64,000 bases of DNA from Prorocentrum cordatum (GCA_963575745.1 CAUYUJ010000185.1:1-64000), one strand, 5' to 3'. Shown: positions 1 to 64,000, numbered from the stretch's first letter. The notes: generated by a model from the sequence alone, not told the origin. Numbers and translations: made by a program.

Positions 1-612
1 CTCCTCCTCCTCCTCCTCCTCATCCCTCCGCCTCACCCTTCCTCCTCCCCCTCCTCCTCCTCCTCCTCCTCCTCCTCCGCTTATTATTATTATTATTGTT
101 CGTATCCTTCTTATGATTCTTAGTATTCTTCGTATTATTCTTATTATTAGTATTCGTATTGTTCGTCTTATTATTGTTCTTCTTAGTATGCTTCTTAGTA
201 TGCTTGTTCTTAGTAGTATTCTTCGTTTTCTTCTTATTATTATTATCCTTCTCCTTATTATTATTAGTATCATTATTATTGGTATGATTCGTATTATTCT
301 TATTCGTCTGCTTCTTCTTATTCGTATTATTATTCTTACTATTATTATTCCTCCTCCTCCTCCTCTTCTTATTATTCTTCTTCTTATTATTCTTATTCTT
401 CTTATTAGTATTCTTCTTCTTCGTCTTATGCTTATTCTTATTATTCTTTTTATTATTCTTATTATTATTATTCTTATTATTATTCTTATTCGTCTTCTTC
501 TTATTCTTATTATTATGTTTCTTCTGTTTCTTCTTCTTCTTATTCTTATTCTTATTATTATTCTTCTTCTTCTTCTTCCTCCTCCTCCTCCTCCTCCTCC
601 TCCTCCTCCTCC

Positions 613-645
<33 letters not shown>

Positions 646-1030
646 CTCCGCCTCACCCCTTCCTCCTCCCCCCTCCTCCTCCTCCTCCTCCTCTCCCCTC
701 CTCCTCCCTCCTCCTCGTCCTCGTCCTCCTCCTCCTCCTCCTCCTCCTCCTCCTCATCCCTCCGCCACACCCTTCTCCTCTTCCTCCTCCTCCCTCCTCC
801 TCCTCCTCTCCTCCTCCTCTCCTCCTCTTTCCTCCTCCTCCTCCTCCTCCTCATCAGCATCTTCATCCCTCCGCCTCACCCTTCCTCCTCCCCTCCTCCT
901 CCTCCTCCTCCCTCCTCCTCCTCCTCCTCCTCCGCCTCCTCCTCCGCCTCCGCCTCCGCCTCCGCCTCCGCCTCCTCCTCCTCCTCCTCCTCATCCTCCT
1001 CCTCCTCCTCCTCCTCCTCCTCCTCCTCAT
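1..1030. repeat. Compound (CCT)n/(TAT,TCT)n tract with four copies of catccctccgcc(t/a)caccc at 21, 641, 755 and 864
   Basis: Direct reading. Confidence 0.9.
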
Positions 1031-1383
1031 CCCCCAAAAAAACATGAGACCCTCCGCCACTCCAAAGCACACAGAGCATCCGAGGGGGCCCTCCCCAGGA
1101 TGCGCAAGAGCGTCCGACAAGCGAGCACGAAGAACCTCAGGGAGCACCCTCCGCGAGCCGATCTCTCAACCTTCGACCTCGGCCCGACGGTAAGCCGACG
1201 TGCCCGGCCGCAGCGCGGCCAGGTCAGGTCAGGTCAGCTGTGCATCCGCAGGGCGCGCCGGCAGAAGGCCGAGGGCTCGCCAGGGAGGCCCCTGCTGGGC
1301 GGCGTGCCTCCCCGTGGGATTCAGGACCCTCCGAATGGCGAGCGTGCGAGGCCGCAAGAAAGGGTCGCACCACGACTGCTGGG

Positions 1384-1569
1384 GGCGCGCAGACATGGAT
1401 TAGCGAGACCATGGACTTGGCGCGCGGTCGCCAAATCCATGGATCGGGGGAGGTGCCCTCCCCAACATGCGGCCGGTGCCGCCTCGTTCGGCGGCGGAAA
1501 TCCGCGAATTCGCATGGAAACGGGATCCGTCGGTAATCTACGCCCCCTTGATCCATGTTTGCGATCGCC
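1384..1569 (+). mobile_element. Family B hairpin-containing TIR element; copies at 46307-46491, ~2420-2585, ~3165-3335 (-), partial ~7912-7960
   Basis: Termini cgca(g/a)acatggat / atccatgtttgcg; internal stem ccatgga(c/t)ttggcg...cgccaaatccatgg. Confidence 0.75.
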
Positions 1570-2907
1570 GAATTATTAGGGCCACGGAGCGCATCACGAC
1601 TTTGAAACATAAAAAAACGAAGCGCCCCATACGCGCGGAAAAGAAGACGTTACACTCCCGTCATCCTCTTGCTCCTAATACCTGAACCCCTCCTCCTTCC
1701 TCCTGCCCCTGGCGCTCCTCCCCATCACCCCCGCCCCTGCCCCCTCACCCTCCTCCTCCCTCCTCACTCCTCCTGCCTCCCTCGCTCGCTCTCCCCCTCA
1801 CTCCATGATGGGCCGGTTTTCCACCACCACTACCACAGTAGGAGAGAGAAGAGGAGGAGGAGGAGGAGGAGGAGGAGGAGGAGGAGGAGGTGGGGAGGTG
1901 GAAACGGAGGAGGAGGAGGAGGAGGAGAGGGAGGAGGAAGAGGACCTTCCCATTCTCCCTCCTCCACCGTCCTGCCTACTTGCAGTGGTGGAAAATTGGC
2001 CCGTCACTCCATACTTCCTCGGCCCCCCGAGCTCCTCCCTAGAACCCTCCGTCCACCTCCTCCCCCTCCTTTTTGATGTCCTCCTCCTCCCCCTCCTCCT
2101 ACTCCTGCTCTTCCTCCTCCTCATCATCATTGTCATCCTCCTCCCATTCTTGCTTCTCTCGTCGACGAAAAGAGGAAGATAACAGAGGAAGGTCAGCGAA
2201 TCAGCCGCATGCAGCTGGCTTTCCCAGCGCTGGGCAACGCTGGGAAATGAACCTGAATAGAATAATGCGCCCAACTGCGGGGCCGAAACCAGATGCGTGC
2301 GAATAGATTTCGCACCGCCACCTCTGATTCCCCATACCCCCCCCCCACACACCCAATCCTGCATGCCGGCACGCATGTTATCCGCATGCTTGATCTGTCT
2401 GCCGATGCGCCGTCATCGAGCGCAAGATAGCATGGACTTACGGAAGCGTGGATCTGGCGCGTGGGCACCAGATCCACGGATAAGGGGGAAGTACCCCCCG
2501 AAGCATGAGGCAGGTGCCGCATCATCTTGCGGCGCATCGCGCCGATTCCTCTTGGAAACGGGACCGTCCTTGGACGCTCGAGTCATCCCGGGGAACTCTG
2601 GCTCAGGGTAACTCCGGCTTGAGCCTCCGACGCACGAACACAGGGAGTTGTCCCTGAGCACCCCCCGCCCCGATGATTGGGGAGTACAGGTCAACCCGTA
2701 CAAGGATGCACGATAAGGATGCAAGGGCACTTGAAGGCCATGTCGACACTTTGCGAGAAGGGCGCGGCCAGCGAACGCGGCCAAGGATGGGCCGAAGGGA
2801 AAAAGAGGTGGCGAAAGGCGAAGGCGAGGCGGCCAACCTGCAGATCCACTCGTCACACTGTGCACCGCGGGCTCCAGGAATGGAGCACGGAGCGGTACGA
2901 ACTAACC

Positions 2908-3061
2908 TTAGGTCGGGTATGTCGTCCTACAGGCGGATTTTGGAGGAGGAATTGAAAATATTCCAAGATATTCACAATTGTCAAAAATACCAGAAAATCG
3001 TCCCCTGACTACTTTTGACTATTTTTGCAGATGCCTCCTTTAGAGGAACCGCTCGTCTTAA
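2908..3061 (+). mobile_element. MITE family A (hAT-like, 8-bp TSD), copy 1
   Basis: TIR TTAGGTCGGG(C/T)ATGTC..CTACAGG; flanks aactaacc / aactgccc (6/8). Confidence 0.75.
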
Positions 3062-4041
3062 AACTGCCCCCCAAGAGCGTAAATCAGCGCCACGGGCGAG
3101 GAGGAGGACGAGCAGGCGCCGGGAAGGGGAGCGGCCAAGGCTGTGTATGCCTTCTCTCCAGGAAGCGCAAGCATGGCCTATCGACGCGTGGATTGGCGAC
3201 GGAACCCGCTTCCGTACAGCATCGGTGCGCTGCGTCGCCAAATCGGGCAGCATCGGCCTCGTGCTTCGGAAGGACCTTCCCCGACCCATGGATACTGCGC
3301 AAGCGCGCCAGATCCACGGATCACTCATCCATCTGAGGGCGTGCCCAATTTGAAGGCGCCCAGGGACAAACAACCAAATAGACACAAATCCAAGGATCCC
3401 CAATATTTTCCAACAACTAAAAAACACACATCCAAGGATTTCCAATGTTTGTCAATCTTTTCTTGAGCTTCGCCTTCTCCACCCCTCCCAACGTTTCCCA
3501 TGTTCTCCTGGGGATCGACACGTGTTTGGGCGCCTGTATGTTAAAGTGAGCGTTTCCTTACAAAAGCATTTTCGAAAAACAAAAACAATGTTCTTAGAAC
3601 TTATAGCCGACATATTGATACTGGACGGTCTCGGCCAGAGATGTCCCTGGAACATTTCCAAACCACAAAAAATGATCTCTAAACGTTATTTGGTGGGCCT
3701 GTAGGTGAGCCGGGAAGCTTCGCCACACCTTGACGGTGGACTGGCCAAAAACTATGAAAACCTCCGGCTTAAATTGTCCTAGTACTGGAATAGGGAATCG
3801 ACTACAGTATTGCTTTACCTCAAAGTTGTTTTGTTCGTCAAATATTCAGAGTAAAAGAAAGAACCACGCAGAAGGTTAGCGCATCCACAGGGCATGCGAT
3901 GCATCTGCTCGCAGATGCGACGGAACATGACCTTTGGGGTAGATCCGCTCTGGAGTCGACCACCCACTCGAAAGACGCTGGATGATGTCTGGGCTTCGAT
4001 CCCCCCCCCAAAAAAAAAACGGGGGACGCGCCGTCGTCGTC

Positions 4042-4130
<89 letters not shown>

Positions 4131-4792
4131 TCGTCGTCGTCGTCGTCGCCTCGTCACCGTCGTCTCGTCGTCGTCGTTGTCTCGTCGTCGTCGTCGTCGG
4201 CGTCGTCGTCGTCGCCGTCTTCGTCGGCGTCGTCGTCGCCGTCGCCGCCGCCGCGGCGCCGCTCTGCCGGGCCGCGCCGCGCGGGCCTCTTGGGCGAGGA
4301 GCCGGCGGACACCGACTGGGAGCGCCACTGCTTCCCGCCGCCCTGCGCTCGCCGCCGGGCCCCCCGGCGCGAGAGCCTCGCCGCGAGCCGTCGACCCGAG
4401 GATCGAGGACCGACCTCTGAGGATAAGGACGAGCAGCGGCTTCGAGGACGGTGGACCGATTCGAGGACGAGGTTAAAGCGAGGAGTCGAGGACGGAGACT
4501 CGGCTCGAGGAATCGAGGGGGAGACTGAATTCCTCGAGGACCGACCTCCACGACGAAGCCAGGGGGAGACTATAGTGACTAAAGTCTTCGGTGGCAATTC
4601 GTGGGAGCCTCCCATGCCCTCTTGCTGGCTCTTGCGAGTCGACGCTCATCGATGCTCAATCGACGCTCAATCGAGGCTCAGCGACGCTCACTGACGCCAA
4701 CTCGGCGCTATCTCATCGACCCCCCGACGCTACTCGACGCTAAAAGCGGAATGAACAGGGCTCGCCAGGCTCCCATGATCTGCTACCGAATA

Positions 4793-4965
4793 AGACGAAG
4801 CCAGGACGAGGACAATTCGGATGAGGGCACATCGAGAATCTCTGAGATCTGGCGGCGGCTCTGGAGGATGCATCGGGCGCCCGGGCCTTCGCGTTCCGGA
4901 ACGCTCCGAGAGCGTTCCGGAACGCTCTCTGGAACGGATGGATCCTCACCCCAGCCCCATCCGAG
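4793..4965 (+). repeat. Interspersed repeat family D; copies at 11566-11672, 18617-18790, 50207-50370
   Basis: Shared gagatctggcg...gagcgttcc.gaacgctctggaacggattt.tcctc..cc.agcccc.tcc. Confidence 0.8.
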
Positions 4966-5431
4966 CCTCGAGAATCGAGGGTGAGGAGATCCGGATTGAG
5001 CTCAGCGATCGAGGATCGCGGTTGTTGGTCAGGAGGCAACTCCTGTAAGGTCTTCGCAAGAGCGCTTTTGCATGGCGATTGAGCCCGAGTCAGGAAGCAC
5101 TGAGCCCGACTGGCCCAGAGTGAGGTCAGAATCAAGCCAAGCTAAGCCCAGATCAAGCGAGATGAAGCAGGATTGAGAGAGACGGAACTGGATTAGGCCA
5201 GGTTCCAACCTGCGCCGATGCTGAATTGGACGCCCCAGGAGTGGCATCCTGAGGAGCGGGACTGGCCTCGAGGATCGAGGCCCAAATTGGGAGGCCTCTC
5301 GTCACCACTGCCGGGTGCCCCACCTAGACGAGCTCGTCAAGCCGCACCGCGGGAGAGGGAGAGGTCTTGGAGGTCGGGTCGAAGCTCGCGCATCGAGCTG
5401 TTCGGGCGCGGCCGAAGCAGCTTTTGACCTA

Positions 5432-5603
5432 CAGTCGACCCGTACCATAAGGATGCGCGATAGGGATGCAAGGGCCTCGGACGCCCATTCCGAAGCTTCT
5501 CGAGCGGGGCGCGGCCAACGAAAGTGGCCAGGATGGACCGAAGAGGCAAGGATGCAAAGGCATCCTTGGGAAAATTGTCCATCCTTACCATGCGGGTCGA
5601 CTG
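5432..5603. mobile_element. Tc1/mariner-pogo-like MITE; a related truncated copy lies at ~2685-2860
   Basis: TA|CAGTCGACCCG...CGGGTCGACTG|TA with ~23-bp imperfect TIRs. Confidence 0.8.
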
Positions 5604-8600
5604 TACGGGGGGCCTCCCGTGTGAGCGCCCTCCTTGCGCCCTGCAAAGTTATCCCGAAATCCCATACAGGGTCCCCCGAGCGCCCCTAGGTAGTTCCTTC
5701 GATGCCATCGAGGTGTCGGACGATGAGTTATGAGGCTCCCATTGGACCCTATGAGAACAGTCACGGGATCTGCGACATATGATGTTTTTTGCGCAGTGTC
5801 AGCTTTATCGCGCACAGGAGTGAGCATGATCTCGCAGCAGAAGGGGGTCATGTACGTATATGTCCGCAGCGTTCCTTACACGCCCTAGTTTGCATCGGCG
5901 AAAGCCCACTATCCAGCCACTTGCTAAAGCGTATAACAGAGGAGGAAGTGGAGGGAATGGGGAGAGGAGGAGTAGCAGGAGGAGGGAGCGAAAGGTTGAG
6001 GAGCATTTAGGGGGAGAGAAGGTGTCCCCCGCCTCCTCCTCCTCCTCCTCCTCCTCCTCCTCCTCCTCGTTTTACTTGTTCCCGACACCCCTGCTTCTAT
6101 TCATCCTGCCTCTCCCCGTCCTGTTCCTCTCCCTCCGCCTACATCCCTCGGTGGCCCACTCCTATTCCTCCGCCTCTTGCTCCTCCTCCCCTCCCTCCCT
6201 CCCCTCTCCCCCTTCCCCGTGGTCCCTCCCCCTCCCACCAATTCTTCCATACCCCCAGTGACGTGATCTTGGGAACTTGGACCCGCTTGTTTCATCCAGA
6301 ATCGTTGTCTGAAAGCCATGGGGCCTGATGAGAGGCTCTTTCACAACGCGACAAGAGCTGGGCTGCCCATCCACAAAATCGATCTCCCGACACAGCCAGG
6401 TGTGCTTCCTGAAAAGAAGCGGCGAGGGGAATTCACGATTGACGATTGGGAGCCTCCTTGAGGCCTGGACGACCTACCAGCAATCAGCATCCGCAGTTCG
6501 AGAGTGGAACGACCCCCCTTTGGCAAAACACCCTGTTGTGGGAACGGCAAGGGACCAAAACCGGCGGGTGCAGGTCCGCAGAAATGCGGCAGCGACACCC
6601 TCTCGAGAACCGAAGGAGGGCAATCCGCTCACCGACTTGGCAGGGCGGGGGTATCTAGGAACCTCCGATCAATTCTCGAGCCCTGCTTCGTGAACGATCC
6701 CCCCTCCACCCGTCTAACTGGAAGAAGCGCACAGAGGAAGGTCTCTGAGCAACCGTCGAGGCAGGTCCATGGGAGAAGACCAGCAAAAGCTCCGTCCTGA
6801 ACATGGTCAGCCCTCCACGCGTGTGGCTGCGGCACAATGTCCAAGTCGGATCGTAACGTGTGAGGGCGTCTCGAGCGAGTCCCAGTTTGGCAGGAGCCGC
6901 CCTCCGCCCGCGGCAACCGTTGCACAGGTCGGAACCGTGGGTCATGGCTGCAGATCAGTGCGAGTGTCGCACAAGGTCTACCCTGGGGCATCGAATATGG
7001 AGGACGTCCCAAGCGATAGCCACATCTTGGAGACCCTCGTAGCTGGTGAGAACTCTCAGACGAGGGCCCACGAAGCTGTTGCAAAATTTGTGAAACCGAT
7101 ATGCTCGGCGCAAGAGCGAGGGCCACAGTTTGAAAAACACATTACATCAGTCGACGCAGCTGCTGAATGTGTTAAAACGAGTGGGCGCATCGCTGATGCG
7201 AGACCCGCATGTTGAAAATGAGCTGGCCTCCATCCATGTAGCTGGTGGAATGGTTTCAGCTTCAGAGTGATTCTAAGCGAAACGCGAAACGCCCGCCCCA
7301 CCCTACGAGACACGTCTTTTCTTGGAACAGGGGCACATGAAACAGAAAAATGAACGATGAAGAGGAGACGAGAGACGGGGGGAACAGGAGAAGGGGGAAA
7401 AGGGATAAGCGAGGAGGGGGAGGAGGAGGGGGAGGAGGAGAGAGGAGGAGGAGGAGGAGGAGGAGGAGGAGGAGGGAGAAGGAGATAGGATGAAGAAGAG
7501 AGATGAGATCAGCAAGAGCGTTCAGACGCGGCGATTGCTTCGATCAACGTCGGGGCATCGAAAGGAGAACGAGAACAGAGAGGAGGAGTTCGCTGAAGGC
7601 CAACGCAATTACGAAAAGCGTAAACACAATCCTCAAACTTCGGCCTCTGCCCTCCTCTACTCCCCCTAGGTCCCTGCAAGGGCCTCTCTGGATGCCGAAA
7701 GAGGCCCAGAACCGCTCGTCCCGATTTTCCCATGCGAGGAAGCCTGGTGTTTTCATCCTCCCTCCCCTCCCTCCCTCCCTCCGCTTTCCTGGCGGAATTG
7801 CACGTTCCTGAGCGGGGATGGCTGCCAGGCCCGATGAATAGGCGATTGGGGATCGATGCCTGCCCCCTCCGGGCAAGCCGCCCCCTGATTTGGGGACACG
7901 CTCGCGTAGACTGCGGATCCGTGGATCTGGCGCGTGGTCGCCAAATCCACGGATCGGATCGAAGCTGCACGTGAAGCCAGCGCCGCCTGATGTGGCGACG
8001 GAATGCGTCGAAAACGCATGCAAACGGGGCCAGTCGCTGACCCCCGCGCCTTACTCCACGTCTGCGCTTCCTCGACTGACGTCGCCCCTGATCCCTGCAC
8101 CTCCCCCTCCCCCCCAGGTGGCAAAGAAGACGATGACGATGACCAAGACTGAACGTGGAAGCGTCGGCGCCGAAACCTGGACACCGCCCATCCTGGTCAG
8201 AATCAGCTCGTGGATCACCCTGGCGACTCGGCGACTGGCAGCAAGGACCAGGTCGGCGTCGGCACGATCCCGCGGTATCTTGGTCATGGTCCCAGTTTTT
8301 CTTACTTCGACATACCTGCAAACGTCGCATGCTCGGGCGCGACGTGCAGCGTTCCGCGCCGCCGCGCTGACGTGTATGCCTCTAGAATGTCCCGGTGCAG
8401 TTAGGGATCACCATTTTGTCATTACAGCTGACCCTTTGCACAGTCCCTCGCATTGCTGGGCCTGTTAGTTGTCCACTCGACATTTTACCTCGAGGAGGGG
8501 ACAATCGCCGACTCCTTTATCTCTGCGGCGTGGCTGAGCAACATTTCACAAGGTGCGCTCTTGTGAAGCATAGGCCGCGTTGGCTCTAACGGGCCTTGTG

Positions 8601-10496
8601 AACAAGTTCACCAAAGGAGCAAATTGTTGCACAAGTCTACTCTTGCGAACTGCACATCCCATGTAGCATCATTGTGCCCGTAGGGGGCACTTCGTCCCAC
8701 CTGGCCTGCCCTGTGCAGTTTCGCACTCCAGGTAATCAGTGCGCTCTGAGGGCGACAATAGCGTCCGCCCTGAGCAGTTCACCATGTCCCTAAGGGATTC
8801 GATGCGTCTCCTCGGGCACAGAGGACAGGTAGCCCCTGTTAACTGTCATTCTACGCCGCCGCGCTTCCACACGCGCGCGTTTCCGTCCCCCACCGCACCC
8901 TCGAGGAAAGGCCCATTGTGCACGTGCGTGGTGCGGGATGGAGGGCCTCTTGGATGGTTCGTGGGCTATCCTTCCAGTACGAGATCAACTACATCATTCA
9001 TTTACCCCGGAATGTGTTCTCGTCGAATCAGCGACAAAAAACGTCGAATGTTCCGTATGTCTCCGGAGCATTCTACGCATTTGTTGTAGATTCGGCGGAA
9101 AAGCGAATTCTGAGTCAATCAATGCTGAAGTCGATATACTGCTCGAATCTCAGGAGCCTACTGTATCCTTTTTCGGCGGTCTTCACACTCTCTTGGCGAC
9201 ATCCTGATCATGGTCACCGTGCTTCCCTCGACTCCACCCCCTGGGCCCCTGTGATGCTCAAGCCTCGGATGTTGGAGGCTCAGGCATGTGCACGGGTGCT
9301 CTAACACCTCTGAGTCGCCCCATCGTCGGGCGAGGCTAGCGAAAAAGCCCCTCCCCCCGACACTGGGTGTCGCTGGAAATGGCTGTGGCCCCAGATACCC
9401 CAGGATTTCCAAGGAAGCCCCAGGTTCCCTGAGACCCGACGTCTCGACCAAATTGAAATAGGATGAAAAATCACGACCAGAGCCCTTCCAAATCCGCCGG
9501 AACAGTATATATATATATATATATTATGCCTAACAGCCCCAGGGGGCGAGCCCAGGTCCTGGTCGTGGCTCTGGTATACAAGAGTCCCCCACTGGGGGCG
9601 TGGTGGTCCTTGTATACTGGAAGTGGCCCCGGAAGTGGCCCACGGCGGTGGCACTCGACTGGGGCGGGGAGGGCGCGGTATACGACAAAAAACTCGTGAG
9701 GATCTGGCAGCTCTCCCCCCGGACGGGGGCCGCGCATAGGCCGAGACCCGCCGCGGGCGCCTGGGGCCGGATGCTGGGCGTGGGCAGCACGCCAGCGCCG
9801 CGGTCCTCGCGCACGGGAGGGGGCCCCCCGCGCCGCCGATGAGGCGAGGGCAGCAGACTCCCCCTCCTCCTCCTCCTCCTCCTCCTCCTCCTCCTCCTCC
9901 TCCTCCTCCTCCTCCTCCTCCTCCTCCTTGTTGTCCTCCTCGTCTTCATCCTCCTCCTCATCATCATCAGCAGCAGCATCAGCATTAGCATCATCATCAG
10001 CAGCAGCATCATCACCATCCTCATCCGCATCCTCCTCCTCCTCCTCCTCCTCCTCCTCCTCCTCCCCTCCTCCTCCTCCTCCTCCTCCTCCTCCTCCTCT
10101 TGCTCCTCCCCCCTCCTCATTTTCCTCCTCCTTCTCCTCCGCCTCCTCCTCCTCCCTCTCCCGATGCTTCCCCTCCTCCCCCAGCGGCTGGGGGCGCCCT
10201 TTTCCACGTCGCGGCGCGGCAGAGGCGATCCGCTCGGGCGCCCGAGCGAGCCGCACGGCGTCGCGAACTAGCTCGCACGCAGGAGGAAGAGGGGGGGGGG
10301 AGGCCAGGGGGGCGGCCGCGGAGGGGGGAGCCGGGCGCGGGGGCACTCTCTCGCAGCGGGGCAGCAGCAAGCGCGCGGGGGCGGCAGGGCTGAAGGGCAG
10401 CCCCTGGCGGCTGTCGCGGGGCGGCATCGCGATGCACCAGGACGGGGCGCACAGGGACATAGCCATGCGGCCACCCTTCGGGTGATACAATCGGAC

Positions 10497-10665
10497 CTAG
10501 GCCAGACGAACATCCTTCAAGAACATGAGGCCCTCCGCCGTCCAAAGCACACGGAAGATCCAAGGGTGCCCTCCCCAGGGTGCACAAGAACACACGACAA
10601 GCACGAAGAACAATAGGGTACCCTCCCCGAACCGACCTCGATCTCCCACCCTGGTCCGACTGACG
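10497..10665 (+). repeat. Interspersed repeat family C; copies at ~1028-1192, 47132-47290, 51646-52048
   Basis: Shared aagaacatga..ccctccgc...ccccagg.tgca.aagaac...cgacaagcacgaagaac...ccga.ccgacctcgatct. Confidence 0.8.
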
Positions 10666-10759
10666 GGACACCATCGGGACACCAATCAGTCAAAACAGTG
10701 CCACCGCCACTGCGCTGTCATGGATGCTTGCTGACTGTGGTGGTTGCGTCTGATCGGTT

Positions 10760-11390
10760 GAGTGAGATCGGTCGATCTGATTGGACCGATCTCTCTATCG
10801 ATTTCACATTCGATCTCTGAAGCGATCTTGCAATCGATCTCACAATCAAGCTCAAAATCGATCCCCACTATCGATCGAACCATCGATCTCGAAATCGATC
10901 GCACTATCGACGTCACTATCGATTGCGCTTTCGATGCAAGTATCGATCGCACATCGATCTCACTGCCGCTCGCTCGATCGATGCACCTACCGATCTCACT
11001 ATCGACCTCACTATCGATCCAACTATCGATCTCACTACCGATGTTACCACGTCTCGGTCGTTATCGATCTCACATTAGATCGGGACACCATCGGGACACT
11101 TCGGCGGGATACCGCGGGACACCATCGGGACATCACGGGACACCGCGGGACACCACTGGGACACCGCGGGACACCACTGGACACCATCGTGACACCACGG
11201 CGGGACACCATCGGAACAACGCAGGACACCCCCAGCCCCCGCGCGCCCACAGGAGAGCCGGCCTTTTGTATCCGAATCGCCCTGGCGACGGCGGGATCAT
11301 TCCTCTCGCGCGCCCGCGGCGAGACACCGCGGGACACCATCGGGACACCTCGAGACACCACAGCGGGACGCCCCCAGCCACCGCGCGCCC
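10760..11390. repeat. ATCGATC(TCACT) array followed by a (gggacaccRc)n array; a similar ATCGAT array lies at 17390-17620
   Basis: Direct reading; ~12-bp and ~11-bp periodicities. Confidence 0.8.
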
Positions 11391-11834
11391 ACCGGAGAGC
11401 CGCACTTTTGCATCCGAATCGCCCCAGCGACGGCGGGGTCATTTACTCTCGCGCGCTCGCGCAGCTTCGCGTCGCCCGCGCGCGCGACACGAACACGTTC
11501 ACGATGCCCGGTGGGGAGCCCTCCGTTCCACTGTGATCTCCCCCCCCTGCCTCCGACGAGTACTACGACGAAGCCAGGACGAAGATCAAATCTGCTCAGA
11601 GCGTTCCGGACCGCTCTGAGAGCGTTCCAGAACGCTCTGGAACGGATTTATCCTCGTCCCAGCCCCATCCGAAGTACTATGTGTCCTCCTTGGAGGCGTC
11701 CGTCCAACCCAAGCATACAGTATAACCATCGCGTAGAACAAATATCGTTTCCTGGGCGGTATGGCCAGAAAGCGCCCGCCGCAAAGCATGATGAGGACGG
11801 TTGAAGATACGGTCGAAACCTTTTGCTTGTCGTG

Positions 11835-12200
11835 TCACCGCGGCGGCCCCGGCTACACGCCGTGCCCTGCGAGCGGACAGCGTGTCTCTCCGCTCTGCAG
11901 GTCGGGAGGTCGGGAACAGCTCGGGACGTTGACGCCCGGGGACCGCGGAGTGGATGGCGCGTCTTGCGGACGCCATGACAGTGGAAGCCCTAACACTCCT
12001 ATCATTGGAACCGAACATGTGTTCAAACTGTTTGAAACATGTTCTCGAAATGCTCAAAACGTATGTTTTACATGCTTAAAACATGCTCAAACCATGCCTC
12101 AGACATCTGGAAAGTCGTTGGCAACACGCTTCCGCTCCATTGGTCGTCGTCCACCAGGCGTGTCGCGCCGAGGCGTGGCGTGGTGGGCCAAAGCCGGCGG
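11835..12200 (+). repeat. Repeat family J; copy at ~49030-49290
   Basis: Shared ccctaaca.tccta.cat...agacatctggaaa...ttggcaac.cgcttcc.ctccattg.tcgtc.tccac. Confidence 0.7.
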
Positions 12201-12449
12201 TGCGACACGCGCCGCCGCGGCGCCTGACCGCAGGTCGGAATCTCTGAGAGCTGGCGGGCCTGGAGGACGCGGCCTCTTCCTCCTCCTCCTCCTCCTCCTC
12301 CTCCCTCCTCCTCCTCCTCCTCCTCCTCCTCCTCCTCCTCCTCCTCCTCCTCTTCCTCCTCGTTCTCCTCCTCCTCTTTTTCCTTCTCCTCCTCCTCCTC
12401 CCCCTGACATCCGACGATGTGACCGTTTCAATGCGAGGCCTCGGGCTGA

Positions 12450-12672
12450 GGGGCAACGAGAGGGGGGGGGGCCTGGCAACTGGCACACGGGGGGGGAAAC
12501 ATCGACCCGGAATCGGCGATACGACGCCGATAGATCGGCGGCAGGCCTCCGACAGCGAATCCGCACCTTCCTGGGCGGGATGTGGTGGCTATCGGAGCCC
12601 TGTCGGCGATCAATGGGCGATTGGGGGTCGATGCAGCCCCCCCTATGCTTATCTCCCCCTTATCGTTGCCCC
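12450..12672 (+). mobile_element. PIF/Harbinger (Tourist)-like MITE family G, 3-bp TSD TGA; other copies at ~21723-21935 and ~38622-38980
   Basis: TGA|GGGGCAACGA...TCGTTGCCCC|TGA. All three copies start TGA|GGGGCAAC and share catcgacc.ggaatcggcg...gccgataga-like interiors. Confidence 0.75.
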
Positions 12673-12746
12673 TGACGTGTCGCCCGACCCCTTCCCCAGC
12701 GTAAGCGTTCGTCCCGGATCCGCTTCGGATGGCCCTGGGGCCAGAG

Positions 12747-12904
12747 TTAGGTCGGGCATGTCCTCCTACAGGCGGATTTTGGACGAAAGCCAAAACATAT
12801 TTTAAAAAATCAAAATGGCCAAAAATAGTCGATAAATCGCCACCAGGCTATTTTTGGACTGTTTTTTGAACGTTCCTCTTGCAAGGGGGACGTGCCTAAC
12901 GTAA
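12747..12904 (+). mobile_element. MITE family A, copy 2
   Basis: Imperfect ~28-bp TIRs; perfect 8-bp TSD ggccagag. Confidence 0.85.
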
Positions 12905-13479
12905 GGCCAGAGAAAGAGCACGGCTGGGAGACCCACCCGCTTTGCCAGTAGCGTGCGCCACCCGCACGCCGCAGCACAGAGCGCAGCCCACTTTCCCGAG
13001 CGGAGAGCGCGCGACCCTGCCCCCGCGGCCCAGACGCCACGCTGCTACGCCGCGCCAGCACCTCACGCCAGATGCGCCACGCTGCCACGACGCGCTGCTA
13101 CGCCAGACTGGCACATCACGCTTCTCCCGCGGCTCGCCGCCCAGTCGCACGAACGCGTCGCTCAGCTGTGAAACGAAAACTACCGTATGTCCAGAATGAC
13201 CCCCTGCTCGGCCGTGAGAGGGGGGCATGAAGAGGGGAAGGAGGAGGAGGAGGAGGAGGAGGAGGAGGATAATCAGGAGGAGGAGGAGGATAATCAGGAG
13301 GAGGAGGGAGGAGGATAATCAGGAGGAGGAGGAGGAGGAGAGAGAGGAGGAGAGAGAGGAGGAGAGGAGGAGGAGGGAGGAGGAGGAGGAGGTAATCAGG
13401 AGGGAGGAGGAGGGAGTGAGAGGAGGAGGAGGGAGGGAGGAGGAGGAGAGAGGATACCTTCCTCCGTCGTGAGCAGAGC

Positions 13480-13568
13480 CTTCCGCTCCGGGAGGGGGAC
13501 GACCCCTCGCCGTCCTCGGCGCTGGCGCCGTCGCCTCCGGCGTCGGCCAGCCCGGACTCGTCGATGGC
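13480..13568 (-). CDS. Exon AIDESGLADAGGDGASAEDGEGSSPSRSG(R)
   Basis: ggcag|GCC; GC3-rich; AG|gc donor (alternative AAG|gt after 13458). Confidence 0.6.
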
Positions 13569-16500
13569 CTGCCGCAGCGCCGCGGGGCACGGCTAGGGGG
13601 CACCCTCGCGGCCCTCCTCCCTCACTCCCATTCCCTGCTCCTCTCGTCTCCCTCCTCCGCCCATTCCCTCCTTCCTCCAACGCCTCCTGCGCCATCCACC
13701 CTCCTCTTGCTCATCCTGCTCCTCCCCCCCCCATCCCCCCCTCCTCCTCCTCCTCCTCCTCCTCCTCCTCCTCCTCCTCCTCATTATCCTCCCCCCTGTT
13801 CCTCCTCATCCTCTTCCTCATCATAATTCCCCTCCTCCTTCTCCCCTTCCATCCTCCTCCCTCCCTCCCTCACTCCTCCCCTCATCCGACTTTCCTACCC
13901 CTCCTCTTCCTTATCCTGCTCATCCCCTCCACATGTTGCCCTCTTCTTCCCTCCCTCCCTTCATCCCTCCCTCGTCCTCCATTCCTCCTCCGTATAAACA
14001 ACTCCCCCTTGTCACACCACCAGACGTGTCCGTGGGCTGGACTGTGCATGTCGCTAGATATTACTTTGGGCCTACTGTCATGACGCTAACAAGCTCCAAC
14101 AGCTGCAAGGATTGAAGCCGGGTCGAATTCGAAATGCGGCTCCGCATTAGCACCATGCACATTCGTTTGAACTCGTCCAACAGTTACACGGATGGAGGGC
14201 CGAGTGTGTTTCAACATGCGGCAATCGCCTTGGCGCAGCGCGCATTCGTTGTCGTAGTTTGAAACCGGATGGAGACTGATACGATTTCAAAATGAGGTTC
14301 CTGCTTGATACTTCCCCACTTCCTACCACGTGATGCCCCAGAGTGTCCAGGGATTACACACCTGGAGGGCGGTTCCTTCTTTTGAATATGGGATATCGAG
14401 TGAGGCGTTCGCTAATGCTGGTCAGGCGGGTCGAGGGCTGATCCATTAAAAAACGTATGTATAATTATTCACTGCGTGGAGCTCCCCATATGTGCATCTA
14501 TTCGCATGGACCTGTCCGCCGTGAATGTCTAGGCGCAAGAGCGTTCGAATGTACACGGGCTTCAGTTGTGACGGTCTGGACATAAATCTAACTGCGAATG
14601 AATTGGACTGTGAATAAGCCTCAGTAGTACGAGCGCGTCTTCGTGCATGAGCCTGGGGCCTCCTGGGGCCTCCTGAAACCTACTGGGGCTTCCTGGGGTC
14701 TCCAGGAGCCTCTTGGGGCCTCCTGGGACCTCCTAGGGAGGTTTCGTGCCCCAGGAGAGGCGCAATCTATAGCAACAGACGTACATAAAACATTGCGGAT
14801 TAGAGCCACAGGAGAAGGGCAATCTATAGGAACACGCGTAAAACACCAAGGACTCGTGCCCCAGGAGAGGCCCAATCTATAGGAACATAAGTAAAACATG
14901 TAGGATTGTGTACACAGGAGAAGGGCAATATATAGAAACATACGTACAACATCAAAGACTCGTGCTCCAGGTGAGGCCCAATCGATAGGAGCATACGTAA
15001 AACACATGGGATTGGAGCCACTCCTGCTGCCTGATGAGGCCTCCTGCTCAAGGGCCTCTCGGGGCCTCCTGTTGCCTTCCGAGGCCTCCTGGCGCTTCCT
15101 GTTGCCTCCTGGGGCCTCCTGTGGTTTCCTGAGGCCATCTGGAGCTTCCTGGGGCCTCCTGGAGCCTCTTGGGACATCCTGTGGCCTCTTGAATCTTTCT
15201 GTGGCCTCCTGATGCCTCCTGGGACCTCATGTGGTCTCCTGGGGCCTCCTGGAGCCTGTTGGAGCCTCCTATGGCATCCTGAGAAGAATCTGCGCCCACG
15301 AGCCTGGCCACCAAAACAAGCAAACCGATCGAGACATCCTCAACATCTGGCCGTTAGGAACGTGAAAATGAGCGCCTCGCTCGAGACATCCTCCAAATCT
15401 GCTCCGAAAGCGAAGGATGCTGGCACAGAGAACAAGCAAACCGCTCGAGACATCCCAACAAAATCCCGCGAAAGGGGTCGAGTGCAATACCCCCCCGCCG
15501 CTCCCCTTAGGAACGTGAAAATGAGCGCCTCGCTCGAGACATCCTCCAAATCTGCTCCGAAAGCGAAGGATGTTGGGACAGAAAACAAGCAAACCGCTCG
15601 AGACATCCCCACACAATCCCGCGAAAGGTGCCGAGTGCAATACCCCCCCGCCGCTCCCCTTAGGAGTGCTGAAGCCACAGAATCGCCTGAGACATCCTCA
15701 ACATCAGTGTGTGTGAGTCATCCGATGAGTGGACCTGAGTGAGTGTAGTGAATGTACGAGTACAAGTACGAGTGAGTCTGAGTGATGAGTGAGTCTGAGT
15801 GCTGAGTGAGTCTGAGTGATGAGTGAGTCTGGGTGATGAGTGATGAGTCTGAGTCTGATGACTGAGCCCGAGTGATGAGTGAGTCTGAGTGATGAGTGAG
15901 TCTGAGTGATGAGTGGGTCTGAGTGATGAGTGAGTCTGAGTGATGAGTGAGTGGGGTGGAGGGGGAGGAGGTGAGGAGGAGGAGGTTCCTCCGGCGCGGT
16001 CGGCCAATCACAAGAACCCCATACTTAGGATATGGGGGAAACACCCAAAGTAGCGGGGCGGTCGCTGGACACTGTCTTGTACGTTATCATCCCACCTGTT
16101 GGCACTTCTGCTGGCCAGCAGCGCTGACGCATCCCGAGTTTACTCTGGTCAACCTCCTCCGCCTCCTCCTCCTCCTCCTCCTCCTCCTCCTCATCCTCCT
16201 CCTCCCTCCCCTCCAACTCCCTCCATCGGCTCCTCCCTCCTCCCTCCTCCTCCCTCCTCTCCCTCCTTCTCCTGCTCCTCCTCCTGTTCCTGCTCCTCCT
16301 CCTCCTCCTCCTCCTCCTCCCTCGCCTCCTCCTCCTCCTCCCTCCATCGGCTCCTCCCTCCTCCTCCTCCTCCCTCCTGTAGCCAACGTGCACCACCACC
16401 ACCACCTCCTCCCTCCTCACTCCATCCTCCTCCTGCTCTATCCCTCTTCATCCATCCTCCCTCCCTCCTCCTCCTCCTCCTCCTCCTCCTCCTCCTCCTC

Positions 16501-19500
16501 CTCCTCCTCCTCCTCCTCCTCCTCCTCCTCCTCCTCCCTCACGCTCTTCTGCCCCTCCTTCGCACTGAGGGAGACAGGGGGACGAGGAGCAAGCGCAGAG
16601 GGAGGGGGGAAGGACGAGGGGAGGGAGGGAGGAAAGCGGAGGAGGAGGAGGAGGGAGGACGGAGGAGAGGATTTTCGGGGCTTCTCGGGGCCCACCACTG
16701 CGTTTCAGGGGCTGTCGCCCTCCTCCCCTGTCTCTCTCCTCTCTCCTCTCTCCTCTGTCCTTTCTCTCCTCTCCACAACTGAAGAATACGAATACAGGTC
16801 TCCCTCCTCGTGCTGTTTTTTCTTGAACACAGGATTTCAAACAGTATGCCTCTTATGGTTGTGTTGCAATCCTATTGTGCTCGGTGTTTCAGAATATGGT
16901 GCTGTTTCGGATGGGCGCCTTGCTCCCGTCGTTCAGAATGGCGCTATCGCCCCAGCGCGGGACACGTTGTCAGATCAGAGTCTTGCTTTATTGTGGTCCC
17001 CCTCATTTCCCCTCCTCCGCCTTCCCCTGGTCCTCCTGCTCCTCCCGCTCCTTCCACTCCAGCTCCTGCTGCTGTTCGTCTCGCCCCTGAGCGGGCCACT
17101 TCCATGCATCAAAACCTTTCTTCATCGTTGTCGCCCCCCTCGTTTCCTCTCCTCCGCCGTTCCGTGGTCCTCCGCTTTTGTTTCTTCCGCGTTGTTCCTG
17201 CTGCTGCTGCTGCTGCTGTTCGTCTTTCCCCTATCAGTGCTTGCACTGAAGGGGTCCTAGCGGATCTTGCAGGATCTGGCGAACATGGGCGGCCGATTTC
17301 GGTAGGCCGCTGGGCTCCCAATTGCTGGGGCTGGGCCGATCTCGGTGGTCGCCGGGGTTCCCGGGCTTGCGGGTTCGCGGGTTCCTGGCTGATCTCGTTA
17401 CCGATCGGTCTCACCCCATCGATCTCACGACCCACCTCTCTATCGATCTCACGATCGATCTCACAATCGATTTCACTATGGATCACACGCGCGACTTCAC
17501 GATCGATGTTACTTTCGATCTCACTGGATCGACTTCACTATCGGGCACACGATCGACCTTACTATCATCCTCACTACCGATTCCACGATCGATCTCACTC
17601 AATATCACAATCGATCTCAATAACCATACCACAAATGTTCAAACCATGCATTGGTTGGGGCTTTCTCTTACGAAGTGGTCTTTCTGTGGGAGTCACAGGA
17701 AGGCTGTAACACGCGTCCGCAGATAGAGAACAATCAGCGGCATGTAAAGGGATGGGAGGGAGGGATAGGACATCAGATAGGGCTCGAACGCACATAGCTT
17801 GCCTCTCTCCTCTCTCATCTCTCCTCTCTCCTCCTCGTTCTCCTCCTCCTCCTCCTCCTCCTCCTCCTCCTCCTCCTCCTCCTCCTCCTCCTCCTTCTCC
17901 TGATTATCCTCCTCCTCCTCCCTCCTCCTCTCCTCCTCCTCCTCCTCCTCCTCCTCCTCCTCCTCCTCCTCCTCCTCCTCCTCCTCCTCCTCATCCTGCT
18001 CCAGCTCCAGCTCCTCTGGCTCCTCATGACAAGCGTTTCCCCTTCATGTCCACTTCATCCGCCACCGTGCCGCCACCTCCCCCCCATTCGCATCGCCTGG
18101 AGGTCGCCCAGCTTCGGCCCCGCGCCGCCCTTGTTCGGCCTGGGGCGCCGCGCGACTCGCGCGCGGGCGGGCACGGGCGCTCTCGCCAGGTCGCGGGGCG
18201 CCAGCCAAGGGCTCCTCCGAGGGGGGGGGGGGGGGGGGGGGGGGCGAATGCCTCCTCCAGTCCTCCCATCCCTCTCCCCATCCCTCCTCCCATCCCTCCT
18301 CCCATCCCTCCCTCCTCCCTTCTCCATCCTCCTCCTCCCCATACCTCCTCTCCTCTCCCCATCCCTCCTCCCGTCCCTCTCAGGCCCACCGCTCTAGGGG
18401 GGCAAGACGGCGGTGAGCTCCTTGTTCCTAAAGGGGGGGGCCCGTCGCTGGCCCACGGCGCGCAGCCGCCGATTGAGGAGAGCCGCAGCGTGGCGACGAG
18501 AAGGTATTCTCCGATGCCCCCCCCCCGCCGCCGGGGTTTGCGTTCGTGCCTGAGCCGTAGGGCTCTCTCGCTCTCGCCCTCCGTTTCCCCCTCGGCGGCG
18601 CGCAATCCTCCAGCATCAAGACGAGGCCACGACGAGGATCAAACCGGGCGAGGACAAATCGAGAACCTCTGAGATCTGGCGAGTCTGAGGGATGTCCCGG
18701 GCGTCGCGGCCTTCGTGCAGCGCTCCAGAACGCTCTGAGAGCGTTGAGGACCGCTCTGGAACGGATTTATCCACGTCATAGCCCCGTCCATTCCATCCCT
18801 CTTCCCTACCAAACCAGGTCGGACAAGGACGGCAAAATCGCCGAGTTTGAACGTGGGGCTCGCTGAGCGGATGCCGAGGTCAGCGTGGAGGGCGAGGCGC
18901 CCCATCCCTCCGCCAGCCCTCTCCTTTGTCAAGCTCCCCGGCACTACGGGCCACAAGCGCGACAGAACCTCTGGCAAAATATCCAGGGCATCTAAAACCG
19001 CCATCATGCAGATCGTTCGATGTAGGCCGAGATCCCAAGCCTGAAAGCCTCCCAAAAGGCCAAGGAAGAGAGGGCGGGAGGGGGGGGAAACTCCGCAACC
19101 CCTTGAGGACACGGCCCCTCCCTGGACAGAGACCTCCCAGATGGGGTCGGAGCAGTTGGGGTCGGAGGATCGCACCGTAGCGTCGATGTCACCGCTGTAT
19201 CGGCGATGCATCGGCGACGTCAGAGTGGAGAACATCATGCTCCACACTGAGACGCATCGCCAATGCGTCGGCGATGCGGCGCGATCCTCCGCTCCCATCT
19301 ACTCCGCCCCCATCTAGGAGGCCTAGATTGTAAGCCGACTCCAGAAGACTGGCGGGGATCATCCTTGAACGCCCGCGCTGGGGTCGCCGCCGCGTCAACA
19401 GGGCGCGAACCTCACGTAGCATCGTCTCTGTCAGGAGGGTTGGACTAGTCACCGAAGCTGTGTCCGAAATTCTGCCCGAGCGTGACCGAAACCAGCGCCC

Positions 19501-21502
19501 AAATTCGTCCGAATGCGCCCGAATGTGACCGATTGCTTGGTTCGGAACCAATGCACTGCTCAACTTTGGTCACCCGTTCGGTCACACTGCGTTTCCGGCC
19601 ACACAACTTCTGGCACGTCTTCGGCCACCGACTTGTTTCGGTCAGACACCTTTGGGCCGACAGGGCGCAATGACGAATCTGCCGTGATCCCGGAAGGGTG
19701 GCGGTTAGAGACGGCTGGGGTGTCTGAACTGGTTCGGTTCTTAAAAAATCAGCCAGGAGGAGGGATGAAGCCAAATCCGATCAAAATCAATCCCCGGACC
19801 CCTCCAGGGGTCCATCTGGCGAAGTTGTCCCCCCGTGATTCGTTTCTGACGGTCCCAGGGCCTGAAAACGGCCCCTGGAGGCCAATAAGTAAGAACCTTC
19901 CCAAACCCAAAAAACCTCGGACCTGGTCCCCTTCCTCCTCGCCGGAACCAGCGCTGGGCCACCTCAGACCCCAGCCGGCTCCAACACCAGGCTGTCGGAC
20001 GAAAACGAATGATTGACGCAAAAGAACCATAACCCGAGGAAACCCAAGTTAGGAGGGCCAGGAACATTAGGGACAGAAGGGTTTTTTTCTGCAGGTGTGT
20101 CTCGAACCAAACCGCCCAGAATCAATGGCCCCATTGCGAAGACGGGGACCTCAGTGAGGCTGCGCCTTCCTCGTGCTGTTAGGGTTAGGGGCTCTTCTTA
20201 GGGAATCGAACTCTATACACCGACGCTTCTTCCAGCCCTGCATTGGAATTTGCACTGGAGAGCGGATCCTGGTGTATACGGGACCCTGATGTATACATGT
20301 TTCGTTGTTTCCCCGGGACATCGGGGAACAAAATACACACCACACCACCCCAGCGTCGGCCTCGACCCTCGAGAAGTCCTGGGATCGAAAAACGGCCCGC
20401 CACTGGTAACGTATACGTTCCAGTGTCCGACTTCTATCCCCCCATGAACGGCAGAGAGCTACGCGGACGGCATCCCAACTGCGGCGTGCCATGGCTGCTC
20501 GCCTTCCCTCCCGGCATGCTCCTCGCAACCCCCCGCGGGGGCGGCTCCCGGGCGGCCGCTCGGGACGACGGTGGCACCCCCTGGGATGCCCTCGGCGCGG
20601 CGCAGCCGCTGGAGCGCATCCCGAGGCCAGGAAACCGCACGAGAGCCGACGAGCTCGACCGACCACCTCGAGCCTCGAGCCTCGGAGCCGAGGCCTCCCT
20701 GGGCCATGACCTCCGCCTCCTCCCGCTGCCCCCCGGCTCCCGGCCCCTCCTGGGCTCCATGGTGGCGGAGGGGGGGGGGGGAGCACCCGTGCGAGCGGAA
20801 AATCCGGCTCGGGTGAGCTGGCCCGAAGGCGCTTCACGGTGCATCGGCAGCGGAAGCCGAAGCCAAAACTGAAGCGCACAGCGAAACGAAGAGGGCCCAC
20901 CCTGCAGGTTCGGCTGAAACCACATCGTTGAGCAGTGCTGCAGCCCCCCCTGAGCACAGGACCCCCCCCCCGAGCAGCAGCCAGACAAGTGGGGTTTGCA
21001 CCCTCATGCCTTGCCCGACTCGGGGCGCGCTTCGGTACTGCAAGGTGGCTGAGGTGGGGGGGGGGGGAGGGGCCGCGGCGGCCGCGGGCGCGCCGCCAGG
21101 CCGCCGGGCGGTTGCGCCTGTGGCCGTCGAGCAGCCGCTTCAGGGACGCGCGGCGCGAGGTGAAGAACTCCTGCGCGGCGGGCCGCGGAAGCGGCGCGGC
21201 GCGGCGCGGCGCGGCGCTCGCGGCGCGACGCTCGCGGCGCGGCGCGGCGCGCCCTACCAGAGCACCCCAACCCGACCCGGAGTCCCAGGCTTCGGGTTGA
21301 GGGGGGCACGGGCTCCACATGTCCACTGTTCCCCGAAGCATCCCCGACTGGGAATGGAGGGCACACTGGAGCCCTCGGGTTGGGTTGGGGATGGCCTGGT
21401 GCGTGGTGATCCTTCGGCTCACCCTGACATCCTCGCGGCGTGGGGGGATTCCCATAGGTGTTTGGGCACGTTCGGCCTCCCGAGGGCCTCGCTGGCGTCA
21501 TT

Positions 21503-21568
<66 letters not shown>

Positions 21569-24547
21569 CCCCTACAAGTGTCATGTGCTCTCGTGTCCCT
21601 CCCAAGCAATGTTTGCCCTTGTGGGCTCCTCTTGCCGTTCCAAGGGGCTGGCCCTGTGGGCCGCGCACGGCCGCTGATTGGCGTGGACCAGGCTACGGCC
21701 CTGCCTGGGACCGCTACGGTGAGGGGCAACGTCAGTGGGGGACGTGCTCAAGGGGGGGAAACATCGACCTGGAATCGGCGCCACGTCGCCGATAGATCGG
21801 CGATAAGCGATGTGTACTATTATATATATATATATATATATATATTAGCGAATGCCGAAGTTCCGGGGCGGGGTGGGCTATTGGGCCCCCCATCACGATC
21901 CATGGGAGTTTAGGGGTCGACGCATCCCCCCCTGGAGGAGCCCATCCTCCTCCTCCTCCTCCTCCTCCTCCTCCTCATCCTCCCTCCTCTTCCTCATCCT
22001 TCTGCTCCTCCTCCTCCTCCTCCTGACCTGCCTGGACAGCTGTGGCTCCCCGACCCGTGCATGGTCGCGCGGGCCTCGGGGGGGGTTCTGCACTCACTCG
22101 GGGGGCCAGGAGGACACGAGGCCCCGCGTGCTACCCGTCGCCTCGCCCAGGGTGATGGGACCGCCGTGGGCAAGAGGAGGCAGAGCGGGGGGAAGTGGAG
22201 GGAGGAGCGAGGGGGGGAAGGAATCGAAGGGAGGGAATGAATAAGGAAAGACGGGGGGGAGGAATGAGGGGGCGGAGGGATGAGCGGGGAGAGGTGGAGG
22301 GAGGAGCGAGGGGGGGAAGGAACTGAAGGGATGAGGGGGGAGGGAGGTCAGAAGGACTGGCAGCAGGCTGGGCAGCGGAAGGGGCAGGCGAGGGGGGGGG
22401 GCGAAGAGGGCAGGCGAGCGGGCAGGAGGAGGAGGATGGGATCGACGAGGAGGAGACGACGAACGAGGGCGAGGGGGAGGACGAGGGAGAGGGACTGGGA
22501 GGACGAGGAGGAGGAGTAGCAGCAGCAAGAGAAAGAACCCTACGCATCCCTACGGGTGCGCCGGCCCAGGCCCCAGCGCTCCCGCCCAGCACTGCTGGGC
22601 GCGGTGGTGATCTTGTTCTCGCGGCGCAGGAACTCGGGCTTCGACATGAACTCCTGCGCGTCCCCCCGCCAAAGGCATCCAAGCTGTCCTGACAATGATC
22701 ATGGTGCTGCGGCTGCTCCTACTACTTCTCCTGCCCCCTCCTGCTGCTCCTGCTGCTCCTGCTGCTGCTGCTGCTGATGCTGATCCTTCTTTTCCTCCCC
22801 CTCCTCCTCCTCCTCCTCCTCCTCCTCTTCCTCCTCCTCCTCCTCCTCCGCCTCCTCCTCCTCCTACGACGCCACCCTCCTCAAAGTCACACCCCACGAC
22901 CTCTCCTGCTGTGTAACCCGAGCCTTCTTTTCCTCCTCCTCCTCCTCCTCCACCTCCTCCTCCTCCGACGCCACCCTCCTCAAAGGCACCCCCCCACGAC
23001 CTCTCCTGCAGTGCAACCCGATGCGAATCCTGCTGCTCCTCCTCCGATGGCAACGGCGGCGGCGGTGGCGACAGCGGCGAAGACTGCGGCGGCAGCGACG
23101 GCGACGGCGGAGGCGGCGACGGCGGCCGCGGCGGCGACGACAGAGGCCAGCCGGTGCCCCCGTCGGTCCGCGGGTGCAGGGCGGCCCGCTCCAATTCAGG
23201 GGGGGAATGCAACGCCTCCCAATCGAAGTGTCGACGCCCCCCCATTCCCTCCCTCTCGTCCTTCTCACCCTCATCCTCACCTTCTCCTCCTCCTCCTCCT
23301 CCTACTTCTCCGCCTAATCGTAATCAGCAGCAGCATCAGATGCAGCAGCCGCAGCATCAGCAGCAGCAACTTCTTCTCCTTCATCATCACCACCACCATC
23401 ATCATGAGCAGCATCAACCTCAGCAGCAGCAGCAGCAGCAGCATTATCATCACCATCCTCATCATCATCAGCAGCAGCATCATCAGCAGCATCACCATCA
23501 TCGTCGTCATCTTCATCGTCATCGTCATCGTCCTCACCCGTGATCCAAGCTCATCCTCATCCTCTCAAAACCCATTACCAAGCATCCTCCATGATCCTCG
23601 ACCTCTGAATCCGCGCCTCCGCCTGCGCATCCACCTTTCCAACCTATATGTCCTCTCTCCTCCCTCCGCGTCCAAAGTCCTCCTGCTCTTTGATCATGAT
23701 CGTCATCCGTCATGCTCCCTTCACAATCATCCTCCTCCCGCTCCACCGCCTGCCTCCTCGACATCATCCTTCTATGTTGCTTCCTCATCTGCCTCCTCCT
23801 CCGCCTCCTCCTCCCTTCCTTCCTTCCTTCCATCCGTCCTTCATACCCTTCTTCGTCATGGTGGACATCAGCACCATCGTCACCATCATCACAATCAGCA
23901 GCACGATCATCATCACCATCACCACCATCATCGTCATCTCCGTCCCTCCACCCTCCTCCGTCATCCCTTCTCCCTCCTCCTCCTCCTCCTCCTCCTCCTC
24001 TGTATCCTCCTCCTCCGCCTCCCCCTACTCCTCCCCAAACTCCGTTTCAATCCTCATCATCCTTCACCTCCACCGCGCACCTCATCCCCCTCTCCTCCGG
24101 ATCCTCATCATCTTTTCACCCCCTCATAGTCATCAGCCTAATCGTTTGCAGCATCGTCATCTCAAGAATGGCTATATCATCACTACTACTGGTACGGGCA
24201 CGATCAGCACAACAACCGCAATCGACATACGTATCCCCTCATCTTCCTCATCGTCAGTGGTGTTGCTATACGCACCGTCCTCATCCTCCTCCTCCTCCGC
24301 CGTCCTCGCTCGCCCCCCCACCTCATCTCCGTCTCTCCAGCCCCCTCTTCCTGCTCCCCCTCTTCCTCCTCAGCATCACCCCTAAACGTCCATCAGCATC
24401 CTCATCACCGTCCTCATCCTCAGCATCAGCAGCAGCATCATCAGCAGTCTCATCATCAGCAACAACAGCATCATCATACCACCATCATCGTCACCAGCAT
24501 CGACCTCATCAGCATCGACCTCATCAGCATCATCCTCAGCATCAGCC

Positions 24548-24611
<64 letters not shown>

Positions 24612-24653
24612 CATCATCCTCATCATCATCATCATCATCATCATCAGCAGCAC

Positions 24654-24685
<32 letters not shown>

Positions 24686-24689
24686 CCAC

Positions 24690-24724
<35 letters not shown>

Positions 24725-24739
24725 GCATCATCATCATCG

Positions 24740-24775
<36 letters not shown>

Positions 24776-24854
24776 GCATCATCATCATCATCATCAGCAT
24801 CATCATCATCATCATCATCAGCATCATCAGCATGAGCATCAGCATCATAATCGC

Positions 24855-24887
<33 letters not shown>

Positions 24888-25378
24888 GAGCATCGTCCAC
24901 CTCATCCTCCTCATCCTCCTCATCATCACCACTCACCATTAGTCACACTCCTCATCAGCATAAACATCCTTAGCAAAAGCAACATCATCATCAACAACAT
25001 CGCACTCACCCTCACACTCAAACTCACCCAAACACTCATCATCAAAATCATCATCCTCATCATCGACACCACCACCACCATCACCAACACCCTCATCAGT
25101 ACCATCACCACCACCAGCAGAATCATCACCACGACCACCATTATAGTCATCATCCTGAGCAGCAGCATCAGCATCAGGATCAGCATCATCGGCATCAGCA
25201 CCAGCATCAACATCAGCATCAGCATCATCAGAATCATCATCGTCATCATTATCAGGTACAGATTCGTTTTCATCGTCAATGTCATCGTCATCGTCGTCAC
25301 TGCTATACTATGCCACCTCTGTTATCCTCTGCCCTCCTCGTCCCCCTCCTCCTCCTTCTCCTCTTCATCCTCCTCCTG

Positions 25379-25412
<34 letters not shown>

Positions 25413-25413
25413 G

Positions 25414-25448
<35 letters not shown>

Positions 25449-25451
25449 CTG

Positions 25452-25490
<39 letters not shown>

Positions 25491-26007
25491 GCATCATCAG
25501 CATCATCATCATCATCATCATTATCATCATCACCATCATCATCATAATCAGCATCATCATCAGCAGCACCATCATCATCACAGCATCAGCATCCCCAGCA
25601 GCAGCATCATCATGATGATCATCATCCTCATCATCATCACAATCATCATGATCATCATTACCATCATCGTCATCAACATCCTAATCCTCATCCTCATCCT
25701 CCTCATCATCACAATCATCCTCATCATCATCCTCACCACCATCGACCATAACCATAACAATAGCCATAATCATCACCATCATAATTATCCTCATCGTCTT
25801 CATCCTCAAGTTCGTCCTCATCCTGATCATCAACAGCAACATACTCATCATCAGCAGCCTCATCATCACCCTCCTCATCCTCATCCTCGTCCTCATCCTC
25901 ATCCTCATCATCACCACCACCACCATCACCACCATCACCATCATCATCATCAGCATCATCACCATCACCATCACCATCATCACCATCACCATCACCATCA
26001 CCATCAC

Positions 26008-26082
<75 letters not shown>

Positions 26083-27821
26083 CCATTCGCCTCCCCTTCC
26101 CTGCTCCTCCCTCGCCCCTCCGCATCCCCCGCCCCCTCCGCCCCGCCTCCCCCCCCCCGGCGGTGCCCCGCTGCGCCTCCCCTCCCCCCCCGCAGGAGGC
26201 GGCGCGGGCACAGGGGGTCCTCCTTGGGCGTCTCCCCCAGCCGCTGGCCGCGGCGGATGCCCCTGCTGAAGTCCTGGGCGCCGGCGGGAGACGCCCCGCT
26301 GCGCGCTGCCGCCGCAGCGCCGCGGGAAGGAGGCGGCAGGAGGTCGCCGTCGCCGTCGCCGTCGTAGGGCGTCGGATTATCCAGTGCGCTGCCCATGATG
26401 TATGGCTGTTACGATTCTTAGCATGATTCGGATTCTTAGTGTGATGTTTATCATCATCATCAGCATCATCAGGCGCCGGCGGGGCAGCGCACAGTGAAAC
26501 TGTCTTGCGCAAGCTGGCAGAATGCAACACCATTCGAGGATCTGCTGACCTGGGTCGATCCAAACCCGGGTCAGTCATGCCTTGCAAAAACCTGAAAGAT
26601 CCTGCAAGATCCTGCACCCAAACCCGGGTCAATGCGAAGGATCCTGCAAAATCCTCCAGGATCCTGCACCCAAGCCCAGGTCAATGCGACCCTGGCCGTG
26701 CAGGACCCTGCAAGATCGGGCGCTCTGGCTGATCCCCGTTTGCATTGACCCCAGTCTCAAGGCTCCCGAACTATATGATGGGTCATGCATGCTCCACCCA
26801 CTGGATGGATCTCCGCCTCACGATGATGCTGCCGTTCTCCATCCCCGTGCGCCGTGCTCGGGATGAGAGGCCTGAGGGCTTGCGACCCCGAGACCCGAGC
26901 AGAGGAACAAAAACGACTAGGAGGGGTGGGGCAGCCTCGGGACGGGGGCTTGCCAGGCTGGCCTCGCGCTCTCTTCTCCAAGCCACGGGCAGGAGGGCGG
27001 GGAGGGAGGGGGAGGGCGGGGGGGGCGGGGGCGTTCGCCGAGGAGAGCTCCTCGGAGATGTGCGGAGGTGGTCGTCGCAGGCCCCGGGAGTCTTAGGGAG
27101 GCCCGGGGCGGCGCGCGCAGAGGAGGCCACGAAGCTGCGGAGGCACAGCGTGGCGGTTGTCCGCGCGTGTTCCCCTTGGGTCGGCGGTGCACGCCCCAGC
27201 CTTGGCACGCGGAGCGCGCCAGGGGCGGCGCCGGAGGCCCAGTGATTACAGGGCAGTTTTTTTTAATACATAGGATCTTTAAAACATCTAGGGTTTCAAT
27301 ACAGAACTAATGCATGAATAAATGTATGCATGAACTCCTCGTTGTTTTTAATACTAAATCCCTGCATGTTTAAAACATGATCCGCACGCGGAGCATGTGT
27401 TAAACACGGCACTGTACGATGTTCCAGCCGACCTTAGCCTGGATCACCAAAAAGAAATCGAGCACTCAGAAAGCACCGAAACTGGCGAGTTGTCACGTGT
27501 GGGGCCCTGGGAGGCGGTACTCGAACGACACTGTTTCGCTACTTTGCTGGGTGCTCGAAATGGTTTCTGGGATGGGCACCTGAAGCACGATGGGAGCAAC
27601 AGAACCCAGTGGTGTTTTGTTCGCCCAAGGTCCGTTTCTGGTGGCCCACCGGTCCGAAAACGACCCCCCAAAGGCCGGCATCCAAATAAAGAACGCCCGG
27701 ACTGACGGCCTGCAACAACAAGTCGGATCGTCGGAGAGCAGGGTCCCCGAAGGGCCCTCCTCGACGATCCCCGAAGGGCCCTCCGACTCTGCGCACAGCA
27801 CGAGAAGGGCCCCCACGCATC

Positions 27822-27880
<59 letters not shown>

Positions 27881-29288
27881 ACGACGGCGGCGGCGACGAC
27901 GACGACGGCGACTATGACGACGGCGACGACGACGGCGACGGCGACCGCGACGACGACGACGACGACGACGACGACGCCGACGACGCCGACGACGCCGATG
28001 ACGACGACGACGACGGGGGACAAAGAGCACCGATCCCGCCACTCCACAGAGCCTTTTCTGGGGTGCGTCCTGACCAGAATGCCGATCAGAATCCAGCCGC
28101 AACGGCGCGGCACCTCCTGGGCGAGCGGCGGCATCGGCATCTTGTCTTAGGTCGGGCATGTCCCGCTACAGGCGGATTTTAGACGAAAGATAAGGAATAC
28201 CCAAAACATGTTCAAGAATAGCCAGAAATACAACAAAAATCGTCCCCGTGCGACTGTTTACTGTTTTTGAATCTCCCTCCTGTAGAGGGGCACGCCCGAC
28301 TTACATCTGGCCTCCTCATCTTACCCAAAAACTATTCAAAAATGATCAAAAAAGTAGTCGAAAAATCGTCCCCCGACCTATTTTTTGACTACTTCTAGAA
28401 CTTCCTCATGTAGAGGGACGCGCCCGACTCAAACCTTGGCCTCCTCGGGCCTCCGACCCTCCGACCCCCTGCCAGCCGAGCCTCGCGCGCGGCGCACACT
28501 CGGCGGTGAACAAACCTCCCTTTAGTGAACCTCCCCTTAGTGAAAACGGCCCGGGACCGAAACCGACGGACCCGGACCCGCAACAAAAAGACGGCCGCGG
28601 CGCTCCCTCTCGAACCGAAAACGGCCAATTCCTTAATCGACGTGTCAGGGTAGGAGGTCGATCCACCTCCGAAGCACATGCCCGCGGCTGCGCCCTCGCA
28701 GGCCTGGGCTCCCCGGGGGCGCGCTCTAACCCGCGGCGCTGCGCGGAGCCGCGCGAGGCGCTCCGCGCGGGGGGCGGCCGGCAACAAAAAAACGCACGCC
28801 CCACACGTCCGCAGCACTGCGGCCCTGCGGGCCCGGCCAGCACGGCTGTGGCTGATTATTACAGGATGTGCTTCAAACCTAAACCCTAAACCCACGGGAA
28901 TCCCCTCTCCAGCCACGCACCAAGCCCCTCCGACCCTAGCCCGAAGTCGCCGCTGGGCCAGCCCATGTCCGGGGGGGGGGACGTTACGGAACATCGAGAA
29001 GCACGCCGTGGAGCCCCTATATAGTCCTTCCAACCCGACACGCGGGGGCGGGGGGGGGGGCGTGGGACCTTCAGGTTGGGCTGGATATGGTTCGGTATAT
29101 ACCGTGGCTCTCCACGAGAAGTGCGAGAACGGCGCCCGTGCACCGTACCATGCCTGGACTCCGTCCAGGCCCCGCTCCATCGCGGTACGGTGCATAGCTT
29201 GTTCGTCCCCGGAGGTCGAAAGGTTATGCACCGTACCATTCCCGGGCCGAGAATCGACGACGCCACGAGAGGCGCCACCGCGGTACGG

Positions 29289-29319
<31 letters not shown>

Positions 29320-32148
29320 CGTCCGCGGAAGAAAGGGCCCTCCTCGTCGATCCGCCGCAGCTTCTCGTTCCGCACCTCCTCCACCTGGGCGCGGCGGCGG
29401 CGCGCCGGCGCTCGGCACAACCCAGGGAGAGCCGGTGCGCCGGCGGCGGCGGCTCCTCGAGCTGCCCCAGGTCAGCGGACCGATCGGTGTCGCAATAATC
29501 CAGAACGAAAAACAATAAAATTAAAAACAAAAAACAAAAAACAAAAACAAAAAACAAACAAACAAACAAAAAAAACAGCGAATAATAAAAACAACGATGG
29601 CGCCCCGGAGTTGCCCGCGGCCCTCGCACCTCGCGAGGCGAAGAACAGCGAGGCAGCGGCGGCACCGCTGAGGCAGCGGCGCTGAGCCGCGTTAGAAGTC
29701 CAGACACTACATTCATTAAGCCAGGTCACCCCAAACAAGGGTCGGCCAGGGCTTTGGCGCGAAGCCTTCCTCCAGGGCCAGAATGTTCTGGTCGCGACTC
29801 GCATGATCGCCGCTTCCGACCTTGCCTCAATTCGGGGGTCGGTCGCGGCCGGGGTGTTTCAACAACGGCCGCGACCGATCGGTCGCGACCGATCGGTCGC
29901 GACCGGCTGCGACCGATTTGGGGTGCCGACCGGTCGTTACCTACCACGACCGGGAAGATCCGAATCCGATTCTCTGGAAGACCGGCCGCTCAGTAGCTCC
30001 CAAGCCCAGGTCGGCGGGGGGCGGGCAGAGCGCATCTTCCCCACGGGGCTCCCGAAGCCTGGTTGGCCAGAGAGAGAGGGGGAGGAGGAGGAGGAGGAGG
30101 AGGAGGAGGAGGAGGAGGAGGAGGAGGAGGAGGAGGAGGAGGAAGGAGGAGGAGGCGGAGGCGGAGGAGGAGGAGGGGGAGGAGGGGGAGGAGGGTGTCG
30201 TACCCAATCCCTTGGGCACGCGAGGCGGCCATTTATTTCAGTGAACTGCTTGCGCATAAGAACACGTGCGGGACACGCAGAGCTGGGGAAGGAGTCGCGA
30301 AACAATTTGCCAGGCCACGTGCCACACCTCTGCGCGACATGTGTAAAACGGGGGACATGAGTGGAGGAGGAGGACGAAGGAAGAGGGGTGGGGACAAGGA
30401 TAGGGGAACGAACACTGGCATAAACATATAAGCTCGGAGGTCCGCACGGATTTTTCGTCGGATCGGCGCTGGACCCCCCTTCCTGGCGCGCGGAGCGCGC
30501 CGGGGGCGGCGCTGGAGGCGCCGCCAGGGTGGGTCAGGCGCGGATCCCAGAAATCCGCGCGGACCTTCGAGTTCTTATGTTTATGTCATTGTTCGTTCCC
30601 CTAGGACAAGGAGGATGGATATCGAAGGGGAAACTCTCAGAGTGTGCGCCCAACGCTCAGACTGAGTCTTCTCATATGCTTCGTCCCCAGCACGTGCTTG
30701 AAATGCAAGGTCACCCCCAGCATGCGAGGAGTGCTTTCTCGAATCGCGGGCTTCCTACTCTATCCACTGCTGTCGCTTGTCTGCCGGCCCCGAGTGATGC
30801 TCGACAAGCTTGGGACTGTTTTGCGGGGAAGAGCTTGCCAGACGGAGCCGATAAGGAGTCTATGGGGGCCAGCGGGCCGAATGGTGGAGACTCAGAACAT
30901 GTGGTTGGGCTATGGTGAGTCTTAATTAGCATAGTGTTGATTCAGACCTTGCTGTGACGCCATCCTGTTAGGAACCTTGCCTACGGAGTCCCATTCCAGG
31001 CCCAGGGCCGAGCTTTTCGCACAAATCATGCTGCTGACGTTTACTGATGGAGAGTGATTGCGTATTCCGATTGTATGCCCCTGCTTCGGGGTCGCAGCAG
31101 TCCAGCCAACCCCATGCTCGACCTCTGGCTCAGGATCTGGAACCTCCTGGACTCGCGTGAGGGGCCTCTGAAGTTGATCTAGACGAAGACCCATTCGACG
31201 GCTTCGACTCGTGAGTCCTGGGACATCTCGGAGCCTGCAACGTCCTTGAATAGTTGCGACGATTATGTTGCCGGGAAGGCCGGCGCCATCGCTGAGACTC
31301 CCCAGGAGCACGTTGAGGTGCTCGAGGAGGCAGGTGACGTGACCGAGCAGGCCCTTCGCCGTTTCTTCGAGGTGAATCGCGCGAAGTCGCGTGAACCTGC
31401 AGGCGCCTGGCCCCAGGCAGGGGGGTGCAGAGACCCGCGCCCCGCCCGAAGGCCTTGCTCCCTCAGGTCACCAGGGGGCGGAGGCTCCAGACTGTAACTC
31501 TTGTGTATGCAGGTCTATGGTTACGCGAGTCTGGACAGCATGGGGCGGAGGGCCTCCCGCAGATTCCACATTGTCCAGGAATGCCTTGGCGCCTGGGCTA
31601 CTCGGTCGAGACGTCTGGCACCAGGCTTGAGTGTGTGGGTGCCGTGCTGTCGCCCCTTTGAAGCGACTCGTGGCGCGGTTCCCGAGTGCTGCCGCGGTCA
31701 GTGCTTCGGGGCGCGGGGGGTGAGATCCTCGGTCCTCGGGGGAGGGGCGTGAAGCTGCTGCGCTCGCGCACTCTGGGGCCCCCCGCGCGCACTCCTCCCG
31801 CGACCGCGATGTCTTGCGGGGCGCTCTGCATTGCCAAGTGCATGTGGAAAAGGTTCAGGGTCCAGAGCCCCCAGCTCCTCGCCGAGGCGTGCCCGCCCGG
31901 AGGCACTCCCTCCAGGGCGGGCGCCAATGTACTGTGGTGTCGCACCTCCGCCGACATGAATTTTCCCGAGCAGTGCTGTGCAGTGCCGGTCAGGTCGCTC
32001 GCGTCTGCCGCGGCCGCCGTGCAGAGGCTCACTGCTGGTGATCGCGCCCTGGCCAGACCAGGTCCCCGCCACCCGCCCAAGCGACCATCCTCCCCCTCCT
32101 CCTCCTCCTCCTCCTCCTCCTCCTCCTCCTCATCATCATCATCATCAG

Positions 32149-32179
<31 letters not shown>

Positions 32180-32283
32180 ATCATCATCAGCATCATCATC
32201 ATCCTCATCATCCTCATCATCCTCATCGACATCATCACCATCATCATCATCAGCATCATCATCGTCATCATCATCAGCAGCAT

Positions 32284-32348
<65 letters not shown>

Positions 32349-33636
32349 TCATCATCCCCTCTTTCCTCCTCCCCACCTTCTGGGAGATGAGCTCCTGGAG
32401 GGGAGCCGCTGGGGCGCGAGGGGGAGTCTTTGGCGCTCTTGTTGTGGTCGTGGACGCGGCGCTCTGCTTCTCTTCCGTCGGCACTCTACTCTTGACCTTC
32501 AATCGCGCTGCACCGCCCGCTGGGCCGCGGGCTCCCGACTTCGGCTGGAGCGTCGTTTCGATCGCAGTCCTTGCGTTCCTCGCGTTCCAGCTCCGCCTCC
32601 TCCTCCTCCTCCTCCTCCTCCTCCTCCTCCTCCTCCTGCTCCTCCCTCCTCCTCCTCCTCCTCCGCCTCCTCCTCCTCATCCTCCTCCATTCCCGTTCCT
32701 GCTAAACGACCCGTCTCTGTCACACCCCGAGCCGCGTCGGCAGGACGGGCTGGGCGTTTCGCCCGGGAGCCCTTCACGACTCATGCTCCGCAAGCTGAAA
32801 GTATTGCACGAGGTGCCCGGGTGGAGGGCGAGCGGCTCCAAAATGTGGCTCGCGCCGCAGCGCCGCGCACATTCCTCTGAAAAGGCTGCAAGAGATGCAG
32901 AGCGGACGGTGCTTGTTTATGCGGCCCTCGCCTTAGCGCCGCGCGCATTCGCTAGCAAGGTCCGCGAGAGCTTCACGGATGGAGGGCGGCTCCTTTTCAA
33001 TATGTGGTTCTCGCCTAGTGCCGCGCACATTCGCCCTAAAAGCTTGCACGAGCTTCACGGATGGAGGGCATCTCCTTTTCAAAATGTGGCCCTCGCCTTA
33101 GCGCCGCGCGAATGCGTCTTAAGCATTTGCAGCAGGTTGAGTGACTCTTATGGTGAGCGTCCCAGAATTCTCGTGTGTTGGCGCGATGTGGGATGATCAG
33201 GGCGCACAGTTACACTGATCCGCGTGTGAAAGTCCCAGACATGGTGTTATGACAAGGTCCGGGATCGCCCGGACGCAACTATACCGTTTTCGCGGCGTTG
33301 AAGTCCCAAGAATGATGTTCTGGCGCGGCTCAGGATTCTCAGACGGTTGCCGTCCAACGGGACACTTCCCTCCAGTGAAAATGATCCGTGTAGGACCTAT
33401 GAAGTGGAATGTGGAGCGAGGGTTTATTGCAGCATTGCTGGCGAGTCATGGATGTACACTGGTCCTCCTCCTCCTCCTCCTCCTCCTCCTCCACCTCCTC
33501 CTCCTCCTCCTCCTCCTCCTCCTCCTCCTCCTCCTCCTGGCCCTCCTCCTCCTCCTCCTCCTCTTCCTCACCACCACCACCACCACCACCAGCGCGCCAG
33601 CACCATCACCATCATAACCATAATCACCCTCATCAT

Positions 33637-33667
<31 letters not shown>

Positions 33668-33931
33668 AGCATCAGCATCAGCATCATCATCAGCATCAGC
33701 ATCAGCATCATCATCATCATCATCATCAGCAGCACCATCATCAGCATCATCATCGTCAGCATCATCATCAGCATCATCAGCATCATCAGCAGCAGCAGCA
33801 TGATCCGCATCCGCAACCTCCTCGTTTAACCCCTTGTTCGACGGCCTCCCTCTCGCGATGGGCATGGTGGTGATGCGTGTCGTGGGTACGCTCTCGCTGC
33901 CGCTGCTGTACTAAGTCTCTGAGCCCACCCG

Positions 33932-33993
<62 letters not shown>

Positions 33994-35775
33994 CCTCTAT
34001 ATATATATGTACGACAAGGCGCGCCCGTTGCTCCCGATTGCCTCCTTCATTGTTCCTTCCGGCTTGACGACCTCCCCCGAACCCTGGGTCCATGGCCTGC
34101 CTACGGGGCCCGAGAGTGACTACCTACCAGACCACCCCAACCCAACCCGAAGACCCCAATTCCGGGTTGGGGCGGGGTACGGGTTCCATACGTGTGTTTC
34201 CCATGTTCCCCGACCCCCCCCCCCTCCAACTGGAAATGGAGGGCAAATTGAGGCCTTCGGGTTGGGTTGGGGTGGTTTGGTGGGTAGTGAGACAGCCAGG
34301 GGACGGGCCGAGGGGGAGGGGGCGGGCCGTCGAACCGCGCGAGCACCCGTGGACGCGTCGGAAGCCCTTCCTGGCCCTTGCCGTGCCGTCGGGCGTCGGC
34401 CTCCAGAGGCCAGAGGGGTGCCCCCCCCCACGCCCCCCCACAGGGGAGGAGGAGGAGGAGGAGGAGGAGGAGGAGGAGGAGGAGGAGGAGGAGGAGGAGG
34501 AGGGGGAGGAGGGGGAGGAGGGGGAGGAGGAGGAGGAAGAGGAGGAGGAGGAGGAGGAGGAGGAGGAGAGACGAGGGATGAAGAGGGACCCCCCCAGCCC
34601 GCGAGCACTCGTGTCCTTGCGTGCAGCCTAGTAAAACGCTGGTGACGAAGGCTGCACGGCGCGCGGTACCCGCAACCTTGTACGGTAGATATGCGATCGT
34701 TTGAGGCGGTAGCTTGCACGAGTATCACACGGTGCGTTCAGCTGCAGATCACTCCCCACAAAGCAATGCCGAGGACGTCCATCCATACATGCATCATACA
34801 TATCCTCGGCATCCTCCTCATCGCCATCAGCACCAGCATCATACTCACCATCAGCATCAGCATCATCAGCATCAGCAGCATCATCGTCATCATCAGCAGC
34901 ATCAGCATCAGCATCAGCATCATCATCATCATGATCGGCATCTGCATCATCATCATCACCATCATCATCACCATCACAATCAACAGCATCATCATCATCA
35001 GCAGCATCATCAGCATCATCAGTCTCATCATCGTCATCATCGGCACCCGCATCAACCTCATCATCGTCATCAGCATAGTCAGCACCACATTTAGCGTTAT
35101 TTGCATCATAATCACTATCATCAGCATCAGCATGGCCAGCATCAGCACCATCATCATCAGCATCATCATAGTCAGCAGCAGCAGCAGCATCAGCATCAAC
35201 ATCATCACCATGATCATCGGCATCACCATCGCCACCATCATCATCAACATCCTCAAAATCCTCCACTGGTTGCTCCTCATCATCATCCTTATCCTCCTCA
35301 TCATCATCAGCAGCAGCATCAACAACAGCATCATCATCAGCATCATCCACGCGATAACCCTTAGCACCATCAATCATCATAAGCATCACCAGCATCAGCA
35401 GCACCATCATCATCAGCATCATCAGCACCATGATCATCAACATCATCACCATCACAATCACCATCATCATAAGAATCGTCTGCAGCATCAGCATCAGCAT
35501 CAGCATGGCAAGCATCAACATCAACATCAGCATCAACACCAGCATCATCATCAACATCATCAGCATCAGCATCAGCATCAGCATCATCACCATCACCATC
35601 ATCAGCAGCATCCGCATCAGCAGCATAATCAGCATCAGCATCCGCATCAGCATCAGCATCAGCATCATCAGCATCGTCAGCATCATCATCATCAGCATCA
35701 TCATCATCATCATCATCAGCATCATCAACATCAACATCATCATCATCACCACCATCATCATCATCATCATCATCG

Positions 35776-35829
<54 letters not shown>

Positions 35830-38800
35830 CTCCTCCTGGACTGGCAGCAGGGCGGCGGGTCCTGCCTTGCGGTCGACGTGCTTCCTGGTTGCCGTCACCT
35901 CCCCCGCCATGCGGGGCGGAGGTCGGCGAGGAGAAGAGGTCGGCGAGCCCAGGCGCTCTGCCAAGACCAAAATCTTCGACGACATGTGTGTGTTTCAATC
36001 CCGGCGTGTTTCCTCCTCCTCCTTCTCATCCTCCTCCTCCTCCTCTTTCCTCCTCCTCCTCCCTCCTCCTCTTTCCTCCTCATCATCCTCCTCCTTCTCA
36101 TCCTCCTCCTCCTCCTCCTCCCTCCTCCTCCTCCTGCTCCTGCTCCTCCTGCTCCTCCTGCTCCTCCTCCTCCTCCTCCTCCTCCTCCTCCTCCTCCTCC
36201 TCCTCCTCCTCCCTCCTCCTCCTCCTCCTCCTCCTCCTCCCTCCTCCTCCCCCCCCCTCCCCCTCCCTCCCCCAACGACCATGGGCACGTTATCGGGTCC
36301 TGGGACCATCAGAAGTGCATCCAGGGCGACAGAAGTACCACTGAGGAGGCGGCCAGGACCTCTGGGGCCGCGACTTGAACAGATCAGATCGGCGGGTGTC
36401 AAAGAACCTATGTTGTCCTCACGGCCAGCACCGCCACAGTCACCAGAAATATCATGAAAATCGTCGCCATCCTCGTAGTTATTGTCATCATCGCCGCGGT
36501 TGCCACCGCATCACCACCTCACGATGATGATCATCACCAACACCACCATCATCGTCAACAGCATAAACAACCTCAACAGCACAGTCATCCACCACGCTCC
36601 GCATCTACATGAGCTGCATTACCACGTATCATCCGCATCACGCAGCAGCAGGCATTGTCTAAATCCTCGTCTCCATCACCACCAGCACTCTATGCGCAAG
36701 CGGTTTCGGGATTTTCGTTTCCAGCTCACTCCTTCCCTTCGGGGACGGGCTTGCCCCTCGGCTGTGAACTGGAGATCGCTGGCACCCTGGCGCGGCGGCT
36801 GCACCTGGCCAACCGCGGAGAGAAGGAGGAGCCACGGATGAAAGCCCTGGTCGAGCGCAGCCTCCGACTTGACAATCGGGGGTGCCTCTTGTGACCTGTT
36901 TGGATCTCTCCTGTGGTGGCCTCTGGGCCCTGCTGAGGCCCTCTGGAGGCGCCCGCTGGGTCTTCTTGGGGCCTTGGAGGCCGACCCGGGGCCGCGATGG
37001 GGCGGGTGCGAAAATCCCAGATAGGTCCGGCCTCTGCTCGACTCTTAGGGTGGCGAAGAGGGCCCTCCAGAAGCCCAGACAAGACGAAAACTACAAAGCC
37101 TCCTCCTCCTCCTCCTCCACCTACTCTTCCTCCTCACCCTCCTCCTCCTCGTCCTCCTCCTCCTCCTCCTCCCTCCTCCTCCTCTTCCTCCTCCTCCTCG
37201 TCCTCGTCCTCGTCATCCTCCTCCTCCCTCCTCCTCACCACCTCCTCCTCCCTCCTCCTCCTCCTCGTCCTCACCCTCCTCCTCCTCCTCCTCCTCCTCG
37301 TCCTCCTCCTCCCTCCTCCTCCTCGTCCTCCTCCTCCTCCTTCTCCTTCTCCTTCTCCTCCTCCGTGTTATGTGTTGTGTCATCGTTCTCTGCCTCATCA
37401 GTATTATCATGTGGCCCTTCTCCTTGATCCTCATTATCATTAGTTTCCTTATTATCATCCTGATTAGCATGACTGTTTGTATGGTGTTCCTTGTCAGTAT
37501 CCTTGTATCCTCCTTCCCCTCCTACGTCTCCTCCTCCTCCTCCCTCTCCTCCTCCTCTTCCTCCTCCTCCTCCGTCTCAACCTCCTCCTCCTCCACCTCA
37601 TCCACCTCCGCCTCCTATGCCGCCTCCACCTTCTCATATCACTAGGTTTACTGCTTGTAGGATGTGTAGTTGTAGGACTAATGATACTGCTCCTATACAA
37701 ATGTGGTTCACGTTATTAGTGTTACGTTTACTCTTGAATAGCACTAGGCTGAGGATTATTAATTTCCGTTGTGGGACTAATGAAAAATGTCAAGAATACT
37801 CATGTTGTGACAGGGATAGTAGTCGTAAGGTTGTTATTATTGTTCATATTCGTAGTACTGTTCCCGGAATCTGGGTTAGTCTTAGTCGTACTAGTCATGT
37901 TAGTATTAGTAACCGTCGTCATCGTGTTATTCCTACTCATAATGTGATCCCCCTTCCCTGTGCAGTGGTCTTAGTGCTAGTCCTATTATTCGCACTAGTG
38001 TCCTTACAACTACGATTACGTTTATTATGATTACGGCTCGTACTAATAGTCGTATTAGTATTCCCATCATTGGTATTACTAGTATATAAACACATACAAA
38101 CGCATGGTCGTTACGAATGCAAGCTCTAATTATAGTATGATTAATGATGGTAGTAGTGTTACCAACAGTCGTTCGCACTATTATTCTTATTACTAGTAAG
38201 GAAACTATGGATGACACTATGGAAAATCCTCCTCCTCCTCCTCCTCGGCCTCCTCCTCCCCCTCATCATCCTCCTCCGCCTCCTCGTCCTCTTCCTGGGC
38301 CTCCTCCTCCGCCTCCTTTTCCTCCTACTCCTCCGCCTCTTCCTCCCTTCCCCTTTCTCCTCCTCCTCCTCCTCCTCTGTCTCCTCCTCCTCCTCCTCCT
38401 CATCCTCCTCCTCGTTCCTTCTGTCCGTCCTTCCTTCACTCATTTCTCCGCCTCCTCCTCCTCCTCCTCCTCCTCCTCCTCCTCTGTCCTTCCTCCTTCC
38501 ACCTCCTCCTCCTCCTCCTCCCTCCTCCCCCCCTCGTGCGGCTGGAGGTGTGGCAGAAACGCACGCCGTGTTCTTGCCCACGGCGCCTGGATCTGAGGGA
38601 ATTCGGCAGCCCCCGACCTGAGGGGCAACGGTAGGAGAGGGAGACTGGCGTAGGGGCAGAGGACACCGACCTGGAGTCGGCGATACATCGCCGATAGAGC
38701 GGCGATGGGCCCCTGTTGCGAATCCGCACCTTCCTGAGCGGGGTGGGACTACCAGAACCCTGTTAGTGAAGGGGCCCCAGGACACACAAATAAATACACA

Positions 38801-40731
38801 CAAATAACAAGATTCCCCATAGTTTCCCATATGTTCTGGGTTTTCGTCTTCCCCCCCACTTCCCATATTTCCCCTATTTGGGGGGGAATCGACGATTAAT
38901 TGTATCTGTGTGTTTCTTCCCCTCCTGAGTTAGGCCCCATCGGCGATCCATGGGCGACGGGGGGTCGATGCGCTCCCCCTGAGCCGATTCCCCCCCCCAG
39001 CGCTGCTCCTGACGACCGGACACCGCCGACCCCCCTGGGCCTCCAGCCGGGAGGACGGCCGCGCGCAGGAGTGCCCTTTGGCGCGCAGCTCGAGGGAGGG
39101 CCCAGGTGAGCGTTTTCTCATTCGGCGGTTCGGCATTGGGCTGAGGGGGGGAGGGGAAGGGGGTTCTGGCTCCAGGTCCCTGCTTAGTGCGACTGTTTGC
39201 AAGAGTGCGTCCTATGGAGGAGAGACTCCACCTGCTTGAAACAGGCGCCAGAAACAGCCAAGATCCACTCCAGGAGGGAGGAGGGGGGTCGGGGGGGGGC
39301 GAGGGCCCGCGCCGATCGGCAGAACAATGAATAAGGAAACGATCACCAGGAGGGGGGCCAAACACTTTTGCCAGCGGCGTCAGGGAGAACGACCTTAGGG
39401 GGTACCAACACCACCAAAGAACGCAGGTGCGAGCGCGACCAGTGCCCAGGCCTTGAGTGGGGTTTGGGGGGGGCACGCACACCTGTCCTGTGAGAACTGC
39501 GCGGCTGCTGGATGCCATCTTCGTTGAAGGAAGGAGCCCTGGGACACACAAATAAATAGACACAAATAACATGATTCCCCATACTTTCTCATATTTTCTG
39601 GGTTTTTGTCTTCCACCCCAATGCCCATATTTTCCCATATTTTCTGGGGAATCGACGATTAATTGTGTCTGCGTGTTTTTTCTCCTCCTGATTCGTGCGC
39701 CGCACCCAGCGGCGTGCGACGCGCGACTGTCTTCGCGGCCTCGCGCCCTCGCGCCGACCCCCCGGAGAAGGGCCACCGCTCCGGCCCAGACCGCGACGCG
39801 CGAAGCGCGCTCAGCTTTGCGCCCCCGTGAGGGGACCCGTGCCTTCGATTTCAAAGAGCCTGAGAGAGACCTGCGCGCTGTGGAAGCCGACATCGCTTTT
39901 ACGGACATCAGCGACGCGCCCAGGGGGGGAAGGCAGAGGGGGCGAGCGTCCTCCGAAGACTCTCAAGGCCTGCGCCCGGCCTGCTGCGAAGCTTGCGCAG
40001 CTTTCCCCGAAGACACAGCGAAATGGCTCAGAAGGCGCGAGGGCTTCTCGGAAGCCCCGCCGCCTTCTGAGAAGGCCTGCCCCCTCTGGCTTCCCCCTCG
40101 GCGCGCCGCCGAAGCTCTGCGTGCGTGCGTGCGTGTCGGCCGCTTGCCTTTTGAAGTCGAACTCGGCTTCCAAGACAAGAGCACGCAGGTGATGGGGAAA
40201 CCAAAAGATGGCCATACCGCCGCTCCCCCGGACCTCTCCCGAAGTGCGTTCTGACAAGAACTTCGAGGCCGGGCCTCCTGGGAGGCCCTCGCCTCGCAGG
40301 AGGCCCAGAAGAGGCGAGAGCGAGGCCAGGACAGAGCGGCATCGGAACCTCGGCTCCCTCGGCCTCCCCTGAGCGCAGGCTGACCACCCCGTCAGGATGC
40401 TGACCGAAGGAGGGAAGAGGGAGAGGCCCGAGACATCACAAGGAGGAGCAGGAGGATGAGGAGGAGGTGGAGGAGGAGGGGGAGGAGAAGGGGAGGAGGA
40501 GGAGGAGGAGGAGAAGGAGGAGGACGAGGAGGAGGAGGAGGAGGAGAATGGGAGGAGGAGGAAGAGGAGGAGGCAAGGACGAGGGCCTCCCCTGAGCCCC
40601 AGCCTCGGCTCCTGCGAGAGGTCCACCCCCCCCTAGCGGCAGCGCGGCCCCGAAGTGCCGCCCGACCCGCGGCCCCTCCCCGCCTTCTTGTGGGCGTTGC
40701 GTATCACCTCCGCGGGCAGCGCTTCGGCGTC
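13480..40731 (-). CDS. Inferred multi-micro-exon host gene of unknown function; true ends unresolved
   Basis: Phase-compatible chain of GC3-rich exons with AG acceptors and GT/GC/GA donors: 40731-40684 DAEALPAEVIRNAHKK; 35898-35866 VTATRKHVDRK; 32394-32377 ELISQK; 29384-29324 VEEVRNEKLRRIDEEGPFFR; 28145-28114 DKMPMPPLAQE; 26273-26220 DFSRGIRRGQRLGETPKE; 22653-22603 EFMSKPEFLRRENKITT; 21170-21118 EFFTSRRASLKRLLDGH; 18139-18097 RPNKGGAGPKLGDLQ; 13568-13480 AIDESGLADAGGDGASAEDGEGSSPSRSG. Confidence 0.6.
14650..15275. repeat. ggggcctcct ~10-bp minisatellite interrupted by a ~55-bp ccaggagagg.ccaatctatagg array (14745-15005)
   Basis: Direct reading of the repeated units. Confidence 0.8.
15320..15700. 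repeat. 153-bp tandem repeat, ~2.5 copies
   Basis: ttaggaacgtgaaaatgagcgcctcgctcgagacatcctcc recurs at 15354 and 15507. Confidence 0.85.
15735..15950. repeat. 17-bp minisatellite (gagtgagtctgagtgat)n
   Basis: Direct reading. Confidence 0.9.
18097..18139 (-). CDS. Micro-exon (R)PNKGGAGPKLGDLQ
   Basis: ccccag|G CCG ... CAG|gc; phase 2 start fits the preceding exon. Confidence 0.65.
21118..21170 (-). CDS. Micro-exon EFFTSRRASLKRLLDGH(R)
   Basis: gcgcag|GAG ... CAC AG|gc; 53 nt; all-GC3 codons. Confidence 0.7.
22603..22653 (-). CDS. Micro-exon EFMSKPEFLRRENKITT
   Basis: gcgcag|GAG; all-GC3 codons; GC donor (alternative end 22591). Confidence 0.7.
23270..26080. repeat. Long compound trinucleotide tract (CAT/CAG/CAC/CCT); a similar tract lies at 34790-36270
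   Basis: Direct reading; source of poly-His/Ile/Ser pseudo-ORFs. Confidence 0.95.
26220..26273 (-). CDS. Micro-exon DFSRGIRRGQRLGETPK(E)
   Basis: gcccag|GAC; all-GC3 codons; GA donor after AAG (26223) or GAG (26220). Confidence 0.6.
26560..26720. repeat. (gatcctgca)-based minisatellite
   Basis: Direct reading. Confidence 0.7.
27249..27414 (+). mobile_element. Tc1/mariner-like MITE family F, copy 1
   Basis: TA|CAGGGCAGTTTT...AAACACGGCACTG|TA; homologous to 48446-48611. Confidence 0.8.
28114..28145 (-). CDS. Micro-exon (D)KMPMPPLAQE whose acceptor is formed at a MITE terminus
   Basis: gacctaag|AC AAG ATG ... GAG|gtgcc; phase 1 start, phase 0 end. Confidence 0.55.
28147..28304 (+). mobile_element. 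MITE family A, copy 3, followed by a partial 3' copy at 28321-28432
   Basis: TIRs ttaggtcgggcatgtcccgctacagg / cctgtagaggggcacgcccgacttac; flanks atcttgtc / atctggcc (6/8). Confidence 0.8.
29324..29384 (-). CDS. Micro-exon VEEVRNEKLRRIDEEGPFFR
   Basis: cccag|GTG acceptor; near-total GC3; GA donor in phase 1, matching the next exon. Confidence 0.7.
30401..30603. mobile_element. Mutator-like MITE with long TIRs and 9-bp TSD
   Basis: TAGGGGAACGAACA...GTCCGC.CGGATTT inverted arms over 50 bp; perfect TSD ggacaagga (30392-30400 / 30604-30612). Confidence 0.85.
30620..31720 (+). mobile_element. Decayed non-LTR retrotransposon (LINE) 3' fragment with RNase H domain
   Basis: Across frameshifts and stops: RLRTCGWAMV; LGTLPTESHSRPRAELFA; VIAYSDC; NPMLDLWLRIWNLL...LI*TKTH; LNSCDDYVAGKAG. 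These are the RNase H motifs (RAEL, xSD, N-DLW, WVKxH, GNxxAD) in the correct order, followed by Cys/His-rich remnants. Confidence 0.8.
32690..33463 (+). mobile_element. Family E: ~0.75-kb interspersed element with four ~81-bp internal tandem units, embedded in (CCT)n
   Basis: Unit gatggagggcgg...tttcaaaatgtgg.tctcgccttagcgccgcgc; homologous over its full length to 44310-45104 and 54228-54935. Confidence 0.8.
34118..34289. mobile_element. TIR element family L with a CACTA-like right end; diverged copy at ~21250-21410
   Basis: ~35-bp TIR (G/C)ACTACC(T/C)ACCA.ACCACCCCAACCCAACCCGAAG. Confidence 0.7.
38767..38930 (+). repeat. Repeat family M, nested in a family G copy; copies at 39525-39691 and ~3352-3545
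   Basis: ggacacacaaataaata.acacaaataaca.gattccccata...ggggaatcgacgattaattgt. Confidence 0.75.
39106..39346 (+). mobile_element. Family H TIR element (GTGAG...TCAC), 3-bp TSD CAG; introner-like
   Basis: CAG|gtgagcgttttctcatt ... aatgaataaggaaacgatcac|CAG; homologous to 51804-52030. Confidence 0.8.
39900..40255. repeat. Repeat family I (cttctcagaag inverted-repeat rich); copy at 46920-47132
   Basis: Shared ctcagaaggcgcgagggcttct..gaagccccgccgccttct. Confidence 0.7.
40684..40731 (-). CDS. Micro-exon DAEALPAEVIRNAHKK
   Basis: Pyrimidine tract + ctgcag|GAC ... AAG|gc; 48 nt, phase 0-0. Confidence 0.6.
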
Positions 40732-41603
40732 CTGCAGGGAGAGGGGCGACGGGGAGGGGGCGGCGGGAGGAGGGCGGGGAGGAGGGAGGGGAGGAGGGAG
40801 AAGAGGAGGGGAGGGAGCAGAGGCGAGGGGGGAGCGGGAGGAGGGAGGGCAGGAGGAGAGGGAGGGGAGGAGAGGAGGAGAAGGATGGAGGGGAAGGAGG
40901 AGGGAGGAGGGCGGGGGGGCTGCGGTCCGAGCACGCAAAGCAAGATGTGCTGGAAGTCACCGTTGTGCCAACATAAGCGGATGTGAGCATACATATGCAA
41001 CAGAGGAGAGACGCGGGTAAATCATGCCCCCTCTCTTGTTTGTTCTCTCTCATCTATCTTGGAGGAGGAGGAGAGGAGCAGGAAGTGAAGAAGGAAGATG
41101 AGGAGACCGAGGAGGAGAAGTAATAATAAAAATGATAATAATAATAATAATGATAATAATAATAATAATAATAACAATAGTAATAATACTAATAATAATA
41201 ATAATCATAATAATCATAATAATAATCATAACCATGATAATAACAGTGATACGGAGACAAATCATACAAAAAGAAGAGGAGGAGGAGGAGGAGGAGGAGA
41301 TCCTGGATCGAGTTGCGAGTGTGTGACGTGCGATTTTCGCAAGAACGCGACGAAGACCCAGGTCCGCTCCGGAAAGGCCGCTCCTCGACAGAGCGGGCAG
41401 GCGTGAACCGAGACTGGAGCCCGCTCCCGAAGCAGCCTCACGCCAAGACCACCCCTCGGAGCGAACGCGGGCACCACCGCAAACGGCAGCGTGCGCACAC
41501 CACGGCACGCAGGCCGCGCGACGCGTGCACGCGCGCGCCCCCTCACCGACTCGAGCGGCCTGGGCACGCGGAGCCGCCCGCCGAATCGATGGGGCATCTC
41601 TTG

Positions 41604-41840
41604 AGCAGGGACCGACCGTGCCAGCATTCCTATGGGCCTACCACGACATGTTCTCAGAACCCAAAGATGTTAGAATAACAAAGACAAGGTTCTTAGAACA
41701 GAAGCCCGACGTGCCAAAACAGGGCAGACTCAGCCAGACACCTTGCAAGAACATGTCGTGCAGACCACCAGAGGTCCCTAGAGCACTCTGTGGTTCGGGG
41801 CCTATAGGCAAGCCAGGACGCTTCGCCACTGCTCGAATCT
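41604..41840 (+). repeat. Repeat family K; copy at 50728-50955
   Basis: Shared gcagggaccgaccgt...gcattcct...ggcctaccacgac.tgttct.agaaccc...aacatgtcgtgcagaccac. Confidence 0.75.
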
Positions 41841-42099
41841 CTGCGAGACGGCAGGCAGCACCATTGAGGAACGACGTCGGTGTGGCCGTCGGCTTCCGAC
41901 AGAACTTGGCCAAACCCTCGGCGGCCATCGCCCCCCGGCGGGCACCTGGCTGGAACGGACCGGCGGAAGGATCGCTCCTCCGAATATTGGCGAACGACTT
42001 ACCAGAGCCTCTTGTAGATAGGCGGCGTTAGGGGATGGCAGGTGGGAGAATCGTCATTGTTGTCTTCCTGCAGGTCGCTTGGGCTCCAGGCTCCAGCTC

Positions 42100-42760
42100 G
42101 CAGGGCTAGCAACAAGCCAGTCCCGACTCCCAAGGCCGAGGGAGCACACATCAGATAGATCCGCGTGGCCACAAAACCAGGATGGGCGACGCATCCAGCA
42201 CAAATATTTTCTCTGCCGGAAAAAAGAGCGGCTTGCTCCACCCGAAGCAAGCGGGGATTTGCAACCCATCACGCTGCACACATGACATCGAGGCTGGTCC
42301 AGTAAGACTTTCAGATAGCTGCTGCAATGAAGTACACGGCGTCGATGGCTGCGGTCGCAATGCAAGGCTCTCACGCCAGGTTGATGCGAACTACTCTGGG
42401 AGCGCGAACTCAGCGACCTTCCATCGACGCCCCCTGGACGGCATCTCCAACACCACCTTATCGGCCAGCACCCCCGCATAACCCACTTGTGTGCGGAGAC
42501 CCTCGGCGTTCGCCAACTCGCAGACGACAACAAAAGTCGAGGGGTGACCCTGGTCGAGCAGCGCAAGAGCGATCTTGACGCCGCTGTCGCTTGCCTTGTG
42601 AACGCACTCGGGCATCCGTGCATACTGCGACGGTCGGCCCAGATCGACCGCCCGAAGCCGATGGTGCACATTAGCTTCTGGCGGCGGTCGCAGACGATGA
42701 TCCTCTCGTCCGTCCTGAGAGCAATGAGCGCCAGCTGGCCGGTCAGAACCCTGCGGGCGC
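42100..42760 (-). mobile_element. Decayed Ty1/Copia pol fragment (end of RT plus RNase H)
   Basis: Across frameshifts: RVLTGQLALIALRT (RT C-terminus), VVVCELANAEGLRTQVGY (DAxFAN..SQxGY), PRVVRINLA*E...AID (RVVRSTLAAE), VMGCKS (TDCKS), AEKIFVLD (EKRLxID). Confidence 0.65.
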
Positions 42761-43248
42761 GGCACCGGCAGGGTCCGTCGGCGCCGCCGTGAAACGTCCC
42801 TCTGCTGCGGCACAGCTCGCGCGAGAAAGGAATGCCCCCAAGAGGGCCCCAAAAGGCCTTCAAGAGGCTCCCCCAAAAGGCCCAGAAGGAGGCTTCCGGG
42901 CCTCTTGGGGCGTCTTGGGGGGCGAGGAGGAGCAGGAGGAGGAGGAGGAGGAGGAGGAGGAGGAGGAGGAGGATGGAGGAGGATGGAGGAGGAGGAGGAG
43001 GAGGAGGAGGGGAGGAGGAGGAGGAGGGAGGAGGAGGAGGAGAGGAGGAGGAGGAGGAGGAGGAGGAGGAGGACGAGGAGACACGACACGACGCTTCCGG
43101 GCGGGTGCGACCGTCCGAGCTCGCGGCGCGCCACGGAGCCAGCGGACATACGTCTGCCGTGCGCGTGGCGTGCCCGAGGAGGGCACCAGCTGATAGACCT
43201 ACTTCCGATCCTGGCCAGGCGCAGCCTGGGCCCGGGATCGGTGTGTAC

Positions 43249-43488
43249 TTAGGTCGGGCATGTCCCCCTACAGGCGGATCTTGGACGATTTTTGTTAATA
43301 CATATATATATATATATATACACACATACATACATGTACATATAAACATATGTGTATATGTCTGTCTATATATATATGGATTCAAAACATGCTCAAACAG
43401 AATCGAAAAAACTTTAAACAAATCGTTCCCGGACTATTGTTTGGCTATTCCTGAACATTCCTCCAGCAGAGGGACAGGCCCGACTTGA
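43249..43488 (+). mobile_element. MITE family A, copy 4, with internal (TA)n/(CA)n expansion
   Basis: TIRs; flanks gtgtgtac / gtgtgtag (7/8). Confidence 0.85.
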
Positions 43489-44309
43489 GTGTGTAGGCCC
43501 TCCTGGCTGGGGCAGGAAGGTATATTGCACCGATCCCGGGCCCCAGATCGACCTGGCCAGGATCGGTGCAGGCGTAGACTCGGAGCCCTCCGACCTCTGC
43601 CACCCCCAACGCCGTCATACGTGCTGGGGAGACGAGGGTCCCCCACAACCAACACCCCCAGGGCCTCAATCTCCCACACACCGACACACACACACAACAC
43701 GCAAACGACACACACACACACACACACAACACACAACACACACACACAACACACACACATACCACAAACACACACACACACACACACCACACACACACAC
43801 ACACACACGCGCACGCGCGCACGCTTTGGACGTGTCTGGAGGTCTCTGGAGATCTCCTGACTCCCCGAAGGTCGATCGAATTCCCCAAGAGGGGACCCAA
43901 GGAGGGCACGGGATATCTGGCTGGAGGCCCACCCGACAAAAAACAGCCAATGAGAGCAGAAGAAAACGCTCTCCTGCCCTTCTCCCTCTCTCCGAAGAGA
44001 AACAGCGAGGTGGGAAACATCCGCAAGACGACTCACGCCACGATGCCTGGTGGCTTCTATAGCGGTCTTCGACCTCGCACTGTCCACAATAGCGGACAAT
44101 ATTATGTTGTACCGTTATTCGTCCGCTAGCTTGGCTCTGGGGTGCCCTTCTTGGCGTGAGGCTCGTGCTTCCAGAGGCGCACCGCTTGATAATCGCCGAC
44201 GTGCTGGTGGAGGACCTCTGCTTTCACGGCTGGGCTTCATTCACATTTGCGATACGCCAAGAAAAATCAAACTCCTTCACACCCTTCTCCTACCCCTTGC
44301 GTCCTCCTC

Positions 44310-45104
44310 CTTCTCCACTCCTTATCCTTATGAAGAACTCCTCCCTGTCGCACCCCGAGGCGTGTCGGTAGGGCGGGCTGGGCGTTTCGCCTGAGACTTC
44401 TACGCCGTGTCTGGTTCCTAAGGTGAAAAGTTGCAAAGCGTCCCGGATGGATGGCGGGCGGATTTCAAAATGATGTTCTCGCCTTAGCGCCGCGCGCATT
44501 CGTCTTAAAAGTATGCAAGAGCTTCAAGAATGGAGGGCGGGAGGGTTTCAAAATGAGGCTCTCGCCGTAAGGCCGCGCACAGTCGTCTGAAACGCATGCA
44601 AAAGCATCACGGATGGAGAGCGGGCCGCTGTCAAAATGTGACACTCGCCTGGGCGCCGCGCATATTCTTCAAAGCTTGCAAGAGCTTCACGGATGGAGGG
44701 CGGTTCCTTTCCCAAATGTGGCTCTCGCCTCAGCGCCGCGCACGTTCGTTTTAAGAGTCCACAACAGTGTCAAGGCTTCCCCTGGCCATCGCCCCAGAGA
44801 TTGCGTTCCGGCGCGATGTAAGACCGTCAGGGCGCAACAGTTACGTTGACTCCCGGTGTGGAAGACCCCGGGATGGTGTTGTGGCACGATGCAGGGTCGC
44901 CAAGACGCAGCAGTCACGGAGACTCGCCGCGTGGAAGTCCCAGGAATGGTGTTCTGGCACAGTTCGTGGTTTTCAAACGGTGGTCTTCCAACGGGGCACT
45001 TCCCTCAGTGAAAACGGTGCATCCGCGCAGGGGCCTGCGGAGAGGCAACTTGGAGGGAGGGTGTATTGCAATATCGTAAATGAATATTGGGTTTACACTG
45101 GTCA
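44310..45104 (+). mobile_element. Family E copy
   Basis: Same 5' motif (ctgtcgcaccccgagg), 80-83-bp units and 3' end (tacactggtc) running into a CT-rich tract. Confidence 0.8.
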
Positions 45105-45323
45105 TCCTCTTCCTCCTCCTCCTCCTCCTCTACCTCCCGCCCTACCTGATGTCCTCCTTCTCTCCCTCTTTCCCGTCCTCCCTCCCTCCCTCACTGCCCC
45201 CTCCTCTACATTATCCGTCCCTTCCTGCCCATGTTCTTCCTCAGTTTCCTTCCTGCCTACGTGTCCTCTCTTCGTGCCTCCTCCTCCTCCTCCTCCTCCT
45301 CCTCCTCCTCCTCCTCCTCCTCC

Positions 45324-45422
<99 letters not shown>

Positions 45423-45518
45423 CATCATCATCATCATGATCATCATCATCATCACCATCATCACCATCACCATCACCATCATCATCAGCATCATCATCAT
45501 CATCATCCTCATCATCAT

Positions 45519-45559
<41 letters not shown>

Positions 45560-45560
45560 G

Positions 45561-45613
<53 letters not shown>

Positions 45614-46109
45614 GCATCATCATCATCATCATCATCATCCCAGTGTTCCGCATATTTCTCCGCCTTATCCTCTCCTCCTCCTCCTCCTCCTCCTCCTCCT
45701 CCTCCTCGTCCTCCCCGTCCTCCCCGTCCTCTACTCTCAAAAATCGACCCCCCGACCTCTAAAGGGGTTTGTTCTGGCAAGAATCTCCAGACGAAACAAG
45801 CCGTGGCCACGGGGGGTGGCCCCAGGTGGTCTCAGAAAGAAAAAAAAAAAAAAAAAAACGAAAGACCTCGACCGTAGAGCATCGAACCCCGACCGCTCTT
45901 CGCCCACTTCCCCCTCCTGAGCGAAGAATATGGAGGAACAAAAAAAAATGGCATACGTGGACATAAACGTCTGACGGTCCGCGCGGACTCCTTGGATCCG
46001 CGCTGGGACCCCCCTCCCTGGCGCAGGGGTCCCAGAAAGGATCCAAGGAACCCGCGCGGAGCGCCAAGTGTTTAACTAACATGGCATTTTTGTGCTTTCG
46101 AGAAGAAGA

Positions 46110-46891
46110 CCCAGACATGCGACGTCCTGACTTTTTCAGGACGGGGTCCCTGGAAGTCCCGACCCGTCCCCGGGACCGGTTTCTGCGTCGTTTGTTGACG
46201 GTCCCGAGGCCCGGCGAGGGACCCCCGAGGCCGAAAATGGCCAAAAGCCTCCCGTCCTGATTTTCTTCAACAGCGCGAGCTTGTCTGGGGAAGCAGGACC
46301 CTCGGGGGCGCGCAAACATGGATTAGCGATCCATGGATTTGGCGCGCGGTCGCCAAATCCATGGATCGGGGGAGGTGCCCTCCCCAGAATGCGGCCGGTG
46401 CTGCCCCGCTCGGCGCCGGAACTCTGCGCTTCCCCGTGGAAACGGGACCCGTCGCTAATCCACGCCCCCTTGATCCATGTTTGCGATCGCCTGAGACCCG
46501 CAGAGGCCGAAGCCTTCGGAGGTCCCGCGCGGCTTCCGTGGGCCGTGGGGCTCGCACGTGGCCCCCCAGGCTGCACACCCCGCCCCGTGGGGCACGCAGA
46601 GAGCGCCTCTCCGGGCACCGAGGGCGCCTTAGGCGCGGCGCCGCCGGGGGGGGCGCGCGGCGCCGCTCGCCAGGGGCCCGCGGGGCACCTCGGACGGCTG
46701 CGCCGTCGGACCTATAGGACAGAGGGGCCTCCCTCCCAAACATGCTCGCGTCGCGACAAAAAAATCAGGAGGGGAGGTCGCGGGGCCTCGGGAGCGTCAA
46801 CAAACGACGCAGGATGAAAAACCGGTCCCGGGGAACGGGTCGGGACTTCCAGGGACCCCGTATTGAAAAATTCAAGACGTCGCATGTCTGG
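46110..46891. mobile_element. Element with ~170-bp terminal inverted arms and a nested family B copy
   Basis: 46110-46290 is the imperfect reverse complement of 46735-46891 (ccagacatgcgacgtc...gtccctggaagtcccgacccgt...gcgtcgtttgttgacg). Confidence 0.7.
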
Positions 46892-48196
46892 GGTTGCACC
46901 GTCGGACCTGAGACAGACGCACATCCTTCAATTCGCGGCGAGCGAGGGGGGAAGCGAAAAGGGGCGGGCCTTCTCAGAAGGCTCGGAGGTCCACTGGCCT
47001 TCTGAGGAGTTGTTTCTGGGCCTTCCCCGAAAACCGAAAAAACTTCTCAGAAGGCGCGAGGGCTTCTGAGAAGCCCCGCCGCCTTCTAAGAGGGCCGTCT
47101 CTTCTCATTTCCTCCCCTCGCTCGCGGCCGATTCAAGAACATGATACCCTCCGCTGGCCAAAACACCCCCAAACCATAAGATCACCGAGGGTACCCCTCC
47201 CCAGGATGCATAAGAACAGACGACAAACACAAAGAACAATACGGTGCCCTCCCCGAGCCGACCTCGATCTTATACTTCGGTCCGACCGTACGGCACGTTC
47301 GTGTCGTGACGACCCCAGCGTTGGGTCCTGACACCGCGGGGATCGTTCAACCTTGAACGATCGGCCGTTCCCGCAACGTCGGATCGTGCAACGTCGACCG
47401 ATTCTGGGTCGCCAGCAGCGCTCAACGTGGAACGCCGGCAGCGGGGTCGCCGCCGGTCGAACCGACGCGAACCTGCCGTACAGTGATTTGGCGTCCCGAA
47501 ACGGTGCGGTGACAGCCCGTGCGGTGACCTCGAAATCCCCCAAGACCTCACCGCTCGGTCCGTCAACGCACGGTTTTGGGACCTCGGATGCCCCAGCCGC
47601 CCGAGGCGTCCTCGGAGAACGACCCGAGCCCCAAAACCGTGCGGTGACCCCGAGTGGCCCACCGACTCGCCACACGGTGTGGTCGCCGCCCCGTTTGGGG
47701 GCCCCCGAAGTCAGGAGGCCGAACTCGGGGCCGCTCTGGGCTCCGGAGGGGCTCCGTGAACCCGTCTGCGGCCCAGGCACGCCCCGCAGCCAGGAAGGAC
47801 CCATCGTTCCTGAGCATGCGTTCCCTCGCCATCGCTCGGACGTCCATTCCCTGTGTTTTTCTCGGTTTCGCGCGTGGTTTTCGCCAAATGATCAAGGATG
47901 CTCCTCGATGGTCCTCGCCGAGGGAAAAACGCACACGTCCGAGCGATGCCAGGTCCCCGTGCTGGCGCGGTGGCCGTGTGCCGCACGTGCAGTGCTCTTT
48001 TTCTTTCTCCGGGCGCAGCGGCCGCCGCCTCCGTGGTGCGCGGAGGCGCTTCGTAGATGCCCGAGCATCATTGTGCCCAGAGCGCGCAACCCCCTCCTGC
48101 GGGCCGGACGAGGGGGGCTCGCAGGGGAGGGGGGGGGAAGGTAGCGAATCAGCTCACGCAAGCAACCGGTTCTCCTGGCACGTCCTGGCCCTACAG

Positions 48197-48359
48197 CTAG
48201 GTCGGGCACGTCCCGCTACAGGCGAATCTGGGACGAAAAATAAGGAATACCCAAACACGTGCTCAAACATACTCAGAAAAGTCAAAGAAAATCGGCCCCG
48301 CAAAATGTTTTCCTACTATTTGGAAGTTTTCCTCCTGTAGATGGACGTGCCCGACTGAA
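48197..48359 (+). mobile_element. MITE family A, copy 5
   Basis: TIRs and interior similar to copy 3; TSD not recognisable. Confidence 0.75.
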
Positions 48360-48445
48360 TCCGAGTCGTAGCTTGGCGGCCCAGGGCCCAGCCGGGGGGC
48401 CCCAGAGGCCGAGACTGGTGGCACAGCCTCCGCCCTGGGCTCGCA

Positions 48446-48611
48446 CAGGGCAGTTTTTAACACATAGGATGTTATAAAATATGGGATGCTTTTTTATACA
48501 CGGTTTGTTTATGAATACATGTATGCATGAACTCATCGTTGTTTTTAATGCTAAATCCCTGCATTTTTTATACACGATCCGCACGCGGAGCATGTATTAA
48601 AAACGGCACTG
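48446..48611 (+). mobile_element. Tc1/mariner-like MITE family F, copy 2
   Basis: Same 166-bp length and interior as 27249-27414; flanks CA / TA. Confidence 0.8.
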
Positions 48612-48834
48612 TAGTCCCCCCCCCCCATGCGCTGTCCAAGACACGTCCCACGCCCTTTGATCTCTTTCACCACGTGGCCTCCCCGAGGTCTGGACCCCCT
48701 CCTCGGGGCCCGTGACGATTCCTCCCGGGCTGCTGTTCTGCGGCCCCCAGGGCCCAGGGAGGGCCGCGGGAGGCCGAAAAGACTACCAAACCGCTCACGC
48801 CGTCATTCGTTCACGACGCGGGGATGCCCAGGGT

Positions 48835-48987
48835 TTAAGTGGGTGTCCCTCTACAAGAGGAATATTCAAAAATGCTCTGGGCACGAGGTTTGTCTTACTT
48901 TTGAAGAAAAAACCTAGTTTGACTATGGTTTGATGTTTGTCTATCTGTCGTCCAAAATCCGCCCGTAAGAGAAAATGCCCGACCTAA
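48835..48987 (-). mobile_element. MITE family A, copy 6 (opposite orientation)
   Basis: gtccaaaatccgcccgtaagagaaaatgcccgacctaa is the reverse complement of the family 5' end. Confidence 0.7.
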
Positions 48988-49339
48988 CCTGGGCCCCCTG
49001 CGGTTGAGAGCTCTTGCTTATGGTTGTGGATGCCACGACAATGGACACCCTAACAGTCCTACCATCGAATTAAGAATGTGTATAAGATGTCCGAAGAATG
49101 TTCTGGAAACGTTAAAATCATGTTTTGTACATGTTTAAGCAGTCTTGACGCATGTTCTAGACATCTGGAAATGATTTGGCAACGCGCTTCCTCTCCATTG
49201 ATCGTCCTCCACAAGCTCGTGGCGTGCTGCGGCGGCGGCCCCGGCGACACGCTGTGCCATGCGAGCGGCCCGCGTGCCGCTCCGCTCCCCGGGGGGGGGG
49301 GGGGCAGGAGGCGTGGGATACCTCGGGACGCTGATGCCT

Positions 49340-49562
49340 ACGTAGGAATCCCGAGGAGCCCCTAAGAATCCCCAAGAATCCCTAGGAATCCCGAGGGATC
49401 CCTAAGGATATCTCTAGGAATCCATAGGGATCCCTGGGAATCCCTGGGAATCCATAGGAATCCTTAGGAACCCCTAGAATCCCCAGGGAATCCAACCCAT
49501 AGAAATCCCTAGGAATCCTTAGGAATCCCTCGGGCATGCATAGGAACCCTAGGAATCCCTGG
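49340..49562. repeat. (aggaatccct)n ~10-bp minisatellite
   Basis: Direct reading. Confidence 0.85.
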
Positions 49563-49661
49563 GGACTGTGGCGTGAGCGGCGTGCCGCGCCGAAGCGTGG
49601 TGGGCCAGAACCGGCGGGCGCCATACGCTCAACCAACAATCCTCCCCGCGTGTCCCCAGAC

Positions 49662-49809
49662 CAGGGCTGAACCTAAACGGTGTTTGTCGTTATCGTTTGT
49701 TTTCCCATCTTCCTCGTTTTCCTTCATTTTCCATCTTCTTGAGTGCAAAACAAAAAGAGAAACAAAACGGCCAACGAGATGACCAAAACACCGTTTAGGT
49801 CCAGCCCTG
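49662..49809. mobile_element. hAT-like MITE
   Basis: CAGGGCTG(A/G)ACCTAAACGGTGTTT TIRs; flank ccccagac on both sides, the right copy offset by a C run. Confidence 0.7.
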
Positions 49810-50537
49810 CCCCCCCAGACCCCCGACGATATCTTTTGTTGGTTCATAATGTCGACCAACAAAAAGTCGCGACCCCTCTCCCGGGGACTGGTTTCTCATC
49901 TCGAGCCGTTTGCAGACAGCCCCGAGGCCCTGTGATGCCCCCCAGAGGCTGGAAATAGCGCAAGGCCTTCCGAACCCAAACAAAAACGGAAGCTCCGAAT
50001 CAAAAGCTCCGACCCCCCCCCCGAACAACAAAAAGTTCCGAACCACAAGCTCCGAACAGGGAGCTTCGGCACCCGAACGCCCGCGCGTCGCCTCGGAGGG
50101 CGCGGGGCGACGCGCTGAGCCAAAGTTCCCGACCGCATCCCTCTGAGATCCGACGTCGCAAAAATGCAGCATCGCAGACAAAAACACAACTGGATAAACA
50201 CGAAGCCAAGACGAAGGTAAATTCGGGTGAACATAATCCGAGAATATGTGAGATCTGGCGGTTCTGGAGGATGTCTCGAGCGCCGCGGCCTTATCAGAGC
50301 GTTCCGGAAGGCTCCGAGAAAGCTCTGGAACGCTCTGGAACGGATTTGTCCTCGTCCTAGCCCCGTCCGACTGGAGCCCTGGAACCCATCCCTCTGCACC
50401 AAAGTTTCATGCTGGATCGATATCTGGGAGGGCTCGGGGGCACGAAACTTCGCGAAAACGCCCGGTGCAAAAAACCTGCATCGCCGGGGTCTCGGGGCAC
50501 GCCAGGCCAAAGTCCCTGACGTGTGCCCCCCCTCGTC

Positions 50538-50690
50538 TTATGTCAGGCATGTCCTCCGACAGGCCAGGTTTGAACAAACTATTTCTTGAAATCACCTAAA
50601 AGATTCAAAAAAAAAATCCAAACATCGTCCCCAGACTGTCTTTTGACTACTTTTCAGTATTCCTCCTGTAGAGGGACACGCCCGAGTGAA
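50538..50690 (+). mobile_element. MITE family A, copy 7 (diverged)
   Basis: ttatgtcaggcatgtcctccgacagg ... cctcctgtagagggacacgcccgagtgaa. Confidence 0.7.
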
Positions 50691-51803
50691 CGCCAGGCCA
50701 AAATTCCTGAAGTGTCCCACCCCTTGGGCAGGGACCGACCGTCCCGGCATTCCTGTAGGCCTACCACGACTTGTTCTTAGAACCCACACATGCTCGAAGA
50801 ACAGAAGCCATGCTCTCAGAACATGAGCCCCATGGGTTAGAACAAGACCGTCCCAGCCTGAACTGTTCTAAAAACATGTCGTGCAGACCACGAAAGGTCC
50901 TTAGCACATGCTCTGGCAGACCTATAGAGACATGCCAGGACGCCTCGCCACTGCTTGACCCCCGCCTCGTCCGACCCCGCTCTTGCCGGCAGCGGCGGGC
51001 ACGGCGCGCAGAGAGGCCCCGGCGCCCGCGGCCGAAAGCGCGGGGAGTGGCCGAATTTGCGGTCTGCTCCGCCCCCCCCCCGCCCTGGCGGGCCCCGCCT
51101 CGACGCCCCGAGCAGGCAGGGTGGGGGGGGGGGGGGGGCAAGTGCGAGTGCGAGGGGGGGGGGAGGGGGAAGGGGGGGCGAGGAGGCGGCGGACCAGGAG
51201 GGGGAAGAAGGAGGCGGGGGAGGAGCGGAGGAGGAGCAGGACGAGAGAGGGGCGCAACGGCGACGGCAAACCTCCCCGTCCTCCTCTCCTCCTCCTCCTC
51301 CTCCTCCTCTCCTCCTCCTCCTTCCTCCCCCCCCTCCTCCCTCCTCCTCCCCTCCTCCTCCTCCTCCTCCTTGTCCTCCTGGTCATCCCCCTCCGCTCCC
51401 TTCCCAAAAAACTACTCCAGAGGCCTCTGGAAGACCCCGAGGAGGCCTCCAGAGGCCCCCAAAGGCTCCTCGAGGCCCAAGATTGATTGGTGAGGCAGCA
51501 GGAGGAGGAGAGAGGAGGAGGAGGAGGAGGAGGAGGAGGGGGGGGGAGGAGGAGAGGTGGAGGGGAGGAGGAGGAGGAGGAGGAGGAGGAGGAGGAGGAG
51601 GAGGAGGAGGAGGAGGAGGAGGAGAAGTACAGGAGCACAGCTGGTCCTAGAACAGATGAATATCCTTCAAGAACATGAGATCCTTCGCCTGCCAAAAATA
51701 AAGAATAGTCGAGGGTCCCACCCACCCCCCAGGATGCACAAGAGCATACGACAAGCACGAAGAACACTAGAGTACCTTCCCCGAGCCGACCTCGATCTTA
51801 TAC

Positions 51804-52030
51804 GTGAGTGTTTTCTCATTCGGCGTTTCGACATTGGGCGGAAAGGGGGGGTCTGGCTCCAGACCTCTGCTCAGTGCGACTGTTTGCAACAGTGCGCCCC
51901 ATGGGGGAGAGACTCCACCTGCTCGAAACGAGCGCCAAAAACAACCAAGATCTACTCCACGAGGCGGGGGTGAGGGGGGGGTGCGCGGGCCCGTGCCGAT
52001 CGGAAAACCAATGACTAAAAAAATGATCAC
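51804..52030 (+). mobile_element. Family H element, 3-bp TSD TAC, nested in a family C repeat
   Basis: TAC|gtgagtgttttctcatt ... aatgatcac|TAC. The empty site is visible in the family C copy at ~47265-47290 (gatcttatacttcggtccgaccgta). Confidence 0.85.
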
Positions 52031-52883
52031 TACCTCGGTCCGACCGTAGAATAGGAGGAAGGAGGCAGAGACAGGGGAAGGCAGCGAGCAGGAGGCAGAG
52101 GCACGGGCAGGAAGCAAATCCATACCCACGGCCTCGCGGGCCAGTCCCCTCGGCCGAACCCCATGGATGCGGGTCGCTTTTTCGCGAATGGCCCGCGCGC
52201 GGAACGTGTCCACGCGACGGCGTGTCCACCGGATCGCGCCCCAGCATGCAAACCGCGAGGGCGGGGATCTTGTGGACACGATCGCCGCCCGTGAGCAGAC
52301 GAGAAGAAGGTCTGGACCACCGGCTCTCCCCCGCAGAGGGCCCCAAGGCATTCGATGTCCGCGTCGTCACAAGACGGGGGCCCAAGAAGTCCCCCTTCCT
52401 CCACAAGGCCGGTTTCTCGTCCCGACGGCCCCTGGGCCCGGGAAGGGCCCCCCGGGCCGAAAAAGGGGCCAAAGCCTTGCGCTGTGACTCTGCTCACGAC
52501 GCGAACCCAGACATGCGGCGCTCTGATTGGTCCGACGCGCAGGCCCCCCGGGGGGTCTGGACCGCTGCCCTGGGGCCGTCGCTTCGCCCTGGGCCGTTGC
52601 TGTTGCGGCCCCAGGGCCGGCAGAGGGCGCCCCCTGAGATGCGACGTTGCGAAAGGCTTGCAACATCGCGAAGGACCACCACCGGAACCCAGACCCCATC
52701 GTTCTGCGTCATGTTTCGAGCCGGGTCGATCTGTGAGAGGGTCCTGGGACCCCACACTGGGCGAAAACGCCCGGTGTGGAAAGATTGCAACGCCAGGATC
52801 TCAGGATTTCGGAACCGGCCGCTCCAAGTTTCTCAGAGCGTCGGATCTCTGGGAGCGCGTCTGGGGCCAGGGGGCGTCTAAGC

Positions 52884-53217
52884 TTAGGTCGGACATGTCC
52901 TCCTACAGGCGGTTTTTGGACGAACTGTAGTTTTGTTAATAGATGCATAAGCATACATATCTCTATATCTATATAAACATTCATTTTACTAAAAACAAAA
53001 CCAACAACAACTACAGCAGCAGCAGCAACAACAACAACTACAACAGCAACAACAACAACAACAGCAGCAGCAACAACGACAACAACCACAACCACAACAA
53101 CAACAGCAGCAGCAGCGACAATAACAACAACCACAGCAACAACAACAACATAACGTCCCCAGACTATTTCTGGCTATGTTTGAATATGCCTCCTGTAGAG
53201 GGACGTGCCCGACTCAA
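52884..53217 (+). mobile_element. MITE family A, copy 8, with internal (AAC/AGC)n expansion
   Basis: TIRs; perfect 8-bp TSD gtctaagc. Confidence 0.88.
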
Positions 53218-54227
53218 GTCTAAGCGTCGAGCTGGCCCCACGGGAGAGCAAAACCCTGGGCAAAGAAAGCGGCCTCTGGCGCGCGGCTTGCGGGGCGCCC
53301 GCGGAAGGCCCAGTGCCCAGCCGCAGGGCCAGCCGGTGCTCGGGAGACCGCCGTGGGCCCGCACCAACGGCCGCTCCGGCGAAGGGTCGCTTTCACGAAT
53401 AGCCGATCGATGCGAGGAGGAGAGGAGGAGGAGGAGGAGGAGGAGGAGGAGGACGACGACGACGAGGAGGACGAGAAAGGGGGGAGGAGGAGGAGGAGGA
53501 GGAGGAGGAGGAGGAGGAGGAGGAGGAGGAGTCGAGGAGGAGTCGAGGAGGAGTCGAGGAGGAGTCGAGGAGGAGGAGGCGCAGGAGGAGAGCGAGGAGG
53601 CAGCAAGCGACCACAACCACATCGAGGATGCTCCCTGGGGAGAATGCCAAAACTGTCGGACCACCGACACCAGCATCGTGCTGGTTGTGGTCGACGTGGC
53701 GTCCCAGGACGGCCACATCCGCCACAACCACGGCCAACAAGGCTCAGATGCCGAGGCCCCCCGAGGGGGGGGTCCCCCCCCCCCCCGAGGGGCCCTCCCG
53801 AACAAAAAGTCCACCCCGCTGTGGCTGTGGCTCCCCGCTGTGCCCGGAGATCGAGCGGGGGCCCGCCACCAGACAGTGCGCAGACTGGCGGCGCGCCGCT
53901 CCCCGGGCCCGGCCTCTCGCTGGCCCCCCCTCAGGGGCCGTCTGTCCAAGGCAGGGGCCAGGGCCCCGCCCCGGCCGGGAGCCGCGGCCCACGGGGGCAC
54001 GCATCGAGGACGGAGAGGAGGAGGAGGGGGAGGAGGAAGAGGAGGAGGAGGAGGAGGAGGAGGAGGAGGAGGAGGAGGAGGAGGAGGAGGAGGAGGAGGA
54101 GGAGGAGGAGGAGGGGGGAGGAGGAGTGAGGGAGGAGGAGGAGGAGAGGAGGAGGAGGAGGGAGGAGGGAGGAGGGGGAGGGGGAGGGGGAGGAAGAGAA
54201 GCAGGAGGAGGAGGAGGAGGAGGAGGA

Positions 54228-54935
54228 GGACCTGTGCAAACCCAAGGCCCAATGAACGATGTTGCAAGGACCCCTCCCTCGTTCCCTCTTCACAGGTCTC
54301 TACAAGGGTTCATGTTTACTGAAGGGAGTGCGCCGCCATCACATGATCCCGAATTGTGACAACCTGAATCGTGCCAGAACACACTTCCTGGGACATCAAC
54401 ACTGCGGATCAACGTGACTGTTGCGCCCTGGCAATCCTACGCCGTCGTGCCAAGACACCATTATTGGACCGTCGGCCGCAAGATCCTCGATACGGTGGTC
54501 AACTGTTCAAACGAATGCGTGCGGGCGAGAACCACATTTTGAAAAGGCACCGCCCTCCACCCGTGCAGCTTCTGCAAACGTTTGAGACGCTAAGGCGAAG
54601 TCCACATTTTGAAAACGACCCGCCGCCCTTCATCCCTGTAGCTCTTGGAAAATTGAAAAAACGAATGCGAGCGGCGCTAAGGCGAAAGCCATATTTTGAA
54701 AACCACCCGCCCTCCATCAGTGAAGCTCTTACAAACTTTGAAAACGAATGTGCGCGGCTCTGAAGCGAGAGCCACATTTTGAAAACGATCCGACCTCCAT
54801 CCGTGAAACTATTGCCAATTCTGTTTACGGATCATAAGACGGTGGGGAGAAATCAAACGGAATGCCCGACCCGCCTTGCCGACAAGTCTCGGGGTGCGGG
54901 AGGGAGGCACGACTCATAAGGAGTGAGAAGGGATG
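54228..54935 (-). mobile_element. Family E copy (reverse); more diverged copies at ~13985-14558 (+) and ~7070-7335 (-)
   Basis: Reverse-complement units ccacattttgaaaac...ccgccctccatc. Confidence 0.75.
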
Positions 54936-55264
54936 GAGGATGAAGGGGGGGGGGGGGAGGGGGAGAAGGGAGGAGGAGAGGAGGAGGAGGAGGAGGAGGA
55001 GAGGAGGAGGACGGAGATGAGGAGGAGGAGGAGGAGGGGGAGGAGGGAGGAGGAGGAGGAGCAGGTGGAGGAGCAGGTGGAGGAGCAGAAGGACAGGGTT
55101 GTACCTGGGCCACCGTGCGGGAGCACAACGCCCGGCAGAGGCCCAGCATTCGGCACCGTAGCTGGCGCACAAAGATCATTCCACACCCCAGGCGCCACGA
55201 ACGAGACGACAAGGTGGTCCAGAGAAGCCCACCCACGCCGCCGATTCCGAACTCCAATCTTTAC

Positions 55265-55342
55265 CTCACTTCCCTGCTGGCAGGTGCGCGGACGCACAAA
55301 ATTCTCGAACTGGGCGCCCCTCTTCGCAGCGTCTTCGTTCAT
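55265..55342 (-). CDS. Possible upstream or first coding exon MNEDAAKRGAQFENFVRPRTCQQGSE
   Basis: ATG-initiated 78-nt frame ending GAG|gtaaag; link to the downstream chain not established. Confidence 0.3.
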
Positions 55343-55733
55343 TGGAATCGCGGGGGGGTGGGGGCATTTCAGGAGGAGGAAGAGGAGGAGGAGGAGGAGG
55401 AGGAGGAGGAGGAGGAGGAGGAGGAGGAGGAGGAGGAGGAGGAGGAGGAGGAGGGGGAGGAGGAGGAGGAGGAGGAGAGGGAGGATGAGGGAGGGAGGGA
55501 GGACCATGGGACGTGATAGGCAAACCCGCGGCACCAGCAGCACCGCCGCCACCACCAGCCGCCACCGACAGAGGTCGTCGCCGGAGCGCCGCCCAGGGCC
55601 GACGCGCGGCGGCCGCAGTGGGCGGGGCCGCGCGCCCCCTTCGGGGCCGCAACTCTCGCAGGACGTGCGGGCGACGCTGCAGACGCCATCGACACAGGAA
55701 CGTGTTCGGCACGGCCCGCGCGTTCCAGGAATA

Positions 55734-55912
55734 CCCCAGATTTCGTAATAAAGGGAGGGGGTCTCATTTCGGGGGGGGTCTCTTCCAGGCTATCTTGGAG
55801 GGCCTGGGGGGGTCTGGGGACGATGTTTTGGAGGGTTCTCCCAGGGGGGGAGGTCTAAAACTTTTCGTCTGGGAGGGTTGAGACCCCCTCCCTTTTATTA
55901 CGAAATCTGGAG
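55734..55912. mobile_element. TA-flanked MITE with ~34-bp TIRs
   Basis: TA|C(C/T)CCAGATTTCGTAATAAAGGGAGGGGGTCTCA and its reverse complement ending |TA. Confidence 0.85.
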
Positions 55913-56416
55913 TACCCGTGCTTTCGCGTGGCCATCCCGAAAAACCTCACCACGGCACAGGGCAAGACGAGCATCCACCTGGCCAGAAGAAGGACGGGCG
56001 GACGGCCGCAATGATACCAGCAGCATCCAACTGACGATGTCGAACTCTACCTCGGGCCATCCGCTCGACACGGTCGACGGCGTCAACCTCCACGATCGAG
56101 CGTTTAGGACCACTGTGCGAGGTCACGTAAAAGAGCTCCCGCTCACGGCAGCCGGCTTGGACACCTAAGGAGGACAGCCCGTCTGCGAGAGCAACCACCA
56201 AGGAGCGGCAGCAAGGCATCTCTCCAGCGGCGGCTCCCATCCCTCGAAAATGGAGGCACGCGAGGAGCAGCGCGGCATTCCGCAGCATCGCAGAAGGCGC
56301 CACGCCCTGCAGTCCCGCTCCGCGGCGGGCAGCCGAACACATGAACGGGCCCCATCCGAGCGGCGCGGCCCTGTAACTCTTGAACAAACATAGCTACGGA
56401 GACGAGGAGGGGGAAG

Positions 56417-56516
56417 NNNNNNNNNNNNNNNNNNNNNNNNNNNNNNNNNNNNNNNNNNNNNNNNNNNNNNNNNNNNNNNNNNNNNNNNNNNNNNNNNNNN
56501 NNNNNNNNNNNNNNNN
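56417..56516. other. Assembly gap (100 N)
   Basis: Run of N; true distance and adjacency across it are unknown. Confidence 1.
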
Positions 56517-56721
56517 AGGCCCGAGCCTGATGAGGGGAAGGGTGAAGTGATAGGGGAGCCGAAGACAGGGCAGAAGGAGGAGGGGTGGATGGAGGGAAGG
56601 ATGGCTGGGTGACAGACGGCGACAAGACGGCAGAGATACTGAGGAGGGCAACCACCGTAGGGGAGGGCAGGGACACAGAAGGGATACGAGGGCGCGGGTG
56701 GACAGAGGGAGGAGAGCGCGT

Positions 56722-56779
<58 letters not shown>

Positions 56780-56873
56780 AAGAAATAGAGAGAGAGAGAG
56801 AGAGAGAGAAAGAGGAGAGAGAGGGAGAGTGAGAGCGAGAGAGAACTGTAACTCTGATGCAATACCCGAGGAC

Positions 56874-59800
56874 ATGGGCGGGCTAGGTGGAGTGGAATAG
56901 AGCTCGAGAGACGAGGATGGCAAAGCCGCGGCCTTGTCGTTGGTGTCGTTCTCGTTGTCGTTGTCGTTGTTGTCGTCCTGGGGGGCGGCATCGATGCGTC
57001 ATCGATGACCTCATCGATGACGCATCGACGCTGTTACCCGCCGCTGCGAGGCGACCCCGCTGCCCAGCTGCGCGCGGAGCTCGCCGCGCAGGCGAGGCAG
57101 CTGGCTGAGGCGGCAACCGGTGACGCTGGAGGCGTCGTGGGATGGGCGTTGCAGACGAGTAGAGAGTCGATGATGAGGAGGATGAGGGGGAGGCGGGGGA
57201 GGCGGCAGTGGAGGTGGAGTAGGATGCGGTGGAGGAGGATGAGGGGGGGGATGTGGAGGAGGAGGCGTTGAAGATGGTGAAGGGGAGGTTGGATGGCGGC
57301 ATTGCTGGCGACTGTGGCGGCCGCGACCACCTCGACAACGACGACGACGACTGCAAAGGTGTCGGCGTTTAACGATCGCAATGGCAATACTGATGGCGAC
57401 GCGGATGGCGACTGCAAAGCCGACGACGTCGACAACGCCGACAACGATGACGACAACGCACCCGCGAGCGCTGCTGCAAGGCCCTGGCGCGGCTGCCGAC
57501 GATGGACCAGAGCACGCGGCTGGGGGTGATGGTTCAGGCGGGGGCTGCCTTTCTCTGTGCTGCAATTCGACTCGCCGACGTCGTCGTCTCCTCCTCCTCC
57601 CCCTCCTCCTCCTCCTCCTCCTCCTCCTCCTCGTCCTCCTCTCCCTTCCTTCCCCTTGCGTCCCCCTGCTCCAGGATGGTGCAAGGAAACAAAAGCGGTG
57701 GTAGTTGAATGTGGGAAGGAGTGGGTTAAAGTTCGGAAGAGGAGGATGAGGCGTAGGTGGCGACGACGGTGGGGAGGGAGGGCGTGGAGGAGAACGATTG
57801 TGGTCAGAAAGCAGAGAGGAAACCGTGAGGATCGACGGGAAGGGGGATGAGGGAGGGTGAGGAGGAGGGGGAGAAATTGGGAGGAGGAGGAGGAGGAGGA
57901 GGAGGAAAAGGCGGATGATGAGCGGATGCTGAGCATAGTCAGCACGGGCAGGGTCCAGTTAGCACGCGACATGCTATTTGGCAGGCGGCGGCGAACCCGA
58001 CGGCGCGCCCGACGCCGACGTGGAGACCGTGAACTCGAGCATCACGGGCGGCGAGACGCAACTCGATCAGGACACGCAGAGGGCACTTCTGCGCAGCGTG
58101 TGGCATCAGGAGGGTGCTGCATCACCTGGTGCTGCATCATCAGGGTACTACGAGCCCGAGGAGCTGGACCCCGACGCTGCAAGCGCGGACGGCGCCGCAG
58201 GCGAGGCGCGCGTCCGCATCAACATCTATGCTGCAGAGGAGGCAGGCTCTGATGAGGATGAGCTGGCTGAGGAGGCTGGGCCGCGCGAGGAGGCTGAGCC
58301 TGGCGACGACAAGGCGGTTGGCCGCGACATGGGCTGCACTTCCAGCGACGAGGTCCCGCTGAGCCAGAGCGCCGTTTCGCCCGCGCGTCCGGTCGCCAAG
58401 CGGCGCATGAAGGGCAAGGGCAAGAAGAAGGGCAAGGGCAAGGCCAAGGTCAAGCCCACTGGCAAGCCCACTGGCAAGCCCAAGCGCAAGACGAAGGTTG
58501 GAGTCGTCCGAACGTTTACCTGGATGCTCGTGAAGATCCCCTGCCAACGCGGCAGAGGATCTTGTAGAGAGCCAAGTAAACGCTCGCACGGACTCCTGAA
58601 GGCTGCCAGGATGCAATACGCTTTGGATGAGGGCTTGGACGATGCGATCTTATTTGGCGATGACGGCGCGGAGGAGGTTCCAGCAGGTGGGCCAGAACGC
58701 GCAGGCGCAGCTGATGAGCCAGAACGCCGAGTCGCACCTGAGCCAGAACCAGCAGTCGCAGAGGTTGCATCATCGCCCGCAGATTCACCGATGCCGAAGA
58801 GGAGGCTGAGGAAGAAAAGCCGCCAGCTTGATGATGACAGCGACAACGCTCCACTCAGCCAGTCCAGCAAAGCGGTGGCACCTGAGCCAAGCAGTGCAGC
58901 GCCTCCGACCCCATCGACCATCGCAGGGGAAATCCCTCGCGCCATGACCCGCAAGAGGTCAACTGGCACGCCGTCAGCCGCACCGTCAGCCGCGCAGTCA
59001 CTCTGGAAGGATCACGGTGGCAGCCGTCAGCCATCCGTGGCCGCACCGTCAGCCGCGCCGTCGCTCTGGCAGGATCACGGTGGCAGCCGTCAGCCATCCG
59101 TGGCGCCATCGGTTGCAGGATCGTTCAGTCGCGATGTCAGCCGTGACCGCGTGGCGGTGCCAAGTTCGGCACGGGCGCCGTCGGCGCGGACGCCGTCGGC
59201 ACGGGCCGCGCCGTTCACCCCCCAGGACCAGATCGACACGAGGACTTCTGCGGGGGCACCGAACCTAGAGACCTAGAGGAGTCAGATGAGACGATGACGA
59301 TGACGACCACGACGACGACGACGATGAGAGCGACGACGACGACAACAAAGACGACTGGAAAGTAACCCTTGACGACGGAACAGGATGAATGCGAGGAGGT
59401 GGGATGGCGAAATACTGAAGATGACGTGGTGGATGGATGGGAAGTGTGGGGTGGGTAGAGGGCAGAGGTCTGGGGCCTAACCCCGATACCCCAACGCCTT
59501 GTCTCTAATTCCACCACAGCTCGCCCTTTATATCCCTGCGAACCTGCCAAGGTGTGATCGGGGCATATCGTGGGCGGTGTAGTGGCGGCGGGACAACGCG
59601 TCAACTTTTCAACGCCTCATCAGGAGGTGCACGCAGGGCGATGACGAGACACCAGAGAAAGGTTTGGCCGAGAAGATGCAGGACTTGCTGAAGTCCAAGG
59701 TGCACGAGCTCAGTCGGTCCGACAAGGAAAAGTTCCAGGCTGGCCACGCTGCCGCTCTCACTGGGAATATGACGCCGATGCAGAAAAAGTTCTACAAGGG

Positions 59801-61625
59801 TGACATGCAGTGTAAGGAGACGATCGAGAAAGGCGATGGGAACTTCATGATGCGGTCGGCATTGGGGCAACGGTTGCAGCGAGAGATCAGGCTCAAACAG
59901 TCAGTTGCGAAAGAGTACTCCGACGCCACGGACAAGGATGAGTACAAGAAACGGTGGGCCAAGAAGCAGTACCAAGGCGCCATCAAGCGGCTCAAGACGG
60001 TCACAGAATCGGTGGACGAGCAGTGGATCTCCAAGGGCATCGTGTGTTCCTTCCTCAAGATGTGCTACCACGAGGGGGGGCCCCGCGGACAGTACGACGA
60101 GGAGACGATCACCAACTGCCAGAAGCAAGCCAACAGGTGCATCGCACTCGGGTACCCCTTCGTTCGCTTGGACGACGTCGGCACCGTCAAGTACATGTGG
60201 TTCGAGCAACAGTGGGCGGAGCATTTCACCAAGCGCTGGGAGCTGAAGTCGGTGCAGGCGGAAAAGGATGATGACTCGTTCGTTGTCAAGAAGAGGCCAG
60301 CTGGCAAACCGCTCCCCGCGCCAGGCGAGTCTGATCCAGACGCTGGAGGTGACGACGGTGATGGAGATGGCGACGGTGATGGAGATGGCGATGGAGAGAC
60401 CCCGAGGCCGAAACGGGCCAGGACAGATGCCGAGGTGCTGTTGACGGAGGCCCGCAAGACGATCGTCACTGTCCAATCGATTTTGTCGAGTGCGACAACG
60501 GTCTCGAACTGCATCAAGGAGAACCCCGACGATGCAGAGGCCGAGTGGGCGTGGGCTCGCACGCCCGCCGTCCAGGGGAAGATCACGAGCATGTACGACT
60601 CCATCAACGACAAGGTGATGCAGAACCCAGTCTGGCTGAAGCTCATGAACGGCTGCGCGCTCGCCAAGGCCATTGTTTGGCTAAATTCGCCGAGTGGGTG
60701 GTTAGTAGGGGCGATGGTCAGCTTGAGCAGTTGGGCGAAGTAGTGAGGAGGATGGGAGGAGGAGGACAGGAGGAGGACAGGATGAGGACGGGAAGGAGGG
60801 GGTCGACCACGGCAAGAAGGATGAGGACAGGGACGACGAGGAGAAGGAGAAGGATGACGATGACGACCAGGAGGGTACGAGAGAAGGATGCAGACGATGG
60901 GGACGACAATGGTAACGATGAGGACGACGAAGCGAACGCGGACGAACGTCTCTCGCACCACCCCCGACCTGCCCAGGTGAAAACATCGTTCGAAGACGCG
61001 GACATCATCCTGCACTGCAACACGGGCAAAGTGGACTCCTTGAAGGATCGTCGGCCTGCGGGGGGTGGAGCGCGCGACGACGGCCCCGTGACTTCGACAA
61101 CGGCGGCAGCGAACACGGTCACGGCAGACGTGCGACGGTATTAGCGACGACGGCGGTGACGTCACCGACAGCAACGGCAATGTTGACGGCGACGGCGGCA
61201 TTGACGGCGGAGATGACGACGACGACGACCAAAACAGCGACGACGACCGCGATGACGACGAGCACAACGACGACGACCACGACGGCGACGGCGACGTTGG
61301 ACACGACATCGGCGGCGGGCGACGGCGACGACGCTGCAACATGGACGGCGACGAGACTGGTGAGTGGATTATATGCCGACTGTGCATCCCAGGTCCGAAT
61401 CAAATCCGTGGAACGCTTGGGCCCGTCTGTTTGATTGGCGCGTGCTAGGGGGCTGCGTCTGTTCACGCGGCTGTGTGCAAGTCGGCGCGCCCGCAGGATG
61501 AGGCCGATAAGCTGAACACGACGCTCCAGAACACTCTGAGCTCGAACGAGAATATCCAGGGCGTCCAGAAGAAGGCCAACCCCGCCGCGCGCAAGAAGTC
61601 GAACAGGGCTCGCACGGTGACGTGA
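56874..61625 (+). CDS. Spliced gene for an unknown ~815-aa probably nuclear protein (candidate transposon accessory ORF). Exons: 56874-56886, 57051-57119, 57985-58496, 58602-59225, 59637-60668, 60977-61045, 61497-61625
   Basis: The seven exons join in frame (2448 nt, ending TGA 61623-61625). Acceptors are all AG|G; donors are GT, GT, GT, GA, GC, GA. Strong GC3 bias. Protein has an acidic N-terminus, a Lys-rich segment (KRRMKGKGKKKGKGKAKVKPTGKPTGKPKRKTK), a globular domain (EYKKRWAKK...KGIVCSFLKMCYHEGG...CIALGYPFV...YMWFEQQWAEHFTKRW) and a helical C-terminus. The first two exons and the 105-nt in-frame intron are the least certain parts. Confidence 0.75.
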
Positions 61626-62223
61626 TTTCGCCTGAACGCCACTGTGCGCTGTTGTTGTGTAGGGGCATCTTGGTGGCGTCTGTCGCGGTGCATCGGGCAT
61701 GTGCGCGTCTCCTTCGGTCACCTTCCTTGTTTTAAATGTGTGTGTACGATCAATTCAATTTGTACACATCGAAACGGGGGTATCCTGGTGATTCTCTGGC
61801 AAACGAAATACGGATCTTGATGAAATGCGGGGGTGCGGTTTTCGAGAAGACATCTATGTCTTGCCACAATACCCTGGAGACGCTCAAGTGTCCTGGTTTG
61901 ACGTGCCATCGTGTACGGCCCTTTTGAGAGCGGCGCCTGGACCCTGGGATGATTCAGCGCGGCACTGGCTGTACAGCGCTGAGCACGTGGCATGTCGACA
62001 GTCGCTGCTAGGGCGCGGCAATGGCCACCTGTACCATGTGCGGGGATATCGCGCATGGGGTGCAATGTTTCTCTTTTTAGGTCGAGCGGTTGCACCTAGG
62101 GACGACGACGGCGACGCCGAATGCGTGCACATGTGCTCACCTGACGACATGTCACCCCCAAACACCAACATTCCCACACATTCTGCAAAATTATCGTGCG
62201 CGTCGTGTCCGGACTGCGCGCGC

Positions 62224-62440
62224 TACCGATGACCCACCGATGACCTACCGATGACGCGTCATCGATGAGCTCATCGATGAGCTCATCGATGAGCTCATCG
62301 ATGACCTGCCCCAAACCATATATATATATACGAAAAGTGCGATGTCGCATCGATGACTTACCGATGACCATCGATGTCCTACCGATGATCCACCGATGAC
62401 CCACCGATGACCCACCGATGACCTACCGATGACACGCCGA
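62224..62440. repeat. Array of 11-bp C(C/T)ACCGATGAC and palindromic 12-bp GCTCATCGATGA units
   Basis: Direct reading; a related palindrome lies at 56988-57031. Confidence 0.85.
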
Positions 62441-62689
62441 CAAGAGCTCCCAAACCGTGACACGATGCCCTCCTAAAGCATTATGATGTCGAAGGAATCG
62501 AGATAGTGTACGACCCGCCCATGTATTCTACATCATATTGCAGACATCGTCGTCGTCGTCAGTGTTATCATCATCATCACTGGTGTTTAAGCTATTCTGC
62601 ACACGCGGTAGGCACTACGATCACGCCATCGTTGCTCACTTGTTTGCACCATCGTGTTCAGAGCCGCGTTTGGCTCGATTAATTGGACC

Positions 62690-63624
62690 ATGGAGGTCCG
62701 TAGGCGGCGCACCTTGTCACCGCCCGTGGCACCAGCTGCGAGGGCCGAATCTGGAGAGGCCCTGCTCGCTGAGTTTCAACGTTTATTTTGTCTCGGCACC
62801 ATCACAGCCAAAAGCTTTTGCGAGCTCGCGTACCACGCAGCCCGAGCTGGGGCCGTCGGGGAAATCAAGCAGTGGGGTCTAGCGCCTCAGCCGCAAGCGA
62901 ACAGTGGAAACTACAACAAGCTCATCGAACGCAAGATCCGTGATGCTGGTGTCACTGTTGTACAACCCGTTAGCATAGATGTGCCATGCCAGGCACGGAA
63001 ATCTCGCAGCAGAGCCATCATGCAAACTGGAGCGCGCCCATTCCACGAGCTTGTGAAATCTGAAGTTGCATCACCGTTGTCTGCATTGGTTATGCGAGAG
63101 CGCATCTCCGACCGATCGTGGCCCCCCGCGTTCAACGAACATCCTGTCAAGGTCGGTGCTGGCCCTGGTGTCCTAGTCATACCAGTCGGTTTGTTTGTGG
63201 ATGCAGCGCAATATGGTGGCGCTGCTGGCGCTGGTCGGAGTAAATCTGTCTTGGTGTTTTCAATTATCAATTTGGCGACCCAGCGTCGCCATGTGGGGAT
63301 CACGTTTCGGAAGCACCTTCATTGTAAATGCGGCTGTCGCGGCAATTGCTCATATGCCAGGCTGTTCACATTTGTACGCTGGTGCGCCGACGCAATGTCG
63401 ACTGGTGAATACCCTCGGTCCGACTGGGACGGGCGGCGGTGGGCGGACGCCGATGCGGCGCGACGTGCGCTCGGTGGTACAAAGTTGGGCTTCAAATGTG
63501 CGCTGATTTACGTGATGGTAGACTGGGAAGCCCTGGTCAATCACCTTGGGCTGCCGCAGTGGAACTCGACTGTGGGATCCTGCCCGCTATGTGATTCAAC
63601 GCTGGCGAACAGGCACAGTTACAG
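62690..63624 (+). CDS. First exon of a putative DDE transposase, Plavaka/CMC (CACTA-like) type; gene probably continues past a GT intron and beyond the window
   Basis: Stop-free, high-complexity ORF from ATG 62690 to AG|gtgagc (intron from 63625). Motif order VIPVGLFVDAAQY, then CKCGCRGNC, then ALIYVMVDWE, then GLPQW...CPLC. This fits the P-x-x-L-x-x-D / D-x-x-E / C(2)C layout of Plavaka and CMC transposases. Assigned by motif recognition only. Confidence 0.65.
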
Positions 63625-64000
63625 GTGAGCGTTTTTTTTTCCATTCATTCATGCCAGTCGCGAAGTCATCATCCTCACCCTTTGTTTCGTCGTCCTCCAT
63701 TTCCTCCTACTCCTCCTTCCCCTCATCATCCTCCTAACCCACCCCCTTCTCGTCCCTCTCCCAACCCCTCCGCGACGGCGGAGGCGGCGACGACGTGCGT
63801 CCGGTTAGCATGAGTAATTCCAAACGCACGGTGCAACCAGCTCGACGCGCGCACGTGCATGCAACGAGACAATCCTTGCAGCAAGTGACGGGGGTATGTT
63901 GCAGCGCCTCGAGTAGGTCGCGTTTTTGATGTGTGGGCCCACATTAAAATTTAACCCCTGTGTACGCACATCATCCCTGGAGGATTGTCTCGTGACACGC

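What the first reader, a model, noticed from the sequence alone, without database searches (positions are those of the whole stretch)
56874..64000. Candidate autonomous two-gene DNA transposon: unknown nuclear ORF1 plus a Plavaka/CMC-like transposase, both with dinoflagellate-type introns
Seen: two co-oriented, stop-free genes about 1 kb apart, with large exons and short introns (0.1-0.9 kb in ORF1), unlike the micro-exon, MITE-filled gene left of the gap. I saw none of the MITE families inside this block. Known: CACTA/CMC and PIF/Harbinger elements pair a DDE transposase with a DNA-binding accessory protein. Inference: a young element of a poorly described CMC/Plavaka-related lineage, with ORF1 as the accessory protein. 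Its ends are not visible because of the gap and window edge.
Basis: partly seen in the sequence, partly recalled or inferred. Interest (0 to 1): 0.8.

Follow-up and report, generated by a model that had tools for sequence, protein, structure and literature searches.

The report
RAG1-fold transposase gene with partner gene
The block holds the first exon of a cut-and-paste transposase whose predicted fold resembles RAG1 and Transib, next to a conserved upstream partner gene of unknown function, but nothing yet shows that the pair moves or is young.

Summary
Two co-oriented genes lie 1,064 nt apart.

- **ORF1:** the conserved exon is 59583-60668 and the terminal exon is 61497-61625. The low-complexity ORF 57963-59273 is an uncertain upstream exon.
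- **Transposase:** exon 1 (62690-63624) ends at an AG|GTGAG donor.

The transposase reading is supported.
- A profile of this exon finds 2,906 representative proteins. Full-length ones are about 600-700 aa.
- An AlphaFold model of the closest full-length relative has pLDDT 89.5. Its best matches among solved structures are RAG1 (Z 12.3-12.6, about 415 residues aligned), BbRAGL and HzTransib.
- D-D-D and a C(2)C motif are invariant.

It is not a Pfam Plavaka or CACTA member. None of 77 full-length relatives reaches any Pfam cut-off.

Linkage has one independent support. A metagenome contig whose transposase is 51% identical carries the same upstream layout. It has a GC3-rich terminal exon like that of ORF1, then a phased CCGATGAC array with a TCATCGATGA palindrome, then the transposase.

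No element ends, target-site duplications, extra copies or RNA were seen. "Young" is unsupported. ORF1's function is unknown.

The parts
56989..57028 (.). Palindromic CATCGATGA(C/G)C repeats (about 3.5 units), roughly 0.94 kb upstream of ORF A. The motif is the same as in the core of the module upstream of the transposase.
   Evidence: TCATCGATGA occurs 6 times in 64 kb, only at 56999-57020 (2) and 62259-62304 (4). None of 100 shuffles reaches 6. Tandem-repeat rows; D7/I19.
57963..59273 (+). ORF A: a 437-aa stop-free, low-complexity, Lys/Arg-rich frame. It is a possible upstream exon or exons of ORF1, with its first in-frame ATG at 58329 (MGC...). Its coding status is uncertain.
   Evidence: No Pfam hit. 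Weak codon periodicity of 0.68/0.59/0.69. It is in the same frame as ORF B. ORF B needs an upstream start because its conserved DETPEKG (59643) precedes its first ATG.
59583..60668 (+). ORF1 conserved exon (ORF B): a mostly helical protein of an unnamed family. The predicted exon end is AAG|GC at 60668/60669.
   Evidence: 4 homologues at 42-47% identity with 78 invariant columns. GC by codon position is 0.56/0.42/0.79. Three of 4 homologues (the fourth stops earlier) lose similarity right after the K/Q that precedes V (GTN) or A (GCN). Sequence.
60669..61496 (+). Predicted GC-AG intron of ORF1 (828 nt), filled with GAG/GAC-type simple repeats.
   Evidence: Donor and acceptor read. Phase 0 on both sides. 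Repeats. No RNA evidence.
61497..61625 (+). Predicted terminal exon of ORF1 (42 codons plus TGA), with a basic tail.
   Evidence: GC by position is 0.50/0.43/0.88. Codon-usage score is 0.259 in frame against -0.249 and -0.067 out of frame. A similar exon lies in L001 at 128-280 (score 45; 27 of 5000 shuffles reach it; best of all six-frame segments of L001; GC3 0.90).
62225..62433 (+). Conserved upstream module. In order: 3 direct CCGATGAC units, a 48-bp perfect palindrome of TCATCGATGAGC units (62258-62305), CCAAACC plus an AT-rich core, then 5-6 more CCGATGAC units at 11-bp phasing. All units are on one strand. It is probably a protein-binding or promoter region.
   Evidence: ACCGATGAC occurs 8 times in 64 kb, all here, and none of 100 shuffles reaches 8. 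I22. A collinear module in L001 at 762-918 has 9 CCGATGAC, and none of 200 shuffles reaches 9.
62690..63624 (+). Exon 1 of the transposase gene (about 312 codons). It covers the N-terminal helical region and the first two-thirds of the RNase H-like core. It carries D171, the C212/C214/C216/C220 cluster, D278 and C298-x-x-C301.
63625..64000 (+). Start of the first transposase intron (GTGAGC donor), running to the window end. The remaining roughly 300-350 codons, including the third catalytic Asp, lie outside the window.
   Evidence: The same AG|GTGAGC donor sits at the same codon in L001. Five of the 6 close homologues end 0-6 residues after the same 'YR'; P0003 has FR there, and the longest tail is 9 residues.

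Best explanation
The block holds a conserved, co-oriented gene pair.

**The transposase.** The downstream gene (exon 1 at 62690-63624) encodes the N-terminal half of a cut-and-paste transposase of about 600-700 aa. It belongs to a very large, unnamed family. The predicted architecture is that of the RAG1/Transib core. In order it has a helical N-terminal DNA-binding/dimerisation-like region, an RNase H-like catalytic domain with an Asp-Asp-Asp triad, a C(2)C-containing insertion after the second Asp, and a helical C-terminal domain.

**The partner.** The upstream gene (ORF1; exons 59583-60668 and 61497-61625, perhaps more in 57963-59273) encodes a lineage-restricted helical protein with a basic tail.

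**The module.** Between the genes lies a conserved module of phased CCGATGAC repeats around a TCATCGATGA palindrome. The palindrome recurs upstream of ORF1.

**Most likely working (inferred, not shown).** The pair and its repeat modules are parts of one DNA transposon, or the remnant of one. The transposase would cut and rejoin DNA with its DDD site, as RAG1 and Transib do. The repeat arrays would be binding sites for an element-encoded protein, either the transposase N-terminus or ORF1. Through them that protein would control transcription of both genes or help assemble the transposition complex.

**What is shown:** coding conservation, fold, invariant residues, conserved module, and conserved gene order in one other locus.

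**What is inferred:** catalysis, binding to the repeats, any role of ORF1, and mobility.
For: Transposase identity:
- The exon-1 profile finds 2,906 representatives at E<=1e-3 and 497 at E<=1e-30. Full-length forms are about 600-700 aa.
- The AF2 model of the closest full-length relative, P0160 (41% identical to the window exon), has pLDDT 89.5 and pTM 0.87.
- In Foldseek, the 19 best PDB rows are all RAG1/RAGL. The best has E 3.4e-4 and probability 1.00.
- In VIA-align, RAG1 scores Z 12.6 (413 aligned, rmsd 6.3). Seventeen RAG1/BbRAGL entries score Z>=10.6. HzTransib scores 8.5 and P-element transposase 7.7.
- An independent scan of 48,161 chains puts RAG1 (12.3), BbRAGL (11.2), HzTransib (8.2) and P element (7.7) in the top 7. 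Everything below scores <=6.5.
- Conservation in P0160 numbering: D196 87/87, D301 87/87, D467 76/76, C321 87/87, C324 86/87.
- DSSP of the model places D196 in a strand, D301 just after a strand and D467 at the start of a long helix. These are the places expected for an RNase H-fold triad (the expectation is from general knowledge).
- The window exon keeps both Asp residues and all the Cys residues.
- In the ESM atlas the nearest named clusters are Plavaka (0.90; 19% of members carry the family) and RAG1 RNase H (0.88).

Gene pair and module:
- L001's transposase exon is 51% identical and has the same donor site.
- L001 carries 9 CCGATGAC units plus the palindrome, 459-615 nt upstream of its ATG. 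The window has its units 257-465 nt upstream. The two modules align collinearly.
- 482 nt upstream of the L001 module is a phase-0, CAG|G-preceded, GC3-rich (0.90) terminal exon resembling that of ORF1. The local alignment score is 45, and 27 of 5000 shuffles reach it.
- TCATCGATGA occurs in the window only upstream of ORF1 and upstream of the transposase.
Against: - No terminal inverted repeats, target-site duplications or empty sites were seen. The element's ends, if any, are hidden by the gap (56417-56516) and the window edge.
- The window holds only one copy of each gene.
- In the DNA contigs laid at >=85% likeness, the coding bins have depth 0-10, and the run's own identical pieces have depth about 3. 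High depth falls only on simple repeats. By the tool's own warning this is a weak measure.
- The closest relatives found are 60% (transposase) and 47% (ORF1) identical. There is no sign of recent activity.
- Linkage rests on one extra locus and a 34-column (31-residue) alignment with p of about 0.005. That contig is cut before any ORF B equivalent could appear.
- ORF1 and the transposase use codons differently (GC3 0.79-0.88 against 0.59). That would fit genes of different origin.
- All CCGATGAC units point the same way, which fits a promoter better than a pair of element termini.
- The H(3-4)H motif that defines the CMCT clade is absent.
- No sequence-level match to any named transposase family was found.
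Confidence: 0.6

Rival explanations
1. This is a transposase-only element beside an unrelated host gene. The mobile unit would start at or near the CCGATGAC module (about 62.2 kb) and run beyond the window. ORF1 would be a normal lineage-specific nuclear gene that happens to lie upstream.
For: - The codon usage of ORF1 (GC3 0.79-0.88) differs from that of the transposase exon (0.59).
- The ORF B search found only 4 homologues (word-based), against 2,906 representatives for the transposase (full HMMER). The methods differ, so this comparison is weak.
- Full-length relatives sit alone on contigs of about 2.2-3.4 kb.
- En/Spm-type elements carry their promoter and binding-site repeats at the 5' end (general knowledge).
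Against: - L001 has an ORF1-like terminal exon at a similar distance and in the same orientation upstream of the same module.
- The TCATCGATGA palindrome also sits upstream of ORF1 and nowhere else in 64 kb.
- ORF1 relatives (42-47% identity) are slightly more diverged than the transposase relatives (51-60%). This is compatible with co-divergence.
Confidence: 0.2
2. This is a domesticated or host-maintained gene pair. A RAG1-fold recombinase and its partner would be kept at fixed loci for a cellular function and would no longer be mobile.
For: - Catalytic residues and Cys clusters are invariant across 76-87 diverged sequences.
- Intron position, start codon and upstream module are conserved between copies only 51% identical.
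- There are no near-identical extra copies.
- The exon is intact.
Against: - A family of 2,906 clusters at 50% identity, with many paralogous lineages, looks like a proliferating element family and not like one host gene.
- Conservation of catalytic residues is equally expected in active transposons.
- Neither synteny nor expression could be tested.
Confidence: 0.15
3. This is dead coding debris. The ORFs would be decayed pseudogenes or chance frames in GC-rich DNA, with no current function.
For: - Long spurious stop-free frames are common in this window.
- ORF A has no support as coding sequence.
- No RNA holder is listed.
Against: - ORF B and ORF C have homologues with E-values of 1e-71 to 1e-127 and no internal stops.
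- ORF B has strong codon periodicity.
- All invariant residues of the family are kept in the window exon.
Confidence: 0.03

Closest known systems
RAG1 and RAG1-like transposases of RAGL transposons (mouse RAG1 core 4wwx/6oes; amphioxus BbRAG1L 6b40; AanRAGL of Aureococcus, PMC9435367)
   Same: - It is the best structural match over about 405-424 aligned residues, from the region matching RAG1 residues ~459 onwards through the RNase H core (Z 10.6-12.6).
- An acidic triad and a C(2)C motif lie about 20 residues after the second Asp. The RAG1 spacing D708-C727/C730 is recalled from memory, not tested here.
- As in AanRAGL, a partner gene lies upstream and is transcribed in the same direction (PMC9435367, most of the main text (part 1 of 2) and passages read).
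   Different: - There is no sequence-level match to Pfam RAG1 models or to PDB RAG1 sequences.
- The third catalytic residue is Asp, not Glu.
- There is no H(3-4)H motif. A second C(2)C (C356/C359) is present instead, plus an extra CxCxC(3)C cluster between the first two Asp residues.
- The aligned range starts at RAG1 residue 454-461 or later, so no counterpart of the N-terminal nonamer-binding part was aligned.
- The partner is predicted to be helical, not a RAG2-like propeller. That model is of low confidence.
- RSS-like ends were not seen.
Transib transposases (HzTransib, PDB 6pqn/6pqr)
   Same: - The overall fold is the same (Z 8.2-8.5, 319-325 residues aligned).
- It is a eukaryotic cut-and-paste transposase of the same clade.
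   Different: - The structural score is lower than for RAG1.
- There is no sequence match.
- Transib elements are described as single-gene elements (general knowledge).
- A 5-bp target-site duplication and CACAGTG-like ends could not be tested. One CACTGTG at 61640 is at chance level.
CMCT clade in general: EnSpm/CACTA, Mirage, Chapaev, Plavaka, ESTA, Lanisha (Kojima 2025, PMC12730594; Yuan & Wessler 2011, cited there)
   Same: - It has an acidic triad with a C(2)C motif after the second Asp.
- By protein-language-model features the nearest named cluster is Plavaka (0.90).
- One of 77 relatives gives a weak DUF4218 hit at its C-terminus (E 0.022, below the cut-off, and expected by chance over 77 scans).
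- Multi-exon transposase genes are known in CACTA elements (title and abstract of PMC4158355 seen in the listing).
   Different: - No Pfam Plavaka (PF18759) or Transposase_21 (PF02992) match was found in the window exon or in 77 relatives.
- H(3-4)H is absent.
- CA..TG termini and 2-5 bp target-site duplications could not be tested.
En/Spm (CACTA) two-protein system with subterminal TnpA-binding repeats (general knowledge, not tested here)
   Same: - A transposase is paired with a second element-encoded protein.
- There are arrays of short repeats of about 11-12 bp near a promoter.
   Different: - Here there are two separate genes, not alternative splicing of one transcript.
- The repeats all have one orientation and lie between the genes.
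- ORF1 shows no similarity to any named protein.

Membership tests
DDE/D cut-and-paste transposases (RNase H-like fold) | An RNase H-like core with three conserved acidic residues, on beta-1, after beta-4 and on a following helix. | tested here: met
   Tested for the family through relative P0160. The model has pLDDT 89.5. D196 87/87, D301 87/87 and D467 76/76 are conserved, and DSSP places them in a strand, after a strand and at a helix start. The top fold matches are all transposases or recombinases. The window itself holds only the first two Asp residues (D171, D278).
CMCT clade (EnSpm/CACTA, Mirage, Chapaev, Transib, Plavaka, ESTA, Lanisha, RAG1; PMC12730594) | [quoted passage not shown] | tested here: met
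   C321 87/87 and C324 86/87, which lie 20 and 23 residues after D301. In the window this is CPLC at residues 298-301.
CMCT clade | An H(3-4)H motif before the last catalytic residue. | tested here: not met
   No conserved His pair lies between 325 and 466. There is only H448 (53/77), and H470 lies after D467. A second C(2)C is present instead (C356 65/77, C359 70/78).
CMCT clade | 5'-CA..TG-3' termini and 2-5 bp target-site duplications. | not testable with these tools
   The ends lie outside the window or in the gap. No source genome is held, and only one short related locus was found.
Plavaka (Pfam PF18759) | A match to the family profile. | tested here: not met
   There was no hit at E<=1 for the window exon, at E<=0.1 for 12 full-length relatives, or at E<=1 for 65 more. 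The only link is a language-model feature lead of 0.90 to a cluster where 19% of members carry Plavaka.
CACTA/EnSpm TnpD-type (Pfam Transposase_21 PF02992 plus DUF4218) | A match to the family profiles. | tested here: not met
   Transposase_21 never appeared. DUF4218 appeared once in 77 (P0037, E 0.022, 15.1 bits against a cut-off of 27). That is chance level over 77 scans.
Transib / RAG1 | Fold of the RAG1 core, from the dimerisation/DNA-binding region through the RNase H and zinc-binding parts. | tested here: met
   RAG1 scores Z 12.3-12.6 with 413-417 residues aligned. BbRAGL scores 11.2 and HzTransib 8.2-8.5. These stand above all unrelated chains (<=6.5) among 48,161.
Transib / RAG1 | Sequence-profile membership (Pfam RAG1 models; PDB RAG1/Transib sequences). 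| tested here: not met
   No Pfam RAG1 family hit. The profile of 87 sequences against PDB sequences gave a best E of 0.67, to unrelated proteins.
RAGL two-gene transposon | A RAG2-like (kelch propeller) partner gene. | tested here: inconclusive
   The ORF B model is almost all helices but has low confidence (pLDDT 54.1). It has no fold match and no Pfam or PDB match.
   Both loci whose upstream DNA can be read (the window and L001) show an ORF1-type terminal exon, then the module, then the transposase. L001 is cut before any ORF B equivalent. No boundaries were seen. The tool that would fetch the other homologues' contigs is closed.

The most novel reading that the evidence does not exclude
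The pair is a new lineage of RAG1-fold DDD recombinases. It is abundant in marine protists and invisible to Pfam. It has its own dedicated partner gene and a phased binding-site array. It would be a second, independent 'RAG1-like enzyme plus partner' system alongside RAG1L-RAG2L. Its partner would be a new helical protein instead of a kelch propeller. It could be either a new superfamily-level branch of the CMCT clade or a host-adopted recombination system.
Probability: 0.2. Interest if true: 0.8.

Novelty: new variant of a known kind. Interest (0 to 1): 0.55.

Why it matters
RAG1, the enzyme behind antibody gene assembly, descends from Transib-like transposons. Relatives in unicellular eukaryotes are few in print (PMC9435367).

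This block belongs to a family of thousands of diverged RAG1-fold transposase genes. Sources name them only 'hypothetical protein', and no Pfam model detects them. Three features set it apart: a DDD triad, a different zinc-ligand pattern and a conserved partner gene. Together they would widen the known diversity of this clade.

It would also offer a second natural case of a RAG1-like enzyme travelling with a partner.

For genome annotation of the source lineage, it flags a large unannotated transposase family and a recognisable cis-module (the CCGATGAC array) that can be used to find further copies.

Tried and rejected
- **Own genome:** none is held. Copy number, co-occurrence, terminal repeats and target-site duplications could not be tested in the source assembly.
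- **Earlier notes of this scan:** nothing by place or by sequence, and nothing for the five-word query.
- **RNA:** no RNA holder is listed. The four runs laid were DNA contigs. The joints listed all fall in GAC/GAG simple repeats and were disregarded.
- **ORF B relatives in other collections:** 0 loci in metagenome contigs, 0 in viral contigs and 0 in prokaryote genomes.
- **ORF B longer forms:** none found, which the tool calls weak evidence.
- **Close transposase relatives in viral contigs:** 0.
- **The 87-sequence alignment (A3):** it was not usable for a locus scan.
- **The array pattern (three CCGATGAC units with 3-base gaps) in prokaryote genomes:** 73 loci, none of which encodes ORF B or the transposase by tblastn. 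These are chance matches in GC-rich bacteria. In viral contigs: 0.
- **ORF B function:**
  - The ESM atlas gave no usable hit.
  - The AF2 model was poor (pLDDT 54.1).
  - Foldseek gave nothing at E<=0.001.
  - The PDB sequence profile gave a best E of 0.035, to a splicing factor over an acidic stretch.
  - Pfam gave only sub-threshold noise.
- **Complex prediction of transposase exon 1 with ORF B:** no verdict (score 0.00). This is no evidence either way.
- **RSS-like heptamers:** one CACTGTG at 61640 and none in L001. This is chance level.
- **Module as a junction of two element ends:** rejected, because all CCGATGAC units point the same way.
- **Literature:** six searches found no paper in the held library that describes this family or any RAG1/Transib-like element in dinoflagellates. 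Repbase and subscription journals were not searchable. Supplements were not opened, so the supplementary tables of PMC9435367 (species lists of RAG1L fragments) may bear on this.

Full report
**What is there**

Right of the assembly gap (N 56417-56516), the + strand carries three long stop-free frames:
- ORF A, 57963-59273 (437 aa)
- ORF B, 59583-60740 (386 aa)
- ORF C, 62612-63625 (338 aa)

No whole genome is held for the window. All comparison had to come from public protein and contig collections.

ORF B and ORF C are real coding sequence.
- ORF B has 4 unnamed homologues at 42-47% identity, with E from 8e-71 to 5e-88.
- ORF C has 6 homologues at 51-60% identity, with E from 9e-108 to 4e-127.
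- Each occurs once in the window.

ORF A is low-complexity and has no family match. Its codon periodicity is weak (0.68/0.59/0.69). Three other frames of 440 aa or more occur elsewhere in this GC-rich window. Its coding status is therefore open.

**Gene models (inferred; no RNA run holds the stretch)**

Transposase gene:
- It starts at ATG 62690. Five of its 6 close homologues start 2-4 residues before the same RRRT(I/L)SPP motif. The sixth has a longer N-terminus.
- Exon 1 ends at AG|GTGAGC (63624/63625).
- Five of the 6 homologues stop 0-6 residues after the same 'YR'; P0003 has FR there, and the longest tail is 9 residues.
- The one homologue whose DNA I could read (L001) has the same donor at the same codon.

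ORF1:
- The conserved DETPEKG (59643) lies upstream of the first in-frame ATG of ORF B. An upstream exon is therefore needed.
- At the 3' end, 3 of 4 homologues lose similarity right after a K/Q followed by V (GTN) or A (GCN). The fourth stops earlier. This fits a GT/GC donor. In the window this is AAG|GC at 60668/60669.
- A CAG|G acceptor at 61496/61497 opens a 42-codon exon that ends in TGA at 61623-61625.
- That exon shares ORF B's strong codon bias. GC by position is 0.50/0.43/0.88, against 0.56/0.42/0.79 for ORF B. Its in-frame codon score is 0.259, against -0.249 and -0.067 out of frame.

The two genes are co-oriented and 1,064 nt apart. The block shares only simple-repeat similarity with the left 56 kb.

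**What the downstream gene is**

Pfam finds nothing for the window exon. It also finds nothing above cut-off for 77 full-length relatives (12, 65). The only family-relevant row is a single DUF4218 hit at E 0.022, which is at chance level over 77 scans.

The family is nevertheless huge. A profile of the exon and its 6 relatives finds 2,906 representative proteins at E<=1e-3, 1,452 at <=1e-10 and 497 at <=1e-30. Full-length ones are about 600-700 aa. Where sources name them, they are only 'hypothetical protein'. Cluster look-ups covered 18 proteins.

I aligned 87 members and modelled the closest full-length relative, P0160 (643 aa, 41% identical to the window exon). The model has pLDDT 89.5 and pTM 0.87.

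Structure comparison gave the following.
- Foldseek against the PDB: the 19 best rows are all RAG1 or amphioxus RAG1-like. The best has E 3.4e-4 and probability 1.00.
- VIA-align on Foldseek's own matches: RAG1 scores Z 12.6 (413 residues aligned, rmsd 6.3). Seventeen RAG1/BbRAGL entries score Z>=10.6. HzTransib scores 8.5, P-element transposase 7.7 and ISCth4 5.7.
- A scan of 48,161 chains that does not rely on Foldseek: RAG1 12.3, BbRAGL 11.2, HzTransib 8.2 and P element 7.7 fill the top 7. Unrelated helical bundles follow at <=6.5.

Conservation fits a catalytic transposase.
- D196 87/87, D301 87/87 and D467 76/76.
- In the model's secondary structure these sit in a strand, just after a strand and at the start of a long helix.
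- C321 and C324 form a C(2)C motif 20 and 23 residues after the second Asp.
- The window exon keeps D171, D278, CPLC (298-301) and a CxCxC(3)C cluster (212-220).

By protein-language-model features, the nearest named clusters are Plavaka (0.90; 19% of members carry the family) and RAG1 RNase H (0.88).

**How it compares with known families**

Kojima 2025 (PMC12730594, passages read) groups EnSpm/CACTA, Mirage, Chapaev, Transib, Plavaka, ESTA, Lanisha and RAG1 as the CMCT clade. [quoted passage not shown] Its members mostly have CA..TG termini and 2-5 bp target-site duplications.

This family meets some of these features and not others.
- It meets the fold and the C(2)C motif.
- It lacks H(3-4)H. 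It has a second C(2)C instead (C356 65/77, C359 70/78).
- It ends the triad with Asp.
- It matches no named profile.

The closest solved relatives are RAG1 and Transib. No CMC or Plavaka structure appeared among the matches for comparison.

**Is it a two-gene unit?**

One related locus could be read: L001, a 2,446-bp metagenome contig whose transposase exon is 51% identical. It shows three things.

1. *A shared upstream module.*
   - In the window, ACCGATGAC occurs 8 times, all at 62225-62433 (none of 100 shuffles reaches 8).
   - These units flank a 48-bp perfect palindrome of TCATCGATGAGC units and a CCAAACC/AT-rich core.
   - L001 has 9 CCGATGAC units (none of 200 shuffles reaches 9), the TCATCGATGA palindrome and the CCAAACC/AT-rich core in the same order, with 11-bp phasing.
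   - The module ends 257 nt before the ATG in the window and 459 nt before it in L001.
2. *An ORF1-like terminal exon.*
   - 482 nt upstream of the L001 module (600 nt in the window) lies a phase-0 exon. It is preceded by CAG|G, has GC3 0.90 and ends in TAA with a Lys-rich tail.
   - It aligns to ORF1's terminal exon with a score of 45. Shuffles give 27.7 +/- 5.0, and 27 of 5000 reach 45. It is the best of all six-frame segments of L001; the next scores 32.
3. *A limit.* L001 is cut before any ORF B equivalent could appear.

In addition, TCATCGATGA occurs in the 64-kb window only at 56999-57020, upstream of ORF1, and at 62259-62304, upstream of the transposase (6 matches; none of 100 shuffles reaches 6).

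This is real but thin support for a conserved ORF1-module-transposase unit.

Against it:
- The GC3 of ORF1 (0.79-0.88) differs from that of the transposase exon (0.59).
- All array units point one way. This suits a promoter or regulatory array better than element termini.

**Activity and age**

Nothing shows mobility.
- No terminal repeats or target-site duplications could be sought.
- The closest relatives are 60% and 47% identical.
- DNA contigs laid at >=85% likeness give depth 0-10 on the coding bins. One run's identical pieces are at depth about 3. High depth falls only on simple repeats. The tool warns that depth is not copy number.

'Young element' is not supported.

**ORF1 function**

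The function is unknown. Five approaches gave nothing usable:
- The ESM atlas gave no usable hit.
- The AF2 model has pLDDT 54.1 and is mostly helical.
- There is no fold match.
- There is no PDB or Pfam match.
- No longer forms were found.

**Context from print and earlier notes**

Earlier notes of this scan describe RAG1-fold transposases with partner genes in another protist (unchecked AI notes, one marked as partly fallen). They pointed me to Tao et al. 2022 (PMC9435367; most of the main text (part 1 of 2) and passages read).

In that paper, the Aureococcus RAGL transposon has its RAG2-like gene upstream of the RAG1-like gene and co-oriented with it. It has asymmetric terminal repeats and 5-bp target-site duplications. 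The layout here is parallel, but the partner does not look RAG2-like.

Six literature searches found no description of this family, or of RAG1/Transib-like elements in dinoflagellates, in the held library. Repbase could not be searched.

**Verdict**

| Claim | Confidence |
|---|---|
| A genuine transposase gene (exon 1) of a large, unannotated, RAG1-fold DDD lineage of the CMCT clade | about 0.9 |
| It forms a conserved unit with the upstream ORF1 gene and the repeat modules | about 0.55-0.6 |
| It is young or currently mobile | no evidence |

I rate it a new variant of a known kind, of moderate interest.

Noticed in passing
window 62258-62305: A 48-bp perfect palindrome (24-nt arms with no spacer), made of four TCATCGATGAGC units, lies inside the module upstream of the transposase. 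It could extrude as a cruciform.
   Followed up: partly
window 62310-62335 and L001 805-835: The conserved core of the module contains CCAAACC next to an AT-rich stretch (TATATATATA in the window, TGTAAATTTACA in L001). CCAAACC is also part of the 13-bp terminal-repeat element CACACCCAAACCT reported for AanRAGL (PMC9435367). This may be coincidence.
   Followed up: no
window 61640-61646: A single CACTGTG (the complement of the RSS-type heptamer CACAGTG) lies 15 nt after the ORF1 stop. It is the only one in 56517-64000, and there is none in L001. This is chance level.
   Followed up: partly
window 59583-61625 versus 62690-63624: The two neighbouring genes differ in third-position GC: ORF1 exons have 0.79-0.88 and transposase exon 1 has 0.59. 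In L001 the values are 0.90 and 0.70.
   Followed up: partly
window 58977-59102: A 63-bp tandem duplication (95% identical) lies inside ORF A and encodes a repeated SRQPSVAAPSAA..LW.DHGG peptide. ORF A also has a Lys/Gly-rich run at 58410-58497.
   Followed up: no
window 56704-56844: A long (GA)n microsatellite of about 71 units sits directly right of the assembly gap (56417-56516). Purine-rich GAG/GGA arrays extend to about 57920.
   Followed up: no
proteins P0019-P0194: Full-length family members of 600-700 aa mostly sit on contigs of 2.2-3.4 kb. One cluster has 42 members at >=90% identity. These contig sizes would fit assembled transcripts, which hints at expression of relatives. This was not checked.
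   Followed up: no
window 24000-28000, 32000-36000, 44000-48000, 52000-56000: The left part of the window has dispersed repeat families. In these intervals 19-30% of bases have 2 or more self-hits of 80 nt or more. None extends into the block.
   Followed up: no
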